NCBI GenBank assembly: GCA_040285745.1
Contig: JAUFOR010000004.1
Span: 620,001-684,000, forward strand
Length of the DNA: 64,000 bases
Reading direction: 5' to 3'
Source of the DNA: Barthelona sp. PCE
Taxonomy: Eukaryota
Shown here: positions 1 through 64,000 of the stretch, in pieces
How the letters are laid out: every line of letters begins with the position of its first letter
Numbering within the stretch: position 1 is the first letter of the stretch
Notes under the pieces: model-generated
The model's input: only the letters and a program-made list of their open reading frames with translations
What the model was told of the DNA's origin: nothing
Databases searched by the model: none
Translations under genes and position numbers: made by a program

Positions 1-136
1 TTTTCAACAGGAATTAAGGACTTGTGGAATTTGAAATATGAACAAATATGGTTTACTCTCATCCGTGCTATTTTTATTTTCGCTTCATTCAGGTTTTTTT
101 TACGAAAAAAGCGTTGTATCGGGCACAAAATACTGC

Positions 137-1597
137 ATGGGACAAAAGCAGAGCACGATTACAGCACGAAGGCGAGAAGAAGTCATTTCTGAACAAGATT
201 CTATGGTTTTTAATGACAACCAAAGCTTTTACACAATAGATTCGCAGAGAACACCAAAGTCTGAGACAATGTCTGTGTTCTCATTCGATTCAAACACATT
301 CAAACTGGGAAACAACCTTGATGATTTTGAAACCTTTGATTTTCCTCAGAAAAAGAAAGTCGTATCAACTCTTAGCCGCGACGACTCAACAGGTGGCCTT
401 GAAGTATTTGATGTGGATGAAGAATTTGTTGAAGAACCTGCTCCAGATTTCGGTGTACTACCAACAAGTTTATTCCCCAAACAAAATTACGCACTATCGT
501 ATGCCGCAGGCGTTTCCGCGATACCCATCATTGATGGAGATAAGTTAATTGTCGGTACAGATAACGGCTCAGTCGAAGCTTTCGATTTGAACAGTGGCGC
601 AACAATATGGGCACAAACAATAAGGAGAGGATACCCAGTCCGATCAATGAAGTGCTCTTCGGGCGCCGGTGTCGTCATTGCGGTATGTCTAGATGCAATG
701 TACGTTCTTAATATATGTGATGGCGTCAAGATATTTTCTTCGCCTGTCTTAGTAGAAGCCATGATATCGCACCATCTGATGCCAGTAGGCCTGTCAGACA
801 GCGTCTTAGTGCAAGGAACAGCAGAGAAATCATGTTGTATCCGTGCACTGGATGATTTCCACGTTGTCAACAACACACAATTGATTAGTGCAATGTGCTG
901 TGAACCGGTATTGGAGACACAGAGTATGTGTTTCACAGTCGGTGATGCACATGATAGTGGTAATCTGTATTTTGCCACAATGGAAAAGACAGTCGGTGCC
1001 ATAATTGTTAATTCAGGTCGTATCAGGTTTGAGATACGGTTAAACTCAAAGGTAACAACACCTATTACAGTACACAGTCAGTTTTTCCTGTTTGGAACAG
1101 AAGAAGGCGTTATTCATTGCATTGATCGCTTTGGAGGAGAAAGTTTGTTCCAATTTTCACCATTCTCAGAATCTATGCAAGATAGGAAGGCTATTATTGG
1201 CGAGATCAGAGTTGTTGATATTGATAATAGCTACACAGGAATAGTTTTCTGCGATGAAAGCTCTAATGTGTTTTGTGTAGTTAAGCAAGATTTGACAGAG
1301 AGTTGGAAACTAACTTCCCAGGTGTTGAATCTTGTTCCAAGAAGGAAGAGTGTTGTGTGGACTGAGTATACAAGGATGATTCATTTCATTCAAACAGATG
1401 TAGTAAGGAATGAAGCTGGGAAGCATATTTTGTTTATCAGCATTCCAAACGTTTCAAAGAGTGTGGTGGGTATTAATGTAGCAAATGGACGAATTGCATA
1501 TGATATAGCAGTCGATCAGGCAGTAGCTGGTTTTGTTGTGGATGAAGAGAGCCTTATTATCACATTAATAGATGGTAAGATTATCAAATATGGATAG
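137..1597 (+). CDS. PQQ-like/BamB-type beta-propeller protein, probably N-myristoylated
   Basis: Repeated PQQ-type blades (LIVGTDNGSVEAFDLNSGATIW; LFGTEEGVIHCIDRFGG). The ORF track starts at 38, but the in-frame ATG at 137 gives MGQKQS, an MGxxxS myristoylation motif. Confidence 0.65.
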   Translation: MGQKQSTITARRREEVISEQDSMVFNDNQSFYTIDSQRTPKSETMSVFSFDSNTFKLGNNLDDFETFDFPQKKKVVSTLSRDDSTGGLEVFDVDEEFVEEPAPDFGVLPTSLFPKQNYALSYAAGVSAIPIIDGDKLIVGTDNGSVEAFDLNSGATIWAQTIRRGYPVRSMKCSSGAGVVIAVCLDAMYVLNICDGVKIFSSPVLVEAMISHHLMPVGLSDSVLVQGTAEKSCCIRALDDFHVVNNTQLISAMCCEPVLETQSMCFTVGDAHDSGNLYFATMEKTVGAIIVNSGRIRFEIRLNSKVTTPITVHSQFFLFGTEEGVIHCIDRFGGESLFQFSPFSESMQDRKAIIGEIRVVDIDNSYTGIVFCDESSNVFCVVKQDLTESWKLTSQVLNLVPRRKSVVWTEYTRMIHFIQTDVVRNEAGKHILFISIPNVSKSVVGINVANGRIAYDIAVDQAVAGFVVDEESLIITLIDGKIIKYG

Positions 1598-1656
1598 AAT
1601 AAACGAATATTGTTTTCACATTTTGACGCTCTTTGTATATTTATAGATACATTCTA

Positions 1657-4374
1657 ATGGTGATCAAGGGGCAGAAAATCATCTGTGGACTGAGTTTCGA
1701 TACGGATTCAGACTCAGATGACGATTTCATTCCAGTAGTGAAGAAGGTTGAAACGAAACAAACGAAACCAGTTATTGTACGATCACCACCGGCTAGGATG
1801 GTGCCCATTCCAAGTGAACCTGTTACTGTTTCTTTAAAAAAGAAACCACAAGCACTTAAACGAAAAGCAAGTGCTGTTTCTCATCAAAAAAAGTCGGATC
1901 CAGTTGTGGTATCAATTCCAAAGCCGGCAATTAGTGAGCCCAAACAGGAAGAGATTACATGTTCAGGGATTTTTTCAAGTGATGGAACTAAGCGTCAAAA
2001 GACAACTGTGTTGCCTGAACAGTCGGGCAGTCTGTTCGACGGCGTGAGGATGCACGTTAGTAAGTCGTTCCACAACAACAACTACACATACAAACATATT
2101 AGAACATTCCTCAAGGGTTGTGGAGCAAAGATGCTAAAGAAAGCAACCAGGGCGTGTGATATCATATTATACAGCCCCAGTGACGAATTTGCAGACCGTT
2201 ATAAGAAGTTGACCGATACCCATTTCGATAATGTCGTTGATTTCATTCAATATACTCATGAGCGTGTTGATATCATGAATGCAGCGACCACAAAGCCAAC
2301 GTACGGTGTCCGGGTGAAGGCTTTTGGATCAACCTCTGTCAATCAGAAGAAGCTTAAAAAAGTGTTCTTTAAGCTTGGCATGCGTATGGTTGATGATGTT
2401 AAGGATGCTGATATCATCATGCTTGGTCAGATTGGGTCAGAAGACCGGATTTTGTTGGAGCGTATAAAAGGAAAGAAGGGGGTCAAAGATGATGATTTTA
2501 CTTCATTTATTGTTGGTACAGAGGAGAACATAGCTTCCAACATTGAGACGCTGCCGCCAATAGAGGCTGTGCTCAAGGGTGTGAGACGTGTTAAGCGAAA
2601 GGTAGAGAAGGTAGTTGCTGAAAAAACCAAAGTCAGTCTAGCAGGAGCCGGTACAGCTATTGCTAATGAGTCTGCCAGTGATCTATGGGTAGACAAGTAC
2701 CGCCCGATGCGAGCTAAGGATCTCATAGGAAATCCAACGTCAATTAGGAATTTCAAGCTCTGGTCTCTTTACTATGAGAAGGTGAGGCGGTGTATTAAGA
2801 AGGGACGTGATTTTAAAACGTCAAAATACTACAGGGAGTATCTCCAGGACGCAGGAAGACTGCGTATTGAGAGTTTTGCAGCAGATCAGTTCTTGTCCAA
2901 TTTTGAGTTCGATTGCTGTCTTCTCAGTGGCGCGCCGGGTATAGGAAAGACAAGCAGCGTGTACATGGCTGCGAAGGAGCTGGGTTTCGATATTGTAGAA
3001 TTCAACGCAAGTGATGTGCGATCGAAGAAGCAGATACAAGCCCTCTTTAGTGGCGGTCTCAACGCTGGTTCAGTCACGCACATTTTGGAGGAAGGAAGCA
3101 AAACCAAAAAGTCAGAGGATACTGTAAGGTCAAGGAAGCGGCTTATTCTTATGGATGAAGTTGACGGAATGTCGACTGGAGATCGTGGTGGTCTGCAGGA
3201 GGTTTTGAGGCAAGCAAAGAACAGTACGGTGCCTATTGCTCTCATTGCTAATGACATGTCGTCCTCCAAGATGCGCACTGCAGCACCAAAGGTGTATCAC
3301 CTGAAGTTCAGAAAGCCTGGCGTCGGCATTGTCGCTAAAAGACTGAAGGCGATATGTGCGCGTGAAAATGTTGTAATTGAGGACCAGCAGCTCATTGATT
3401 TGACTGAAAGTGCAAACTGCGATATTAGGCAATGTGTCAACACATTACACATGTTTGCTAAGGAACAGAAGAGACTCAGGAAGAAGCACGGAGCTAACAC
3501 TGATACCAGCCATTTGTTGGAGCCTGCCAAGGATCTTGATCTGGGTCCATTCGACGTCATCCCCATGCTGTTCAGCCCCATGCTTGGAGGGAAAATATCG
3601 CGATTCATGCAGTACTTTTGGGTTGACTATTCTCTTATGCCACACTTTGTTTTTGAGTGCTATAAGAATGCAGCTACAGATACATTGGACGATATGGAGG
3701 CGCTGGATGCGCTTGTGGACGCATCAAGCTCCATAGTTGATGGTGATCTTATTCATTCAACAATAGCAATGCAGAATTGGTCGCTGCTACCTGCCAGAGG
3801 TCTATGTGGTGCGGTGTATCCTGCACGTATTGTCGAAGGCGGTGTTCACGGTGCAGGATTCCCATCAGTATTGGGAAAGATATCATCGACGAACAAAAGG
3901 AAGAGGTTAATCAATGAGATTAATATGTCTGTTACTCAGACAGCGCATTCGACTCCACGTGACGTGAATTTGAATTATATGTCTCTTATGAGAAGAAAAT
4001 TCATCACAGGAATTTCAAATGCAATCACAGAAGAAGCTAAGGAAGTTGCCATTAGTGAATTAATTGAATTTTTGAATGCGTACCGTCTCGTTAAACATGA
4101 TTTTGAGGGATTAAATCTGCTCCAAGAGTTTGAAATGGGCAAATTTATTCCTAGTTATGAAGCTGTTGATACTCAGTTGAAACGGCGTATTACAACTCAA
4201 CTTTCAAGTCACTCAAGCGGTTCGAACTCGTTTAAGGATGGAGATACGTTGATTCTGAAGGGTAAATCACAGCTTGGAAAACGGCCGCCAAAGGAAAAGA
4301 CCAGAAAGACAACAAAGAAAAAAACAACAACAAGGAAGAAGAAGAGCAGAGGATTGGATAGCTTTTTTAAGTAA
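1657..4374 (+). CDS. RFC1: Replication factor C large subunit
   Basis: LWVDKYRP, Walker A GAPGIGKT, EFNASDVRS, Walker B MDEVDGM, DRGG, CDIRQ, RFC1 C-terminal helical domain. First ATG at 1657 (the ORF track uses TTG at 1633). Confidence 0.95.
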   Translation: MVIKGQKIICGLSFDTDSDSDDDFIPVVKKVETKQTKPVIVRSPPARMVPIPSEPVTVSLKKKPQALKRKASAVSHQKKSDPVVVSIPKPAISEPKQEEITCSGIFSSDGTKRQKTTVLPEQSGSLFDGVRMHVSKSFHNNNYTYKHIRTFLKGCGAKMLKKATRACDIILYSPSDEFADRYKKLTDTHFDNVVDFIQYTHERVDIMNAATTKPTYGVRVKAFGSTSVNQKKLKKVFFKLGMRMVDDVKDADIIMLGQIGSEDRILLERIKGKKGVKDDDFTSFIVGTEENIASNIETLPPIEAVLKGVRRVKRKVEKVVAEKTKVSLAGAGTAIANESASDLWVDKYRPMRAKDLIGNPTSIRNFKLWSLYYEKVRRCIKKGRDFKTSKYYREYLQDAGRLRIESFAADQFLSNFEFDCCLLSGAPGIGKTSSVYMAAKELGFDIVEFNASDVRSKKQIQALFSGGLNAGSVTHILEEGSKTKKSEDTVRSRKRLILMDEVDGMSTGDRGGLQEVLRQAKNSTVPIALIANDMSSSKMRTAAPKVYHLKFRKPGVGIVAKRLKAICARENVVIEDQQLIDLTESANCDIRQCVNTLHMFAKEQKRLRKKHGANTDTSHLLEPAKDLDLGPFDVIPMLFSPMLGGKISRFMQYFWVDYSLMPHFVFECYKNAATDTLDDMEALDALVDASSSIVDGDLIHSTIAMQNWSLLPARGLCGAVYPARIVEGGVHGAGFPSVLGKISSTNKRKRLINEINMSVTQTAHSTPRDVNLNYMSLMRRKFITGISNAITEEAKEVAISELIEFLNAYRLVKHDFEGLNLLQEFEMGKFIPSYEAVDTQLKRRITTQLSSHSSGSNSFKDGDTLILKGKSQLGKRPPKEKTRKTTKKKTTTRKKKSRGLDSFFK

Positions 4375-4382
4375 ATAATTGA

Positions 4383-4840
4383 GGCACGCTTGTGAATAAC
4401 ACGCTATTTCGTAGGAGTAAATCTACTGAGGAGTAGACACGCGGTCTTCCCTCTTGTACTCTGTGAGTACTTACATCATTTCTTTCTCCCCTTTTATTTT
4501 AAAGGTGACATACAGGCGCTAGCCTTCAGACTTTATACTTGAGGTAGTAAACAGCGGAGGGGGACGAAGCGAACCGTCATGTGTAGTAGGTGTCCGTAGG
4601 ACCCGATACGGTTTTTCTTACCTTTTTCAAAAAAAAAGGGTTTTAGGCCACTTCCCGGACGAAACACCCTCTACACGTGAAGGCGAGCCTTCCCACGTGA
4701 GCGTTCCCCGACGTCAATAAACCTACTTCAGTATAAAAAAAGGGCTCTAGAACAATTCTCAGTGCAAGCACAGCACTCGAGGGAGCTCGCAACTCCCGTA
4801 CAAGTGTCTAACTCCGAAGTAAATTCACAACCTCCTACGA
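4383..4840. mobile_element. Family-1 non-autonomous foldback element, interrupted by a family-2 insertion
   Basis: 4383-4503 plus 4736-4840 is the reverse complement of 22595-22820 with one substitution. Flanks differ between the copies. Confidence 0.85.
4504..4735. mobile_element. Family-2 foldback element (232 bp) nested in the family-1 element
   Basis: Absent from the 22595-22820 copy. 4504-4657 matches the reverse complement of 38540-38694. Inverted arms start TATACT at 4534 and end AGTATA at 4735. Confidence 0.85.
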
Positions 4841-5391
4841 ATCGGTGTAAGCATCTAGTTGTTTATTGCAGGAATCTAGTATTTGCAGGGTAACAAAAGC
4901 AATGTAATAAACCCGAACTTTATAGTTGAGAACAATGGTTTGTGCACAGTAAAATCAGCATTCTAGAAATTATGTCCCATAATACAAACTTTACCCACAA
5001 CAACAACAAAAAAATTTTCACCCCGTATTTCAAGGTCTTAGCCTGGTACTTCTGAGTTAAATGTTCTGTTTGGCTGTTTCTGTCTTCGAAAAAGATGGTA
5101 TCTTTTGAAGATTTAACTCTTTGAGAAATATTCAGTTTTTAAGCTGTTACCTTAATGCACGTTGTTTTCTCACACTTTAAATACAATTTTCGGTACATCT
5201 AAGCACTAATATGTTATTGTAGTATGAATAATATGAAAAACAGGTAAACAAATGGTGTAGGGTTTAATTTTTACAAAATACTTCTGAAAATGCATGTTTC
5301 TTGGCTTTAAAGTTCCAATGAGCCAATGTAAAATCTATAACCCTGTGCTTTCTGTTGTGAATCTTTTTCTTACCCTTTTCATCGAATAATT

Positions 5392-5986
5392 ATGCCTCGC
5401 AAAATAGTTCCCAGCATAAAATCATTAAAGGATCTTCAGTTGAAGTCTTTTGCAGCTCTTCTCTTATCATATCGTGTAAGTGGAACTAAGTCATTTATGA
5501 CAGCACACATGATTGATGAGCTCAGGTTATTCTTCCACATACCGTATGTTAGTCCCACGCGAACCACTTAATTTTTGCTTTTAACTTACATTTAGCTCCA
5601 CCACATACAGTAATCTTTTAGAGCAACTTGAGAATGAGCCTCTGTTAAAGGAACTTGAGAGGTTTTCTCAGAGCCATCTTAAGGATATTGAGAAGCAACC
5701 TCTACCTGTTCGTAATGATATTCACGAATTATTGCATGGTTTTATTCAGTTCAGTGATAAAGGCACCTATCCTCGCCGTTCCCTCCCTTCATCTTCATCA
5801 ACCATTTGCTTTTCGACAAATTCAGATATTCAGAGCTTGGTCAGTTATGCAAACACCATTTTTGGTCAAACTGTGGAAAAGAGTGATGTACGCAGAGCCC
5901 GTACTCTTATTGACAAGGAGTTAGAGAAGGTAGATGAAGAATTAAAGTTTACTCAACAGGGATATACCTTGCCTTCTTATGAGTAG
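5392..5986 (+). CDS. ENT (EMSY N-terminal) domain protein; exons 5392-5543 and 5596-5986
   Basis: Removing intron 5544-5595 joins MPRKIV..LQLKSFAALLLSYRVSG..IDELRLFFHIP to the frame of ORF 5732..5986. The helical pattern resembles the ENT domain. Confidence 0.7.
5544..5595 (+). other. Spliceosomal intron, 52 nt
   Basis: GTATGT...CTTACATTTAG; removal restores the reading frame. Confidence 0.85.
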
Positions 5987-6022
5987 AAGAAATGTAACAG
6001 TTAGAAAAAGAGACATTAGACA

Positions 6023-7225
6023 TTAAGTAATTAAATTACGTTTGATTTGTGGAAGAAAAACAAGAAAATTATAAATAAAAAACAGAATTGATGAAAGAAA
6101 AGCTAAAAAATGAACTGCAATATTTTGAAACTCAATTAAATATCCGAAAAATAACCAAAAACCCATTAAAGCTACGAAACTCATTGTGTAAAAGACAAAG
6201 GAGTGATGTTTAAAATCTATAATCAATGGCAAAAAGACGAAAAACCAAGTAAAGTATTGAACTGTTACAACCTTATTAAAGAAAACAAAAACAAAAACGA
6301 TCTCAAATAAAACTCTTAAAAACAAAATATTTTTATCGCCCTTGTAATAGATTAAGGGTACTGAAATCTTGATTATCAAAATAAGTTGTAATATCATTGG
6401 GATATAATTAAGTATGCGCTCAGCTGTGCTAGGTACTGTTAGTTCACTAAGGTATATGCTGAGCCAATAGACTGAAAAGTTATGACGGTGATCTTTCCTT
6501 ATTATATGGTAGAAATATGATTCATACAGAAAATCAAAGCCAAACTTGCGATAGTAGAAGATTATTGGAGCCACAAATGAAATAAAGGCGAAAAAGGCAA
6601 ACTCAAAAATGCGAATTATGCTTTGAACAGATCGCAGACCAAAGTAACACAGTACAGCAATGGAAAAGAGACCAGGGAAAATTTTGTAGTGTGTAGCAAA
6701 TCCCAGAACAACAGCACTCAGCTTAAAACGTTTGCTGATAAAGAGATAGACGAAAAGCACGACGAAGAAACAGATTACAGCTTCTGGAGATCCACGTGTC
6801 GAAATGTTGGCGACAACTGGGTTTCCAAGCCACAAGAAGAACGACAATAATGATAGTGAACTTTTGTTCTGAAGTTTTTTAACAATTAGGCACATCATGT
6901 ACCCGATGGCGATATCCAGTGCAACAAGTACAATTTTGACGAGAAAAGGGTTGTGTAGAAACACAGGGTATGAAAAGATCATTGCGAGAAACGGTGTATA
7001 ACGGTACGTTGTTCTAATGTATGGACTTTTGCCCTGTGAATACAGCAATGCACCCTCCATCACCACATAAAAGTCAATGTCTGTGAACGGGACGCTTCCC
7101 ATAGCCTCATGAATAAAGCTATAAGCAAAGAAAATACACCTGACTACTACTCCCCATAACAGTGCGGCCTTTGTGCTCACGCACCTTGTCCCTGTGCCAT
7201 TGTTTTTCTCAGTCAATGGTTCCAT
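6023..7225 (-). CDS. PIGM: GPI mannosyltransferase I
   Basis: FTDIDF, SPYIRTTYRYTP, NISTRGSPE, RKDHRHNFS, FNKVVTVQYF; multi-pass hydrophobic. Confidence 0.95.
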   Translation of the reverse strand: MEPLTEKNNGTGTRCVSTKAALLWGVVVRCIFFAYSFIHEAMGSVPFTDIDFYVVMEGALLYSQGKSPYIRTTYRYTPFLAMIFSYPVFLHNPFLVKIVLVALDIAIGYMMCLIVKKLQNKSSLSLLSFFLWLGNPVVANISTRGSPEAVICFFVVLFVYLFISKRFKLSAVVLGFATHYKIFPGLFSIAVLCYFGLRSVQSIIRIFEFAFFAFISFVAPIIFYYRKFGFDFLYESYFYHIIRKDHRHNFSVYWLSIYLSELTVPSTAERILNYIPMILQLILIIKISVPLIYYKGDKNILFLRVLFEIVFVFVFFNKVVTVQYFTWFFVFLPLIIDFKHHSFVFYTMSFVALMGFWLFFGYLIEFQNIAVHFLAFLSSILFFIYNFLVFLPQIKRNLIT

Positions 7226-7385
7226 TAAAACTACTTATTCGAGCTGAAAAAGATAAAAAAGTTAAAGCCACTGTTGTGGTATTTCTTCATAACAATGTTC
7301 TGCTTTGTCATGAGCATTGTATTCTTCTGAAATGAAAAACGTTGAAAAAAGAGAGATTTTTACTGAAGATTAAAACGCGCATTAT

Positions 7386-7997
7386 TTACATGGGAACAAC
7401 CTTACGGCCAGCAAGAACGTCTTCCATTCTCTTCTGGACAACGGTCCAGTCGACGTGGTTCAGATAAGCCTGAATGTAAGCACCCTTCTCGGAAGGAGCA
7501 TAGGCACCTGAAATGAGATAAGCGTGCTCCCACATATCAACGAAGAAAATAGCCTCACCATGGGGAATGGCATCCTCGTGGCTGCTGACCCAAACAGTGG
7601 AAAGCTTGTGGGTAACAGGGCACATGACAACGACGATCCATCCAACACCACGTGTTGTACCAGCTGTGGTTACGTCAGCAATGAGCTTGTCGAAGGAGGT
7701 CTCAGCCTGCTCCTCGAGCATACGCTTGAAATCGTCTGTGGGGGCAACACCATCAACCTTGAGCTGCTCAAAGTAGTAGAGATGGTTAAAGTAGCCACGG
7801 CTCTCGAAACCGAGACGGCGGCGACGATCAGCAAGATGCTGACCGGAGATTGTGGGGATTTCGGTGAGAAGACCATTGAGGTTCTTGCAGTAACCCTTCA
7901 AAAGACCGATATGGGCAGTGAGGAGTTCATTAGGCAAGCCAGCGTATTCATTCTCAAGAACATTAGCTATTAATTCGGGTTTCACGGTGTAGGTCAT
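7386..7997 (-). CDS. sod: Fe/Mn superoxide dismutase, bacterial (ChrC-like) type
   Basis: Metal ligands H (TAHIG), H (FNHLYY) and D/H in DMWEHAY; GVGW; RRLGFE motif. Confidence 0.9.
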   Translation of the reverse strand: MTYTVKPELIANVLENEYAGLPNELLTAHIGLLKGYCKNLNGLLTEIPTISGQHLADRRRRLGFESRGYFNHLYYFEQLKVDGVAPTDDFKRMLEEQAETSFDKLIADVTTAGTTRGVGWIVVVMCPVTHKLSTVWVSSHEDAIPHGEAIFFVDMWEHAYLISGAYAPSEKGAYIQAYLNHVDWTVVQKRMEDVLAGRKVVPM

Positions 7998-9113
7998 TTT
8001 GGAAGTCGTTTTGGAATATGGTTAAAAAGACAAAAGCAAAAATTACGAGCTTACAAGCAATTCGAGTGCTTTTTATGGCTTTTTTGGGAAAATCATCCGC
8101 AATACAAGGTCTGAAATTCCCAAAAAATATAGTTTAACAGATCTATTGATCTAATGAGTTTTAAGATTTGTAAAGCTATGTCTCAAAGCTCCGGCGTGTT
8201 ACTGTTCGTCAATGTTTCTAAACGCTGGAAAACACCCAGAATTTAAGCATATAAAAAAATAATACTGTTTGCTTCACACTGCAGTCTTTTATTAACTTTT
8301 TGTACTTGAATTGGGGATAAAGCATACTTTTTAGGGTGACTTACCATTGCAATACCCAGAGCAACGATGACTAATTTGTGTTTGTGTGATTCTGTCCTCT
8401 TTCCAATGAAATTGTAACTCAGCTTCCATGGTAGGGAAGCTCATGCTTGCTACGGCAGGTTTTGCGCTGTAGTTTTAATGTTGAAAGCTTAATGTTTGTG
8501 TGTGTCATTTTTTCTTCATTCGTTGTTCTTATCCGTAGCAAAACAGGCGAATATTAATGGCAGAGGCTAAATAATGATCGGGAGTCTTAAATATGAATAC
8601 ATGCTTTTGTATATTTTATCACAGTCATGCATCACTTTTATCACTCATATTTAGTTGGATAAGCAGTAAGCTTCATGCCCTAAAACGACCGCAAGTGAAT
8701 TTTATTTCACTAAATCAGAGGTTTTTTTTTTGCTAACTACCATTAAGTTTCAGGACTAGAAACAAAGATAGCGTATGGAATACATGCAATAGTCATCTGT
8801 GACTAAACAATAACTCCTGAAAAATTAAATTTGAGAAGTTGTTTTCCAAAATTTCTTTTTTTTTAGCTTTTAAACAATATACGTCGCGAAAACAGCTTCA
8901 ATTGAGCGTTCCTATCCGCAAAACGACAATGCCGTCAGACGTACCTCTTCTTGTGGTTTTTGTGGCTAAATCTGCGTGGTTTATAGTCAGCGAGTAGAAA
9001 TTTGTATGGTGCGGACATATCCGGTGAAAATCCATGGTTTGTGGTTCATTTAGACTAGAATGAGGTAAAGTATCAACAAAGGTATATTTTATTTTTTCTC
9101 TATTATCAGTCAT

Positions 9114-10805
9114 ATGGATATTTTAAACATTGAATCGAGCTGCATTAACTACTGTAACCGATGTGAACAGGCTAAAAAAGGACCTGGATGCGTTGGTATC
9201 AAGGAAGAAAATCCTGAAACAATTTTTGGTGTTTGTGGTAAGACAAACATTGTATCCACAAGAATTGACATGATCAACTACTTCCTGAATAAGTATGCTG
9301 AAGCAATGCAAGGGAACACCTCGAAAGTTTCCGATGCCAGTATTAGAGCCATTCTCGTTGCTGGTTTCAGCACAATCACAAACACCAACTTTGATGCCGA
9401 CCGACTGCGTTTGTATGCAATCTCCGTTATGGATGCATGTAACGCAGATTTTGGTACTTCCCATGTTTACCCTGAAGACGAAGCCAAGTGCATCCAGGAC
9501 AATGGATACATTCACCTTCTGCGCGAGCGCGGTGAGGTTCTCGGTGGATTAATCATCTACGTTGAGCAGGGTGCTTACGGGTCCATGGCTTATGCCGAAC
9601 ACGCTGTTATGGAGAGCGGAACTACAGAACATATCCGCGAGCATGTTATTACACTCATGGACTGCTTCTACCAGTCTAAACAGGCAACTGACGTGCCTAC
9701 CATGCTGGGTGTCATGGCTGCTGCCGGAGCTGCCAACCTTACTATCACACAACAGCTTGACGATGCCAACTTCAAGTCCCACGGCCAGCAGACTTTCTCT
9801 CACGCAGAGCTCATTCCTGAGGCAGGTAAGGCCTGCATCATTGTGAGTGGTCACAGTCTCAGTGATATTAAATCTCTTCTTGAGTACATCAAGGAACACA
9901 ATTACGAGATCAACGTCGCCACCCACGGTGAGATGCGTCGCTCCCACGGTCAGGAAGAACTCCGCGCCCTCGGTCTCAAGCACCACTTTGGTTCCAGTTG
10001 GTCCAAGCAGCGTTCTGAGTTCAAGAATGTTCCCGCCGCTATCCTCTTTACAACAAACTGTATCGTCAAGCCTCTGCCTTCATACGCCGACCGCGTTTTC
10101 ACATGTAACATGGTTGCCATGCCTGGTTGTGAGCACATCGAGAACAGAAACTGGGAATCCATCTGTCAGAAGGCTCTTGAGCTCGGTGGTTTCACCGCTG
10201 AGGATGTTGCCCGTTACGAGGAGAAGTACGCCAGCGCCGGTCAGAACAATAAGCTCCTATTCGGAGGTGGTTACCGTACCGTCCTTGAGCATGCAGGAAA
10301 GATTGTTGATCTCATTAAGCGTGGTGTCATCAAGCGTGCCATCTTCATCGGTGGTTGTGAATCTTCTACTAGAACCACATACTACAAGGAACTCGGTGAA
10401 AACATTCCCAAGGACTGGCTTGTACTCACTGCTGGTTGTGGTTCCTTCTTGGTCAACAACAATCCCGCTTTATACGGTGATTTCGAAGGTATTCCCCGTG
10501 TTGTTGATGTTGGTCAGTGTAACGATGTTTTTGGCGCTGTTCAGATTGCTTTAGCTCTTCAAGGTGCTCTAGGTGGCATCCCCTTTGACAGCTTCCTTTC
10601 ATTCTCGGTTAGCTGGTTTGAGGGTAAGGCCCTTGCCTGGTCTCTCACTCTGCTTGCTCATCTGGGTATCCCTCTCATCACTCTCGGTCCTTCCCTCCCC
10701 CGCTTTTTGGCCCCCGCCGTCATTGATTTCCTCGTTGAGAACCTCAAGGTCAGTGTTATTGGTGATCCTAAGACCGATGTTGAGACCATTATCTCCCGTA
10801 TGTAG
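9114..10805 (+). CDS. hcp: Hybrid-cluster (prismane) protein
   Basis: N-terminal CxxCEQ..C..GVCGK; hybrid-cluster ligand motifs SGHSL, THGEM, TTNC, GGC, AGCG, GQCND, SWFEGKA. Confidence 0.95.
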   Translation: MDILNIESSCINYCNRCEQAKKGPGCVGIKEENPETIFGVCGKTNIVSTRIDMINYFLNKYAEAMQGNTSKVSDASIRAILVAGFSTITNTNFDADRLRLYAISVMDACNADFGTSHVYPEDEAKCIQDNGYIHLLRERGEVLGGLIIYVEQGAYGSMAYAEHAVMESGTTEHIREHVITLMDCFYQSKQATDVPTMLGVMAAAGAANLTITQQLDDANFKSHGQQTFSHAELIPEAGKACIIVSGHSLSDIKSLLEYIKEHNYEINVATHGEMRRSHGQEELRALGLKHHFGSSWSKQRSEFKNVPAAILFTTNCIVKPLPSYADRVFTCNMVAMPGCEHIENRNWESICQKALELGGFTAEDVARYEEKYASAGQNNKLLFGGGYRTVLEHAGKIVDLIKRGVIKRAIFIGGCESSTRTTYYKELGENIPKDWLVLTAGCGSFLVNNNPALYGDFEGIPRVVDVGQCNDVFGAVQIALALQGALGGIPFDSFLSFSVSWFEGKALAWSLTLLAHLGIPLITLGPSLPRFLAPAVIDFLVENLKVSVIGDPKTDVETIISRM

Positions 10806-10894
10806 TATTTTTTTAAAATCGCACACATAACGCAATTGTAAAAAACTGTTTGTATTTTGTTGTTTACACAATATTAATATCAAAAATTCAGGAA

Positions 10895-11836
10895 TTAAAA
10901 AGAAATATCAGTTGGTCTGATTTCAGGGATTAAAGAAGGCACAGTTTCTACAAATTCACGATAGACATCAAGCGTTTTTTCCCACAAAGGATCAATCGTT
11001 AAACTACCGGGACCACTTGCGGTTGTTTCGATTTCCACAAGCTTAACAGTATTGTATAAACGGTCCTGTTGAGATTGTACTGGATCTCTATACTTTGTAA
11101 CAGCCTCGAATTGAATACCTAATCTCCTGTGTTGTGAAGAGTGAACGTAATGCATATGTGCTGCTAATGCATAGTCTGGCTCAAATAATCTGTGAAGACG
11201 TGAAGTAATAGTATTCTCCAAACGGCAAGCTCGAACATCTTCGTTTAAATTAGTTGCTTTACGACCTTGCACCCATTTTGGCCAGTCATGTGTCATAAAA
11301 ATATCAGTCTTTTGCCCTTCCAAATTCAAAATTCCAGCATAAGTACTCATTGCCAGTTCATGCCATCTTCTCACATGGTAAACTGATTTAAGGTTTGATC
11401 TATTCAACGGTGCTTTCTCTGTCAGTGGCTTGTCGTATGATCTCTTATTGTAAATACCGCTCACACCAACGAATCTTACACCTTTGAGAAGATATCCACC
11501 ACATCTACCCATATAATGAATGTTTGGAGCAATCTCACCCCCATCTGTGTGATCAAGTAACCAGTTGTATGCTTCATGGTTGCCCCCAACAAATAAAGTG
11601 GGGTATGGTGCATTATCTTTAAATTTATGAAATGTGCCTAATTGATGGTACTTACGTGGTGCTGCAAATCCCTCAAGGTCTTCTGGGCTTCTAAATGTCT
11701 GTGCATCTCCTGTTATAACAACGCAGTCAATTGGTCCATGCAACTTCTCAAGTGCAGCTACATCATCATATAATTCTTCAAAGTGGCCATGCACGCAGCC
11801 AGCATGTACTATTCTAACAGTCCGTGTTTCTGTCAT
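10895..11836 (-). CDS. DBR1: RNA lariat debranching enzyme
   Basis: GCVHG, GDAQ, PRKY, GGNHE, SVYHVR, THDWP, AHMH metallophosphoesterase motifs. Confidence 0.92.
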   Translation of the reverse strand: MTETRTVRIVHAGCVHGHFEELYDDVAALEKLHGPIDCVVITGDAQTFRSPEDLEGFAAPRKYHQLGTFHKFKDNAPYPTLFVGGNHEAYNWLLDHTDGGEIAPNIHYMGRCGGYLLKGVRFVGVSGIYNKRSYDKPLTEKAPLNRSNLKSVYHVRRWHELAMSTYAGILNLEGQKTDIFMTHDWPKWVQGRKATNLNEDVRACRLENTITSRLHRLFEPDYALAAHMHYVHSSQHRRLGIQFEAVTKYRDPVQSQQDRLYNTVKLVEIETTASGPGSLTIDPLWEKTLDVYREFVETVPSLIPEIRPTDISF

Positions 11837-12163
11837 GAAATGAAAAAGGTTGAAAATAAGTTATCAAGAAACAAAGAAACTTAATTCAAAAGAAAAGTTT
11901 AAGGATGTCCTGACATATTCACATGTCATAAATCGCAAGTTAAAGACCTTTGGTCACTCAATATTTAAAATATTGAGATGAGCCTTACTGATATCCAAAT
12001 TAGAAACCTTTTTATTATGAATTTTTGTACTTTAAACATGCCAAGGGGGATGGGACGAGTCCACCTACCTATTTTCATGCTGGTATGTTTTGGAAAGACA
12101 TTTTTTGCTATATTGTTGTTTAAGTCTCTTATACAATTCACATTTCACAGATTTAAGTGCAAA

Positions 12164-12976
12164 ATGCTGATACGGAACCAAAGAGCCATATTTTTTCAGA
12201 AAACGACCAGAGAATGTGTTGATCGCAAAAATTATTTAGTATCTAAAATGGTCGACTCTCAGGAGTTATATATAGAAATGATGTGCAACGAAGCCGAAGC
12301 ATATGATGTGTTGGAAGAATTGACTGATGCCAAGGGTGCTGAGAAAATTGGATACTTGCTTGTGTCAAGTGATAAAACAACTATTGTGGAGTTTTATTGC
12401 ACAGAAGAATGTGACACTGTTGCTATTTTACGAAGCTTCATCGAACAGCACCCTGAAATAACTACAATACTCACAATGTCAACAACACAACAATTGATGA
12501 ATTCTTGCCTCGATATGGGATTAAAATACGAGGTGGTTGGAGCAAATTTCCGCGATTGGCAGGATACTCAGGAGTCTTTATCGTTACAAAGTCGAAAAGC
12601 ATTGGAATCTGACTATAATTATCTCAAAGAAAATAACGAAGAAGTATTCGATTACGATGAACAAATTAATGAGTGGATCAGCAACGGGTGGGTATATATT
12701 GCAGAGAATGAAGGTCAAAGCGTAGGTTTCGGCTTATGTACACCCACCTTGAAGCAAGAATACAATGAGACTGCAGATATAGGTATACTTGTTGCTTCTG
12801 AACACCGTCATCAGGGGTATGGATCACAGATAGCGCGCTTAATGGCAACAGAAGCCCAACGACAAGGTCTCCGACCAACTGCTGGGTGTGCTATTGAGAA
12901 TATTGCTAGTCGGCGTACGTTACAAAGAGCTGGATTTAAACGATCATTCAGAACCCTCACCTTCACCCGCGAATAA
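12164..12976 (+). CDS. GNAT-family acetyltransferase, bacterial-like (start uncertain: 11978, 12164 or 12248)
   Basis: ADIGILVASEHRHQGYGS acetyl-CoA motif A; AGCAIENIASRRTLQRAGF. Confidence 0.8.
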   Translation: MLIRNQRAIFFQKTTRECVDRKNYLVSKMVDSQELYIEMMCNEAEAYDVLEELTDAKGAEKIGYLLVSSDKTTIVEFYCTEECDTVAILRSFIEQHPEITTILTMSTTQQLMNSCLDMGLKYEVVGANFRDWQDTQESLSLQSRKALESDYNYLKENNEEVFDYDEQINEWISNGWVYIAENEGQSVGFGLCTPTLKQEYNETADIGILVASEHRHQGYGSQIARLMATEAQRQGLRPTAGCAIENIASRRTLQRAGFKRSFRTLTFTRE

Positions 12977-15532
12977 ATTACTAAACGAAGAATGTCTCAT
13001 ATAGTAATCAGACAGTTTGAATAGGGTTTCAATTGGCGTAGCATGGAATCCATCCACTGTCTTTGCTATAGAGAGGTACTCCTGTCCATACTTTGGTGCG
13101 AAGCGCTTGTATAAATCAATAATATGGTTTCTATATACATCATCACCGGTTGTTGTGTTGAACGCGAGTGCCATTGCATATACATCAGCGAATTGTTTAT
13201 GGTGCTCAAGTGCACGTTCTATGTATGTTCGTGCACGGTTCCAATCAGAAAGATTGCAGAAAACCCAAACAGCACTGATTAGAACGTGATAAGTGTCTTT
13301 GTACGGTCCACGCAGTAGTGCAAGAATTCTAGACTTCTGCTTGATGACAGGGAGCATCAGTGGATCGTACGAAATAATTCTATCAACGAGGCCTCGCGAG
13401 GAATTATATTTTGGATCAGGCGCCCAATCGCTGTTGGAAAAAACACGCAGGTACTGATCAACCAAATTCATCCGATGTTTTTCCGGTAAAGAAAGTTCAT
13501 AGTCGAGGCGAAGGAAGTATAGAATTGGCCACTTGGGATGTTTAATGATAAGTCGTTCAAAAATGATTCTCTTTTCCAACTTCAATTGTAAATCATCGTT
13601 ATAATTGACAAGAAAGCGTAATATGGCCTCCGAAAAGTACACACTATTGCACTCATTCATCATATTGTCAATATTATTGATGTGAAAATATCCATTTTCC
13701 ATTTGTCGTTGCACCAATCTTAATTTAGGATCATCCCAGTGAACCTGGCAGAACTGTTCAAACGCACTGGAGCGAACATAGCGGTCATATTCAGCCGGTT
13801 TGCGGTTTTTTAGGAAGAACAGTCTGAAAATCGCAACCTTTGGGCTAACTTTTGCAGGATTCTTGGGAGGCCATTTCATATATCTGGATCTGTTCATGAC
13901 ATCTTCCGCTAGCTCAAACAGACCATGTTGGCAATATTTTTTAAATGTGAATAAACTCAAAGGTGTATTGATATATTTATCCAAAATTGTTAATGGAGTG
14001 GGTATATCATTGTACCCAATAAGGAATTTGACAACTTCTGCATCGATGAGAGGCAATTTATACTCAAGCATGAGGCTAACAGCACCATTGAGAAAATGAG
14101 GAAGAAAATATTGAGCATACTGTATTACTATCTTTAACAGCGTTATCTTTTGCTTTTTTGGCAGTGAATCAGCATGGAGAATCAACAAACACAAACTAAG
14201 TACGGCAGAATCACCTTCAATAGGCTTTGCAGAAACACAAGAATTGGTGATGCTTTTTTTAATCTCTGAGCAGTCAGTTATCACCAAACAAGATGCCAGT
14301 TTGGTCAGCACAGTTGGGTTACCTGTCATAGTGTTGAACAAAGGTATGAGCACGGTGCTAACTTGTTCATCATTAACAGAAAGTTTGAAATTTTTAAGCG
14401 ACTCTAAGTACGGGGTCTCATCAATTTTATACTTGTCACAGATCTGTAGCAATCCACTTGTGATGTATAACACAGCTTGCCACGTCTGATCCGGCACCAT
14501 GAGTCCTCGTTGCATCGTAGCGAGCGCACCATCAACGGTAGACTGTTGGCGGGCAAGGAAGACCCAAAATTCACTGACTTTTGGATTAAAGTTGATAGCC
14601 TGTGATAAAATTGAAGACAGCTCGTTTTTGGGTGTCATTCCTATCAACTGGCGCCATAAACTCACACCATGCGGGCAATTATGACTTCTGACACTGTCTG
14701 TTAACATCGCATACTTGCTGATGGGATTGACACAGTTATCAACTGCAACGTTCCATAATTTCTCACTTGAAGGAAAGGTCTGCAATGCATCCTTAATTGC
14801 AGCACCATTCTCCGCCTTTCTAAGACTGTTTATCAGTACAACATACAGATCCTCATCCTTTTTGTGTCGCAATCCCAATAAACACTCTCGAATGGCTAGT
14901 TTTGAATTTTTTTCTTGGAAATACAGTTGTGCAAGTCCTAATCGTGCCTCAACATTCCCCTTATCTAGCTTGACCATCTCCTTCAATGACTGCTTCAATT
15001 GCCTGTTATCTACAAGAATATTGGTGTCGAGTGCTTTCAGGTATTCACTTTTTTTTGCTTGTGTTGCTTTTGCACCTGTTGTAGTATCCTCGAAGAGCAG
15101 ATCCATGTCTTCGAATTCTGTTTTCATCTCTTTAACCCTTGAAACTAAATGAGTATCAGCAGAAATTTGGAATTCACTTCGCTTCTTGTACCGATCATAA
15201 ATCCTGGATATGTCAGGCTTCTCTGGGACTTCCATCCAATCATCAAAGCTTAGATTGATTGTCTTCTGTGTCTTTGGAAGCAATTTGGAATGATTCGAAA
15301 CAGTGCTAGCTTTGCGTTTCCTTGCCTCAATCTGCTTCTCAAGTCGGTCCCACGATGTTGTGCTACCATGAAATACTATGTCATCATTCTTTTGATCTTT
15401 TGGGTTGACTCTACGCTTATTTTTTGAGCGATCAGCCAGATCAAGTGCAGACTGCAAATTAGAAAGCCCTCTGAGTGAACCAGCCTTGTATTTTGGCGGG
15501 GGTGGTCCCCAAACTTCATATGGATCAAACAT
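12944..15532 (-). CDS. PRP6: Divergent pre-mRNA splicing factor Prp6 (HAT/TPR repeats)
   Basis: N-terminal PPPKYKAGSLRG, HAT-like repeats (PSSEKLW, PHGVSLW, PKVSEFW), C-terminal PKYGQEYLSIAK. Confidence 0.75.
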   Translation of the reverse strand: MFDPYEVWGPPPPKYKAGSLRGLSNLQSALDLADRSKNKRRVNPKDQKNDDIVFHGSTTSWDRLEKQIEARKRKASTVSNHSKLLPKTQKTINLSFDDWMEVPEKPDISRIYDRYKKRSEFQISADTHLVSRVKEMKTEFEDMDLLFEDTTTGAKATQAKKSEYLKALDTNILVDNRQLKQSLKEMVKLDKGNVEARLGLAQLYFQEKNSKLAIRECLLGLRHKKDEDLYVVLINSLRKAENGAAIKDALQTFPSSEKLWNVAVDNCVNPISKYAMLTDSVRSHNCPHGVSLWRQLIGMTPKNELSSILSQAINFNPKVSEFWVFLARQQSTVDGALATMQRGLMVPDQTWQAVLYITSGLLQICDKYKIDETPYLESLKNFKLSVNDEQVSTVLIPLFNTMTGNPTVLTKLASCLVITDCSEIKKSITNSCVSAKPIEGDSAVLSLCLLILHADSLPKKQKITLLKIVIQYAQYFLPHFLNGAVSLMLEYKLPLIDAEVVKFLIGYNDIPTPLTILDKYINTPLSLFTFKKYCQHGLFELAEDVMNRSRYMKWPPKNPAKVSPKVAIFRLFFLKNRKPAEYDRYVRSSAFEQFCQVHWDDPKLRLVQRQMENGYFHINNIDNMMNECNSVYFSEAILRFLVNYNDDLQLKLEKRIIFERLIIKHPKWPILYFLRLDYELSLPEKHRMNLVDQYLRVFSNSDWAPDPKYNSSRGLVDRIISYDPLMLPVIKQKSRILALLRGPYKDTYHVLISAVWVFCNLSDWNRARTYIERALEHHKQFADVYAMALAFNTTTGDDVYRNHIIDLYKRFAPKYGQEYLSIAKTVDGFHATPIETLFKLSDYYMRHSSFSNLFAGEGEGSE

Positions 15533-15603
15533 CGAATCCTGTTGAAAGGGATAAAATTTGCTTAACGTATTTGCATCTTTATCATTGATATTTTAATTTA
15601 AGC

Positions 15604-16173
15604 ATGGTACACAAGGGCAACGTTCATTATAAGAGCAGAAAGGAACAGCGAAAGAAAGCACGTCAGGATAAGAAAAAACGTAAAGCAAAGTACCATTCAA
15701 AGAAGCGCGAGCAAGAACCGGTAAAGAAGAAGCAGAGAGTTGATTTCGACTTGGATCAGTTGGAAAAAGAATTGGAAATGGATTCTAAAAATACCAGCGC
15801 AACAGCAGCACCACAAATAATGGATAAGAAGGTAGTTCCTGCACGACATACATCAGGAAAGCTGAGCGATATGCCAAGAGAACAGAGATTAGCGATTTTA
15901 CAAAGACAGTATGAAGAAGAAGAGGCAGAGCTGAAGATGCTTGAAGCACAATGTGGTTGGAAGGGGAACGAGATCGCAGACGAGTTTGTGAGTGATAATA
16001 TGCACGATTTATTGATTGTATGTGATGATTACCATGAAGATGCAAATTGGGTTGATGAACTCAGTATTGATTCAGATGATGAAGAGATGATGGAGATGAA
16101 ACGGAAGTACTTGGACGAATTGCAAAAGGAAAGGAAGTTAAAAGACACTGAGATTCAAGAAACAAAGAAATAG
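15604..16173 (+). CDS. Basic/acidic protein resembling the N-terminus of NOM1/Sgd1
   Basis: RKEQRKKARQDKK and EEEAELKMLEAQCG...EFVSDNMHDLL; no MIF4G or MA3 domain follows. Confidence 0.5.
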   Translation: MVHKGNVHYKSRKEQRKKARQDKKKRKAKYHSKKREQEPVKKKQRVDFDLDQLEKELEMDSKNTSATAAPQIMDKKVVPARHTSGKLSDMPREQRLAILQRQYEEEEAELKMLEAQCGWKGNEIADEFVSDNMHDLLIVCDDYHEDANWVDELSIDSDDEEMMEMKRKYLDELQKERKLKDTEIQETKK

Positions 16174-16449
16174 GAAACATATGTCTTCTGGATTTTTCAT
16201 TAAATAATACTCTAAACAAAGCCTCTAGTGAAATTTAGCCCCAGTAAACAAGTGATTTATGTATGTATATTGTGAAATAAAAGAGAAAAGATTATCCAAA
16301 ATCGAAACCTTGCAATCATACTGTTTAAGGGTGCCAATCCTTGCCTATTGTATATTTGGCCAGTTATAGGAGGATTGATACGTGACATAAAAGGATAGAT
16401 GTTGAAGAATTATAATCTCCCCATTTCAACGTTATTTTTCACGTAACAA

Positions 16450-18618
16450 ATGCCAGGCAGGAAACGTAAGGCCGCTGAAACCAAGAAGGAGCTTCGTCAA
16501 AAGCTTCAAACCAAACTAGATGATGATAGTGATAGTGAAGAAGAAGAAGAGTTAATCGAACAGGTTACAGTTACTAAGGAAGAGGTGGAAATAGTTGTTA
16601 CCGAAGAGGTTGAGACAGAGAAACTTAAGAAGGGCGGACGCACTAAGAAGGAAGATCCTATCATTCCACCAGCAGATCCTCGTCTTACTGAACGCCTTGA
16701 GCAGTTCAACTGGGACGAGTACTTCCACCGTGAAACATATTGGACAACCCTGAGTCACAATGGAATCCTGTTTCAACCTGATTATGTCCCACATGATATT
16801 CCAGTTGTTTACAATGGTGTTGATGTGGAGATGTCCCCCGAGATGGAAGAGATTGCCACTTTCTGGGCTCAAACTATGCATTTAGTACATGTAACAAAGC
16901 CCAAATTCAGGGAAAATTTCTTCAATGATTGGCAGAGGTCATTCCCTGAAGAATGTGTCATTGAGGACCTTGATGGATGTGATTTCACCAGGATTAAAGC
17001 GCATCTTGACGAACAACGTGAAAGACGTAAGAAAAGAACTCGTGATGAGAAGAGAGTAGAGAAAGAAGAAAAGGCATCGTTGAAGGAGCGTTTCGGCTAT
17101 GCTGTTGTCGACAATGAAAAGCAGGAGATTGCTAACTATCAGACAGAGATTCCTGGATTGTTCAGAGGAAGAGGAGATCACCCAAAGGCTGGTAAAGTGA
17201 AGCGCCGTGTTGTCCCCGAGGATGTTACACTCAATCTTGATGAAGACGCTGAAATTCCACCCGCACCCGAAGGCCATGAATGGAAGGAGATCATTCATAA
17301 CCCATCAGCTCAATGGCTCGCAAAGTGGGCTTGTCCTATCACAGGTAATATCAAATATGTGAAGTTGAAGGCGACATCGCTGTGGAAGACCGATTCGGAT
17401 ATCGGAAAGTTCGAGACAGCACGACGTTTGCGCCCCTTTATGAACACACTTCGTTACCGAATTCAAGCACTGATGAAGAGCGACGACGAGACATTGCAGC
17501 AGATTGGTGTTTGTGCTTACATGATTGACAACTTTGCGTTTCGTCCTGGTTCTGACAAAAACAAAGACGAGGAAGCAGACACGGTGGGCATAACATCCAT
17601 AAAAAGATGTCACGTAAAGCTCACTACACGTGCCCCTGATCGCTCAAACGAGGAGGATGACATCAGAGAGTGGCTTTGTGAGGCAGAAGCCAATGTCAAG
17701 GGTGGTTATATCGTTTTTGATTTCCTGGGTAAGGACAGTGTTCCATACCAAAGAACGCACAAGATTGGTAAGACTCCGTACCGTATCATCCGTTCAATAT
17801 TGAAGAAACCCGGTTATTCGGATGCGAATCTTTTCTCAATAGGGGCTAGTGATCTGAACAAATGGCTCTCAGGTCAGTTGGACGGATTGACTGCCAAGGT
17901 GTTGCGAACATACAACGCTTCAGTAACGCTTGATATGGAGCTCCACAAGCCTATTCCTGAAGAATTCAACGATTCAGAGGCTATGAAGGTTCAATATTTT
18001 AAAACTTGCAACAAGAGAGTTGCTGTGCTTTGTAACCATCAAAGACAGATTGCAGCAAACCATGATGAGATGCTAAATAAGAGAGAGCAGAAGATCAAGG
18101 AGTTTGAGGAAGAGATGGAGGTACTAAATGATCGTTTAAGACGAAGACAGGCTGATGAACCAGTATCTGATGATGAATATCACTTCAAGAAGCTTACAGC
18201 TGCTCAAAAACGCAAGTTGAAAATCGAAGAAGATGCAGAGCACCCGAAAATGGAAGAGTTTATGGAAGAGAATGCTGAAGACATTGAAGAAAATCCTAAA
18301 GCTATGGTAAACACATTGGTTGTTGATGAGAAGAATGCTTTACACATGTGGCAGTTGATTAAGCATCAATCGTTAAAACAGACACAAAACTCTATTGAAC
18401 GTGCTGTTAAAAAGATCGAGAAGGAGAAGATTTTGATTGAGGAGAAGGTGAAGATGAAGAATGTTTCTTTGACAACCTCTTTAACTAATTATATTGATCC
18501 TCGTATTGTTGTTGCTTGGTGTAAGCGAGAACAAGTACATTTGAAGAAGGTTTATTCAAATCTTTTGCGTCAGAAATTCGAATGGTCATTTGATGTCCCA
18601 CAAGATTTCGTTTTCTAA
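16450..18618 (+). CDS. TOP1: DNA topoisomerase IB
   Basis: GLFRGRGDHPK, FRPG, FLGKDS, AKVLRTYNAS, CNHQR, catalytic Tyr in SLTNYIDPR. Confidence 0.98.
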   Translation: MPGRKRKAAETKKELRQKLQTKLDDDSDSEEEEELIEQVTVTKEEVEIVVTEEVETEKLKKGGRTKKEDPIIPPADPRLTERLEQFNWDEYFHRETYWTTLSHNGILFQPDYVPHDIPVVYNGVDVEMSPEMEEIATFWAQTMHLVHVTKPKFRENFFNDWQRSFPEECVIEDLDGCDFTRIKAHLDEQRERRKKRTRDEKRVEKEEKASLKERFGYAVVDNEKQEIANYQTEIPGLFRGRGDHPKAGKVKRRVVPEDVTLNLDEDAEIPPAPEGHEWKEIIHNPSAQWLAKWACPITGNIKYVKLKATSLWKTDSDIGKFETARRLRPFMNTLRYRIQALMKSDDETLQQIGVCAYMIDNFAFRPGSDKNKDEEADTVGITSIKRCHVKLTTRAPDRSNEEDDIREWLCEAEANVKGGYIVFDFLGKDSVPYQRTHKIGKTPYRIIRSILKKPGYSDANLFSIGASDLNKWLSGQLDGLTAKVLRTYNASVTLDMELHKPIPEEFNDSEAMKVQYFKTCNKRVAVLCNHQRQIAANHDEMLNKREQKIKEFEEEMEVLNDRLRRRQADEPVSDDEYHFKKLTAAQKRKLKIEEDAEHPKMEEFMEENAEDIEENPKAMVNTLVVDEKNALHMWQLIKHQSLKQTQNSIERAVKKIEKEKILIEEKVKMKNVSLTTSLTNYIDPRIVVAWCKREQVHLKKVYSNLLRQKFEWSFDVPQDFVF

Positions 18619-18634
18619 TTTTATTCTATTCTAT

Positions 18635-19225
18635 TCACAGCAAATTGCATATCCCTTCATTCGATTGTAAAGGACTTGTTCCATGATAATCATCATTACC
18701 TTTCTCAATTTCATGTAAAATAGCAGGAAATAAATTTGGAAGATTTTCATCATTTTCTTCTTTTGCAGATACTTCCACAAATGGCATGCCTAGTTTCTCC
18801 GATAAAGCTCTGCCATCTTCTTCAGTAACACCTCTCTGTTGGATATCTCTTTTGTTGCCCACCAATATAGCTGGAATTTGTTCCATGAAAAAATAGTCAC
18901 AAATAGCACCATAGTATTTCTCAATGTCTGTTAGTGTGTCCTTTTGATCAACAGCATATACAAATATCAAGCCGACACAGTTGTCCAAATGATTGAACCA
19001 AGGATCTGTGCTGTCAGGAATTGGTGCGCCTGGGAGGACTCCTTGCGTGTCCCTGATGGATAATTTGTACATGACATTGTCAAATTCTTGATTATATTCA
19101 ACTTGGTCATACAATGTTGTTTTGTAGTCTTCAGAAAAGCTATCTGAGACAATTCTTTTGATGATTGATGTCTTTCCGACACCCATCATACCAATTATAG
19201 CTATCGTACGATGCCGAATTCTCAT
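18635..19225 (-). CDS. Ras-family small GTPase, Rheb-like
   Basis: GMMGVGKT, DTQG, NKRD, SAK, CaaX CNLL. Confidence 0.85.
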   Translation of the reverse strand: MRIRHRTIAIIGMMGVGKTSIIKRIVSDSFSEDYKTTLYDQVEYNQEFDNVMYKLSIRDTQGVLPGAPIPDSTDPWFNHLDNCVGLIFVYAVDQKDTLTDIEKYYGAICDYFFMEQIPAILVGNKRDIQQRGVTEEDGRALSEKLGMPFVEVSAKEENDENLPNLFPAILHEIEKGNDDYHGTSPLQSNEGICNLL

Positions 19226-19743
19226 GTTATGGGAATATATGTTTATAGCAGCTTAGACTTCTATGACATCACTTCTAAGGGCATTCAATCATAAACAAAT
19301 GGGTTTTACAAGGAGGATATCACAAAAAACATTTTAGGGAAATTGATTAAAAAACAGTTCTTCCAAACATAATTTAATTACGAATAAAAAAGCAACTTAA
19401 AGAAGTATAAGAATGTATTACATTGCATTATGTGTAAACATAAAGCATATAAAACAAAGCATATACCATTCTTGCCCAGTTATGACTCATACATCAGTCA
19501 TAAAAGGCTCAGAGCCCCGTGGTGATGAGATCACCGACTGACAGATTTAAGGACCGGGCGTTGTATTTTCCATTTCACCAAAACGGTGAAAAATGGAAAA
19601 GAAGATAAACTATTCATTTTTCACTTTCTTTGGACTGCAGAGCTAATTATACATCAACCTTTTTACAGAAAAGCTTGATAATGGAAAGAGTGAAAGTATT
19701 TCCTAAATTTTTAAATACTAAACTTTACTATGCTAAAAGCACA

Positions 19744-20901
19744 CTATTGATCATCGCTAAGCTCATGGTTGGAGACAACAAGAGGAGCCTTGTCTTCTTC
19801 AGGGTAATGCATACCTCTAAGCTTGATGGTACCGTTGTAAACGTACACACCTACAATCAAGAATGCAAAACCAAGTAACTCAACGACAGTCCAACGACTC
19901 CAAATCTCACCGAAACCTGGGTTAATGAGGTAGTGAATGATAAGGTTGGCCATAAGGATAGTGAGAGTACGAAGACCTTCGAGAGCAGAACGCATAACAG
20001 CAGAAAGGAACTTTGTGACGTACATACCAGAAAGGTTATAAGCTAGGATGAAGAAACAATAGATGATTACAGTGAAGAGGATGGTGTTAGACTTACCAAG
20101 CATACAGAGAGATTCAGTAGTGTTCTCATAGAAATGACCAATCATACCGTGTTGAGGCAGATGTTGGGCAATGTAGAGAATAATACCAGTAAAGATCATA
20201 CCATAAAGACCCTCGATACCAACAAGAAGGGCGGGAGGGATATCATCAGTGTAATCAGCCATGAGCTTTTGCTCGAATGTAACTTGAAGTGATTGGAAAA
20301 CTACACCAAGGAGAGCAACGATAATGCCAAAAAGCTGGAGGAGGGTATCGGTGCTGGGTGCTGAACCAGGTTGAGTGGGACCGAGAAGGGATGAAGCACC
20401 AACAATGGTGAGGGCGAATACAATGATAGCAACGGCGGTCCACTTGAAACGAGGGAGAGCCTTCTTGAGGATGAAGCGGGACATGAGAGCTGTGAAAACA
20501 GTCATAGAACCACGAAGAAGTTGCCAAACGGAAGCAGAAATGAAAAGCAAACTGATGTTCAACAACAATGTAGCGCAAAGATCACAAAGACTGGGAACGG
20601 CACTGATCATGTAGATGAAAGCGGGAGCCTTAGGTTGCTCAACTTGAAGTTTGTCATTTAAAAGAGGGGCATCCTTCTTGTCCTTCTTCTTGAATAATTT
20701 TGTGATATAGAAAACACACAAGCAGAGAGCCATACCCACGAACATACTAAGAGTTTGGAAACTGGGTTTGGCAAACTTTTGGAACTTCTGAGGGTGCTTG
20801 GAACTACATCCGGTAGTTCCAAGGCTGAAAAGTACCTTCTGAGTGACTACAGTACTCATACCGAAGATGAGCATGCATGATACGGCGATAGGAACCAACA
20901 T
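19744..20901 (-). CDS. SLC35F6-like DMT/nucleotide-sugar transporter family protein
   Basis: FAKPSFQTLSMFVGM, PSLCDL, SASVWQLLRG, EQKL, VGIEG; about 10 TM segments. Confidence 0.88.
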   Translation of the reverse strand: MLVPIAVSCMLIFGMSTVVTQKVLFSLGTTGCSSKHPQKFQKFAKPSFQTLSMFVGMALCLCVFYITKLFKKKDKKDAPLLNDKLQVEQPKAPAFIYMISAVPSLCDLCATLLLNISLLFISASVWQLLRGSMTVFTALMSRFILKKALPRFKWTAVAIIVFALTIVGASSLLGPTQPGSAPSTDTLLQLFGIIVALLGVVFQSLQVTFEQKLMADYTDDIPPALLVGIEGLYGMIFTGIILYIAQHLPQHGMIGHFYENTTESLCMLGKSNTILFTVIIYCFFILAYNLSGMYVTKFLSAVMRSALEGLRTLTILMANLIIHYLINPGFGEIWSRWTVVELLGFAFLIVGVYVYNGTIKLRGMHYPEEDKAPLVVSNHELSDDQ

Positions 20902-21435
20902 TTGGGTGATATTTCGTAAAGTAGTTTTATAGTAGGTAATTCTTTTACAATCCTGCGGATATTTTCCCGCGAATACCTCAAAAACTAAAATTTTTTGGCA
21001 AAAGACATGGAACTAGTTTGCCTGATTTAAAATTTCTTTTTGACTCACCTTGACTTTCTTCTTTTGATTGTTTGAATGTGAATTTGGCAGGATTCTTGGT
21101 CTAATATGTGTCAAACATCACATAACTTTCATACACGCAGATACAGTGAACAGGCACAACTAATAGAACGGTTTATTTCGCTTTTCGACTTACAAAGAGG
21201 CATGAGCCTATGTCATAGGACGAATAAATTACCTGAAGTTCAATAAAAGAGAGAAAAAGGGAATTGACCGATTCTAAATCCTACCTCCTCACCCTCTATT
21301 TGAATATTCTATTCGCCTCTGTCACTGTCATAACTGTATATAGTGTATCCGTGGAGCAATGTAATACATCACAATTTGACATTTGAAGTGTTATTTCCTT
21401 TTTCACTTTATTCTTCTCATTAAAGTTTAAAAACA

Positions 21436-22494
21436 ATGAGCGAAGAGTTTGTAGGACACACGCCGCTAACAACTGAATGGAGTTTTTACTTCAACAAACC
21501 AAGCAAAAGTGGGTTTATTTTAGAGATATTTAAGAAGCACTGTATCGTGCAAGACCTGTATACGAGTTAACTCATGGTAATTAAAAGTACTTAACAAAAG
21601 AAAGAAAATATTTTCAGTTAACTTTGTTAAATTGCTTTGCTACTGGTTTTAAATCTTTGAGACAGTCTGCTTCTTTAGTACCTCCACATATTAAGTACCA
21701 TCTAACTTTTAGGACACGTACGAGGCAAGGGTCTTAACTACTCCAAGTGGGAATGCACAAAGGTCTATACTATGCATAGTGTTGAGGCATTTTGGGGAAT
21801 CCAAAAGGCACTCATATCACCAGGAAGTGTTTCTGATCTCACATTATATTTGTTCCGTAATGATATTAAGCCAGAGTGGGAAAATGAGTTCAATCGTCAG
21901 GGTGGAGACTTCAGATTTGAGTGGCAGCGTAAAATTCACTTCGTTAAGAAGCCAGGAGGCAAGGTACCATCAACAGTCGAAAAACCTAACGGTATTGATG
22001 CTCACGTATTTGATGAGCTTTGGTTACACGCCATGCTTGTTGCAATTGGCGAAAGTGCTGCTTTTAATCATCGTATTACTGGTTTAGCATGTCAGGTTCG
22101 TTCTAATTGCTATCGTATTACCATTTGGACTTGTTCTACCGATGAGTCTGAGATGAGGAGCCTCGGAAACAGCTTCCACGAGACTTTTATTAATGCTGGA
22201 GTGCCCCCTGAACGGTATAATTCCAATCCATCATTCACATCTGTTGCTGAACGTATTCGTGCAGCAAACCATGGTGGTGAACCCAGAGCACTGTTCAAGA
22301 TGGATGTACGCCGTCGTGGACAACAACACAGAAATGTATCTCTCAGAGCCAATAATAATCCGCCATTAATTCCTTCAGGAGTTCCACAACGTACCAATAA
22401 CAAAAAACGAAGGAATGTATCCCAATTATCTGTTGAAAGGAGTGCTAAAAATACAACTCCAAAAACTGAAGAAGAGGAAGAAGCAACGGAATAG
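21436..22494 (+). CDS. eIF4E: Cap-binding translation initiation factor; exons 21436-21508 and 21713-22494
   Basis: Exon 1 supplies HTPLTTEWSFYF; exon 2 has SVEAFW, LFRNDIKPEWE, NRQGG, RITIW. Confidence 0.92.
21509..21712 (+). other. Spliceosomal intron, 204 nt, self-complementary
   Basis: GTGGGT...CTAACTTTTAG. It contains an in-frame stop, and removal gives a full eIF4E. Confidence 0.8.
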
Positions 22495-22594
22495 TTTTTC
22501 AAATGTATAGTTTATAATTATATTTTATACAAACTGGATTACACATTTAATGATTTTTTAATACTAGTTTATCGCGCAATAAATTTCATTCTTA

Positions 22595-22820
22595 TCGTAG
22601 GAGGTTGTAAATTTACTTCGGAGTTAGACACTTGTACGGGAGTTGCGAGCTCCCTCGAGTGCTGTGCTTGCACTGAGAATTGTTCTAGAGCCCTTTTTTT
22701 TTAAAATAAAAGGGGAGAAAGAAATGATGTAAGTACTCACAGAGTACAAGAGGGAAGACCGCGTGTCTACTCCTCAGTAGATTTACTCCTACGAAATAGC
22801 GTGTTATTCACAAGCGTGCC
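22595..22820. mobile_element. Family-1 foldback element, uninterrupted copy (226 bp)
   Basis: Reverse complement of 4383-4503 plus 4736-4840; lies between the convergent eIF4E and USP stops. Confidence 0.85.
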
Positions 22821-22858
22821 ATATCACATTTACACATTTTATCGTTTATCACCAATAT

Positions 22859-25558
22859 TTAGATACTGTTTGCAAAATAATTAATGATATCTTCAGAAAA
22901 TATTGTCTTAAATCGAGCAAGAATATCACTACTGTTATAGATTAAACCAAGTTTAGCTTTTAATCCAATAACTATATTATGACGAGTAACTTGCGAGCTG
23001 AGACTTTGTTGACCTAATTGCCATAATATACGTAAATTTTGACGGCCTTCACGGTCATAGAGACCAAATTCTTGTCCAAGTGCATTTATACTAGCATCTT
23101 GAATCGAAGCTAAATCGCGTTGTGCAACAAATTCAAACAATTCGCTCTCTGGACTCAATGTGGTTGCTGACATAAGAATAGCGCATGTTAAATCAATGAT
23201 ATCATCCTGAATTGTGCGAAGTTTCAAGATACAGGCATGATTCTGTAGAGCTGGGTCAGTTTCAATAACGATTGTTTCTACTTCTTTGAGCAAACGTGAG
23301 AAAACTGAACGAATATCAACATTTTCTGATTCTGCACTCTCAAATAAGTGTGAAATCATATTAGTTGCAAATACTAAAGCTGATTGCATATCACACGTTA
23401 ACTCACACAAAACACCTAATTTATCAATAGGTACTCTGTCCTGCATCATCGAAGTGAACATACTGATATCTCTCTGACATAACTTTGTAAACTGCAAGAA
23501 TATTTTGATTGTTTCCAGTTTTGCTTCAATACTTTGGGTTTCACTAACCATACTTGATACAACTTGCAACACACAAACATGATAAAATCGAATCGTTTCG
23601 TTGTAAAAAGTATCGATTCTTTGGTAATATGTCAGGTAAGGACTTTGAATATTGGCAATAAAATCTCCAGTGGGGAAAATTGATTCAAACGCTTCATCCG
23701 TAATACCTTGCTTCTCAAATCGCTCAAGAATGATGCTCTTCACAACAAGTAACAAATCTTCACGATAGTTGTGACTTACTCTCTGTTTATGACAGTGCTT
23801 AGCGATGCTCAACAGTATTGCGTTCTTTACCTCAAATATACCGAACAAGAGCATCGATGTTGGTCCGCTGTCGGTGAACTGCGCAAAAGCTGGGTGTAAT
23901 GGTTTTGTACTGATTTCTGAAAAGGCAACGATTTGATCTAATTTTGAGATAAGCGACTGACCAAACTGACGGTACACCCTTGTTGATTCAGGCGTGGAAG
24001 ATGTGACAAGACTCCAAGGTAGATCGGCGATCTTGAGCTCGACTTCTTCCACGTATGGTAAAATATGATCAGGAAGCTCATCAAGGGCAGGACGCTTCAA
24101 GTCATTGACTGTTCCCTTGCGGGAATAAAACACGACCTTGACTGTCTCACCCTTACACTGTCCGCTCAGAAGAGTCTCTACATCTATCTGATCAACGGTT
24201 TTAACACGTTCATCATCGAACTTTACCCAATCATCTCCTATACGAATCAACGTATACCAATGGCCACCGTACTGCACGGATCCACTGTGGACCCACAGTC
24301 CCCAGAGGATATAAGAGCAATCGTCGTTGATGAGCGATGGTGGTTTGGGAGATTCGTCGATCTCCTCTTCAATCAATGAATCGTCCGAGTCGACCAACGA
24401 AGTGGCGCTTTCTGAGCGTTGTGGAGCCTCTTCAAGGAACGTAGAGTGCGGCTGGGCAACGAAATCCATTAATAACGATATAATATCGCTGAATGTGAGG
24501 GTGTCAAAGTTGAGATCCAAAAGCGACAGTGCGCATATCCGACGCATCCTCTCAACTATGAAACTCTCCAGCGCAGACGCAACCTCGATTACCGTGCCTG
24601 CTGCACTCTCATGACCTGTGCTAATGAGGTGCTGGCTAACATCTCTGAAAGCAGAAAGTCGTTGTGTGATAGAAAAATCCGGAGCAATACCCAAAGAGCT
24701 CATCTCCAACACGATCTCATCAAGTAGTGCCTTTCGCTCCAACTCTATGGCACGCTTTGACTGTAGTGCCTTCATGTAACCTGAAAAATGCTCATCACTG
24801 AGACTGTTATAACATAACCCATCAAGGTTCATCTTGAGCGGTACGGTGAACTTCTGCTTTGACAGCTCGCCCTGTTGGATAACATGCTCGAGCGTTATTG
24901 ACAGTGTGCTTGGTAACGAAGAAAAGAAAACGTAACGGTTATTTGTCACGTGAGCTGATTCTAGCATTGCAGCTGGTAGGTCACTGGTGTTTGTGTATAT
25001 TATATAAAATATTCCAGAGAAGTCACGTTGTGAACAAATATTTTCAGGTTTGATTATCTGATTAAAAGGGTCAAAATTATTCTTCATAACAACTTCGCTT
25101 TGATTATAATGAAACAAACTCTCTAAGTCAATTTTTGGTTCAAGATATTTTAGGAAGATGTTAAAAAATTCAGTTACATCCTCTTGTTCATGATCGAATA
25201 AATTATTCGTCTCAAGAATTTGAGTCAACTTTTGAGGAGTTACAAAGTTGTATGGAGATATCATGAGTTCGATAAAAACCTTTTGTATTAATGAAACTGT
25301 ATATAAAACATTGTCTCCACCTCTATGAGCTTCTCTGGTATCAATATCTAGAATACGACGTCTGCTCTCAATATTATAAAATAAAAGCTGTAGAATAGTG
25401 CTCAGATAGCACGAATTTCCGGTGTTACTAAGCCCACAAGGTAAATTTTGATCTGATTTGATACTTGGTATTCTAACAGGTCGTTTCTGCTTTTTAAGAC
25501 TTTCATAAGCAGCCCTCTGTGCTGCGTAATCCGTGATTACAACGCCAAAATTATTCAT
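22859..25558 (-). CDS. Ubiquitin-specific protease (peptidase C19)
   Basis: Cys box GLSNTGNSCY, EQEDVTEF, His box VHSG...GGHW, WVKFDD. Confidence 0.92.
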   Translation of the reverse strand: MNNFGVVITDYAAQRAAYESLKKQKRPVRIPSIKSDQNLPCGLSNTGNSCYLSTILQLLFYNIESRRRILDIDTREAHRGGDNVLYTVSLIQKVFIELMISPYNFVTPQKLTQILETNNLFDHEQEDVTEFFNIFLKYLEPKIDLESLFHYNQSEVVMKNNFDPFNQIIKPENICSQRDFSGIFYIIYTNTSDLPAAMLESAHVTNNRYVFFSSLPSTLSITLEHVIQQGELSKQKFTVPLKMNLDGLCYNSLSDEHFSGYMKALQSKRAIELERKALLDEIVLEMSSLGIAPDFSITQRLSAFRDVSQHLISTGHESAAGTVIEVASALESFIVERMRRICALSLLDLNFDTLTFSDIISLLMDFVAQPHSTFLEEAPQRSESATSLVDSDDSLIEEEIDESPKPPSLINDDCSYILWGLWVHSGSVQYGGHWYTLIRIGDDWVKFDDERVKTVDQIDVETLLSGQCKGETVKVVFYSRKGTVNDLKRPALDELPDHILPYVEEVELKIADLPWSLVTSSTPESTRVYRQFGQSLISKLDQIVAFSEISTKPLHPAFAQFTDSGPTSMLLFGIFEVKNAILLSIAKHCHKQRVSHNYREDLLLVVKSIILERFEKQGITDEAFESIFPTGDFIANIQSPYLTYYQRIDTFYNETIRFYHVCVLQVVSSMVSETQSIEAKLETIKIFLQFTKLCQRDISMFTSMMQDRVPIDKLGVLCELTCDMQSALVFATNMISHLFESAESENVDIRSVFSRLLKEVETIVIETDPALQNHACILKLRTIQDDIIDLTCAILMSATTLSPESELFEFVAQRDLASIQDASINALGQEFGLYDREGRQNLRILWQLGQQSLSSQVTRHNIVIGLKAKLGLIYNSSDILARFKTIFSEDIINYFANSI

Positions 25559-25847
25559 TGATCACGAAAAACGGAAGAAAACAATAAACAAGCGAATATT
25601 GTTTGTCGAAGTGTCATAACGTTTTGCCAACTGCCAAGGTCGATTTTCAGGCTACAGATCCATAAGAATAAGTGTAGGAGCAAAGTATTGCTTTTCAGAT
25701 CAATTGTGCTCGTGTTGGTCTATTTATTATGATTGCATGAGTGGAAGTTGGATTAATAGGTCTTTTAGTTGGATAAATCATCATGTGTCAATCTTCACTT
25801 GCTTGTTTAGCATTTCACTCTCTATTCCTTTCCGCATCAATTTTTAG

Positions 25848-26318
25848 ATGGCCACACAAGACCCCAGGGCAGCCATAGGAGATTTTCTCAATCAGTCGAA
25901 ACCTAAAGAACTCCCAACAACTCATGAACAAATGCAGTTAACAAATACCCTTAGTGGATCACAACAAGCAACTCTACGTGTAGGCAAGAGCAGCTTTGAG
26001 GAAAAAAATCAAAGGGCAAATTCTTTATTCAGTGAAATTGATGGTACTGTTGCTGAAATTGAAGAAGAGATTAAATCACTACATATTTTACAAATAGAAG
26101 CCAAAACATGCCATGAAATAATCAATGATGATATAAAAGACAAAAAAAGAGCATATAAATCGCAGAGTAAGGTTACAAGAACTTCAAGAACAATTGCCCG
26201 ACGCAGTTCTAGTTTTTACCGTTTTTTGTTCTTCTTCACAATCATTATGTTATGTATTTTCCAATCAATTAAATTTGTTTATCAAAATTATGCGCTAAGC
26301 AGACCTCATATTATGTAA
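25848..26318 (+). CDS. Tail-anchored coiled-coil protein, SNARE-like (possibly Use1-type)
   Basis: Heptad-rich segment followed by a C-terminal TM (FLFFFTIIMLCIF). Confidence 0.5.
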   Translation: MATQDPRAAIGDFLNQSKPKELPTTHEQMQLTNTLSGSQQATLRVGKSSFEEKNQRANSLFSEIDGTVAEIEEEIKSLHILQIEAKTCHEIINDDIKDKKRAYKSQSKVTRTSRTIARRSSSFYRFLFFFTIIMLCIFQSIKFVYQNYALSRPHIM

Positions 26319-26330
26319 TCTATTCTAAAT

Positions 26331-28919
26331 CTAAATTAAGATCATTAAACAATCAGTAAGGACCTCAAGATCAAGAATGAACTCATCTTCAATTGAATCA
26401 AATGTCTCAGTCTTTGCAGTATTCTCTTTTTTCATTTTAAAAATGGAAAAAGCAATTTTTAATGATAATTGTCTTTTAATAGCACTGTAACTAGGATTAG
26501 AACGATGGAAACTAAGATAGTGTCGAAAGAAACTGATAATATAAATAAAAAGGTTTGATTGTGCTTGATTACTTCCAATGATCTTAATCATTGCCTTTTC
26601 GACTTCTGATTTAGTACGAACTTCCTTTAAAAGCAACATAGACTCTTGTGACACAATTATAAAGTCACTAAATGATGAGAGAACACGCATCAAATAATCT
26701 GCCAACAAGACAGGTGATTGTACATCAGATTGATAGTAAAGACCATCAACTATACCTCTAAAATTTTCATTACTCGCTGTGATAGAAAATATGTCAGGAT
26801 CGTTCACATGTTTTTGAAGATTGTTACACACAAGCCAAATCTCTCTAGGGATACGTAAAGGTGGTAATTGAGATAATTCTTCAGTTGAAATACTTAATTG
26901 ACTTATTAAAGTATTTTTTTCAACTTCACTGACACGCAGTCCCCACCAATCACCACTGCATAGTGTTGGAATAGGCTGAGCAAATACTTTTGCTTCCCAT
27001 TTAATGTTGCACGTTATAAAAAAGTCTTTACCGTTCAACAAGTGTAAAATTACAATTTCACTCATAAAACCTTCATTATTGAGTCTATTGCTCTCAAATG
27101 GGTCCGTTACACATACTGTAAGAGTCATTGTCAATGATTTACCAGGTAAAATAACAGAAATACTTGGAGAAACTGACAACCATGGTGGAAGACATGTTGT
27201 ATCACCTGGTTTCGGTACAAACTGCACCTGTGCAGGAACAAGACCTGTATTCGTTAATGTAATATCGTGCTTAACTGGGATGCTATAGATAACATCTTCG
27301 AACGTAATTTCCTGTTCAGAAACCTCGATGGAAGGTCTCTCATTGTTTGCTTTTCGCTCCAAATCGCGCAATGCAGCTCTATAAACGTTAGCTCGCTTCA
27401 CATCATCGTAATGTTTGATTTTTGCATTCATTGCACAGAATACAGGTTTATGATCGGAAATTTTGACATCCATGATTGATCTATAGTCACTTACCTCGAT
27501 AGCTTCAACGTTAAACAACTCAAAGTTATCGGTGTTAACGTGATACATAACTCTGTCACAGTATGATGCTGTACGTACCTTCTCAGCATCAATACCGGTG
27601 TATTCGTCGGTTTTTGGCTTGAACTTGTATGTTGGTAGGAAATTGATTGGAGGCTCAACAAAGTGCTTCATCATTGCACCGCTTGACAGCAACTGATCAG
27701 CGTCCACGAGGGCAGGGATGTTGTTTTCCGCAATGTACTGCAACGCAATGGCAGGGTTTAATTGTAATCTGTAGTTCAAATCACCAAAGAAAAAGATGTG
27801 GTCATAGGCGGAGAGAAGACTAGTGACGTTCTGAATTGGATCAACGAGACTAGGTTGTCTCGACTTTGAGTAAACTCCGAACTTCTTATCGTGACAGATT
27901 CCGCTTAATATACTGAGAAAATCAGTATTTCTACGTTCAAGCTTTGAGGAACCTGCAGCCAGATGTGAGTTAATAAAAAGCATCCTACTATCAAAAAACT
28001 TCATACTGACACCAACACCACCCTTGTTTGCTAAAACTCCTAACATACCAGTAGCAACTGTATCCACAAAAACATCATTAACATTCGCACGAATGTCTGA
28101 TCTTGCAAAGGCAGCAATCATGAGACCGGCCATCTGTTGGCAACAAATAACCGTATGAGTTCTGTAAAGCTCAGATTCTAATGACTGTCTCCAATCTTCA
28201 CCTGCAGTTGTTTCCTTTGACATCAAGCCACTTGCTGTTAGGTCTACCTCCTGCAGACCGACCATGATGAGCGGGAATGATTCTATTCCAGGGTAATATT
28301 CCAGGAAGTCAACAGGTTTCTTGTTGTTGACGTTATAAGTAACCACTAACACTCCCTGTTCGATAAGGGTGGTGAATTCGGGCTCGTGCGCCAATAGCTC
28401 ACTGTTGATGAATGTATCCCGATGCATACTCAAGTTTGATGTGGAAGGCTGTCCACCAAGCGACTCAATTTTCGTTGTTCCTTTCTTTACGGCTGTGAAA
28501 AACGTCTTCTTTTGGTGGGCCTGCTGCCTTTTTCTCCTATAAAACCTTAACCAATTGTGCCTGTAAGTAGACTCAAACGTAAAGCTGAGTTTTTTGGCAT
28601 GCTCAATTGCTAGCTCCAAAACTTCAACAAATGATGCTACACTATCTTCCTCCCCATGCACGGCGATCTCTACCCTTGTTGACGTTGGGCCAAAGCAGAT
28701 ACAGAATGAAAGAGGATCGTTCGACTCAATAACAAAATCTGACAACACAGGATATGCTTCAACAATTTCATGTTCATCCCCGTCCTTGAAGAGTATGACT
28801 GCATGCTCCTCAGGTGACTCAATACTCCTCAAGATGCATATATGATCAGCTTTTGGATGTACATTCAATGGCAGTACATTTAGACATAATTCAGACTCAA
28901 GACGTAACGATCTCAACAT
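26331..28919 (-). CDS. OCRL: OCRL/INPP5B-type inositol polyphosphate 5-phosphatase (PH, 5-phosphatase, ASH, RhoGAP-like)
   Basis: VGLQE, NKGGV, NSHLAA, GDLNYRL, PTYKF, SYCDRV, SDHKPV, ASH (LTNTG), IPREIW. First ATG at 28919. Confidence 0.92.
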   Translation of the reverse strand: MLRSLRLESELCLNVLPLNVHPKADHICILRSIESPEEHAVILFKDGDEHEIVEAYPVLSDFVIESNDPLSFCICFGPTSTRVEIAVHGEEDSVASFVEVLELAIEHAKKLSFTFESTYRHNWLRFYRRKRQQAHQKKTFFTAVKKGTTKIESLGGQPSTSNLSMHRDTFINSELLAHEPEFTTLIEQGVLVVTYNVNNKKPVDFLEYYPGIESFPLIMVGLQEVDLTASGLMSKETTAGEDWRQSLESELYRTHTVICCQQMAGLMIAAFARSDIRANVNDVFVDTVATGMLGVLANKGGVGVSMKFFDSRMLFINSHLAAGSSKLERRNTDFLSILSGICHDKKFGVYSKSRQPSLVDPIQNVTSLLSAYDHIFFFGDLNYRLQLNPAIALQYIAENNIPALVDADQLLSSGAMMKHFVEPPINFLPTYKFKPKTDEYTGIDAEKVRTASYCDRVMYHVNTDNFELFNVEAIEVSDYRSIMDVKISDHKPVFCAMNAKIKHYDDVKRANVYRAALRDLERKANNERPSIEVSEQEITFEDVIYSIPVKHDITLTNTGLVPAQVQFVPKPGDTTCLPPWLSVSPSISVILPGKSLTMTLTVCVTDPFESNRLNNEGFMSEIVILHLLNGKDFFITCNIKWEAKVFAQPIPTLCSGDWWGLRVSEVEKNTLISQLSISTEELSQLPPLRIPREIWLVCNNLQKHVNDPDIFSITASNENFRGIVDGLYYQSDVQSPVLLADYLMRVLSSFSDFIIVSQESMLLLKEVRTKSEVEKAMIKIIGSNQAQSNLFIYIISFFRHYLSFHRSNPSYSAIKRQLSLKIAFSIFKMKKENTAKTETFDSIEDEFILDLEVLTDCLMILI

Positions 28920-28975
28920 ATAACTACCAAAACAAAAACAAAAATATTGAAAAGAGAGTGAAATCAATTTACAAA

Positions 28976-31922
28976 TCAGAACTGAGTCATTTCTTCTGCT
29001 CCACGATTGTTAACAGTGTTTTCTTCTTCGACAATAGCGAACTCTGATTGATCTTTCTTTGCCTGTTTGGGATCCTTTAAGAAAAGCGCTTCACGAGCTT
29101 CAATCTCATCATACATAATGTTGCGTTCAGCCAATAGCTTAGCATCTTCATCAGGTGTACGTGAAGAATCAGCAACCTTTCGGTATTTAGAAACACCAAG
29201 CAAGAAGATTCCATCATATTTGCTGCCAGTTTCACCATGCTCAAAATTCTTGAATGAAAGAGTAGATAAGACACCAATCATCAGAACACATGTCATCCAC
29301 ATAACGGTCATTAAACGGAAACGATAAGCAAAGTTATCAACAAAATAAACTCTGAAAATAAAGGGAATGCAGAAGACCCAAAGACCCATCATAACAAATT
29401 CAATAAGGGAGACAAGGACTGTCCACATAGCTGTGTATTGCTTCCAAAGGTAAATTTCAGCAATAGACATGGAATTCTTGTATCTAAATTTAGAGAAATT
29501 TCCTAACCAGAAGAAAATCTTCTTGAAGATAAGTTTCCATCCCTTACCAATAGGAATACAGTTACGGACAAAAGGCCAGCGGATGATGATTATTGTGCAA
29601 ATAAGAGGGATGAATGTCGTATAAGCAAAGAATGTAGGGATAACTGCTGGTGTGTGGATCATTGTGGAATCCCACAAATCATAGCCGTATTTCCTCTGAA
29701 GAAGGAGGAAACCAACAATACTAAGAATAAGGTGACAGGAAACAGCAATAAGAGAACCATAGAAAGCGTATTTGTTCATTCCTGCAATCTTTCTGCTATC
29801 TTCATCCTTAATCTTCTTCTTAAAGACAGAAATGAGCTCTGTATATGAAGAAGTAACTTGGATCATGATAAAAAGACATAAAACAACAAGACAAACAAGG
29901 ATGTTAACTAGGATATTTCTCAACTTTTGAGTGCTCATAGTATCAGCTCTTTCTTGATAGTAAGCCTTCATCAATGCTGTGATTTCGTCCTTATACTGCT
30001 CAACAGTGTTTGTGGCAGGATCCATTGCTGTTGTGTTCTTATCACTATAAGTGTGACCATTATGGGCAAAGAACATCTTACAGTATTCGTACTTTTGGAT
30101 GAAAAGATCATGATACTGTTCACGACGAGCAGCATCATTAGGTAGCAGAGCCATGATATCATCCATAAATACACCTGAAGTTGTACGGGGGACGGGTAAA
30201 CCAAGCAAAGCGTTGATTGTAGGGGCGACATCAATGTTCTTGAAGTGCTTCTTGAATCGATCAACTGGACTGTCATCAGTAAAGAATTTCTCATCATCAG
30301 TGATTGACATTGATGCTAAATTAGAATTCTTCTTATAGATAACAAAAGGACAATCCATGTTAAGTTCATCGGGGCCACCATGACCACCACGATCAACTTG
30401 ACCGTGATCAGAAGTAAGAATAATTACATCATTTTCAGTTGCAAGGTCAAACAATTGCTCAACTTGGGCTGTTTGATTGGTTAAAGCACGGTTGTACGTG
30501 TCCTCAGTGTTCCATTCAGTTGAAACACCGAACGCGTGTCCCTGAAGATCGGCATCAGAAAGATGCATGATGAAGAACTCGTACGGTTCATGTGTATTGT
30601 TCCAAGCTTCACGTGCAATCTCACCTCTCTTCTTGTCAGCGAGATCTGCACTGTTCAAATTACCAGCTTCAAGTCCGTAATCGGTGGGAACGGTACCCTC
30701 ACCGTGGAGAATAGGGAGCTTGGTATGGACTATATCACCAAACCATGGTGAAGCAGTGAGACCGCGATTAACATCAAAGTTCATTGCTTGACGGAAGATA
30801 TTATCGTATTTTGTCTCTGGAATCATGAGATTACCAAGCGTTCCATGGCCTTCCGGTTGTTCACCTGTAACAAAAGTAACCCAATTAGGGACAGACATTG
30901 ATGGGAGAGAAGACGTTAAGTGATAAGATAAGGAATGATCCTTAATAGACGTTTGTGCAAGGAATGCCTTCATTTCTGCATTCTTGTCGAAGTAATCATA
31001 TCTAATACCATCAAGAATAATAAAGAGAACACGCATATTATAATTATTACGTGCACCATAATAACCCAGAGAATCTTCAGACATTAATGCTTCCAACTCA
31101 TTATCAGTTAAAAATGTTCCTTGAGTTGTGTTCAGCTTATAAAATTCAATAAAGAAAGTACCAAAAACAATTAAAGCAATTAGAAGCGTAAGGTTGCAAA
31201 CATCACGTTGACCTGAATTGAATTTAGAACCTAAACGAGTACGGGTGGATTTGATATCAGAATAGCGATCAAGTTTCTCTAATGCACCACGAAGTGATTC
31301 ATTGGGTAAAGTAGCAGCTTTCTTCTCACCTTCCTTATTAAAAACATTTGCTGTATTACGACGTTGGAACATCATTAAACAAATTGCAATGAATATCGTT
31401 GAGAATACTGTGATAACAAGTGAAATGGAAATTAAAAATGAACGGAAGTTTGTGGGATAAGCACTTAGGAAGATCCATAAGAAGATGGAAACCAACTTCA
31501 TAATCAAAAGACCCATAGTGGAGACACTACGGGATGGTTTTTTGAGGATTCTGATGAGATAAACAATCTCAAGAACCATCATAATGAAAAGACCAATGCT
31601 ACCAAATTGCTGAAGCCATAAGGTACCTGATGAGGATGAAGAGACCTCTATTGTGACAGATGCATCAACACGATCATCAAAAAAGAAAGAATAAATTACT
31701 AAAATGAAACTGGTCAAACAATCTAAGCCAAACGCTAATACGGTTAACAAAAGAACGAAATGGATAGTTGAATGGAGCGCACGGTTATTTGTGATGTAAT
31801 TCGCTGACTAAATATGAGAAATACTATTGGAAAAAACTACATACCAGCTCAAATTCGTCATCTAGGGTGAGCATTTGAGATATCGAGTTCGAAAACGAGC
31901 TCGTTGTTGGACTGGGACCCAT
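28976..31922 (-). CDS. Alkaline-phosphatase-superfamily multi-TM protein, GPI ethanolamine-phosphate transferase-like; exons 31922-31845 and 31807-28976
   Basis: ILDGIR, PSMSVPNW, DLQGH, TSDHG, GGHGG, DVAPT. A 37-nt intron supplies an ATG start. Confidence 0.75.
31808..31844 (-). other. Spliceosomal intron, 37 nt
   Basis: GTATGT...CTCATATTTAG, phase 0, in frame with the downstream ORF. Confidence 0.8.
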
Positions 31923-32246
31923 GTCTCAAAACAAAAAATGCAAAAAGGAGGAAAAAAAAGTATAACATTGTGCAGAAAGTGAGTTTAGGTGCCCCCATCT
32001 GGTATAAGACATAAAAGTTTAAAAAGTCTGGGAAACCATCAGAAATTTATGCTTTAAAGGTCATACTGATTCTAAATTTTTGCCTGCTTTTTAGATTCCA
32101 TATTCACCAAAAGCCACCAACCAAACAATTATACCTTTAGTTATGGTGGTCTGACTGAAATAGAGCTCTCCTAACAGACACAGGATTGAAATGCAAAAAT
32201 TCGGTGTTTTTCAAATATCAACCTTACACAAGCACAATTTAAGATA

Positions 32247-32621
32247 ATGTTGATTGAAGAGTGGTTTCTTTTACATCTAACGTCAGTTTTGCTTAATGTG
32301 ATTGTATATGCTGCCATTTTTGTTGCAGAAAAAAGTTTGTTCAGTATTTATAACGCTATTGTTTGTTGCGGGTTGTTGCTAGTGGAGTTTACCTTCTGCA
32401 GCAGGGGACTTATGCTATTTTTTTATACTTTACCCAAATTTTTGACGATTATTCATTTTTTCGTTGCAATTTCAGCTATTTGTCGCTTTCATTTTGGATT
32501 ATTCCCTGCATTTAGTTATGAATTATTCATCACAATGGCGTCAAATGTCAATATTGTAACTCTTATCATTGTTGTGTTAAGTCGTGTTATCAAGGCATGG
32601 AAAACTCCAAATTCCACTTAA
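32247..32621 (+). CDS. Small hypothetical multi-TM protein
   Basis: 124-aa hydrophobic ORF with ATG start, convergent with its neighbour 10 bp away. Confidence 0.5.
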   Translation: MLIEEWFLLHLTSVLLNVIVYAAIFVAEKSLFSIYNAIVCCGLLLVEFTFCSRGLMLFFYTLPKFLTIIHFFVAISAICRFHFGLFPAFSYELFITMASNVNIVTLIIVVLSRVIKAWKTPNST

Positions 32622-32631
32622 TTGCTATATT

Positions 32632-32976
32632 TTATTCACTCTTGGCCTGATGTTCCTTAAGCATGCGCTCATATTGCCAGTTATAACAAGCAGCACATGT
32701 TGCGCTACGTTTTTCCTGAATAGTAACATCAGGAAGATGTGAAAGGAAGAATTCCTTCCATTCATCAGTATCAGTAAGAAGCTCGCGCGTCTTGACTGTC
32801 TTTAAAAGATCTGAATGCTTAAAGATTTGGATTTCGTTCATATTGGGATATTCCTCTTCACCGTATTCATTTTCGTTATAATAGAATACGCAACGACCAG
32901 GTTTGGCACGTTGGATCTCAGTTTCGACAACGTTAAAGAAGTCTTTATGCATATCTTCACAAATAATGTAAAACAT
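32632..32976 (-). CDS. Hypothetical protein
   Basis: 114-aa ORF from ATG 32976 with globular composition. Confidence 0.6.
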   Translation of the reverse strand: MFYIICEDMHKDFFNVVETEIQRAKPGRCVFYYNENEYGEEEYPNMNEIQIFKHSDLLKTVKTRELLTDTDEWKEFFLSHLPDVTIQEKRSATCAACYNWQYERMLKEHQAKSE

Positions 32977-33718
32977 AGTTGAATAGTTGGTATTTTGTAG
33001 TTTAAATTGGAAAAAAGGAAGTGTAGATTGAACAAAAGGTGGAAATTGTGTTTGTATGACCCTCAAAAGTACGAAGAGGAGTAAAAAAGTGAAACCATCA
33101 CCAAAAGTTTATTTCAAGAATCTTTAAAGATAAAAAATTACGAAAATAAGCAATATAGCCACATCTAACAGATGAAAAGGCTAAAGACCCTCACATAATG
33201 CAGATATCTGTTTACATAGGTTGAGCTTCTAAAAGTAAATTTTTCACGTCTAACATGCTTAAATCGTCCACAAAGCAACAGAGGAATGATTTTAAACTAT
33301 AGAATCGGGCTTTTTGAGAAATCCTTTACATTGCACACTAAAAGAGTTAGTAAACATGCTTAGTGGCACATATATATCACTTAAAGCATGCTCCACTTGA
33401 ATTTATCAGAGAAATCCGTTTGAGGGAAGAAAACGCTTTTTTTACCTATTTTACCCTAACAACACCGTTTATTATCCAGTAATCTTGCTTAAAGCAGTCC
33501 ATTAACACTATTTAGGAAAGGAATAAGATGAACTCGAAGTAATTATGCATTTTTAATGATTTTTTTTTCCCCATAAAAATAAAGTATTTAAGCTTTCTTT
33601 CAACCATTATTAGATGTACCGGCCCAAAAACTCCCTTAAAGACTGCTAGCAGTGAGGGAATCTCAATATTAGTTTGTTAAATTTTTTCTCTCCTACTTCA
33701 TTTACTATCAACATTAAC

Positions 33719-35125
33719 ATGTCTGAATCAAACATAAGTTTTGGAACAATCGGCCTTGGTGTTATGGGTGCAGCGTTAGCACGTAATGCTTCACGGTTTA
33801 CACCAATTCACATTTACAATCGTACAACATCAAAAACAGATCGCTTTATGGAGAAATACTCAACAGAAGGAACATTTATACCTGCAAAAACACTCGAAGA
33901 ACTCATTGAGAACATGACTGGTACCCGTGTTTTATTCCTCATGGTTAAGGCTGGACCTGCCATCGATAAGATGTTAGAAATCATGCTCCCTCTCCTCAAG
34001 GAAGGCGACGTTGTTATTGATGGAGGTAATTCATTTTATGAAGATACAAACAGAAGAGTCAAGCATTGTCTTGAGTATAATATCCATTTTGTGGGTGTTG
34101 GTGTCTCTGGCGGCGAAGAAGGTGCTCTCCGTGGTCCATCTATGATGGTTGGTGGCTCTCAAGAAGCATGGGAAAAAACCAAGGATGTCTTGATCCCTAT
34201 GGCCGCTAGTGATGGTCTAGGTGGTAACACATGTGCTTTAATGGGTGAAGCCGGTGCTGGTCACTTTGTTAAGATGACTCACAACGGTATTGAATATGCT
34301 ATTATGGAGATGCTTGGTGAGGTCTATTTGATGTTGAGAAACAGTGGTATGCATCCCGATGATATCGCACAGGTTTTCTCCAAGTTTAATGGTCTTGAGC
34401 ACAGTGATCTTAACTCATATCTTGTTGAGATTTCTGCTGATGTTGTTTCCAGAAAGACTGAAAATGGTGAACCACTCATTGATTTCATTGTAGATCGTGC
34501 AAAGATGAAGGGCACTGGTCTGTGGACGGTAAAAACCGCCCTTGATCTCAACGTTAACGTGTCAACAATCCTAGCAGCTGTTCAAATGAGACAAACTTCA
34601 GATACAGTTGCTCTTCGTGATCAGGGCAAGTCAATCGCTGCAGTTGAGAAACGTACTGATGCTGTTGAGATTGACCAATTACAGAAAGCCTTGGAGCTTG
34701 CTGTCACAATAGCATATATCCAAGGTATTGTTCTCATCAAAACTGCCAGCTCATTGTACAACTGGAATATCAACATGTCTGAAGTCGCACGCGTATGGAG
34801 GGCTGGATGCATCATTCGCTCATGGCCTATGCTCGATGCACTCATGGACGCTACTACACAACAAAACGTTTTCGAAGGTCTTATTGCCAAATGGCTCTCA
34901 GAGGAGCACGTTCAGGCTCTCATGGATATGTCTATCACGGCAATTCGCTCATCCACTCCCATTCCTGCACTTTCTGCTGCCCTTAATTATGTAACTGCAT
35001 TGCAAAGTAAGCAACTTCCTACTGCTTTGATTCAACTGCAACGTGATCGTTTTGGACGACATGGTTTCCGTAGAACAGACCAGCCCCATGAGACAGAGTG
35101 TCATATCGATATTGGTCTGGACTAA
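33719..35125 (+). CDS. gnd: 6-phosphogluconate dehydrogenase (decarboxylating)
   Basis: GLGVMG, YNRT, MVKAG, IDGGN, GVSGGEEGA, GHFVKMTHNGIEY, KGTGLWT, QRDRFGRH. Confidence 0.97.
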   Translation: MSESNISFGTIGLGVMGAALARNASRFTPIHIYNRTTSKTDRFMEKYSTEGTFIPAKTLEELIENMTGTRVLFLMVKAGPAIDKMLEIMLPLLKEGDVVIDGGNSFYEDTNRRVKHCLEYNIHFVGVGVSGGEEGALRGPSMMVGGSQEAWEKTKDVLIPMAASDGLGGNTCALMGEAGAGHFVKMTHNGIEYAIMEMLGEVYLMLRNSGMHPDDIAQVFSKFNGLEHSDLNSYLVEISADVVSRKTENGEPLIDFIVDRAKMKGTGLWTVKTALDLNVNVSTILAAVQMRQTSDTVALRDQGKSIAAVEKRTDAVEIDQLQKALELAVTIAYIQGIVLIKTASSLYNWNINMSEVARVWRAGCIIRSWPMLDALMDATTQQNVFEGLIAKWLSEEHVQALMDMSITAIRSSTPIPALSAALNYVTALQSKQLPTALIQLQRDRFGRHGFRRTDQPHETECHIDIGLD

Positions 35126-35631
35126 AAAATTCAAAATAGGAACTCTTGAGTGAAAAGTAAAGAACATATTTACCAACTTTTTTTTTTCTGTGATCTTGCT
35201 TAAAAATCCTCTTTTACTTTGAGAACTTTCACAAAATGATGGAGAATCAGATAAAAAGCAAAAAGGCCCTAATAGAAATGAATATGACTAAATTCAAAAA
35301 TGAAAAGCGCATTATGAGAGAACTTTCAACAGATGAAATGATAAAGGAACCCATAAAAAGAAGTAATATCCTCAAACTAAAAATGCGTATTATAGAACTA
35401 AGATTAGGGATCTATATCCTATGGCCTGAAGAAAAGGTGTCATTGTACATAGCATTGGGTTGCATCATAACAATTATGATCCTCAAAATGAAATAAAAAA
35501 TGTTCTGCATCTACCTTAACCTTAAAAACCTTTTGGTATCCTCAGCAAACGCAACTAAAGTTTATTCATCCCTTTAACGATTACAATAACAGAAAATGCA
35601 GTGAAAATTCGTTTTCCATATTCTCTCCACA

Positions 35632-37132
35632 ATGAACATTTCTGAAACAGCGCGAGCGTATCTAAGCGAACCAGGGGCAGATGGTATGTCACTGTACCAG
35701 CACCTTTACCGAACTTTCCTATATTTGGCAGAAAACAACTTCTCTGATCCATATGCTTCGTTTGAGACCGCTTCTCAAGAGGTCAAAGCCTCTTACGGTC
35801 TTAGCAAAAGCGGAGGATCGTTTGGAGAACTGTCAGATGAGAAGATCGAAGCATTTATTAAGAAATGCGAATTACTTGCCGTATGCATATTTTTAGCATT
35901 GAAAATATTCTAACCTTTAGTTGCAACCAACCCCTACGATTCCAGAAACTCTTCCACTTTTGAAACAAGAGAAGGTCATTACGGAACTTATTGATACATT
36001 TTCATTAGCCAGATCAGTTGGTAAGGGCCTCATGAACGAAGAAGTGCTCTCCTTAACATTAAGCATGAAGAAATTTGTTCGTTTTCATGATGTTAATCAG
36101 GTACGCTTTGTTGGTAAGATTTTTACTTCTATTAATCCCTACTATATCCTTGAGGTGAAGCCTAAGGAGCAGGGTGAGGCTTTTGAGAAGCCTGCACCAA
36201 TTAAGCCAGGTGAAACTAAGCCACCTGTACCTAAAGAAGATCCTGGTATTGGCTGCAACAAATTCGTCTATTATGTCAGCACTGAGCTCACTGGTGAATG
36301 GATCAAGCTTCCTCACACCACACCACAATTGATTCAAGCTGCCAGAGGTTATCTTTCCTTTTTCACAGGAGAATTAGAAAAGAATTTATCTCCATCATTT
36401 CCTGGTCTTGAAAAGGATTTCTTGAGAGCCCAGCTTTCACGTATTGTCCACGCCACTACAGTATGTCCAAGTGATTCCTTGATTGAAGTTGAGATCGAAG
36501 AAGAGGAAGAGGAGGATGAAGATGAGGAAAAAATAACTGACCCCGATTATGAACAGAACCCTGACTTTGAAGGTTTTGAGATTCCTGAAGGCTTTGATGA
36601 TCCTGAAACTATGAATGATGAAGACGGTCCTATGGTTAATATCACACATGCCAGAATGGAAATTCTACCTCAAGGACGTTGTTTCTTTTATGCTACCAAG
36701 TACAAGGAGCCCGATGAGGACGAGGAAGAAGAAGAAGATGTTATTGAACCAGAAGAGGAAGAGCCAGAAGAAGGCAAAGAAATTTTCACCCCTTGTTCAC
36801 AAGACGAAGGTATCAAAGGTGATCCTGCTTGGTGTATGCGTGTATGCCAATCACAGTCTACATCCTCACCTGTTGTTGTTACATCTAATCTTTGGAACGG
36901 TGCTTTTGCCGTTGTACATGGTTCTAATACATTGAATTGTTACATTGGATGGGGTCAAAAAGCACAGAAGGTTGCTTTCTGTCCTGCACCTCTCCCTGCA
37001 ATGACAAAGATGACCTGGCTTCCCAGTGAAGAGAAGGATCCCACTGTTCGTGAAGAGCAAGATTATGAAGATGCCCTTCGTGAGCGTGCTGAGAAGGAGA
37101 TTGATTCCGAGGAAGAAGAAGAGGAAGATTAA
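35632..37132 (+). CDS. RSPH4: Radial spoke head protein RSP4/6 family; exons 35632-35880 and 35921-37132
   Basis: SLYQHL, RFVGKIF, EDPGIGCNKFVYYV, WIKLP, LRAQLSRI, SNLWNGA, YIGWG. Confidence 0.92.
35881..35920 (+). other. Spliceosomal intron, 40 nt
   Basis: GTATGC...CTAACCTTTAG, phase 0; joins ORFs 35632 and 35921. Confidence 0.9.
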
Positions 37133-37195
37133 GTGCTTTTGTTGTAAATTTACTGTTTTTGTGTTTTTTTCTCATTTTTTACATATTTTTAAGGG

Positions 37196-38371
37196 ATGTC
37201 ACACGAAACCGTCATCAAGGACATGGTTGCAATGAGCGGTTATGGTGTTTTCGAAGGTCAGCCAGAGATATATACTGCTCTTCTCGATTCTCTCTCTGAG
37301 TACACAAAATGTCTTATCAATGATGCAGAAAAACTGTCTAACAACATTGGGCTTCAAGAATTAACTCCAACTGCTGTTAACATGGCTTTAAAATGTCGTG
37401 GTGATTCTCAGATTCTCGGATACGAAGAGGATCATATTTTAGACCACAAATCCATCGATGTTGGACAAAAACTCTACTTCCAGAAGAACACAGTGCGTTC
37501 TTTAACAAACCAAGTTTTTGTTGCCGAACCACCATTGCAGCTCAGGATGAGCTGGTTGGCAGTTGACGGCGTGGTTCCAAAAGCGAGCTACAACGTTGTT
37601 GGTGAGCTTGATGATCAAATGGAAGAGGTTGTTTCGAAGGATGGATCAACTATACTTCGACTTCCAGTTCCTCACACACTCAGTCTCCAGGAAATAGAAC
37701 TATTTGACACCATTAGAAATGCTATATTACCTCTACAGAATGATACAGAGGATGACTTTCTGGAATCAGTGTGCCTGTGCATGGAAACTGAACCTATCGT
37801 CGCGCAACTCCTCCCATACATCATTTCGGACACGGAAAAGGCTGTGTATACTGAAATGGAAAGCACAACTATGTCGTTTGACTTCATTGGTCGCGTGACC
37901 CGCGTTTTAGAATCTATCTGCCGTTCATCGATTTTGGATCCATTGCCACACATCAATTCGCTCATTCCACTATGCACAAGCATTTTGCTCAATTACACTA
38001 TTGCTGAACAAGTACCTGATGTTGCTGAAAAATGTAGAGATGTTATCGTTCAGTTATGTACAAAATTAGAAATTATTCCCTTATATGTGAGTTATTTAAC
38101 AGAAGTTTTTAAAAAGAATATAAGTGTAATTCCTTTGCTTTGTTATGCCCTTCAGCCATTTGGCAACGATGCATTCTTACACGTGTTTGTGCGCGATGGA
38201 AGACTGAATTTGCTCTTCGATCATAGTATGAAAGACTCTATTCTATCTATTGATGAGGAACTTTTGACTGTGTTTACAAATTTTGAGGAGAGTGCTCTTG
38301 CTGAACTTGTAGCGTGTTGTAAGAAACACCCAAAGGGAAGTAATCTGATCAGATTGATTGAGAAGAACTAA
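37196..38371 (+). CDS. TAF6: TFIID/SAGA subunit TAF6-like
   Basis: N-terminal histone fold, SWLAVDGVVP, HTLSLQEIELF, QLLPYI. Confidence 0.8.
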   Translation: MSHETVIKDMVAMSGYGVFEGQPEIYTALLDSLSEYTKCLINDAEKLSNNIGLQELTPTAVNMALKCRGDSQILGYEEDHILDHKSIDVGQKLYFQKNTVRSLTNQVFVAEPPLQLRMSWLAVDGVVPKASYNVVGELDDQMEEVVSKDGSTILRLPVPHTLSLQEIELFDTIRNAILPLQNDTEDDFLESVCLCMETEPIVAQLLPYIISDTEKAVYTEMESTTMSFDFIGRVTRVLESICRSSILDPLPHINSLIPLCTSILLNYTIAEQVPDVAEKCRDVIVQLCTKLEIIPLYVSYLTEVFKKNISVIPLLCYALQPFGNDAFLHVFVRDGRLNLLFDHSMKDSILSIDEELLTVFTNFEESALAELVACCKKHPKGSNLIRLIEKN

Positions 38372-38539
38372 CCATCGATTTTTCAGTAAAATATCGTACT
38401 GTTACATAACGAAGCATCATAATTATGACTAATTTATAGTATTTATTACATCATAAACTGCTTGTTTGCTATTAACCTTTTTCCGTTTAAATTGGAATAC
38501 GTGTGTTTGATATTTTTAAACATTGCATCACGAAGGCTT

Positions 38540-38694
38540 CGGGAAGTGGCCTAAAACCTTTTTCTTTTTGAAAAAGGTAAGAAAAACCGTATCGGGTCCT
38601 ACGGACACCTACTACACATGACGGTTCGCTTCGTCCCCCTCCGCTGTTTACTACCTCAAGTATAAAGTCTGAAGGCTAGCGCCTGTATGTCACC
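38540..38694. mobile_element. Family-2 foldback element, copy truncated at one end (155 bp)
   Basis: Reverse complement of 4504-4657, differing only in the central T tract. Confidence 0.85.
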
Positions 38695-39056
38695 CTATCA
38701 ATATTGAAATACTATAAACTTTCAGATGTATGGACTTCCAAACTTAATTCTCTGTAAAGAGTCTGTTTACTCTCCCTAACTACCCGTTAACATGGATGAG
38801 ACCCTGGAAGAAAATCATGCATCACAGCTTCTTTGATCCTTAACAACATAAATTTCAATGTAAAAAAATTGATGTTTGAAAAGACTAGATTTCCTATCTA
38901 AATTAGAATTTTGCATCTAGTAAAATCGTAAAACTGGATCTTTGTGAGTTTAATATCTCCCTCAGCACGTGTATTGTACAAAATGAAGAAACTGAAAGCG
39001 TTAAAGTAACTCTCTCCCTATTCTTCTTACCGTTTCTTTTTACAACACGTAATCAC

Positions 39057-39650
39057 ATGCAACACGGTTACCAACCTGGTTTTGATCCAAGAGGCATTGC
39101 ACAGAATTACATTACTAGTAGTGGTATGCCCTTTCAACAGAGAATGAATGCATTATTCGCTGCTGCTGATATACAACGAGATGGATTCTTGAGTGTCACG
39201 GAAGTTCAGCGTTCTTTTGCTCAAGGAGCATCAGCAGTTTCTATTAGCATTGAGGCCTCAAAATCTCTGATGCGATTATTTGACTCACCCAACGCTCCCG
39301 GCCAGGGTGTGATTGACCAGTCAGAGTTCATTATGTTGAATGCCTTTGTTGAGTCACTTCGCATGGTGTATGCAAATTACGCTGGTAACATTAGCGCCCC
39401 TGCCATGAATGCACAAAGCATGCAACCTGCGCTTGCATCTCTTGGCCTTGTGCTTACTCCTGTTTCAGTCCAAAACTTAGTGAGGATTTTTGCTAGCAGC
39501 AATCCAACAGTAGTTACATATCTTCAATTCTTGGAGATTTGTATCCACACTGCGCTTTGTCTTTCTTTACATACACGTTTTGCTGGTGGTAGCGAACGTG
39601 CTTCTCTTTCAGCTGATCAAATGCTTGCATTTTCTCTTTTCTTTAAGTAA
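39057..39650 (+). CDS. Penta-EF-hand (ALG-2/peflin-like) protein
   Basis: FAAADIQRDGFLSVTEV, LMRLFD..GVIDQSEF, vestigial later EF hands. Confidence 0.75.
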   Translation: MQHGYQPGFDPRGIAQNYITSSGMPFQQRMNALFAAADIQRDGFLSVTEVQRSFAQGASAVSISIEASKSLMRLFDSPNAPGQGVIDQSEFIMLNAFVESLRMVYANYAGNISAPAMNAQSMQPALASLGLVLTPVSVQNLVRIFASSNPTVVTYLQFLEICIHTALCLSLHTRFAGGSERASLSADQMLAFSLFFK

Positions 39651-39792
39651 TGTTATATTGTAAATATCTAGATTGTTGTCTTGAATGGCAATTAGAGAGA
39701 AAAGTCTTAGTTGAACACAATATAGTGTGCAAATGATGAACATTATGAAACTAAAGCAAATAGCAGGCAAAAATTTGTTTTGCTTTTTCTAC

Positions 39793-41127
39793 ATGCTTTC
39801 TTCAGCACAAAACCCGTTATTCAGAGCCTTAAGGGATCTAATAAGCTTGAAAAGGGCAAAAAAATGCTCAGATCGTCGAGATGTTTTGTCTTCAATCGAT
39901 TTACTGACTTCTAACGCACAACATCTACGCAAGCTACCCAGTGGGCCAATGCAGAGTTTCAGAAGGGCTTTAAAGTCAACAGGCATTTCCTTTGATGAAG
40001 AAAACCGTGAAATTATACATGTCGTTGGAACAAAGGGAAAAGGATCCACAGTAGCTTTTGCTGATTCGCTGTTAACTGAGGCTGGCTGTTCGACGGTCGC
40101 ATTCACAAGTCCCCATGTTCAGTCAGTTTATGAACGAATCACTTTTAACGGTAAACAGGATCATAAGAAGTTCAATTCTGCGTTCTTTAGTGTATGGGAC
40201 AAGTGTATTAACGCTCCAGAGTTTAAAATTAGTGAAGATGAAGTTTGGTTACCACCATTTTTCCACTTCATGAGTTTGGTGGGATTGGAAGCTGCAAAAC
40301 AACAGCATGCTGATTATCTCCTCCTAGAGGCAGGCATAGGTGCGAAAAACGATGTAACTAACTTGTGCAAACCAGCTGCTGTTGGTCTAACGCAAGTTGA
40401 CCTTGATCACACTGAAATTTTTGGCAGTGAGATTGACGACATCCTTGATGACAAGAAGATGGCAATCAAGAAAAATGTACCGGTGTATTGTGCAGATCAA
40501 GATGAGCATATTTTAAATGTGTACAAGAAGCAAGCAAAAGATGTTGGTACATCATTGCAAGTGATCAAACCCCATTCGCACTGCTATGAATATGGAATCC
40601 CAGGTCCAGTTTCTTCTCAAAATTCAGCATTGGCTCAGGCTCTTGTAGAAGAAGTTTTAGGCCGTCCTTTAGAGATTTCTGAGCTTGAAAACGGGTTCAG
40701 TAAGACGTTTTTACCCAGTAGGTTTCATAAATTAGTCTATCCAAACAATACTTTTTTTGTTGATGGAGCACATTGTCCTATTGCAATGAAAGCCTGTTCT
40801 CAATGGTTTAGGACACAGAGAGACATGAATAGGGAGAGCGCACTGCTTGTAGGATTGACTGGAGATCGTACAAAACATGCAAGGGAAGTATTTGAACCAC
40901 TTTTTGCTCTCAACAGTTTTGATCATGTTTTCTGCACAAATAGAGAACTGAGGCCAATTCTTGAAGAGTTAAGCGGAAAGCCTGTTGAATTCGTACGCGT
41001 TGTACGTTCAGTAGTTAAGGGACCACTTCAGAACTGTGACATCTTAGTAACAGGTTCATTGCATCTTGCAGGAGAGGGTTTAAATCATATCACCGATTAC
41101 GGAACTGTACCCCCTATTAACAAATAA
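39793..41127 (+). CDS. FPGS: Folylpolyglutamate synthase
   Basis: IHVVGTKGKGST, FTSPH, ERI, EAGIG, DVTN, DLDH, VDGAH, VTGSLHL. The start at ATG 39793 is inferred. Confidence 0.93.
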   Translation: MLSSAQNPLFRALRDLISLKRAKKCSDRRDVLSSIDLLTSNAQHLRKLPSGPMQSFRRALKSTGISFDEENREIIHVVGTKGKGSTVAFADSLLTEAGCSTVAFTSPHVQSVYERITFNGKQDHKKFNSAFFSVWDKCINAPEFKISEDEVWLPPFFHFMSLVGLEAAKQQHADYLLLEAGIGAKNDVTNLCKPAAVGLTQVDLDHTEIFGSEIDDILDDKKMAIKKNVPVYCADQDEHILNVYKKQAKDVGTSLQVIKPHSHCYEYGIPGPVSSQNSALAQALVEEVLGRPLEISELENGFSKTFLPSRFHKLVYPNNTFFVDGAHCPIAMKACSQWFRTQRDMNRESALLVGLTGDRTKHAREVFEPLFALNSFDHVFCTNRELRPILEELSGKPVEFVRVVRSVVKGPLQNCDILVTGSLHLAGEGLNHITDYGTVPPINK

Positions 41128-41149
41128 TTGTAAATATCCTTGTGAGAGG

Positions 41150-42172
41150 TTCAATAACACTGTAAGGATGCACAAATGCTGGTAGTTTCTGTACAGTAGC
41201 TAAAAACTGCTGTTAGATTGAATATGGTGTTGATATTAACAAACTCTCTTTACTTGTGGTGAAAACATTTCCAACTTTTTTTCTTTGTGCTTACACTGTA
41301 AGAACAAAAAAGTGTAGTTCGGCAACATGAGATCAATTTTCCATCATAGATCATACTTCGTAGACTGTGTAAATCCTTAAACAAAATTTTTTATGAAAAA
41401 ATGATGCGGAATGCTAAAATCAATGCGTCATCTCAACAAACATAGCCCCGGTGCAAAATACTCCAACCTACAATAGTAAATGTTAAATGGCAAAAACGTA
41501 AAAGGGAGGAAAAAACTCAAATGAGTTTACCGCGAGTTTTATTTTTGCAAATGGTAATGATAGAGGTCAAACGGATTTTCAACATATACTCGAATCGAAT
41601 ATGGTGTGCAATTATTGTCAAAACACATGAAGATAAAATACTATTCAATTGTTCAAGTAATAGTAAAATTGGATCCTCCAAACATGAAAGTGAAAAGCTA
41701 TGATACCCCATCAAATTCTTTAAACCCACTTTCATCATCACTTTCAACCAGTAAAGAATGTTGTATTGATCATCGGGTTCAGATTTTATATTATCAAACA
41801 AATTACTTGATGTTCGCTTCCTGGGTTACAAAAAAGTTGAGATCATCAGCTATTATATGGAAATCACGGGAATCCACATAAATCAAACCCATTTGACTTT
41901 GCTTGCTGGTATACTTGCCAAATGGAGTAACTGCTGATCTTGGTAAAAAACCATCACGATTGCCAGGTTCCATGGTTGCAATATGGTTTTTGAATAATTT
42001 TAAAAGCACTTTTGTGCAATTCATCTTCCTTTCTTCAATTTCGTCAACAACATTATTCATAATTCTTTAACAAAGCTTCTTCATGCGTAACTTTATCGTA
42101 CTTTTTCTTGTGCTTCAAGATTTCTTCTAAATCTTCATTAACATGTTCAATGAACTGAATTTTCGCTGACAT
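41150..42172 (-). pseudogene. Putative decayed gene of unknown family
   Basis: Protein-like segments from ATG 42172 continue only through frame changes (near 42060 and 41802) and stops; no consensus introns bridge them. Confidence 0.4.
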
Positions 42173-42416
42173 GTTGATCTACTGAGATTTAAATGTGCAT
42201 ATAAAGAAAAGCTGGTATATTTAACGTGAGAATTTGGAAATCTTTGCCTGAAAAACGAAAGAAACAATTTTACACGCTTTAGCAGCAGACTTAATAAATA
42301 TCAAACCTACCCGTACATTTTGGTGACTAGCATATTCAGCATGTGTTGTCATTTTAAGAAAGAGAGCATTTGTGCATCCTTAAACACTGTTTTATTTTTT
42401 GTAACTCTTTCAAACA

Positions 42417-42758
42417 ATGAATCCACAAAATTCAAACACAAACGCGGGAGCCAACGATAATGGCGAGCGAAAACAACGAATGAGGTCAGCAATTATGGGA
42501 GCACTTGTTGAAACAGGAGAAACCTCAAATTTAAGGGATTTAACACGTAGTTGGCTGGTTGAAGAAGGTTGGCACAACAAACTGAAGGAGCATTGTCTGT
42601 ATATAATCAACCAGAAGGGTGTTGAAAACATTGGCGTAGATGAACTCATTCAAGAAGTATCTCCAATGGCTCGAGAAATGGTACCAGACCGTCTGAGAGA
42701 TCAACTAGTACAGAATGTGAGAGAATTCTTAGAGAAAAACCAGAATTTAATGCAGTAA
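42417..42758 (+). CDS. ENY2: Transcription/mRNA export factor ENY2/Sus1
   Basis: LVETGE..L...LVEEGW...LKEHC...GVENI.VDELIQEVSPMAREMVPD. Confidence 0.92.
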   Translation: MNPQNSNTNAGANDNGERKQRMRSAIMGALVETGETSNLRDLTRSWLVEEGWHNKLKEHCLYIINQKGVENIGVDELIQEVSPMAREMVPDRLRDQLVQNVREFLEKNQNLMQ

Positions 42759-42803
42759 TCCAAATTAAAAGAAAATAGTTTAATTTTACACAAATAAACA
42801 CAA

Positions 42804-44673
42804 CTAAAGTTTCCAGACAATGACAGCTCCATCATTACCACCAGAAACAATGTATTTACCATTAGGTGTGAAACGTACAACGTTAATACCTTCTGAATGG
42901 GCAGAACCAACATATTTAATGTCAGCACTATCGTAATCAATGACATAAACGTTACTATCTGTTCCACCAAAGACAAAATCTTCTTCAGTGTGATCAAAAT
43001 GCAACGAGGTCAAAGCGGTTGGTACCTTGAGCTCTCTAATAATAGATCCGTTGTAAGCATCATAATATATCAGTCTCTGATCGCTTGTTCCACAAACAAT
43101 ATGACCCTCTGTAGCACCGTAAGAAACAGTCTCAAAGAAAGTTGATTCTAACATAGTGATGCGACGAGACAATCTGGTCATATCCCAGACAACACAAGAT
43201 CCATCTGCAGAAGTTGAGACGGCCTCCAATTCATCAGAACGAAGTGTGAGATCGGTGATTCTTCCTGAATGTTCCTTTAATTCAGCAACAAAAGTTTGTA
43301 CATGACGAGATACTCTCCAAACACGAACAGAACCCTTTGAACCGCCTGAAAGCAACAAATCACCTGAATTAAATCCTGCGCATACTGCAGTGACTTCCTC
43401 ATGGGCATCATTGATTGTCCAAAGAAGTTTACCACTCTTGGGACCGAACGCACGAATCTTTCCATCAGACCAGCCGGAGATGATTGCGGAACTGTCACAT
43501 GTGAACGTGAGACAGAGACAACGCTCATTAGGTACCATGATACGAATCAATTCTGCACCAGTATGTAAGTTGCACAACCTGATCTGTTCAGCACATGAGG
43601 TAGCAAAGATATCACTAAAACCAGGAGCGAAAGCAATTCCACTGATAGCAGTAGTGTTGGAAGTTAATGTGAGCTCAGGCTCAAATTCCATTCTTGTCGT
43701 TGCGTATTGAACAGGAAGGGTGTAGATGTTACCAATCGATGTACCGACAATGATCTTGTTGCCTAACTGCAAAATATTATGGACTCCACCATATACATTC
43801 AGTGTCTTTGATGCAATACGCTTGTTTGTTTGCATATTAACTACTGATATTTCACCTGCGCCTGATCCGATAACGAGCTTACCATCAATGTGATGAATGG
43901 AAGTAATACCCTTGGCAAGTTTCGCCTTTTGAATTGCAGTTGAAGATAGTACCTTTGTCTCAACGTTGACTTTGAAAAGATCACCTGTTCTTGTACCAAG
44001 GTAAAGATAACGATCAGCTGCGTCGAGATAACAACATAAGTAGTCACGGACGTTGCTGCCCAATTGAACAGCCTCACCACGAAGCTTATGGTTGTTCTTA
44101 TCGAATGACCAGTGAATAATACGTTTGTTACCATATGTAAGGAACTTGTGACAGTCTTCATTGAAGAATGTAATACCGCGCATGAGTTCACCACCAACAG
44201 AATTACCAGCAATAGCTTGATAAGTGTTTAGATCCCAAACAGCACAATATAAGTCGTCTCTACCGCCAACTGTTGCGATAAACTCATCGTTGTGGCTGAA
44301 TGCGATGCTCTTAACATCACCCTTGTGCAAAGAAAGACGAGTAATCTCGGTTCCAGTTTCGAAATCCCAAATGATAACATCCGCGGTGAATCCAATGTGT
44401 GTCTTCTGGCCACTCGCAATGAGAGTACCTGTCTTTGACAAAGCCATACATGAAATTTCGTTATCATGACCCTTTAGCATTTTGATTTCATTTGTGATGG
44501 TGTTCTTGATGATGATGTTAGCTCCCACGGGATAAATGAGGTGTGTCTGATCCGGGTGAGCAATGGTTGACTTCGGAACGTATCCTAGGTGTAAGTAAAT
44601 TGAATCATCGCGTTTATGCAAAGAATTTCATACCGCTGTACCCAATTAAGTGCTTGATTGCAATAGGTTCCAT
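42804..44673 (-). CDS. CFAP52: Cilia- and flagella-associated WD40 protein; exons 44673-44634 and 44584-42804
   Basis: Spliced N-terminus MEPIAIKHLIGYSGYVPK..HPD, SGQKTHIGFTAD, SGWSDGKIRAFGPKSG. Confidence 0.93.
44585..44633 (-). other. Spliceosomal intron, 49 nt
   Basis: GTATGA...CTTACACCTAG; removal restores the conserved N-terminus. Confidence 0.88.
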
Positions 44674-44775
44674 TATAATACAGGCAAGACAACTACAGAA
44701 TATGTTGTAAGGAGGAGAAAACTATTTAACGAACGCTTTTCATCTTTCATCCTCTTTCAAACGCATCATCGCATC

Positions 44776-45699
44776 ATGTTGTTCCGAAACTCACAGTTCA
44801 ACCAAACAGTTCAAGAAAACATAGTTAGAGGAGATGCCAAGCTATTTGTCACCAACAGTGATGAACCAGACAGGATAAGGGGATATTTCGCAATCAACTC
44901 CGATGTGTATGGATTTACAGTTACAGTATCCGAGAAAATCTTTGAATTCACCAAGAAATTTACTTTTGGCGATTCTACACGAGTTATTGGTGCCAAATCG
45001 TTTTTATCTGGGCGAATTGCTTTTGTTGATGAGCACAAACACGTTATTTTGATCCGCAACGGTGTCATAACCGAGGTTACTGAACCTGAAGTTTCTACTT
45101 ATGATGTACACTTGTCAGTTTCTCAAAGGGGGACAATAGCTTTATTGGACCGCACAAACCGTACTTTAAGGATCATCAGCAGAGAAAGAGACACCGTACT
45201 TAGCTTGCCTAATGAAGTTTTCGTGTGTAGTTTTCATTTGGAAGATGCCTTCGTGATAGGCCGCGGGTTTTGTTGGTTTAAAAACGCATTCCATTCTCAT
45301 AACGTACAAGATGTTTTTTATTCGGTTTATAACGTTTCAGCCGAATGTCACCTAGTCGGTTCTTCAAACAATGCAATATATATCTTTACGACGGATAACT
45401 GCGGACTCACAAAGGGATCCAAGCTGCTCAAGTACGACACAGTTCTTGCAGCAGGTCTTTCAGGACATAGTAATACGTTACTTGTCACAGGATCAGTTTC
45501 TGATATCATCGGGTGTAGACTTGATAGGAATAGCACAAATAAGGTTGTGTGTATTGGGGAACAAATTCTTTTAGATAGTTTCGTGATTGGTGTGGATAGA
45601 TGTCATGATTATTTTATTGTTTTAACTCAAAAGAACTCGGTATATATAATCTCTGAATCTGAACTTCCTTCAATAGTACCTGGTAGTAGAAGACGTTAA
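44776..45699 (+). CDS. Hypothetical beta-rich (propeller-like) protein
   Basis: Long ORF of beta-strand-like segments. ATG 44776 avoids overlap with CFAP52 exon 1. Confidence 0.6.
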   Translation: MLFRNSQFNQTVQENIVRGDAKLFVTNSDEPDRIRGYFAINSDVYGFTVTVSEKIFEFTKKFTFGDSTRVIGAKSFLSGRIAFVDEHKHVILIRNGVITEVTEPEVSTYDVHLSVSQRGTIALLDRTNRTLRIISRERDTVLSLPNEVFVCSFHLEDAFVIGRGFCWFKNAFHSHNVQDVFYSVYNVSAECHLVGSSNNAIYIFTTDNCGLTKGSKLLKYDTVLAAGLSGHSNTLLVTGSVSDIIGCRLDRNSTNKVVCIGEQILLDSFVIGVDRCHDYFIVLTQKNSVYIISESELPSIVPGSRRR

Positions 45700-45702
45700 C
45701 TA

Positions 45703-48700
45703 TTAAACAGGATTACGACGAGTACTTTCTAAAGGTTGTTCATAAGGTGATGAACTGACGTAAACTTCTGCTTCACGATCTTTCAACGTCTCCAAAGGGA
45801 GAATACGGTTAACTTTATCACGTTTACCGTTCTTTTGTGAAAGAATTCTGTACCTAATTGAAGGACTTTTGAAGCGTTGACGCCATTTAATGTAAACCTC
45901 AGGTAAGATACATAAAATCACACCAAGAAGAATAACAAGTAAAGCTGAGTCATCAGACATCAACTGTGTTGCAAAACCGTGAAGAGAATTATCATTCATA
46001 TACCATATGCTCAAGGGGTACAAAGCATAACTAATAAGGATTGTTAGATGCGCCCATTTGTTGAGAGAGTTGAAATGTAAGTACAGGAAAGGAAGCTGTA
46101 TTGTAGAAATTATTGTAAAAGAGACCATTGGAAGGGTATAGTAATCATAAGGTAATCCTGTCTTTGGGTGAACGTAATCACCACCTAAAAAGAATATAGT
46201 GATGAACATACTAACAACAGCATGATAAAAACCACGAACAACCCACCCTGTAAAAGTTTTTCTGTTAAGATACTTTCCACGACGTGAATCAGTGTAGATG
46301 AGTGGATTCGCCATTGCTACCTCGTTCGGTACGTCCTCATCAATTGTATAAGCAACTGGTTGACAAGCTGTAAAGAACATATTGTGGGCTGTCAGAGAAA
46401 AAGAGTTAAAGAAAGAACTGCCTGAAAAGTGAGAGTAGACTGAGTACATGAGCTGTTGGAAAGCAATAGCCAGTGACTTGTAGAAGCAATACTGTGCAAT
46501 AAACGAAATTCTGCGATAGTTCTGACGACCGTGAACAACCATCAATTTTTTCAAATATCTGAACTGTGCAATAGCGTAATCAGCAGAACGTGCAGCCTGG
46601 AGCGACTCACGACCAACGATACCAACACCGATCTTGGCAGCTTGTATCATTTGACAATCGTTTCCACCATCACCAATTGCTAAAGTAACTTTCTTCAGCT
46701 CTTTGTGCACCATTTCAACCAACTGAGCCTTGTGACGCGGCCACAATCGGCATCCGATCACAGTATCTGATTCTGTGGTGAGCGTTAGCAAATCTCTGGG
46801 ACAGAGTTCCAAAAGAGTTGGCACTGTTGAACCGGGAAGCACTGTAATAATTTCACCAACAGTATCATCTGATTTTGCCTCTTTCATCATGACCATAGAC
46901 TTTTTCATGCTCGCCATGATATCCTTGGGATTTGAACCATTGACCTCAATGATGCATGAATTACAGCGTGTATTGATAAGGTTACACGATTTAGCAATTT
47001 GAATAGCTGTTGTTCTGCGATCACCAGTCAGCATCCATACACGAACACCTGCATTACGAAGAAATTTAATAGTGCTAGGCACTTGTGCTTGCAATTTGTC
47101 CTCAATAGCAGAACATCCCAACAAAATCAAATTCTGCTCAATACTAGCATACACACCCTCAATATGCTCCTTACGTTTGCTCATAGCACAACTAGCGGCT
47201 TGATAGTTTGCCATAAATGTCGAAAATTCAGCTTGCGATATGGGTTTCCAAGCAAAAGCCAGAGTTCGAAGACCTTGTTCGGAGAAACGTTCAACAGCCT
47301 CACTGACCTGACCCTTAACAATGTCGTTAGTCTGCATTAAGTTGAATAACACCTCGTCAGCTCCCTTTGTAAAGAGATAGAACGAGTTAGTGTTGAGATC
47401 CTCGGCAAGTACAGACATTCGCTTACGAGCACTTGAAAACTTCAAAACACAGTGGACACGCCAGTTACGAACAACGCCAGCTGTATCGACAAGTGCAACG
47501 CTTTTTTCTTCCCTTTCAAAAAGTGAAAGACCAAACATTTGAGCAGCACGTACAATTGCAACCTCATCAGGAGATGTACCCTGGTAATAGATCTTATTGG
47601 AGCACTTGACTGGATCGATTGTGTTACAGAGAGCCATGGTATGGAAGAAAGTATTGATTTTATCACCTTCATGAAGTGACTCTTGTAACTTATTCTGCAC
47701 TAATTGCTTATTATTAGAATCAAAAATTTGACCATCAATGAAACAACTCTTGAAAAGCATAATATTCTCAGTCAGAGTACCTGTCTTATCGCTAAAGATA
47801 TATTCGATACGACCAAGATCGTCTGCTAATTGTAAAGATTTGGCTTGAGCGGGAATCTTCCTGTTGTGATCGTACAAATCAAGATCCCAATCAATAAATT
47901 TACCCATGATTGCTTTAACGAAATCTAAAGTAAATTTCATTGAAATTGGAATCATAAGAGTGCATAATAAGAAGAAACGTAAAATATAAATTGTGAATTG
48001 TGGTAAGGGTGAGATTGAATAACCCATTCTTAGGTACCACACATCCTCACTTGCAGCAAAAACCTGACCCATGAAACCCAAACCAATCACAAACAAAAAC
48101 TGTGACAACCAGATGAAGAGGGTCTGTCTGTTGATGATGATATCAGATGAGGTCCACTTTGTTGGGGCCTTGAACTTGTTCATATTCACCTTTGTATGTT
48201 TTCCAGTGTATACAACAACACCATACATATACTGGATATTCTTGATGACCACACCCTGCATAACTAACTGTTCCCCTCCTATGGGAACAGGGGCACTGCC
48301 AGGGAGGGTCATGACAGAGTCAAACTGCCCCAGAATAGCGTTTGGCACTGGACAACGCAAATGCATTTTCAAATTTTGAATCTGCTCGTCAGTCATATTT
48401 TGTGTTTCAGTAGGAGCATTTAGCAGCTTGTTATCTGTTTCACCATCAATGTTGGCTGTCATAACGTATGCAGCACCCTGTTTATGAGTTGAACGGAGTA
48501 ACATAATATCTGCTGGAGCGTGCTCATTCTTTTTAAGCCTGATGATCTGACCAACTCTTAACGTTTTTGACTGGACAGTCGTGAGTTTACCATCAACAAC
48601 GGCCTCATACTCCCGTTCATTTGTGTGATTATCTGATCTTTTCCTTGCAAAGTCGTCAAATAGTTCTTTAATTCCTGCAAAGGCTAGAACCATAAGAAGT

Positions 48701-48969
48701 GGAGCCACAGTTGTGATCCAATGGACTGATGCAATTGTTGAGCCAAAAATTTGTAAAAGAGAAACGATGGTAAAATAAACATTCATAAGCTGCGAGTATT
48801 GTTCCATGAGGAAGCGAAATGGAAATGTATACCATCTATATTTAGTAGAACGAACATAGTTGTCAATAAAACTCGAATTGGTTCTTGCGTCGTTCGATCG
48901 TATTTCCCGTACGCGTGAAGAGCCAAAAACGGCACTTGAACTTCGAACTGCCCTTCCAGATTGTGGCAT
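45703..48969 (-). CDS. P4-type ATPase (phospholipid flippase)
   Basis: IDGET, IPISM, FSDKTGTLT, SPDE, WMLTGD, IGDGGND, FYKS. Confidence 0.97.
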   Translation of the reverse strand: MPQSGRAVRSSSAVFGSSRVREIRSNDARTNSSFIDNYVRSTKYRWYTFPFRFLMEQYSQLMNVYFTIVSLLQIFGSTIASVHWITTVAPLLMVLAFAGIKELFDDFARKRSDNHTNEREYEAVVDGKLTTVQSKTLRVGQIIRLKKNEHAPADIMLLRSTHKQGAAYVMTANIDGETDNKLLNAPTETQNMTDEQIQNLKMHLRCPVPNAILGQFDSVMTLPGSAPVPIGGEQLVMQGVVIKNIQYMYGVVVYTGKHTKVNMNKFKAPTKWTSSDIIINRQTLFIWLSQFLFVIGLGFMGQVFAASEDVWYLRMGYSISPLPQFTIYILRFFLLCTLMIPISMKFTLDFVKAIMGKFIDWDLDLYDHNRKIPAQAKSLQLADDLGRIEYIFSDKTGTLTENIMLFKSCFIDGQIFDSNNKQLVQNKLQESLHEGDKINTFFHTMALCNTIDPVKCSNKIYYQGTSPDEVAIVRAAQMFGLSLFEREEKSVALVDTAGVVRNWRVHCVLKFSSARKRMSVLAEDLNTNSFYLFTKGADEVLFNLMQTNDIVKGQVSEAVERFSEQGLRTLAFAWKPISQAEFSTFMANYQAASCAMSKRKEHIEGVYASIEQNLILLGCSAIEDKLQAQVPSTIKFLRNAGVRVWMLTGDRRTTAIQIAKSCNLINTRCNSCIIEVNGSNPKDIMASMKKSMVMMKEAKSDDTVGEIITVLPGSTVPTLLELCPRDLLTLTTESDTVIGCRLWPRHKAQLVEMVHKELKKVTLAIGDGGNDCQMIQAAKIGVGIVGRESLQAARSADYAIAQFRYLKKLMVVHGRQNYRRISFIAQYCFYKSLAIAFQQLMYSVYSHFSGSSFFNSFSLTAHNMFFTACQPVAYTIDEDVPNEVAMANPLIYTDSRRGKYLNRKTFTGWVVRGFYHAVVSMFITIFFLGGDYVHPKTGLPYDYYTLPMVSFTIISTIQLPFLYLHFNSLNKWAHLTILISYALYPLSIWYMNDNSLHGFATQLMSDDSALLVILLGVILCILPEVYIKWRQRFKSPSIRYRILSQKNGKRDKVNRILPLETLKDREAEVYVSSSPYEQPLESTRRNPV

Positions 48970-49820
48970 TCGATAAAGGAGGTGTAGATAAGAATTACAA
49001 AATCGAGTTTAAGCTTATACAAAATATGATACTTGAATATGATATACACTATATTTACATCCCCGAAGTGTGTGTACAAATAAAGTAAACACATCAAGAA
49101 CAGAGGATCACTTTTTCGATACTCTATTCATATTATTATGTCAATTTTGTTGAAATCGTTGTTAAAATGCGATATACATCCCTAATCTTAACCAGTATTC
49201 TCTAATTAATGTTTTTGTAGGAAGTTATGAAAAATCATGACTTTGAAGTTGTACTGTGGAACATAAATCAATTTATAGTGTAAAACTTTGGTGTACTTTA
49301 TACATTTTGTGACCTGTGAATAGATTTCAAAACATACTGTTACAATCCATTTTTTCATCATATACACATTTTTTTTAATTTTTGCAACTGTTTTCTTTAT
49401 TTTTAGATGGTATTATACAATGCGCATGTATATATAGTGCTTTAAAAGGAAGTATCCATATTTTTTCAAACATGTTAATTTTAAGGGCTATATTTAGTTG
49501 CAGTGATGAGCGTACATGTAGGGCTGTTGTTTTATATGTTTGGAGTTGCAAAAGAGAATTTTTTTTTGAGAGGAACATAATTCTATTTCATATTCGTGTT
49601 TTTGATAGTGTAAACGATGTAAAATCGAATGAATCATCAGTTAAGCAGCAGCCTTTTTCAAGATTTGATAGGCATTAGTAAATTTGTTTTTTCACCCAAA
49701 TTCAAAGGTTGGGACATTGTAAACATTACCAAAGAGCCTCATGTGCACCAAACAGCCCATTCCACCAACGTAGATATTTCAGCTAAAATTGGAAATCGAA
49801 TTCTCTTTTCTTTCTTTTAT

Positions 49821-52800
49821 ATGATGCTAAAGAATTTAATTCTCATTTCGCTTCTTCTTTTTGCAACAGTTACTGCTGTTGGAAACATTGGAAATGAAAT
49901 TGATATTCCTGACGTAGATATTCCTGACGTAGACTATGAAGATGAACATCATATCGTTCTTCCTGTTGGTCCTGGTATCGTCATGCCAAATATTTCCGAC
50001 TTTGATCACATCAAGATGCCTGATGCAGATATGCTAAAGAATATTACTGATTCTTTGTTCTCTCTCTTGATTCCCGGTCAGTTTAACTTTATTCAGGTCG
50101 CTGTAACCATTGAACCTGCTTTTGTTGAAGAAGTCAGTGCTGCCCTTGGTGAGTATGGCTCTATGGCCTACTATCTTGGAAAGCAACGCTTCCTTATTGA
50201 TGTCCCACAAATGCTTATGCCTTTGCTTGATACTCTCCCCATTGTTGATTTTGAGCCTTTAGATCCCAATGAGAAGATTTCTAATCTTTTAGCTAGCAAC
50301 GGTGAGTCTGACATCACAAAGCTTTCTGTTTTGGTTTCCCGTACCGCTGGTGCTAAGAAGCTTGCCGAATATTACGGTACTCTTATCAGCAACCCTAGCG
50401 TCAAGTTTACTGCCATTTCTCAGATGCAAATGATCGTCACCTTCCCTAAGGACATTTCTGAATCTGTCATTTCTTTCCTTTCTAAGCAGGCTGGTACTGT
50501 TTTCATTCAGCCAGCTGTGGAGATTGAGAAGAAAAACATGAAATCTTTTGAAGCAATTGTTGGTACTCAGACTCCTAATATGTTTGGTCTTGAGGGCTAC
50601 GACGGTTCAACTGAGATCATTGGTGTTTCTGACAATGGTCTTGATACTGATCACGAGTTCTTTGCTGATGCTTCCCGCCCCGTTCCTTTCGATACCATTG
50701 ATTCTAATCACAGAAAGATCATTGCTTACTTCACTGAGTTCGGTTCAAACACTTCCATGGCTCACGGTACTCACGTTTGTGGTACTGTTGCTGGTATTAG
50801 CGATAATTCCACTGATGAAATCAACAAGTTCCACGGTATGGCTCCTGGTGCAAAGATTGCCTTTGCCTCAGTTGCTGCACCCGATGGTAAGTTCACCGAT
50901 TTCTCAGTGTATGACGTCTCCCAGAGACTCTATGATGCTGGTGCCCGTATTCACTCCATGTCCTGGGGTGGACACTTCGGTGGTGTCGTTGGTATTGGCG
51001 CTTATTCTAACAATGATTATGAAGCTGATCTTTTCGCTTACGAACACCCTGAAATGGTTATGGTTGCCGCTGCTGGTAACGATGGTCACAATCAAAAATC
51101 CACAACTGGTTCACCCGCCAATGCCATTAACGTTTTGGCTGTTGGTGCTACTGTTGGTCCCCAAGAATCATGGGATGCCTTCTTTGTTGATTCTCCTTGT
51201 CAATTTGACCGTGAGAAGACTATTGAAGCTTCCTGTGATGCAATCTCTTTCTTAACTGCTGAGCTTAATCAGAACCCCATCTGTCATCAGCTTCCTACTA
51301 CTCTCATGGGTATTTACGGTACTCACGAGTCCACTTCCTGTAAGGAAGATCTCACCGCTTACTGTGGTTATCTAACTAACTATGCTGGTTCTGGTGAGGA
51401 TCTTTACAACGATCTCTGTTCTGCCAATGATTACTATTGCTCTCAATGCCCTTCATATGGTTACAAACACCAAGGTGATGAGTACAATGCTGCAGTCTTC
51501 AGCTCAACTGGTCCCACTCTCGATGGCCGTCTTAAGCCCGAGATTAGTGCTCACGGTATGCTTCGTTCTGCTCGTTGTGGTGCTGCATGCGGTGACATTA
51601 GCGAAGACAAACTTGTCTATATGCCTGGTACTTCCATGGCTACACCTGCCGTTTCTGGTACTATTGCTCTTGTTCGTCAATACATGAAAGAGAAGATGAG
51701 CATTGCCAACCCCAAGGCACGTGATGTCAAGGCAATTCTCATGTCACTCACTCGTCCTATCTGGACTAATCAATTCGATAAAGGCATGGATACCGGTTAT
51801 GGTGAGGTCCAAGTTGCTGGTCTCAACCGCACTATGCCTCTCTTGAAGGAGATTGTTCTCGCTAACGAGGGTGATTATCATCCCGTCTGTGTCCGTGCCA
51901 AGTTGGTCAACAGCTCTATGGGTGGCAGTCAAGAAGCAAACTTTGCAATTTCTATTGTCTACACCAACCCTCCTCGCGTCCCTCTTGATCCTATGTACGA
52001 CGGTCACATTGTTGACATGTCTTACTTTGGAGACAACCTCGCCTGGGAGACATCTCACACCAAGTATGATAAGGATGTTCATCTTTCACCTATCAAGCAC
52101 TTCCAAGAAAATACATATCTGGATGAGTACAACAGTGAGCAGGTTTACTGTTTCACTGTCAACGCTACTCGTCTTATCTCATCTAACCTTGCTGTCTCTG
52201 TCGCTGCCGCCATTACCGTCGAGCCTCAGTACGATGCTATCTTTGAACTCGAGTGGGTTTCACCCGAGCAGCTGAAGTGTCCCAACAACTGTTCCAACCA
52301 TGGTTATTGTAACCAGGGTGTTTGCATGTGCGATGATGAGCACACTGCCAACGATTGTTCCATAGTGAAGGATGCACAGTATTACTGTATGGAAAGCTGT
52401 CTCAACGGTGAGTGTATTGAAACAACCAAGGTCGCTAACGTTTCTGAGTGGATTTGTAAGTGTTACGAACCTTACCAGTACAAGTATGAGTACTGGGGTG
52501 ACTTCTGTCAATTTGATCGATATGGTGTTTATCCCAACGGTGAAAACAACTACGGTCTCAGAGAGTTTGTTATCAATGGTACTACCCTCAATGACACTCA
52601 AGGTATGCAGTTTGCTGTCGATGGTAAGCCCATGATCAGCCGTGGTATTGTTATGCCATTGTCTGAGTACTGGAACGTATCTGCTAAGATTCAAGAACTC
52701 GCTGGCGCCATTGCTAGTGAAGTTCCTCACCTTCTTCAGTCCCTTCTCCAGGGTCAAAACACTTCCATCCTTGCTATTCAGAGCTATGTTGATCGCATCC

Positions 52801-55800
52801 TTGCTGAAGCTAATATTACTAAGTACTACATCTGGGAGATGCCTAAGGGCTCTGCTATGTTCCATCTGACTCCTGAGGACTTTGCTATTGACCGCAAGTG
52901 GTTCGTTCTTCCTTTCGATACCATTGATGTCACTGCTCGTGATTACTATCCTGATCAGTGTGAATGTATCGATACTGGTTTCTGTAACGATATGCCAGGT
53001 TATCCTGACCGTATTAACATGTGTAAGGATTGCTTACAAACTGAGCACGTCTACTTTGCTGAAGAACTTTGCGCTGTTGAAATGTGTCCTTTCAACTGTA
53101 GTGGCAACGGTGTCTGTAACATGACTTCAATGACATGTAACTGTGATACCGGTTTCCACGGTCTCCGTTGTGAGTCTATGAATCCCCCTATCCCTTGTGA
53201 ATTTGGCACAATATTTAACGAAACATGTGTTTGTGATTCGACTCACACTGGCCCCGCTTGTATTGTTCCTATTGTTCCTATTAATGTTGAAGGTATTAAT
53301 GATTCTGAAGGAATCGCTTCATATACTCTTGAGCAATTAGGTAAACCCAAGGTCTATGAGGTTTTCGAAGTCACTATCAACAACAGCATGGCCAATAATT
53401 CTATTATTGAGGTATCCATCGAAGGTACCAACGTTAAGTATGATGGTGAATATGACTTCGCCACATCTACCCTTCCTTACGCTGTAATGACTGAAGCCCT
53501 TCCTGATATGAAATTCTTGACTGATGCCAAGCCTTTCATCGATCTTCCTTCATCTCAGTATGAGATTATGAAGAAGTTCTATCCCCTTCTTGAGAGAATC
53601 ATGGCTGGTGATCAATCAGCTTATGAAGACATCATGAAGCTTGTTAACCCCAAGCAACTTGAGGATCTCCAAATGACCATTGATAAGATTGTCAAGGGCT
53701 TCAACATGACTGGTCAGGAACCTCTCTCACTTGGTATTTCTCATGTTTATCCCATCATGACACCTCTCTCTTCTGAGAAGCGTTCTATGATCCTTACCCG
53801 CCCTCTCATGGCTGGTGAGAAGATCTTTGTTACCGTCTTCAACGCTGATTGGTTGCGTGGTGCTTCTGGCAATGTTGTTGTTACCGTCAAGGATATGATG
53901 AACACTTGTCAACGTGCTAACATGAGTGATATCATCTATGCTTCTTGTAACGGCACTCATTGGGTCACTGATAAGATTCAGGCTCCTACAATGATGATGT
54001 CCAACAACAGTAACATTATTCAGGATCTTGGTTGGTATCCCTTCGATTCAAGTCTTGTTATCCGCGCCTTTGATTTGAATACCCCTGTTTGGTTTAGTTA
54101 CCAATCACGTATGAAGGTCACTGAGGAGCAACTTAACTTGACTGAGTTTGAACGCTCAGAGATGACTCCATATGCTCTCACTCAAATTGATATGGCCAAG
54201 ACTATCTCACAGCTTCCCGTTCAAGGTTTGGTTATCTACACATGTAATGCTCAAAACATTACTCGTATTGTTAACCCCTTCGGTGAAACTCTCATGCCTT
54301 GTCACGGTGGTGAGGTCAACTTGATCTTTACTCCTTTTTCATCAATGATCCCTGCCGAGTTCAACATCTCCACCGAGGCTTATGTTGATACTTGTGACTA
54401 CGATATGTGTTCCAACAACTTTGGTATGTGTGTTCGTGGCAAGTGCGAGTGTGGTGGTGCTATGGTTCTTATTGAAGATAACGTTTGTTCATTCGATCCA
54501 GCTCTCGTCCACGATCTTTCTATTGGTGATGAAGCCAAAGCATTTAACACAAGCATGGGTGGTATTACTTTCAAGATTGCCCGTCCTGAATTTGAAATGT
54601 TCACTATGGGTCTTGTCACATTCACTAACATGACCGGATATCCTCTTGAATCCATTGGTAACTCTCTTGTTTCTGTCTGGATTGATGATGCCAACAAGAC
54701 AAGCATTGATGCATATCCCGCCCCCATCATGCCTCAGGAGAGTATCACATATTTGAGCATCTCCCCTGGTGTTGACATGAGAGGCAACTGGACATATATT
54801 TACATTACGCTCACTAGCAAGTTTGCTGTTCCCACTTTCCCCATGATTGGTGAGATGCCTCTTCCTCAGTGGCCTCAAGAGATCTACGCTCGCACCTACG
54901 CTAACCCCGCTTGTCCCATGTTCTGTACTGGACATGGTGTCTGTAACGGAACAGGTGTTTGTGAGTGTTTCTTCGGCTGGGATGGACCTGCTTGTAATGA
55001 GCCAAAGTATCACACTTCTACTTACGATGAGGACTCTTTGTCATTCATCTCTGAAGGTGAAATGGAGATCAACAGCGGTTTCCCCGCTTACACCCGCGTC
55101 AACGTTGGTGATATGTCTCTGAGCTCCAACCAAGATGTTGTTATCATTCCCACATCCGATATGCCTGGTGTTATCGTCATTCCTTTCGCTTCCACTGAAG
55201 CTCCTTCTCCTACTGGCTTCCCTACTGCTGCTAATCTCTTTGTTCCCACTGGTATGGGTCCTTTGGTTGTTGATTCTGAACGTATCTTGTTCAAGCCCAA
55301 CACCACTGAGGCTTACACAGGTGATCTATACATTGGATTCGTTGCTATTACTATGGGTGGACTTCCTATGCCTATGAACGAGGATTACGTTACTCCTTCT
55401 CTTCCTGGCACAGGTGAGGTTGATCCCTCCGTCTTCTTACATATGCTTAAGGAGCTTCGTGGCGAGAACGGTACTATCATCCGTGGTAACTTCTCTGTTT
55501 CCACTCGTGTTGCTCCTAAGCGTGACTGCGGTCGTGGTTCTTGGAGCTACGTTGAGGATAAGTGTTCCTGTCAGTTCGGTTACACTGGTGAGCAGTGTAA
55601 CAACATTGACGCTATCCTGGTTGATCTGAACTCCGGTATGGAGGTTAACGTTAACAAGTCTAAGCAGTACATTATGTTCGTTTTCGATACTAGTGACTAC
55701 GATGGTGGTATCATTGTCAACCTTGACGTTTCCACCAAGTACTCTGCTGTCCTCATTAACGCTGATGGTCCTCCTTCATTTGACAACTTCATGCGTGTTC

Positions 55801-58800
55801 ATGAGATGGTCAAGCCCGGAACATTCCCCGTTCCCTCATTATACAGCCGTAAGAGCGTTATGATCCCTGAAGAACTTGTCAAGCGCGACACCTACTATTA
55901 CGTTCTTGTTTATCCATACATTACTGCTATCGATAGAGATAAGAACGTTACTGTTGCAATTGAAGTTGTTGAGAAGAGCCACGCTCCTCTTATGGTTGTT
56001 GCTCAGATTGCTCCCGATGCTGATCACTTCACCATCTTCTTCACTCACGTTACTGATATGGCTGGTGCCTCTATTAATGAAACTACTGATTGCTCAAAAT
56101 ACCTTGCCCCTGAAGTCATTGCCTCAATCAACCCCCGCGGTTGTATGTGGAAGACTGGTTCTCAACTCGCTGTTGGTCTGAACAAGGACTCTGATGTCTT
56201 TGGCTTCCACATGATCAGATTACGTACCGAGGAGCCATGTATTAAGGGTCCTGGTTCCAACACTACATGTGCCATTGGACAAACTCCCTTATTACCTCCT
56301 CTTAAGCCTGTTGATCCCGAGTACCAACCCATTATCCCCGATGTCCTTGCTCCTTGTGAACCCTTCGTAATGAAGTTTGCTGATGCTTCTTCCAAGCCTC
56401 AGGCAATCACAATCAAGTACCACTCTGATAACCCTACCATTGATATGTACCTCAGAGGCGACCTTTTGAGCATCGTTCGTATTCGTGATGTTAACGCTAC
56501 TACAGTTCCTGCTGAGCTTGCCAGAAAGTTCCCTTTCCCTATTGATGTTTTGAATAAGCATCTTGAGGCTCAGATTAAGTATGAGGTTGATATGGCCGAG
56601 TACCTTCGTCGTAAGAACGCTACAATTTCCATTCCTATGATTGAACCTAAGAGACCTGTTGGATTATTCGAACATGCTTCTCAGGTCCGTATCCCTTACT
56701 CCTTCCTTGAAGGAAAGAATATTAGAGATTTCACTGTTGACATTCTGCTTACTAACTCATTTGGTAAGTCTATTCAGTTCTCCAAGGAAATCCAGGTTCT
56801 TGAAGGTGATGCACCCACTCTGTCTCTCCCTGGTGGTTCTTCTTATACCCTCCCTGCCTCTGCCTTCCCCATTCCCGTCATTGTTGGCCAGTCCCCTTGT
56901 GGTGATGCTGGTGCAGTCAGCTTTGTTTGGAGTGTAATTGAGGCCACACCTGAGTTCAGAACTATCTTCAACAGAATTCAGTCTCGTACCTCTCCCACAA
57001 TCATATTACCTTCTGGTATTCTTGGTGGTGGTGCCTCTGCTATCATCAAGCTTGAGGCTTTCTACACCAACACTCCTGGTGTCAAGACTTTCGCTAAGGT
57101 CCACCTTCATGGTAAGGTCGAACGTCTTTCTGCCATTATTATGGGTGGTGACCGAATTCACCCCGCCAGTCACGATCTCCGTATTGATGGTTCTCTTTCA
57201 ATGGATCCTTCTCATATGGATGGTGATCTTGTTTACCAATGGTCTTGCCTCTCTGAAGGTACTGAGTGTCCTGAAATCGATTCTCAGTCCGAACCTATTC
57301 TTATTGTGCCTTCTGCTCAGCTTTCTGCTGGTGAATTCACGTACACTTTGATCGTATTAAAGGGTAACCGTACTGCTCAATCTTCCATATTGGTTGATAT
57401 CCGTGCTAATGAAGTTCCTATCATCAGCATTCGTCGTAAGGATAGCCCTGGTTCTAAGAGAGTTCTTCCTGAGGATCGTATCATCTTTGTTGGTATTTCC
57501 GATCAGGGTTACAGTTTTGATGCTGAATTCCTTTGGTCAGTTGAAGGTATCACCACTGATCTTGAAGAGTGCACATACATGGGCGTTGACAGCATGGTTT
57601 TAATTCTTGAACCTAACTGTTTCCCCAGCGGAGTCACATTCAACGTCAAGTTTACAGCTAGCTATCCTGATAAGGATACCGTTTCCACTTCTTATGAACT
57701 CAGCACCGGTTCACCTCCCATTGGTGGACTATTTGAGGTCACTCCTGCTTCCGGTTCCGCCGCTAGCACTATGTTTAACATCACTGCTTACGGCTTTGAG
57801 GTTGATTCATCTACTATCACTGACGATACTATTGTCAGCACTCTTGAATATAAGCTCTTTATGCGTCTGTGCGAAGACTGTCATCCTCTCTTTGTCGGAA
57901 AGTCATACGAACCTCAACACTCTATGAAGTTGCCTCTTCCTATGGAAGGCAACCAGATTTATCTCGATATTCTCGTTTCTGACATCTATGGTGGTGCTGT
58001 CCGTCTTACCAAGGCTATCACCGTCACTATTCCTACTCTTGAAACTGATGAAGCTGAGGAGGCCCTCTTTGAGGATACCCTTAGCGAAATCGAAAAGGCA
58101 AAGGATCTTGGTGATGTCTCCGGTACAATGTCTGCTGTTAAATCAACCATTTCGGTTGTCCTGCGCAAGGCTGTTGACGTCTCTGCTGGTCAAAGCGAAG
58201 CTACTCTTCAGGAGTTAAGGCGTCGTCGTGATCGTGTTAAGGGACTGCTCTCTGCTGCAGTTAATGTTACCGCCACCACTAAGGAGGAGGTTCAGCAACA
58301 GGTTGACACTCTTAAGACCATCCTTGAAGATCCTACACAGGTTCCCAAGGAAGACAAGCGTAATCTCATGGCCCACATTGGTTCTATCGCTGCTGGTCTC
58401 GAGGATAACGGTGCTGTTGATGAAGAAACTGTCGGTAATGTCTTTGCGGCTTGCTCTTCAGTTGTCAGTGATATGATGCGCTCCTCTAAGAAGCGTAAGA
58501 ACGCTGATTTCGTCGACGGAACTGCCGTTGTTGATGGTGAAGTTGTTGATGATGTCACCGATGAAGAAGCCAGAGAAATGCTCGATGATGCACTTGTCGT
58601 CATGGAGAACGCTACGAAGCAATTGATGAAGTCTTTCATTGCTGGTCAAGATGCCATGCATTTCGAAACACCTCTTATGAAGCGTTCAATAATGAAGAAG
58701 GATTCTGCAGCTTTGGGTACTGTCACAAATGAATTCGTCAACGCAACAATTCCTCAGTCAGTAATTGACACTATGGGTGATGTTGAAGTTGGTGTTTCGA

Positions 58801-59318
58801 TTACTGTTTTCGATTCTGAGATGTCTCTTCACTTGAAACCAAACCAAATTGTTGGCGAGATGACCGACTTTACTCTAACTGATACAAATGGTGATCCCAT
58901 GACCATTGAAAATCTTGATGAACCCATCAGTCTTCAGATTCCTGCACCTACTAAGGCCAATAAGGCTACTTGTGCATACTTCGATGTTGAAAATTCGAAG
59001 TGGAGCACTAAAGGTTTGAAGACAATCTTCAATGACGATAATACCGTTGATTGTACAACTTCTCACCTTACAACATTCGCACTTCTGCCACCAGCTCCTG
59101 AGGAAGGCTCATCCTTATGGATCTTTATCATTATTGGTGTTGTAGTTGTTGCTGGTGTTGCTGTCGGTGTTCTCTTCGTCATGAAGAAGAAGAAGGGTAG
59201 CGATGTACCGGAGATGCAAATCAACCGTATGCAGTCTCTCCCCAACTTCCAGAAGAACCCCCAACTTGCTCCCACTAACGCTTTAGACATGCCCATGGGC
59301 AACTCTGTTGAGGTCTAA
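49821..59318 (+). CDS. Giant type-I membrane protein: signal peptide, subtilisin S8, EGF repeats, REJ-like, GAIN/GPS, one TM
   Basis: Signal peptide MMLKNLILISLLLFATVTA; S8 motifs DNG, HGTH, AAGND, GTSMATP; CPxxCSxxGxC EGFs; IMGGDR..IDGSLSMDP REJ motif; W..CTTSHLTTF GPS; TM followed by KKKK. Confidence 0.9.
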   Translation: MMLKNLILISLLLFATVTAVGNIGNEIDIPDVDIPDVDYEDEHHIVLPVGPGIVMPNISDFDHIKMPDADMLKNITDSLFSLLIPGQFNFIQVAVTIEPAFVEEVSAALGEYGSMAYYLGKQRFLIDVPQMLMPLLDTLPIVDFEPLDPNEKISNLLASNGESDITKLSVLVSRTAGAKKLAEYYGTLISNPSVKFTAISQMQMIVTFPKDISESVISFLSKQAGTVFIQPAVEIEKKNMKSFEAIVGTQTPNMFGLEGYDGSTEIIGVSDNGLDTDHEFFADASRPVPFDTIDSNHRKIIAYFTEFGSNTSMAHGTHVCGTVAGISDNSTDEINKFHGMAPGAKIAFASVAAPDGKFTDFSVYDVSQRLYDAGARIHSMSWGGHFGGVVGIGAYSNNDYEADLFAYEHPEMVMVAAAGNDGHNQKSTTGSPANAINVLAVGATVGPQESWDAFFVDSPCQFDREKTIEASCDAISFLTAELNQNPICHQLPTTLMGIYGTHESTSCKEDLTAYCGYLTNYAGSGEDLYNDLCSANDYYCSQCPSYGYKHQGDEYNAAVFSSTGPTLDGRLKPEISAHGMLRSARCGAACGDISEDKLVYMPGTSMATPAVSGTIALVRQYMKEKMSIANPKARDVKAILMSLTRPIWTNQFDKGMDTGYGEVQVAGLNRTMPLLKEIVLANEGDYHPVCVRAKLVNSSMGGSQEANFAISIVYTNPPRVPLDPMYDGHIVDMSYFGDNLAWETSHTKYDKDVHLSPIKHFQENTYLDEYNSEQVYCFTVNATRLISSNLAVSVAAAITVEPQYDAIFELEWVSPEQLKCPNNCSNHGYCNQGVCMCDDEHTANDCSIVKDAQYYCMESCLNGECIETTKVANVSEWICKCYEPYQYKYEYWGDFCQFDRYGVYPNGENNYGLREFVINGTTLNDTQGMQFAVDGKPMISRGIVMPLSEYWNVSAKIQELAGAIASEVPHLLQSLLQGQNTSILAIQSYVDRILAEANITKYYIWEMPKGSAMFHLTPEDFAIDRKWFVLPFDTIDVTARDYYPDQCECIDTGFCNDMPGYPDRINMCKDCLQTEHVYFAEELCAVEMCPFNCSGNGVCNMTSMTCNCDTGFHGLRCESMNPPIPCEFGTIFNETCVCDSTHTGPACIVPIVPINVEGINDSEGIASYTLEQLGKPKVYEVFEVTINNSMANNSIIEVSIEGTNVKYDGEYDFATSTLPYAVMTEALPDMKFLTDAKPFIDLPSSQYEIMKKFYPLLERIMAGDQSAYEDIMKLVNPKQLEDLQMTIDKIVKGFNMTGQEPLSLGISHVYPIMTPLSSEKRSMILTRPLMAGEKIFVTVFNADWLRGASGNVVVTVKDMMNTCQRANMSDIIYASCNGTHWVTDKIQAPTMMMSNNSNIIQDLGWYPFDSSLVIRAFDLNTPVWFSYQSRMKVTEEQLNLTEFERSEMTPYALTQIDMAKTISQLPVQGLVIYTCNAQNITRIVNPFGETLMPCHGGEVNLIFTPFSSMIPAEFNISTEAYVDTCDYDMCSNNFGMCVRGKCECGGAMVLIEDNVCSFDPALVHDLSIGDEAKAFNTSMGGITFKIARPEFEMFTMGLVTFTNMTGYPLESIGNSLVSVWIDDANKTSIDAYPAPIMPQESITYLSISPGVDMRGNWTYIYITLTSKFAVPTFPMIGEMPLPQWPQEIYARTYANPACPMFCTGHGVCNGTGVCECFFGWDGPACNEPKYHTSTYDEDSLSFISEGEMEINSGFPAYTRVNVGDMSLSSNQDVVIIPTSDMPGVIVIPFASTEAPSPTGFPTAANLFVPTGMGPLVVDSERILFKPNTTEAYTGDLYIGFVAITMGGLPMPMNEDYVTPSLPGTGEVDPSVFLHMLKELRGENGTIIRGNFSVSTRVAPKRDCGRGSWSYVEDKCSCQFGYTGEQCNNIDAILVDLNSGMEVNVNKSKQYIMFVFDTSDYDGGIIVNLDVSTKYSAVLINADGPPSFDNFMRVHEMVKPGTFPVPSLYSRKSVMIPEELVKRDTYYYVLVYPYITAIDRDKNVTVAIEVVEKSHAPLMVVAQIAPDADHFTIFFTHVTDMAGASINETTDCSKYLAPEVIASINPRGCMWKTGSQLAVGLNKDSDVFGFHMIRLRTEEPCIKGPGSNTTCAIGQTPLLPPLKPVDPEYQPIIPDVLAPCEPFVMKFADASSKPQAITIKYHSDNPTIDMYLRGDLLSIVRIRDVNATTVPAELARKFPFPIDVLNKHLEAQIKYEVDMAEYLRRKNATISIPMIEPKRPVGLFEHASQVRIPYSFLEGKNIRDFTVDILLTNSFGKSIQFSKEIQVLEGDAPTLSLPGGSSYTLPASAFPIPVIVGQSPCGDAGAVSFVWSVIEATPEFRTIFNRIQSRTSPTIILPSGILGGGASAIIKLEAFYTNTPGVKTFAKVHLHGKVERLSAIIMGGDRIHPASHDLRIDGSLSMDPSHMDGDLVYQWSCLSEGTECPEIDSQSEPILIVPSAQLSAGEFTYTLIVLKGNRTAQSSILVDIRANEVPIISIRRKDSPGSKRVLPEDRIIFVGISDQGYSFDAEFLWSVEGITTDLEECTYMGVDSMVLILEPNCFPSGVTFNVKFTASYPDKDTVSTSYELSTGSPPIGGLFEVTPASGSAASTMFNITAYGFEVDSSTITDDTIVSTLEYKLFMRLCEDCHPLFVGKSYEPQHSMKLPLPMEGNQIYLDILVSDIYGGAVRLTKAITVTIPTLETDEAEEALFEDTLSEIEKAKDLGDVSGTMSAVKSTISVVLRKAVDVSAGQSEATLQELRRRRDRVKGLLSAAVNVTATTKEEVQQQVDTLKTILEDPTQVPKEDKRNLMAHIGSIAAGLEDNGAVDEETVGNVFAACSSVVSDMMRSSKKRKNADFVDGTAVVDGEVVDDVTDEEAREMLDDALVVMENATKQLMKSFIAGQDAMHFETPLMKRSIMKKDSAALGTVTNEFVNATIPQSVIDTMGDVEVGVSITVFDSEMSLHLKPNQIVGEMTDFTLTDTNGDPMTIENLDEPISLQIPAPTKANKATCAYFDVENSKWSTKGLKTIFNDDNTVDCTTSHLTTFALLPPAPEEGSSLWIFIIIGVVVVAGVAVGVLFVMKKKKGSDVPEMQINRMQSLPNFQKNPQLAPTNALDMPMGNSVEV
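49902..49931 (+). repeat. 15-bp tandem duplication (GATATTCCTGACGTA x2) encoding DIPDV DIPDV
   Basis: Directly visible in the sequence. Confidence 0.9.
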
Positions 59319-59383
59319 TCAACGCTATGTACGCTTGTTTACAAATTCTTGTTCTATAAATAAATAAATATGAAAATTTCATA

Positions 59384-60271
59384 CTACAACCATTCAAGAA
59401 GCAAAAGTTGCGTTGCTATCTCATTTGCTAGAGGAGAGCATAATAGACGTGTGAGCGCAACTTCATGGGGAGTTACTAAAACTGGTGATATGTGCACAAC
59501 ATTTTCTTCACACGTATGGATGAGATCTGTTAAGAACAATGTGTTAACAAATGGGAAAACAACCTTAAATTGCTTTAACTTCTCCTTTGCAACCGATAGT
59601 TCCTTATTAATAATCAATAAAAGAACAATAGACAGTTTAAGTTCAACCATTGAGTTCATTTGTAATGGTAAAACAATAGGATTCTTGCTCTCAATGTATT
59701 GCAAAGAATCCAATGCAAGTTCCCATTCTTTGGTCAAGACATAAGCGTATGCAATCATTACTTCCACCTGAATCAAAAACATAGATTCAGAAAAATGTGT
59801 TTTTTTGGCCAAAATAAAAAAATCTAGTGCCGTGGAATAAAAGCGATTACGAAAAAAATAATTTCCTGACAAACATGCAAGCCTCTGCAACATAACCCAT
59901 GCTTCTTTCTCGTGAAGATATACTAATAAATCAAAGAGCAATGAAACAAGAGCATTGTGGACATGCATATGTTGATGCATTGGAAAGCGTTCTATAACCT
60001 TGAATAGATCATGACAAGCGGAAAACTTCCAATCTGCCGTTTGCTTATGATTTCCAACTGCTTCATATAAGCTGGAAATAGTTTGATCAATCAGTTGACA
60101 TGTTAAATAGTCTTCGTTACGTTCAAGGGCTTGCCTGAGCGTCTTCAGGTGATCAATAAAGCTGTTCACACTGTGAACACTTCGTTTAGGATCCTGGATA
60201 ACCTCAAATGCATTATTAATATTTTCAAAAATGGTTGTTAAATGTGGCGATATGTCATATCTGTTTGCCAT
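59384..60271 (-). CDS. Hypothetical alpha-helical/TPR-like protein
   Basis: 295-aa ORF with helical-repeat character. Confidence 0.6.
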   Translation of the reverse strand: MANRYDISPHLTTIFENINNAFEVIQDPKRSVHSVNSFIDHLKTLRQALERNEDYLTCQLIDQTISSLYEAVGNHKQTADWKFSACHDLFKVIERFPMHQHMHVHNALVSLLFDLLVYLHEKEAWVMLQRLACLSGNYFFRNRFYSTALDFFILAKKTHFSESMFLIQVEVMIAYAYVLTKEWELALDSLQYIESKNPIVLPLQMNSMVELKLSIVLLLIINKELSVAKEKLKQFKVVFPFVNTLFLTDLIHTCEENVVHISPVLVTPHEVALTRLLCSPLANEIATQLLLLEWL

Positions 60272-60490
60272 TCCAAAATACTGATAATCAGACCCTTAAA
60301 AATATGAAAAGGAAATGAAAAGGAGATGCCGGTAGCCATATGTAGGATCCTACATAGCATATCTCAATGCTGACTGATCGCTAGCTCACTTCAACAACAC
60401 GATAAATGAGGGCGCAAACTGTTTTATGGACTTCTCCATCAATTGGTTTTTGCTTTCAGTTATTTCACTGTTTCCTGTACTTTTACAAAA

Positions 60491-61204
60491 ATGAGCGTTA
60501 GATTAACCGTAACACATGCTGCGTTGGACCATGTATTTCCGGAAATTCGTTTCCAGAAGGCACAAACAATTCTCAGTATTAAACAACGTTTACAATCAAT
60601 GACAGGTTCTTCAGCCGCATCAATGACATTGAAGTTGCGCGATCGTAATGGTTCTTTTATCTGCGACTTAAGCGATAACGACTTGCAATTGGGTTTTTTT
60701 GGTGTTGAAGATATGATGGAAATTCATGTTATAGATACAAATGAGACGTCAGTTGTTCACCAAATTGCAAACACAGACCTTGGATCTGTTGAAAAATACG
60801 AAATTTCTGAAGAAGACTATGATAAGCGTGACGATTCCTTCCGTAAATGGCGTCAACGTAACGCACATATGTTCAAGGAATGCGAATCAAAGTATGAAGC
60901 CTACATGAGCGAAGACTGCATACAACACATTACTGTCGGTTCCAGATGCGAAGTATCACCTGGTAGCCGTCGTGGAGAAGTTGCTTTCGTCAACACCGTA
61001 CGTGGCATGAAGCCTGGTTATTGGGTTGGCATTCGTTTTGATGAGCCTGTAACATACGGTAATGGTATTGTGAAGGGTAAAAGAATCTTCGAATGTGAAA
61101 ATGGATATGGTGCATTTGTACGTCCAGAAAAGGTGCAGTGCGGTGAATTCCCTGAATTAGACCTTTTAGACAGTGATTGGTCAAGCGAAGACAGCGATTT
61201 TTAG
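60491..61204 (+). CDS. TBCB: Tubulin-folding cofactor B
   Basis: Ubl domain, VEKYEISEEDYDKRDDS, CAP-Gly (GYWVGIRFDEP..GNG..GAFVRP). First ATG at 60491. Confidence 0.95.
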   Translation: MSVRLTVTHAALDHVFPEIRFQKAQTILSIKQRLQSMTGSSAASMTLKLRDRNGSFICDLSDNDLQLGFFGVEDMMEIHVIDTNETSVVHQIANTDLGSVEKYEISEEDYDKRDDSFRKWRQRNAHMFKECESKYEAYMSEDCIQHITVGSRCEVSPGSRRGEVAFVNTVRGMKPGYWVGIRFDEPVTYGNGIVKGKRIFECENGYGAFVRPEKVQCGEFPELDLLDSDWSSEDSDF

Positions 61205-61209
61205 TAAAA

Positions 61210-61998
61210 CTACTCTATATAGTCTTCAACAGCTAAAAAACGCCCTAAACTAACTAATACATGACCAACCCAAAGGTCAGACCGACCTGAAAAGCAGACA
61301 TAGAGATGACGAATAATCAGGCTCAAGAGATGGTTTAACTGCTTCTCCCTGTCGCGGTCTGGCGTTGATATCGAGTAACGAGTATCTGGCTCAATAGGAT
61401 TAATGTCAATAAAATCAACTACAAAACTTTCAACACCGAAAAAACTCATTGGGTATAGCAGAGGGATAGAGAGGTATTTGGATGATAGGAAAAGAGCGTG
61501 TATGATGAGTTCAAGCGACGAAACACGTGGGTATTCGAAGGGAATTCCACAAATTGTCATTGTTCTGTTTTCATGGTCTGTACGACATATAAATACTTTT
61601 CCAAGGTCTGAAATGCAGCGCACTTTCTGCTCAAAATGCATTTTTTTGAACCTTTCATTCTGAATCATTGAAACACCAAGATGTTTCTTTGTTCTTTCTA
61701 TGTTCTTATATAGAGTGTTGTATTCGTTATCCAACCTACACAGCCACAGTCTCCTCTTTTCTACTGTGTCTTCAAGCTCTGACACACTTTTTTTTAGCTC
61801 ATCCACATCCCTCCTCAAAATCTGTAATCTACCGTCTATACTCTTTATGTGCTGTGCTTTGAACAGTTTTTCGCTGCGTAAACGCTCAAATTCCTGTGTA
61901 CGACCCAACAAATCCCCTAATCTGATTTTTGCTTCTTCTTTATCACAATTAACCTCCCTTTTCCTTGACAATAATGCTTTCAATGACGAATTAGTCAT
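61210..61998 (-). CDS. UVRAG/Vps38/Atg14-like PI3K complex subunit
   Basis: N-terminal coiled coil, TICGI, SKYLSIPLLYPM..G.ESFVVD. Confidence 0.7.
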   Translation of the reverse strand: MTNSSLKALLSRKREVNCDKEEAKIRLGDLLGRTQEFERLRSEKLFKAQHIKSIDGRLQILRRDVDELKKSVSELEDTVEKRRLWLCRLDNEYNTLYKNIERTKKHLGVSMIQNERFKKMHFEQKVRCISDLGKVFICRTDHENRTMTICGIPFEYPRVSSLELIIHALFLSSKYLSIPLLYPMSFFGVESFVVDFIDINPIEPDTRYSISTPDRDREKQLNHLLSLIIRHLYVCFSGRSDLWVGHVLVSLGRFLAVEDYIE

Positions 61999-62045
61999 TT
62001 AACTTAAATAAAAACATGAGAAGAAGAAAAAATATATATTTACAT

Positions 62046-63992
62046 TCATTGTGCCCGTGATAGGACAACATTACATTCACTATAAACAAAAAGAGAGAAA
62101 AACTCATCGGTGGTCTGCTCTGAACATTCAGGACAAACAGTAATTCGTTGAACACAAGCAGGTAATACAAGTTTTGCTAGATAAAGCAATCCATTAAAGT
62201 GTTTACCCATATGAATAGCGCCAACAATCCTGTTGGCGATAATAGCAGCACTAGACGTCGTATCATATACGTGGATCGTACTGTAACAATCGTTTTTGGT
62301 TTCAAGAGATCGCATATGTCGATTGAGTAATAACCAAACAGCACGTTCACCATTGCGTTGAGGAAGAGTCACAGTGAACTGTGGATACGTGTTCAAACGT
62401 GAATCTGGGCGATTGGCATTAGGAACTTTAAAATGGATTTCATTAAAGAAGGGAAAAAGGTTCGGCAACCATGAAAAAGTTAAAACATCAAAAAATTGAT
62501 AGAATTCATCTATGGTGACAAAAAATATACCATTTTTAAACGTTTGAAGCCAAGATTCATAACCTACCTTGCGTTTCAACTCAGGTGTCCAAGCAGAGCT
62601 CCCTGGAGCATACGCGCCCATATAACTTTGACGCAACCAGGGGTTCTTCAGCTTGAGAAGCTGCACAGTACCATGTTCTACATAATCGAGAATAGCGTAT
62701 GCATGAGAAGGTGCTAGACCGTCCACGTCTGCAGTGGGACGTGAACCACCTGATACGTAAGCCTTTTGGGTGAGCATACCGTCCACGATACGCTTGAAAG
62801 TTGCGCTCTTTGATGAGTCATCAATACGCACCTCTTCTGGAATAAACCTACTCAAACAAAACATATCAAGTGCAACAGTTGAGCCTGGGAAGTCGTAAGA
62901 GCGACCCATGAGCTTAATAAAGGCCTTCTCAAGAATAGAAACCCAGAGCTCGCCGTCAACAACGGAATGAGCACTTGCATGTTCCAGCTGACCAAACGCA
63001 CCTTGCCTCATGGGCAAGAAGCTGTCAACCTCGACCTTTCGCCAACATCCGTTGAAGAATAGCTTGACTGAGTACTTACTGGAGAGCACAGATCGTTTTG
63101 AATCAGTTTTGGGGAATATCTTCCCTGAGATGATGGGCAGATGTGTCTTACGCTCGCATTGGACGCCTAGAGTCATTGCTGTGATGAACGAACAATTGGG
63201 AACAAGATGCTGCCGAGGTGTTTGAACTGAGAGACTGGAAATCATGTGAGCGTTTGGTAAATCGTTTGCATTAACCCAAACAACGTTTGAGTTGCGCTGA
63301 CTGCTGCTAAGGGCGAAAGAGGATTCCTTGAAGCGGGTCATTGTGATTCGTTCGTCTGCTTCGTTAAAAGGTACATATTGTATACCACCTACTGTAGAAG
63401 AATCCAGTAAAACACGTAGCTCTGAGTCAGAAAGAGGCTTCACGGGCAATTCCTTAAAGTTGATCTTCTTCTTGAGCTCTTCAGCACGTTCAAGGATAGA
63501 AGCCATCCGCTTCTTCCTATTCTCAATATCATTCCTCAAACAAACCTCATCAGGTGCATTTGGGTGGTAAGCAGTCATCACCTGGTGCAATATATTACGC
63601 AAATGATTTGTATGAGAAAGGCCAACCTCCAAACAAAACATATAGAGTTGATATGCGTCCTCTGAAGATCTTTTCTCGTCAAAACTGATTGCTAACCCAA
63701 ACAACTCGTTAAACTGTGCATCTGAGAGTTCATGGCCAACATGAGCAAACCAATTCTCTGAAGTAACAACTGATCCCGAAAGAGTAGATGATTCAAGTAT
63801 CCGAATAAGTTCAAACGCGTGCCTTTGAAACGCTCCCTTTGTGTGGGGGTATAACTTGCCATCAATAAGAAAAGTAAAAGCCAAAATAATTTCTAGAGCG
63901 TCATTGAACATCAACCGAGCACTTTCTTGTTGAGTTTCGCGAAAACTATACGCATCACTCAGCATTGATAAAGCTGATTTCAAAGAAGTCAT
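62046..63992 (-). CDS. CAPN7: Calpain-7/PalB-like cysteine protease
   Basis: Catalytic QHLVPNCSF, SHAYA, KNPW; LFFNGCWRKVEVD, ELWVSILEKA, YDFPGS; domain III. It may extend beyond the window end. Confidence 0.9.
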   Translation of the reverse strand: MTSLKSALSMLSDAYSFRETQQESARLMFNDALEIILAFTFLIDGKLYPHTKGAFQRHAFELIRILESSTLSGSVVTSENWFAHVGHELSDAQFNELFGLAISFDEKRSSEDAYQLYMFCLEVGLSHTNHLRNILHQVMTAYHPNAPDEVCLRNDIENRKKRMASILERAEELKKKINFKELPVKPLSDSELRVLLDSSTVGGIQYVPFNEADERITMTRFKESSFALSSSQRNSNVVWVNANDLPNAHMISSLSVQTPRQHLVPNCSFITAMTLGVQCERKTHLPIISGKIFPKTDSKRSVLSSKYSVKLFFNGCWRKVEVDSFLPMRQGAFGQLEHASAHSVVDGELWVSILEKAFIKLMGRSYDFPGSTVALDMFCLSRFIPEEVRIDDSSKSATFKRIVDGMLTQKAYVSGGSRPTADVDGLAPSHAYAILDYVEHGTVQLLKLKNPWLRQSYMGAYAPGSSAWTPELKRKVGYESWLQTFKNGIFFVTIDEFYQFFDVLTFSWLPNLFPFFNEIHFKVPNANRPDSRLNTYPQFTVTLPQRNGERAVWLLLNRHMRSLETKNDCYSTIHVYDTTSSAAIIANRIVGAIHMGKHFNGLLYLAKLVLPACVQRITVCPECSEQTTDEFFSLFVYSECNVVLSRAQ

Positions 63993-64000
63993 TGGTATAA

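What the first reader, a model, noticed from the sequence alone, without database searches (positions are those of the whole stretch)
4383..4840. Two unrelated ~230-bp elements share an asymmetric foldback architecture: candidate new ssDNA-mobilised element system
Seen: family 1 (226 bp) and family 2 (232 bp) share no obvious sequence but have the same plan. Each starts 5'-GG and has an unpaired tail (26 nt, 4383-4408; 30 nt, 4504-4533). A ~60-100-nt arm follows, then a T-run/A-run apex, then an imperfect inverted arm ending flush at the other terminus. Family 1 arms: TCGTAGGAG at 4409 and CTCCTACGA ending 4840. Family 2 arms: TATACTTGAGGTAG at 4534 and CTACTTCAGTATA ending 4735. The arms are strongly diverged from each other while dispersed copies are almost identical, so the mismatches are maintained. 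No TSD is visible at any site. Known: asymmetric inverted repeats without TSD characterise Helitron2/Helentron elements, and inverted doublets of GTAG plus palindrome characterise bacterial REPINs moved by RAYT HUH enzymes. Family-1 arms begin cGTAGGAG followed by GTAAAT(C/T)TAC. Inference: non-autonomous elements recognised as folded single strands by an HUH-type transposase encoded elsewhere.
Basis: partly seen in the sequence, partly recalled or inferred. Interest (0 to 1): 0.88.

Follow-up and report, generated by a model that had tools for sequence, protein, structure and literature searches.

The report
Related hairpin-shaped mobile DNA repeats
Two short, non-coding, related repeat families in a very compact protist genome look like small mobile DNA elements whose ends are built like those of rolling-circle (Helitron2/Helentron-type) transposons, but the enzyme that would move them could not be searched for.

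Summary
The repeats are real and lie at the stated coordinates. Family 1 (226 nt) has an intact copy at 22595-22820(-). A second copy at 4383-4840(+) is split by a full family 2 element (232 nt, 4504-4735). A partial family 2 copy (nt 1-154) lies at 38540-38694(-).

The intact family 1 copy serves as an empty site. It shows that family 2 inserted into the T/A run at the hairpin apex, adding 0-1 nt. Family 1 folds far better than chance. Family 2 does so only weakly.

The two families are not unrelated: 142 of 250 aligned columns match (z 5.6), in one orientation only.

Read as reverse complement, both have a flush 5' arm. The partner arm sits 26 or 30 nt from the 3' end, and that tail holds a small stem-loop. 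There is no TSD of 2 bp or more. One insertion lies inside a T-run. This is the plan of Helitron2/Helentron non-autonomous elements (HINE/DINE-1), though the arms here are much longer.

No whole genome, RNA data or Rep-helicase search was available, so the mechanism is inferred (about 0.35).

New lead: both family 1 copies start 7-8 nt after a same-strand WGTAAAT, the likely poly(A) signal of the upstream gene.

The parts
4383..4503 (+). Family 1, copy A, left part. It holds the 26-nt 5' tail (4383-4408, with a small imperfect stem-loop), the left arm from TCGTAGGAG (4409) and the T-run plus first 3 A of the apex.
   Evidence: 100% identical over 121 nt to 22700-22820(-). Sequence read. Fold.
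4504..4735 (+). Family 2, full copy (232 nt), nested in the apex A-run of family 1 copy A in the same orientation. It holds a 30-nt tail (4504-4533, with a 4-bp stem-loop), a left arm from TATACTTGAGGTAG (4534), an apex of T-run, A9 and GGG, and a right arm ending CTACTTCAGTATA (4735).
   Evidence: The intact family 1 copy gives the empty site. Folds. Partial second copy.
4736..4840 (+). Family 1, copy A, right part. It holds the remaining A-run, GGGCTCTAG and the right arm, ending flush with CTCCTACGA.
   Evidence: One substitution against 22595-22699(-).
22595..22820 (-). Family 1, intact copy B (226 nt), lying between two convergent genes (eIF4E-like + strand, UCH-like - strand).
   Evidence: DNA fold z -4.3. 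RNA fold z -6.1 and -5.1 on the two strands. Gene families.
38540..38694 (-). Family 2, partial copy. It covers nt 1-154 (tail, left arm, apex and 20 nt beyond) and then continues into unrelated sequence.
   Evidence: 98.7% over 155 columns. Sequence read.
4370..4376 (+). AGTAAAT overlapping the stop codon of the RFC1-like gene. Family 1 copy A starts after a 6-nt spacer (4377-4382), 7 nt past the hexamer AGTAAA.
   Evidence: Motif enrichment after stop codons.
22828..22834 (-). TGTAAAT starting 24 nt after the stop codon of the UCH-like gene. Family 1 copy B starts after a 7-nt spacer, 8 nt past the hexamer TGTAAA.

Best explanation
Families 1 and 2 are two diverged subfamilies of one kind of short (about 230 nt) non-autonomous DNA transposon.

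Shown:
- They have precise common ends in different flanks.
- Family 2 has inserted into family 1.
- No duplication of 2 bp or more is made at the family 1 sites.
- The element is an imperfect foldback, and one end carries a 26-30 nt extension beyond the hairpin.

Inferred: they are moved in trans by a Rep-helicase (HUH Y2) transposase of the Helitron2/Helentron type encoded elsewhere in the genome. In that reading the reverse-complement strand is the element's sense. The enzyme nicks at the flush 5' end (TC.. or TA..) and peels off a single strand. It stops at the 3' tail, where the set-back inverted repeat and small stem-loop mark the end. The strand is then inserted into T-rich DNA between two T, with no duplication. 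The T/A run at the hairpin apex of resident copies would itself be a landing site, which explains the nesting.
For: Mobility: the empty site (T-run + A9 + GGG at 22691-22714) against the filled site (A3 | 232 nt | A7). Copies are 99-100% alike in unrelated flanks.

The plan read as reverse complement:
- The 5' arm is flush.
- The partner arm is 26 nt (family 1) or 30 nt (family 2) from the 3' end.
- The tail has a stem-loop: family 1 nt 6-22, family 2 nt 11-22.
- Family 1 carries a perfect 10-nt palindrome, GTAAATTTAC, next to its 5' arm.

These features match the descriptions read as passages. HINEs have 12-15 bp subTIRs 2-4 nt from the 5' end and 38-60 bp from the 3' end, a 3' palindrome, often palindromic subTIRs, T-rich or TT targets, no target modification and a variable number of boundary T (PMC4067079). 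Helitron2 has an asymmetric TIR with the 3' repeat about 20-40 bp in (PMC5148889). HLE2 elements have short TIRs, a stem-loop in the right end and T-T insertion (PMC11417382).

Target: in this orientation family 2 sits inside a T9 run (T7 | element | T3, one extra T). Two of 3 complete insertions are flanked T|T.

Terminal pairing is kept in both families although the terminal words differ (TCGT/ACGA against TATACT.G/C.AGTATA).

Helitron-related helicase-endonuclease genes are reported in Carpediemonas, a metamonad from a neighbouring lineage (PMC8516963, passage).

No Rfam family and no tRNA match the elements.
Against: - No Rep-helicase gene could be sought, because no genome is held. None lies in the window.
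- Only 2 copies per family were available.
- One of 3 complete insertions (family 1 copy B) is flanked A|A in the proposed orientation. The partial family 2 copy has C at its 3' side.
- The complementary arms are 80-95 nt long and cover nearly the whole element, unlike the 12-15 bp subTIRs of described HINEs.
- The family 2 hairpin is statistically weak.
- The tail stem-loops are 4-6 bp and could arise by chance.
- The 3' ends (..GTGCC, ..GTCACC) resemble none of the termini quoted in the passages read.
- The fixed position of both family 1 copies, 7-8 nt after WGTAAAT, is not predicted by a T-T target rule.
Confidence: 0.35

Rival explanations
1. A DNA element of a kind not yet described in eukaryotes. 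It would be recognised as a folded single strand by a non-Helitron enzyme, for example a Y1 HUH like the IS200/IS605 TnpA, or a tyrosine recombinase. It would insert in a fixed orientation downstream of a short sequence word.
For: There are no flush TIRs at both ends and no TSD of 2 bp or more. A small subterminal stem-loop lies near the GG end. Both family 1 copies lie in the same orientation 7-8 nt after a same-strand WGTAAAT. The chance per intergenic strand-position is 0.004 for 7-8 nt and 0.034 for 0-15 nt. Family 2 landed in the loop of the family 1 hairpin, which would be single-stranded if extruded.
Against: The sample is two copies and the motif link was noticed post hoc. The family 2 sites lack the motif. 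There is a 7-8 nt gap, whereas IS200/IS605 elements abut their target word (recalled, not checked here). No such enzyme is known to move eukaryotic elements (recalled). No enzyme could be sought.
Confidence: 0.18
2. An ordinary cut-and-paste foldback or MITE moved by a DDE transposase, with a very short or no visible target duplication.
For: It is short, non-coding, AT-rich at the centre and hairpin-forming. The same base flanks both sides at 3 of 3 complete insertions, which could be a 1-bp duplication. A TAAA duplication is possible for family 2 if the A-run was shorter before insertion.
Against: The two termini are not inverted repeats of each other. GGCACGC.. and GGTGACA.. have no partner at the other end. 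Family 1 has no TSD of 2 bp or more. I recall no DDE superfamily with a 1-bp TSD.
Confidence: 0.12
3. Retroposed copies of a structured small RNA (SINE-like), copied through RNA by a reverse transcriptase encoded elsewhere.
For: The units begin with GG. The RNA folds are stable (family 1 z -6.1, family 2 z -2.9 on the + strand). An internal A-run is present. Partial copies exist (one 196-nt contig in run X1 carries an exact 80 nt of the family 2 right arm joined to other sequence).
Against: There is no 3' A-tail and no TSD. There is no tRNA and no Rfam match, even at E up to 10. The + strand has T4-T5 runs and WGTAAA words, the likely 3'-end signal, well before the element's end, so a full-length transcript looks unlikely (inference). 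G:U pairs show no strand bias.
Confidence: 0.1
4. Not selfish elements now but host modules: two-way 3'-end or terminator cassettes between convergent genes, or convergent small-RNA units, spread and kept because they stop read-through in a very compact genome.
For: Both family 1 copies lie between convergent genes, directly after the upstream gene's WGTAAAT. Intact family 1 carries 3 WGTAAA words against about 0.4 expected. A T-run/A-run centre reads as a T-run on either strand.
Against: One copy is disrupted by family 2 without obvious loss. The family 2 sites are not at gene ends. In a 77%-ORF window, surviving insertions are expected in 3' spacers anyway. This reading does not explain how the copies spread.
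Confidence: 0.08

Closest known systems
HINE / DINE-1 (non-autonomous Helentrons) and Helitron2 (HLE2) elements
   Same: - Non-coding, with no target duplication.
- The 5' inverted repeat is at or next to the terminus.
- The partner repeat is set back tens of nt from the 3' end.
- A short stem-loop lies in the 3' tail.
- A palindromic word sits in or next to the subTIR (family 1).
- The centre is low-complexity.
- Insertion is into T-runs, with a variable boundary T count.
(Passages compared.)
   Different: - The arms pair over 80-95 nt, so the whole element is a foldback.
- The set-back is 26-30 nt, against 38-60 nt in mite HINEs.
- One of 3 insertions has A|A flanks in this orientation.
- The terminal words are unlike those quoted in the passages.
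- No Rep-helicase partner is known.
- The host is a barthelonid-like metamonad, from which I found no description of such elements.
Canonical Helitron (Helitron1)
   Same: No TSD and no flush TIRs. Family 1 read as reverse complement starts with TC.
   Different: There is no 3' CTRR, no hairpin 10-12 nt before such an end, and insertion is not between A and T (against passages).
Foldback elements and MITEs (DDE cut-and-paste)
   Same: Short, non-coding, hairpin-forming and present in several near-identical copies.
   Different: The termini are not mutual inverted repeats, and there is no TSD of 2 bp or more.
Bacterial REPIN / RAYT and IS200/IS605
   Same: Hairpin-based ends, no TIR or TSD, and a possible link to a nearby sequence word (family 1 and WGTAAAT).
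   Different: The host is a eukaryote and the element is about 230 nt with long-range pairing. The GTAG resemblance is a 4-mer. The word is 7-8 nt away rather than abutting. No Y1 enzyme could be sought.

Membership tests
Helitron2/Helentron-derived non-autonomous element (HINE/DINE-1, HLE2) | An autonomous partner encoding Rep (HUH) plus helicase shares the same termini | not testable with these tools
   No whole genome is held. None lies in the window.
Helitron2/Helentron-derived non-autonomous element (HINE/DINE-1, HLE2) | Asymmetric terminal inverted repeat: the 5' repeat at the terminus, the 3' repeat set back about 20-60 nt | tested here: met
   The set-back is 26 nt (family 1) and 30 nt (family 2), and the other arm is flush. 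Criteria come from passages.
Helitron2/Helentron-derived non-autonomous element (HINE/DINE-1, HLE2) | A short palindrome or stem-loop in the 3' tail | tested here: met
   Family 1 has 5 pairs with one mismatch (nt 6-22). Family 2 has a 4-bp stem with a 4-nt loop (nt 11-22). Both appear in every fold. They are too short to be significant alone.
Helitron2/Helentron-derived non-autonomous element (HINE/DINE-1, HLE2) | Insertion between T and T in T-rich DNA, with no target duplication | tested here: inconclusive
   Two of 3 complete insertions are T|T, one of them inside a T9 run. One of 3 is A|A. The partial copy has C at its 3' side.
Canonical Helitron (Helitron1) | 5' TC, 3' CTRR with a hairpin about 11 nt upstream, insertion between A and T | tested here: not met
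   The ends are TC..GTGCC and TA..GTCACC, and the flanks are not A|T.
DDE MITE / foldback element | Terminal inverted repeats flush at both ends, plus a TSD of fixed length of 2 bp or more | tested here: not met
   The 26-30 nt tail has no partner at the other end. Family 1 flanks share only 1 base.
SINE / retroposed small RNA | tRNA-, 7SL- or 5S-like head or another known RNA, a 3' A- or simple-repeat tail, and a TSD | tested here: not met
   ARAGORN found 0 genes. Rfam gave 0 hits at gathering score, and 0 in the elements at E up to 10. There is no terminal A-tail.
Solo LTR | TG..CA termini and a 4-6 bp TSD | tested here: not met
   The termini are GG..GA and GG..TA, and there is no such TSD.
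REPIN / RAYT | An inverted pair of REP units with 5' GTAG, in a genome encoding a RAYT (Y1 HUH) | tested here: inconclusive
   GTAG occurs in the arms, but it is a 4-mer. The host is a eukaryote. A RAYT could not be sought.

The most novel reading that the evidence does not exclude
These are not Helitron relatives but a new class of eukaryotic hairpin-ended element, recognised as a folded single strand. Family 1 would insert in a fixed orientation 7-8 nt downstream of the host's poly(A)-signal word WGTAAAT, at the place where the upstream mRNA is expected to end. Family 2 would insert into the exposed T/A loop of resident hairpins. This would link transposition to single-stranded DNA at transcription-termination sites, in a genome that looks among the most compact known for a eukaryote.
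Probability: 0.12. Interest if true: 0.8.

Novelty: new variant of a known kind. Interest (0 to 1): 0.4.

Why it matters
The window comes from an extremely gene-dense, apparently intron-poor metamonad. About 77% of it lies in ORFs of 200 aa or more. Its nearest named relative is a barthelonid at only 46% identity in topoisomerase I. I found no description of mobile-element families for that clade.

Near-identical copies and a nested insertion show that something still transposes in such a streamlined genome. If the Helitron2/Helentron reading holds, it extends rolling-circle elements to this lineage. It would also give a compact whole-element-foldback version of HINEs.

If the link between family 1 and the poly(A) signal holds genome-wide, it would be an unusual target choice. 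It would allow an element to persist in a genome with almost no spare DNA, and it would be directly testable.

Tried and rejected
- Public runs: 3 rows from one sample and study. The best holds 0.10 of the sampled words, and no RNA holder is listed.
- Laying X1-X3 on 4200-5000: only one informative piece, a 196-nt contig with an exact 80 nt (4638-4717). The other pieces are low-complexity matches at 4303-4345 with 4-6 differences. The rest of the stretch, including the unique flanks, had no cover. This says nothing on absence, copy number or habitat.
- Exact 30-nt scans: metagenome contigs 0 and 0 hits, viral contigs 0 and 0, genome contigs 0.
- Earlier findings of this scan: nothing by sequence, place or words.
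- Rfam: 0 at gathering score over the whole window. At E up to 10 there are two chance-level hits, both outside the elements. tRNA: 0.
- Further diverged copies in the window: none by blastn with word size 7 and E up to 10, nor by seeds of 12-14.
- Other foldbacks of this plan in the window: none among 75 short inverted pairs, of which the 25 longest are shown.
- G:U strand-bias test for an RNA-level structure: no bias. There are 2 G:U among 50 long-range pairs in family 1 and 4 among 46 in family 2.
- Covariation between the families on a MAFFT alignment: the consensus fold did not recover the long hairpin, so the count is uninformative with 2 sequences.
- Solo LTR, canonical Helitron, SINE and DDE-MITE readings were rejected on their termini (see the membership tests).
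- Transposase in the window: the Pfam scans of 26 ORFs found none. Three ORFs have no family. The small gap ORFs were not scanned.
- Supplements of the papers were not seen. They may list repeat families of the clade's genomes.

Full report
**What the window is.** The 64-kb window is eukaryotic and very gene-dense. Twenty-six ORFs of 200 aa or more, read with the standard code, cover 77% of it. Stop codons are mostly TAA or TAG.

The genes are housekeeping genes: RFC1, topoisomerase I, PIG-M, eIF4E, a UCH protease, a TAF6-like protein, 6PGD and a flippase. There is also a radial-spoke protein, a hybrid-cluster (prismane) protein and an Fe-SOD domain, which suggests an anaerobic flagellate.

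The topoisomerase I lies on a 1.42-Mb contig. Its best non-self match reaches only 46% identity. That match is a transcriptome protein whose accession names a Barthelona strain. I therefore place the window in or near the barthelonid/skoliomonad clade of metamonads.

The genome paper on that clade was read only as passages holding 'transpos', 'repetitive', 'repeat' and 'intron' (PMC11316075). It gives repeat percentages of 4.5-55% but describes no element families. Its supplements were not seen.

**The observation.** Family 1 is 226 nt. An intact copy lies at 22595-22820 on the minus strand. The copy at 4383-4840 is split into 121 and 105 nt by a 232-nt family 2 element at 4504-4735. The two family 1 copies differ by one substitution.

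Family 2 has a second, partial copy at 38540-38694(-). It matches nt 1-154 at 98.7% and then runs into unrelated sequence. No further copies were found in the window, even diverged ones. No other foldback of this plan was found either.

The flanks of the copies are unrelated, so these are dispersed repeats with precise ends and not a segmental duplication.

The intact family 1 copy acts as an empty site for the family 2 insertion. T-run + A9 + GGG becomes A3 | element | A7 + GGG. The insertion therefore added the element and at most one base. This is direct evidence that family 2 is mobile.

**Is the foldback real?** For family 1 it is.
- As DNA, the minimum free energy is -34.0 kcal/mol against -19.95 +/- 3.25 for shuffles. 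That is z -4.3, with 0 of 200 shuffles folding as well.
- As RNA, z is -6.1 on the + strand and -5.1 on the - strand.
- The left arm (79 nt) aligned to the reverse complement of the right arm (96 nt) gives 60 matches and z 6.5.

For family 2 the evidence is weak.
- The DNA fold gives z -1.46, and 17 of 200 shuffles fold as well.
- The RNA fold gives z -2.9 on the + strand and -0.56 on the - strand.
- The arm alignment gives z 1.65.

With stringent local scoring, only the apex palindrome stands out in either family. In all folds the first 26 nt (family 1) or 30 nt (family 2) lie outside the long hairpin and form a small stem-loop of their own.

**The families are related.** A global alignment gives 142 matches in 250 columns. 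The score is 10 against -26.4 +/- 6.5 for 300 dinucleotide shuffles (z 5.6). Against the reverse complement the score is -15.

The shared pieces are:
- the initial GG;
- AGG(T)AGTAAA at the start of the left arm;
- the apex, with T-run, A9 and GGG.T.TAG (z 3.7);
- the end of the right arm (z 2.7).

The tails alone are not alike (z -1.3). The common plan is therefore inherited and not invented twice.

Terminal pairing is kept in both families although the terminal words differ. That argues that pairing of the ends matters for function.

**Comparison with known kinds.** Read as reverse complement, each element starts flush with one arm (TCGTAGGAG.. or TATACTGAAGTAG..). The partner arm lies 26 or 30 nt before the 3' end, and that tail carries a small stem-loop. 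Family 1 also has a perfect palindrome, GTAAATTTAC, beside the 5' arm.

The passages I read describe this layout for Helitron2/Helentron elements and their non-autonomous HINE/DINE-1 derivatives.
- PMC4067079: subTIRs of 12-15 bp lie near the 5' end and 38-60 bp from the 3' end. SubTIRs are often palindromic, and there is a 3' stem-loop. Targets are T-rich or TT, with no target modification and variable numbers of boundary T.
- PMC5148889: an asymmetric TIR, with the 3' repeat 20-40 bp in.
- PMC11417382: short TIRs, a stem-loop in the right end, and T-T insertion.

In this orientation family 2 sits inside a T9 run (T7 | element | T3, one T more than the empty site). Family 1 copy A is flanked T|T.

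Several points count against the match.
- Family 1 copy B is flanked A|A.
- The partial family 2 copy has C on its 3' side.
- The arms here pair over 80-95 nt.
- The 3' terminal words resemble none quoted in those papers.

Canonical Helitron ends (TC..CTRR, A|T), LTR ends, flush TIRs with a TSD, and SINE features are all absent (see the membership tests). Rfam and ARAGORN find nothing.

Helitron-related helicase-endonuclease genes are reported from Carpediemonas, a metamonad (PMC8516963, one passage). Such enzymes are therefore not foreign to this part of the tree.

**A new lead.** The word (A/T)GTAAA occurs within 80 nt after the stop codon in 18 of 26 ORFs. TGTAAA accounts for 10 and AGTAAA for 8. 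The background per 83-nt window is 4% and 3% respectively. The word resembles the Giardia poly(A) signal AGTRAAY (PMC1805757, passage).

Both family 1 copies lie in the sense orientation of the upstream gene and start 7-8 nt after such a hexamer:
- AGTAAAT at 4370-4376, with the element starting at 4383;
- TGTAAAT at 22834-22828 on the minus strand, with the element starting at 22820.

A random intergenic strand-position satisfies this with probability 0.004 for a 7-8 nt spacing and 0.034 for 0-15 nt.

Family 1 itself carries three such words against about 0.4 expected. This is partly because its palindrome contains the word. Either the element chooses sites near this word, or only insertions just past a poly(A) site survive in so dense a genome, or the element supplies 3'-end signals.

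**Outside the window.** One coded public run (X1) holds a 196-nt contig. Eighty of its nt are identical to 4638-4717, which is the family 2 right arm starting at the GGG after the A-run. The other 116 nt are different sequence.

Together with the partial copy in the window, which breaks 20 nt past the apex, this shows that half-elements broken at or near the apex exist. It does not show copy number or host.

**Verdict.** They are related to each other. Their end architecture is best matched by a known kind, the rolling-circle Helitron2/Helentron-derived non-autonomous elements, of which they would be an unusual whole-element-hairpin variant.

Membership is not established. The defining enzyme, genome-wide ends and targets, and circular junctions could not be tested. 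I give the Helitron2/Helentron mechanism about 0.35. An undescribed single-strand or recombinase route gets about 0.18. The DDE, RNA-mediated and host-module readings get about 0.1 each.

Noticed in passing
window-wide; for example 4370-4376, 22828-22834(-), 37141-37154: (A/T)GTAAA lies within 80 nt after the stop codon of 18 of 26 ORFs. The background is 3-4% per 83-nt window for each hexamer. It is a likely poly(A)/3'-end signal, like Giardia's AGTRAAY.
   Followed up: partly
upstream of ATGs, for example 1-37, 11837-11860(-), 15533-15560(-), 16420-16449: TTTCA(A/AC) occurs within 60 nt upstream of the start codon in 13 of 26 ORFs, against a 12% background. It is a candidate initiator or promoter word.
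   Followed up: no
49629-59318 (+): A single 3229-aa ORF combines a subtilase domain, teneurin-type EGF repeats, a REJ domain and a GPS motif. This is an unusual giant surface-protein architecture for a compact protist genome.
   Followed up: no
12944-12976: Convergent ORFs 11978-12976(+) and 12944-15532(-) overlap by 33 nt at their 3' ends. Several other spacers are only 57-160 nt.
   Followed up: no
4841-6022: About 1.2 kb downstream of the nested elements holds no ORF of 60 aa or more except one of 69 aa (5715-5924), and has no Rfam hit. It is an unusually long empty spacer for this window.
   Followed up: no
run X1, contig laid on 4638-4717: A 196-nt contig from a coded public run carries 80 nt identical to the family 2 right arm. 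The match starts at the GGG after the A-run and is joined to 116 nt of other sequence.
   Followed up: partly
9114-10805 (+), 7386-7997 (-): A hybrid-cluster (prismane) protein and an Fe/Mn-SOD C-terminal domain protein lie close together. They are oxygen- and nitrogen-stress enzymes typical of anaerobic protists.
   Followed up: no

Follow-up and report, generated by a model that had tools for sequence, protein, structure and literature searches.

A zipper-like stem predicted in the long eIF4E intron of the free-living metamonad Barthelona sp. PCE

Results

The eIF4E gene and its long intron

The metamonad Barthelona sp. PCE lives freely and has a genome of 10.2 Mb and 40.3% G+C, the smallest reported among free-living eukaryotes, and the barthelonids have been placed in the BaSk clade as the sister group to Fornicata (PMC11316075). 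According to the same genome report, its gene models were built by GeneMark-ET/AUGUSTUS under the guidance of RNA-seq and then passed through a PASA check (PMC11316075). Our analysis concerns one 64-kb stretch of this genome, hereafter the window, and all the positions below are counted from its first letter. The window is dense in genes and contains long uninterrupted frames. For example, one open frame on the + strand (49629-59318) runs through 3229 codons without interruption, and it combines a G+C content of 0.44-0.45, higher than the rest of the window, with a strong negative AT skew. On the - strand the genes can be packed tightly, as seen where the stop codon of an upstream gene (28978-28976) is followed by the next start codon (28919) after only ~56 nt.

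The gene for the translation initiation factor eIF4E lies on the + strand of the window and consists of two exons and one intron, with the following features.

21436..21508, + strand: eIF4E exon 1, starting with the ATG at 21436; 24 codons plus 1 base, encoding a conserved N-terminal segment of the PLxxxWxFxF type
21509..21712, + strand: spliceosomal intron of eIF4E; 204 nt, phase 1, 31% G+C, GTGGGT...TCTAACTTTTAG
21509..21514, + strand: 5' splice site of this intron, GTGGGT
21701..21712, + strand: 12-mer TCTAACTTTTAG, in which branch point and 3' splice site are putatively fused; the branch A is presumed to be 21705, and the intron ends 7 nt further on
21713..22494, + strand: eIF4E exon 2, closing with the stop codon TAG (22492-22494)

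In an initial annotation of this DNA, the intron was placed at 21509-21712 with a length of 204 nt, against 37-52 nt for four other introns, and these coordinates are confirmed here: the coding sequence spliced from exon 1 and exon 2 gives a translation that is identical, letter by letter, to the annotated 284-aa protein P0001. Translated, the long open frame 21715-22491 agrees at 100% identity with a 284-aa database entry, 'hypothetical protein PCE1_002331 [Barthelona sp. PCE]'. The spliced protein matches the Pfam family IF4E (PF01652) with 93.6 bits, above the curated cut-off of 28.7, and covers profile positions 1-147 of 158, while exon 2 alone reaches 83.8 bits and its match begins only at profile position 23. 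Moreover, 33 distinct sequences of the eIF4E family with solved structures match the spliced protein, with alignments that cross the junction at residue 25 uninterrupted; the top match among them is 6fbz_A (E 1.6e-20, query residues 4-98). A protein search with eIF4E exon 2 returned the query itself as the sole match (1 of 171 candidates), and a metagenome scan with the eIF4E protein yielded 435 pattern matches, 0 of which were confirmed.

As for the boundaries of the intron, the frame stays open with 13 GT..AG pairs, of which 3 end at the branch/3' motif. Among the three, the pair with the donor at 21509 is the only one that has a G at position +5 and a T at +6 and retains the conserved residues of the protein. 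The alternative donor at 21482 was rejected as it deletes conserved residues, and so was that at 21566 (GTTAAC), which adds 19 residues and carries no G at +5. The junction 21508/21713 is accepted on the strength of its agreement with both the RNA-seq-guided annotation and the homology to eIF4E. The branch A at 21705 takes its place from the motif and is referred to as presumed.

Short introns and the shared 3' motif

Alongside the eIF4E intron, the window holds a class of short introns of 37, 40, 49 and 52 nt, i.e. four introns within one 64-kb stretch.

5544..5595, + strand: short intron of 52 nt, GTATGT...ACTTACATTTAG; splicing it out gives exactly the annotated protein P0002 of 180 aa
31808..31844, - strand: short intron of 37 nt, GTATGT...TCTCATATTTAG; its removal yields a protein that agrees in full with the annotated P0003 of 969 aa
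35881..35920, + strand: short intron of 40 nt in a radial-spoke-head gene, GTATGC...TCTAACCTTTAG; proposed from frame, start codon and motif, with the Pfam domain Radial_spoke in exon 2
44585..44633, - strand: short intron of 49 nt in a WD40 gene, GTATGA...ACTTACACCTAG; proposed from frame, start codon and motif, with WD40 domains in exon 2
5584-5595, 21701-21712 and 35909-35920, + strand, and 31819-31808 and 44596-44585, - strand: the 12-mer branch/3' motifs of the five introns

The donors of the four short introns are GTATGT (twice), GTATGC and GTATGA, so that the GTGGGT of the eIF4E intron is the sole one of the five that departs from GTATGN; the initial annotation had rightly called it atypical. 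At the other end all the five introns agree, since a 12-mer with the frame N-C-T-N-A-Y-N-N-N-T-A-G closes every one of them (5/5). Judging from these sequences, the branch site and the 3' splice site are united in this 12-mer, here in a barthelonid, a fusion that has been described for Giardia and Trichomonas (PMC6679479). Counted up to the branch A that the motif suggests, the short introns have 29, 32, 41 and 44 nt ahead of it.

A scan of the 64-kb window for further long introns, using loose donor and acceptor patterns together with coding context, produced no credible candidate; such a scan is non-exhaustive and is blind to introns in UTRs. Separately, four acceptor-like copies of the branch/3' motif were noticed at 8644-8654 and 49396-49406 on the + strand and at 33350-33338 and 33239-33229 on the - strand, all of them within stretches that have no long open frame (8021-9069, 49008-49623 and 33108-33656). 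These motifs may mark UTR introns or small spliced genes that are unannotated, and one pair of them could bound an intron-like stretch of ~100 nt.

A long-range stem between the two ends of the eIF4E intron

The secondary structure predicted for the eIF4E intron contains one outer stem, whose arms lie near the two ends of the intron and enclose a long interior.

21523..21547, + strand: 5' arm of the outer (zipper) stem, seen in the MFE structure, the centroid structure and the pair probabilities
21658..21684, + strand: 3' arm of the outer (zipper) stem, seen in the MFE structure, the centroid structure and the pair probabilities; inverted repeat I1
21548..21657, + strand: hairpin interior with the small helices AAGACC/GGTTTT, TTAACAAA/TTTGTTAA and GAAAATATTTTC, structured no more than expected by chance

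The initial annotation had proposed about 21 pairs for this stem, and the prediction bears it out with 21-22 pairs that are present in the centroid as well as in the MFE structure; their probabilities range over 0.45-0.99 and are in most cases at least 0.8. The arms measure 24-25 nt on the 5' side and 26-27 nt on the 3' side, corresponding to positions +15 to +39 of the intron and -47 to -21 relative to the presumed branch A; an ungapped part of 17 nt has 82% complementarity, and the two arms alone form a duplex of -18.5 kcal/mol. The stem sets in 14 nt past the donor and finishes 20 nt ahead of the branch A at 21705. When the splice signals are held unpaired, the intron folds into one exterior helix and leaves 14 + 28 = 42 nt unpaired. 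Duplexes computed for the antisense strand (-28.1, -36.4 and -37.8 kcal/mol) are as good as or better than those of the sense strand; since the antisense strand pairs equally well, the signal is that of an inverted repeat at the DNA level, which bears no RNA-specific mark. A search of Rfam gave 0 matches, either for the 64-kb window at the gathering score or for 21400-22900 at E up to 1, and a search for tRNAs came back negative.

Long-range pairing against chance controls

Folding long introns against shuffled controls had been suggested in the initial annotation. Applied to the eIF4E intron, this control gives a divided answer, in which the long-range pairing turns out to be rare, while the overall stability and the residual length are ordinary. 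For the pairing, we used a statistic specified in advance, namely the energy of the duplex between the 5' half and the 3' half of the intron. It amounts to -34.6 kcal/mol, against -22.9 +/- 4.0 in shuffles, and is reached by only 16 of 3000 shuffles and, in an independent run, by 10 of 1000. Natural sequence tells the same, as 6 of the 768 windows of 204 nt with G+C 0.26-0.36 reach this energy, the windows overlapping the intron itself being included in the count. Without matching of G+C the number rises to 612 of 3190 natural windows, because richer sequence pairs more strongly. The contrast sharpens when the comparison is confined to the terminal thirds of 61 nt, a split that was picked after the stem had been seen: -26.8 against -14.6 +/- 3.6 kcal/mol, which is reached in 4 of 3000 shuffles and, among natural windows, in 2 of 754. 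The long-range pairing of the outer stem is beyond chance. A further point in favour of the stem is that the intron, when constrained, forms one exterior helix, as only 378 of 1000 shuffles do.

Other properties of the fold are ordinary. The MFE of the whole intron is -36.9 against -35.4 +/- 3.9 in shuffles (z -0.39), with 64 of 200 shuffles as stable, and the constrained MFE is equalled by 11.4% of 1000 shuffles. As a positive control, a fold-back repeat downstream of eIF4E stands out clearly in the same MFE test, with z -4.64 and 0 of 200 shuffles. The exterior nucleotides left unpaired in shuffles have a median of 33 (5-95%: 22-51) and number 42 or fewer in 82.4% of the 1000; in Boltzmann samples the path from donor to acceptor is 40.3 for the intron against 35.2 for shuffles, of which 325 of 400 are equally short or shorter. 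The pairing predicted between the odd donor and 21698-21701 proved ordinary as well, the donor being paired to the same extent in 197 of 300 shuffles.

These controls change the weight of the 42 nt to a large extent. The figure itself, 14 + 28, is reproduced as the initial annotation gave it; however, because shuffles fold to the same or a shorter distance, its match with the 37-52 nt of the short introns is weightless by itself, and a fold back to short-intron length can be ascribed to almost any such sequence of 204 nt, as shuffles leave equally few nucleotides. The length-constrained spliceosome that had been argued from the 42 nt thus loses this support. Moreover, with shuffled paths equally short, the stem is, in silico, unnecessary for bringing the ends of the intron together.

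The interior fares no better. Its 112 nt (21547-21658) are matched by shuffles in duplex energy (385 of 2000), in palindrome score (977 of 2000) and in MFE (246 of 500), so the inner helices, which the initial annotation had listed, carry no weight. For the same reason, a decayed palindrome spanning the whole hairpin of 162 nt was rejected. All of the non-random signal is confined to the terminal arms.

Fold-back repeats in the neighbourhood

The fold-back repeat used above as the positive control belongs to an intergenic family in the window. One copy of ~230 nt lies at 22596-22825 on the + strand, 100 nt downstream of eIF4E, and folds with -79.3 kcal/mol. Another, at 4383-4840 in the opposite orientation, is 98-100% identical to it and carries in addition a central insert of ~233 nt, of which ~165 nt are found again, at 95%, at 38540-38703. 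The family has neither an Rfam nor a tRNA match, the two Rfam hits obtained for 4300-4900 (E 4.5 and 4.9) being at chance level. Its members may represent a mobile fold-back element or clustered genes for small RNAs.

Discussion

How a zipper stem might serve a long intron

With its two arms at the ends and an interior unrelated to them, the eIF4E intron is best read as a GT-AG spliceosomal intron of the ordinary type that carries a zipper stem; we hold this reading, drawn from one intron and from thermodynamic prediction, to be about as likely as not. The same holds for the view that the stem is required for efficient splicing. In detail, the pairing of the arms would loop out ~110 nt of unrelated sequence, so that, once the 3' arm has been transcribed, ~34 nt of single strand and the end of one helix would lie between the donor and the fused branch/3' site. 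These 34 nt before the branch A would be comparable to the 29-44 nt in the four short introns, and, by analogy with Giardia, Spironucleus, Trichomonas and yeast RPS17B, a spliceosome built for short introns of fixed geometry might thereby join the two ends of a long one. As to its origin, the most economical assumption would be an insertion bounded by inverted repeats into an intron of 42 nt, an insertion that could be tolerated because its ends pair. The formation of the stem in vivo, the dependence of splicing on it and the origin by insertion are all what we infer from the arrangement.

The arrangement itself is compatible with more than one history, since two terminal arms and an unrelated interior fit a zipper stem and an insertion with terminal inverted repeats alike, and the two readings combine naturally. 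A foldback insertion had already been considered as the source of the stem; the arms fit a terminal-inverted-repeat insertion, and the interior shows no sign of a decayed palindrome.

Other explanations of the arms

It is still necessary to ask whether the pairing plays any role in splicing at all. The arms could be a neutral relic, left by an element of ~162 bp with terminal inverted repeats of 24-26 bp which entered a 42-nt intron and has been decaying there since. Such a history would account for much of what is seen: arms around an unrelated interior are the layout of a MITE too, the pairing is equal on both strands as expected of an inverted repeat at the DNA level, the removal of 21523-21684 leaves an intron of 42 nt, inside the range of 37-52, and the fold-back family 100 nt downstream of eIF4E (z -4.64) demonstrates that such DNA exists in this genome. 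However, the 64-kb window has no second copy of either the arms or the interior, the longest other match being 17 nt; no target-site duplication is visible at 21522/21523 and 21684/21685; and the intron hairpin has no sequence in common with the neighbouring fold-back family. Moreover, a streamlined genome of 10.2-Mb (the size as given in PMC11316075) would presumably be expected to shed useless intron DNA. We therefore consider a relic without any splicing role rather unlikely, although it deserves to be kept in mind.

An inverted repeat that arose by chance in an AT-rich intron would be another account, and it is in line with the ordinary values of the MFE, the inner helices and the residual length, as well as with the fact that the stem was first spotted by eye in a single intron. 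It is nevertheless improbable, for the half-against-half statistic was specified beforehand and its value occurs in just 0.5-1% of shuffles and 0.8% of GC-matched natural windows; and with this intron the sole long one found in the window, no selection among introns took place. Similarly, we give little credence to the idea that the hairpin has some other job, either as an intron-hosted small RNA (snoRNA-like, or a Dicer-substrate hairpin) or as a switch for the splicing or the retention of the intron in eIF4E. Although such a thought is invited by the length of the hairpin and by its place in the gene of a translation factor, inside the one long intron found, and a 2023 study of Giardia mentions stable intron RNAs as possible (PMC10711314), the Rfam searches came back empty for the window and for the surroundings of the intron alike, a C/D box pair was not seen on reading the intron sequence, and the structure of the interior is no better than chance.

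Significance for metamonad introns

If the zipper stem is functional, the barthelonids would become the third metamonad lineage that fits long introns to a short-intron spliceosome by self-pairing, and a free-living one, which would bear on the question of an ancestral versus a convergent constraint as well as on the origin of trans-spliced introns. A wider proposal can be formulated, though we hold it as doubtful: barthelonids might share with diplomonads and parabasalids a spliceosome of short span, under which long introns persist only if their ends zip together, and the eIF4E intron would then be one of 42 nt that was enlarged by a self-pairing insertion, an intermediate of the type from which split, trans-spliced introns like those of Giardia emerge. 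Were this short-span reading true, the trait would be either ancestral to much of Metamonada or a repeated outcome of streamlining, and not a consequence of parasitism. Judged by the titles and abstracts listed, a literature search found no published work on barthelonid introns; the genome paper mentions 'intron' once, in its methods (PMC11316075), and its supplements may hold intron statistics.

Comparison with known systems

That long introns in Giardia and Spironucleus carry stems of this kind, and that such stems are a proposed route to trans-splicing, had been put forward as known in the initial annotation, and both are indeed stated by Hudson et al. 2019. In that article the stems in long introns of Giardia, Spironucleus and Trichomonas are described by prediction; they bring the splice sites to a single-stranded distance of 25-45 nt, the values given being 35-45 nt for Giardia, 41 nt for S. 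salmonicida and 25-44 nt for T. vaginalis, and they are proposed as a route to trans-spliced introns (PMC6679479). A re-analysis of Giardia in 2023 makes the same argument on intron stems (PMC10711314). Since the single-stranded distance after folding, as used in this literature, is reproduced by shuffles in our case, we suggest relying on statistics of long-range complementarity, on covariation or on mutation instead.

Compared with the long cis-introns of Giardia lamblia, Spironucleus and Trichomonas vaginalis, the eIF4E intron of Barthelona is alike in being GT-AG, in having its putative branch site and its 3' splice site fused at a constant spacing, in occurring beside a uniform class of short introns and in having a non-random internal stem that leaves 42 nt, a distance which shuffles reproduce. 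It differs from them in coming from a free-living barthelonid lineage, in its donor GTGGGT, in a looped-out region of ~110 nt with structure at chance level, and in being a single, predicted example. With the trans-spliced introns of Giardia it has in common an extended complementarity between the 5' and the 3' parts, and a break in the loop would leave halves able to pair, as in the scheme proposed in PMC6679479. Unlike those split introns, it is contiguous, and its stem is short and interrupted, with 21-22 pairs and -18.5 kcal/mol.

The resemblance to insertions of the MITE or fold-back kind lies in the size of ~162 bp, the AT-rich composition, the terminal inverted repeats, imperfect and 24-26 bp long, and the unrelated interior, while the intron departs from them in showing neither a target-site duplication nor a second copy in 64 kb. 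Its layout also recalls the zipper stems of yeast in RPS17B/RP51B, RPS6B and APE2 (Rogic et al. 2008, PMC2536676), where the arms are likewise near the donor and the branch point and the interior is arbitrary. According to that paper, the layout in RPS17B was established by mutation, the stems are conserved among sensu stricto species, and their proposed effect is a shorter structural distance to the branch point (PMC2536676); the Barthelona stem by comparison is a prediction. Yeast, moreover, has no branch site fused to the 3' splice site, unlike Barthelona. The design of the zipper stem has thus been described already, and what is new here is the lineage and the life style in which it is met.
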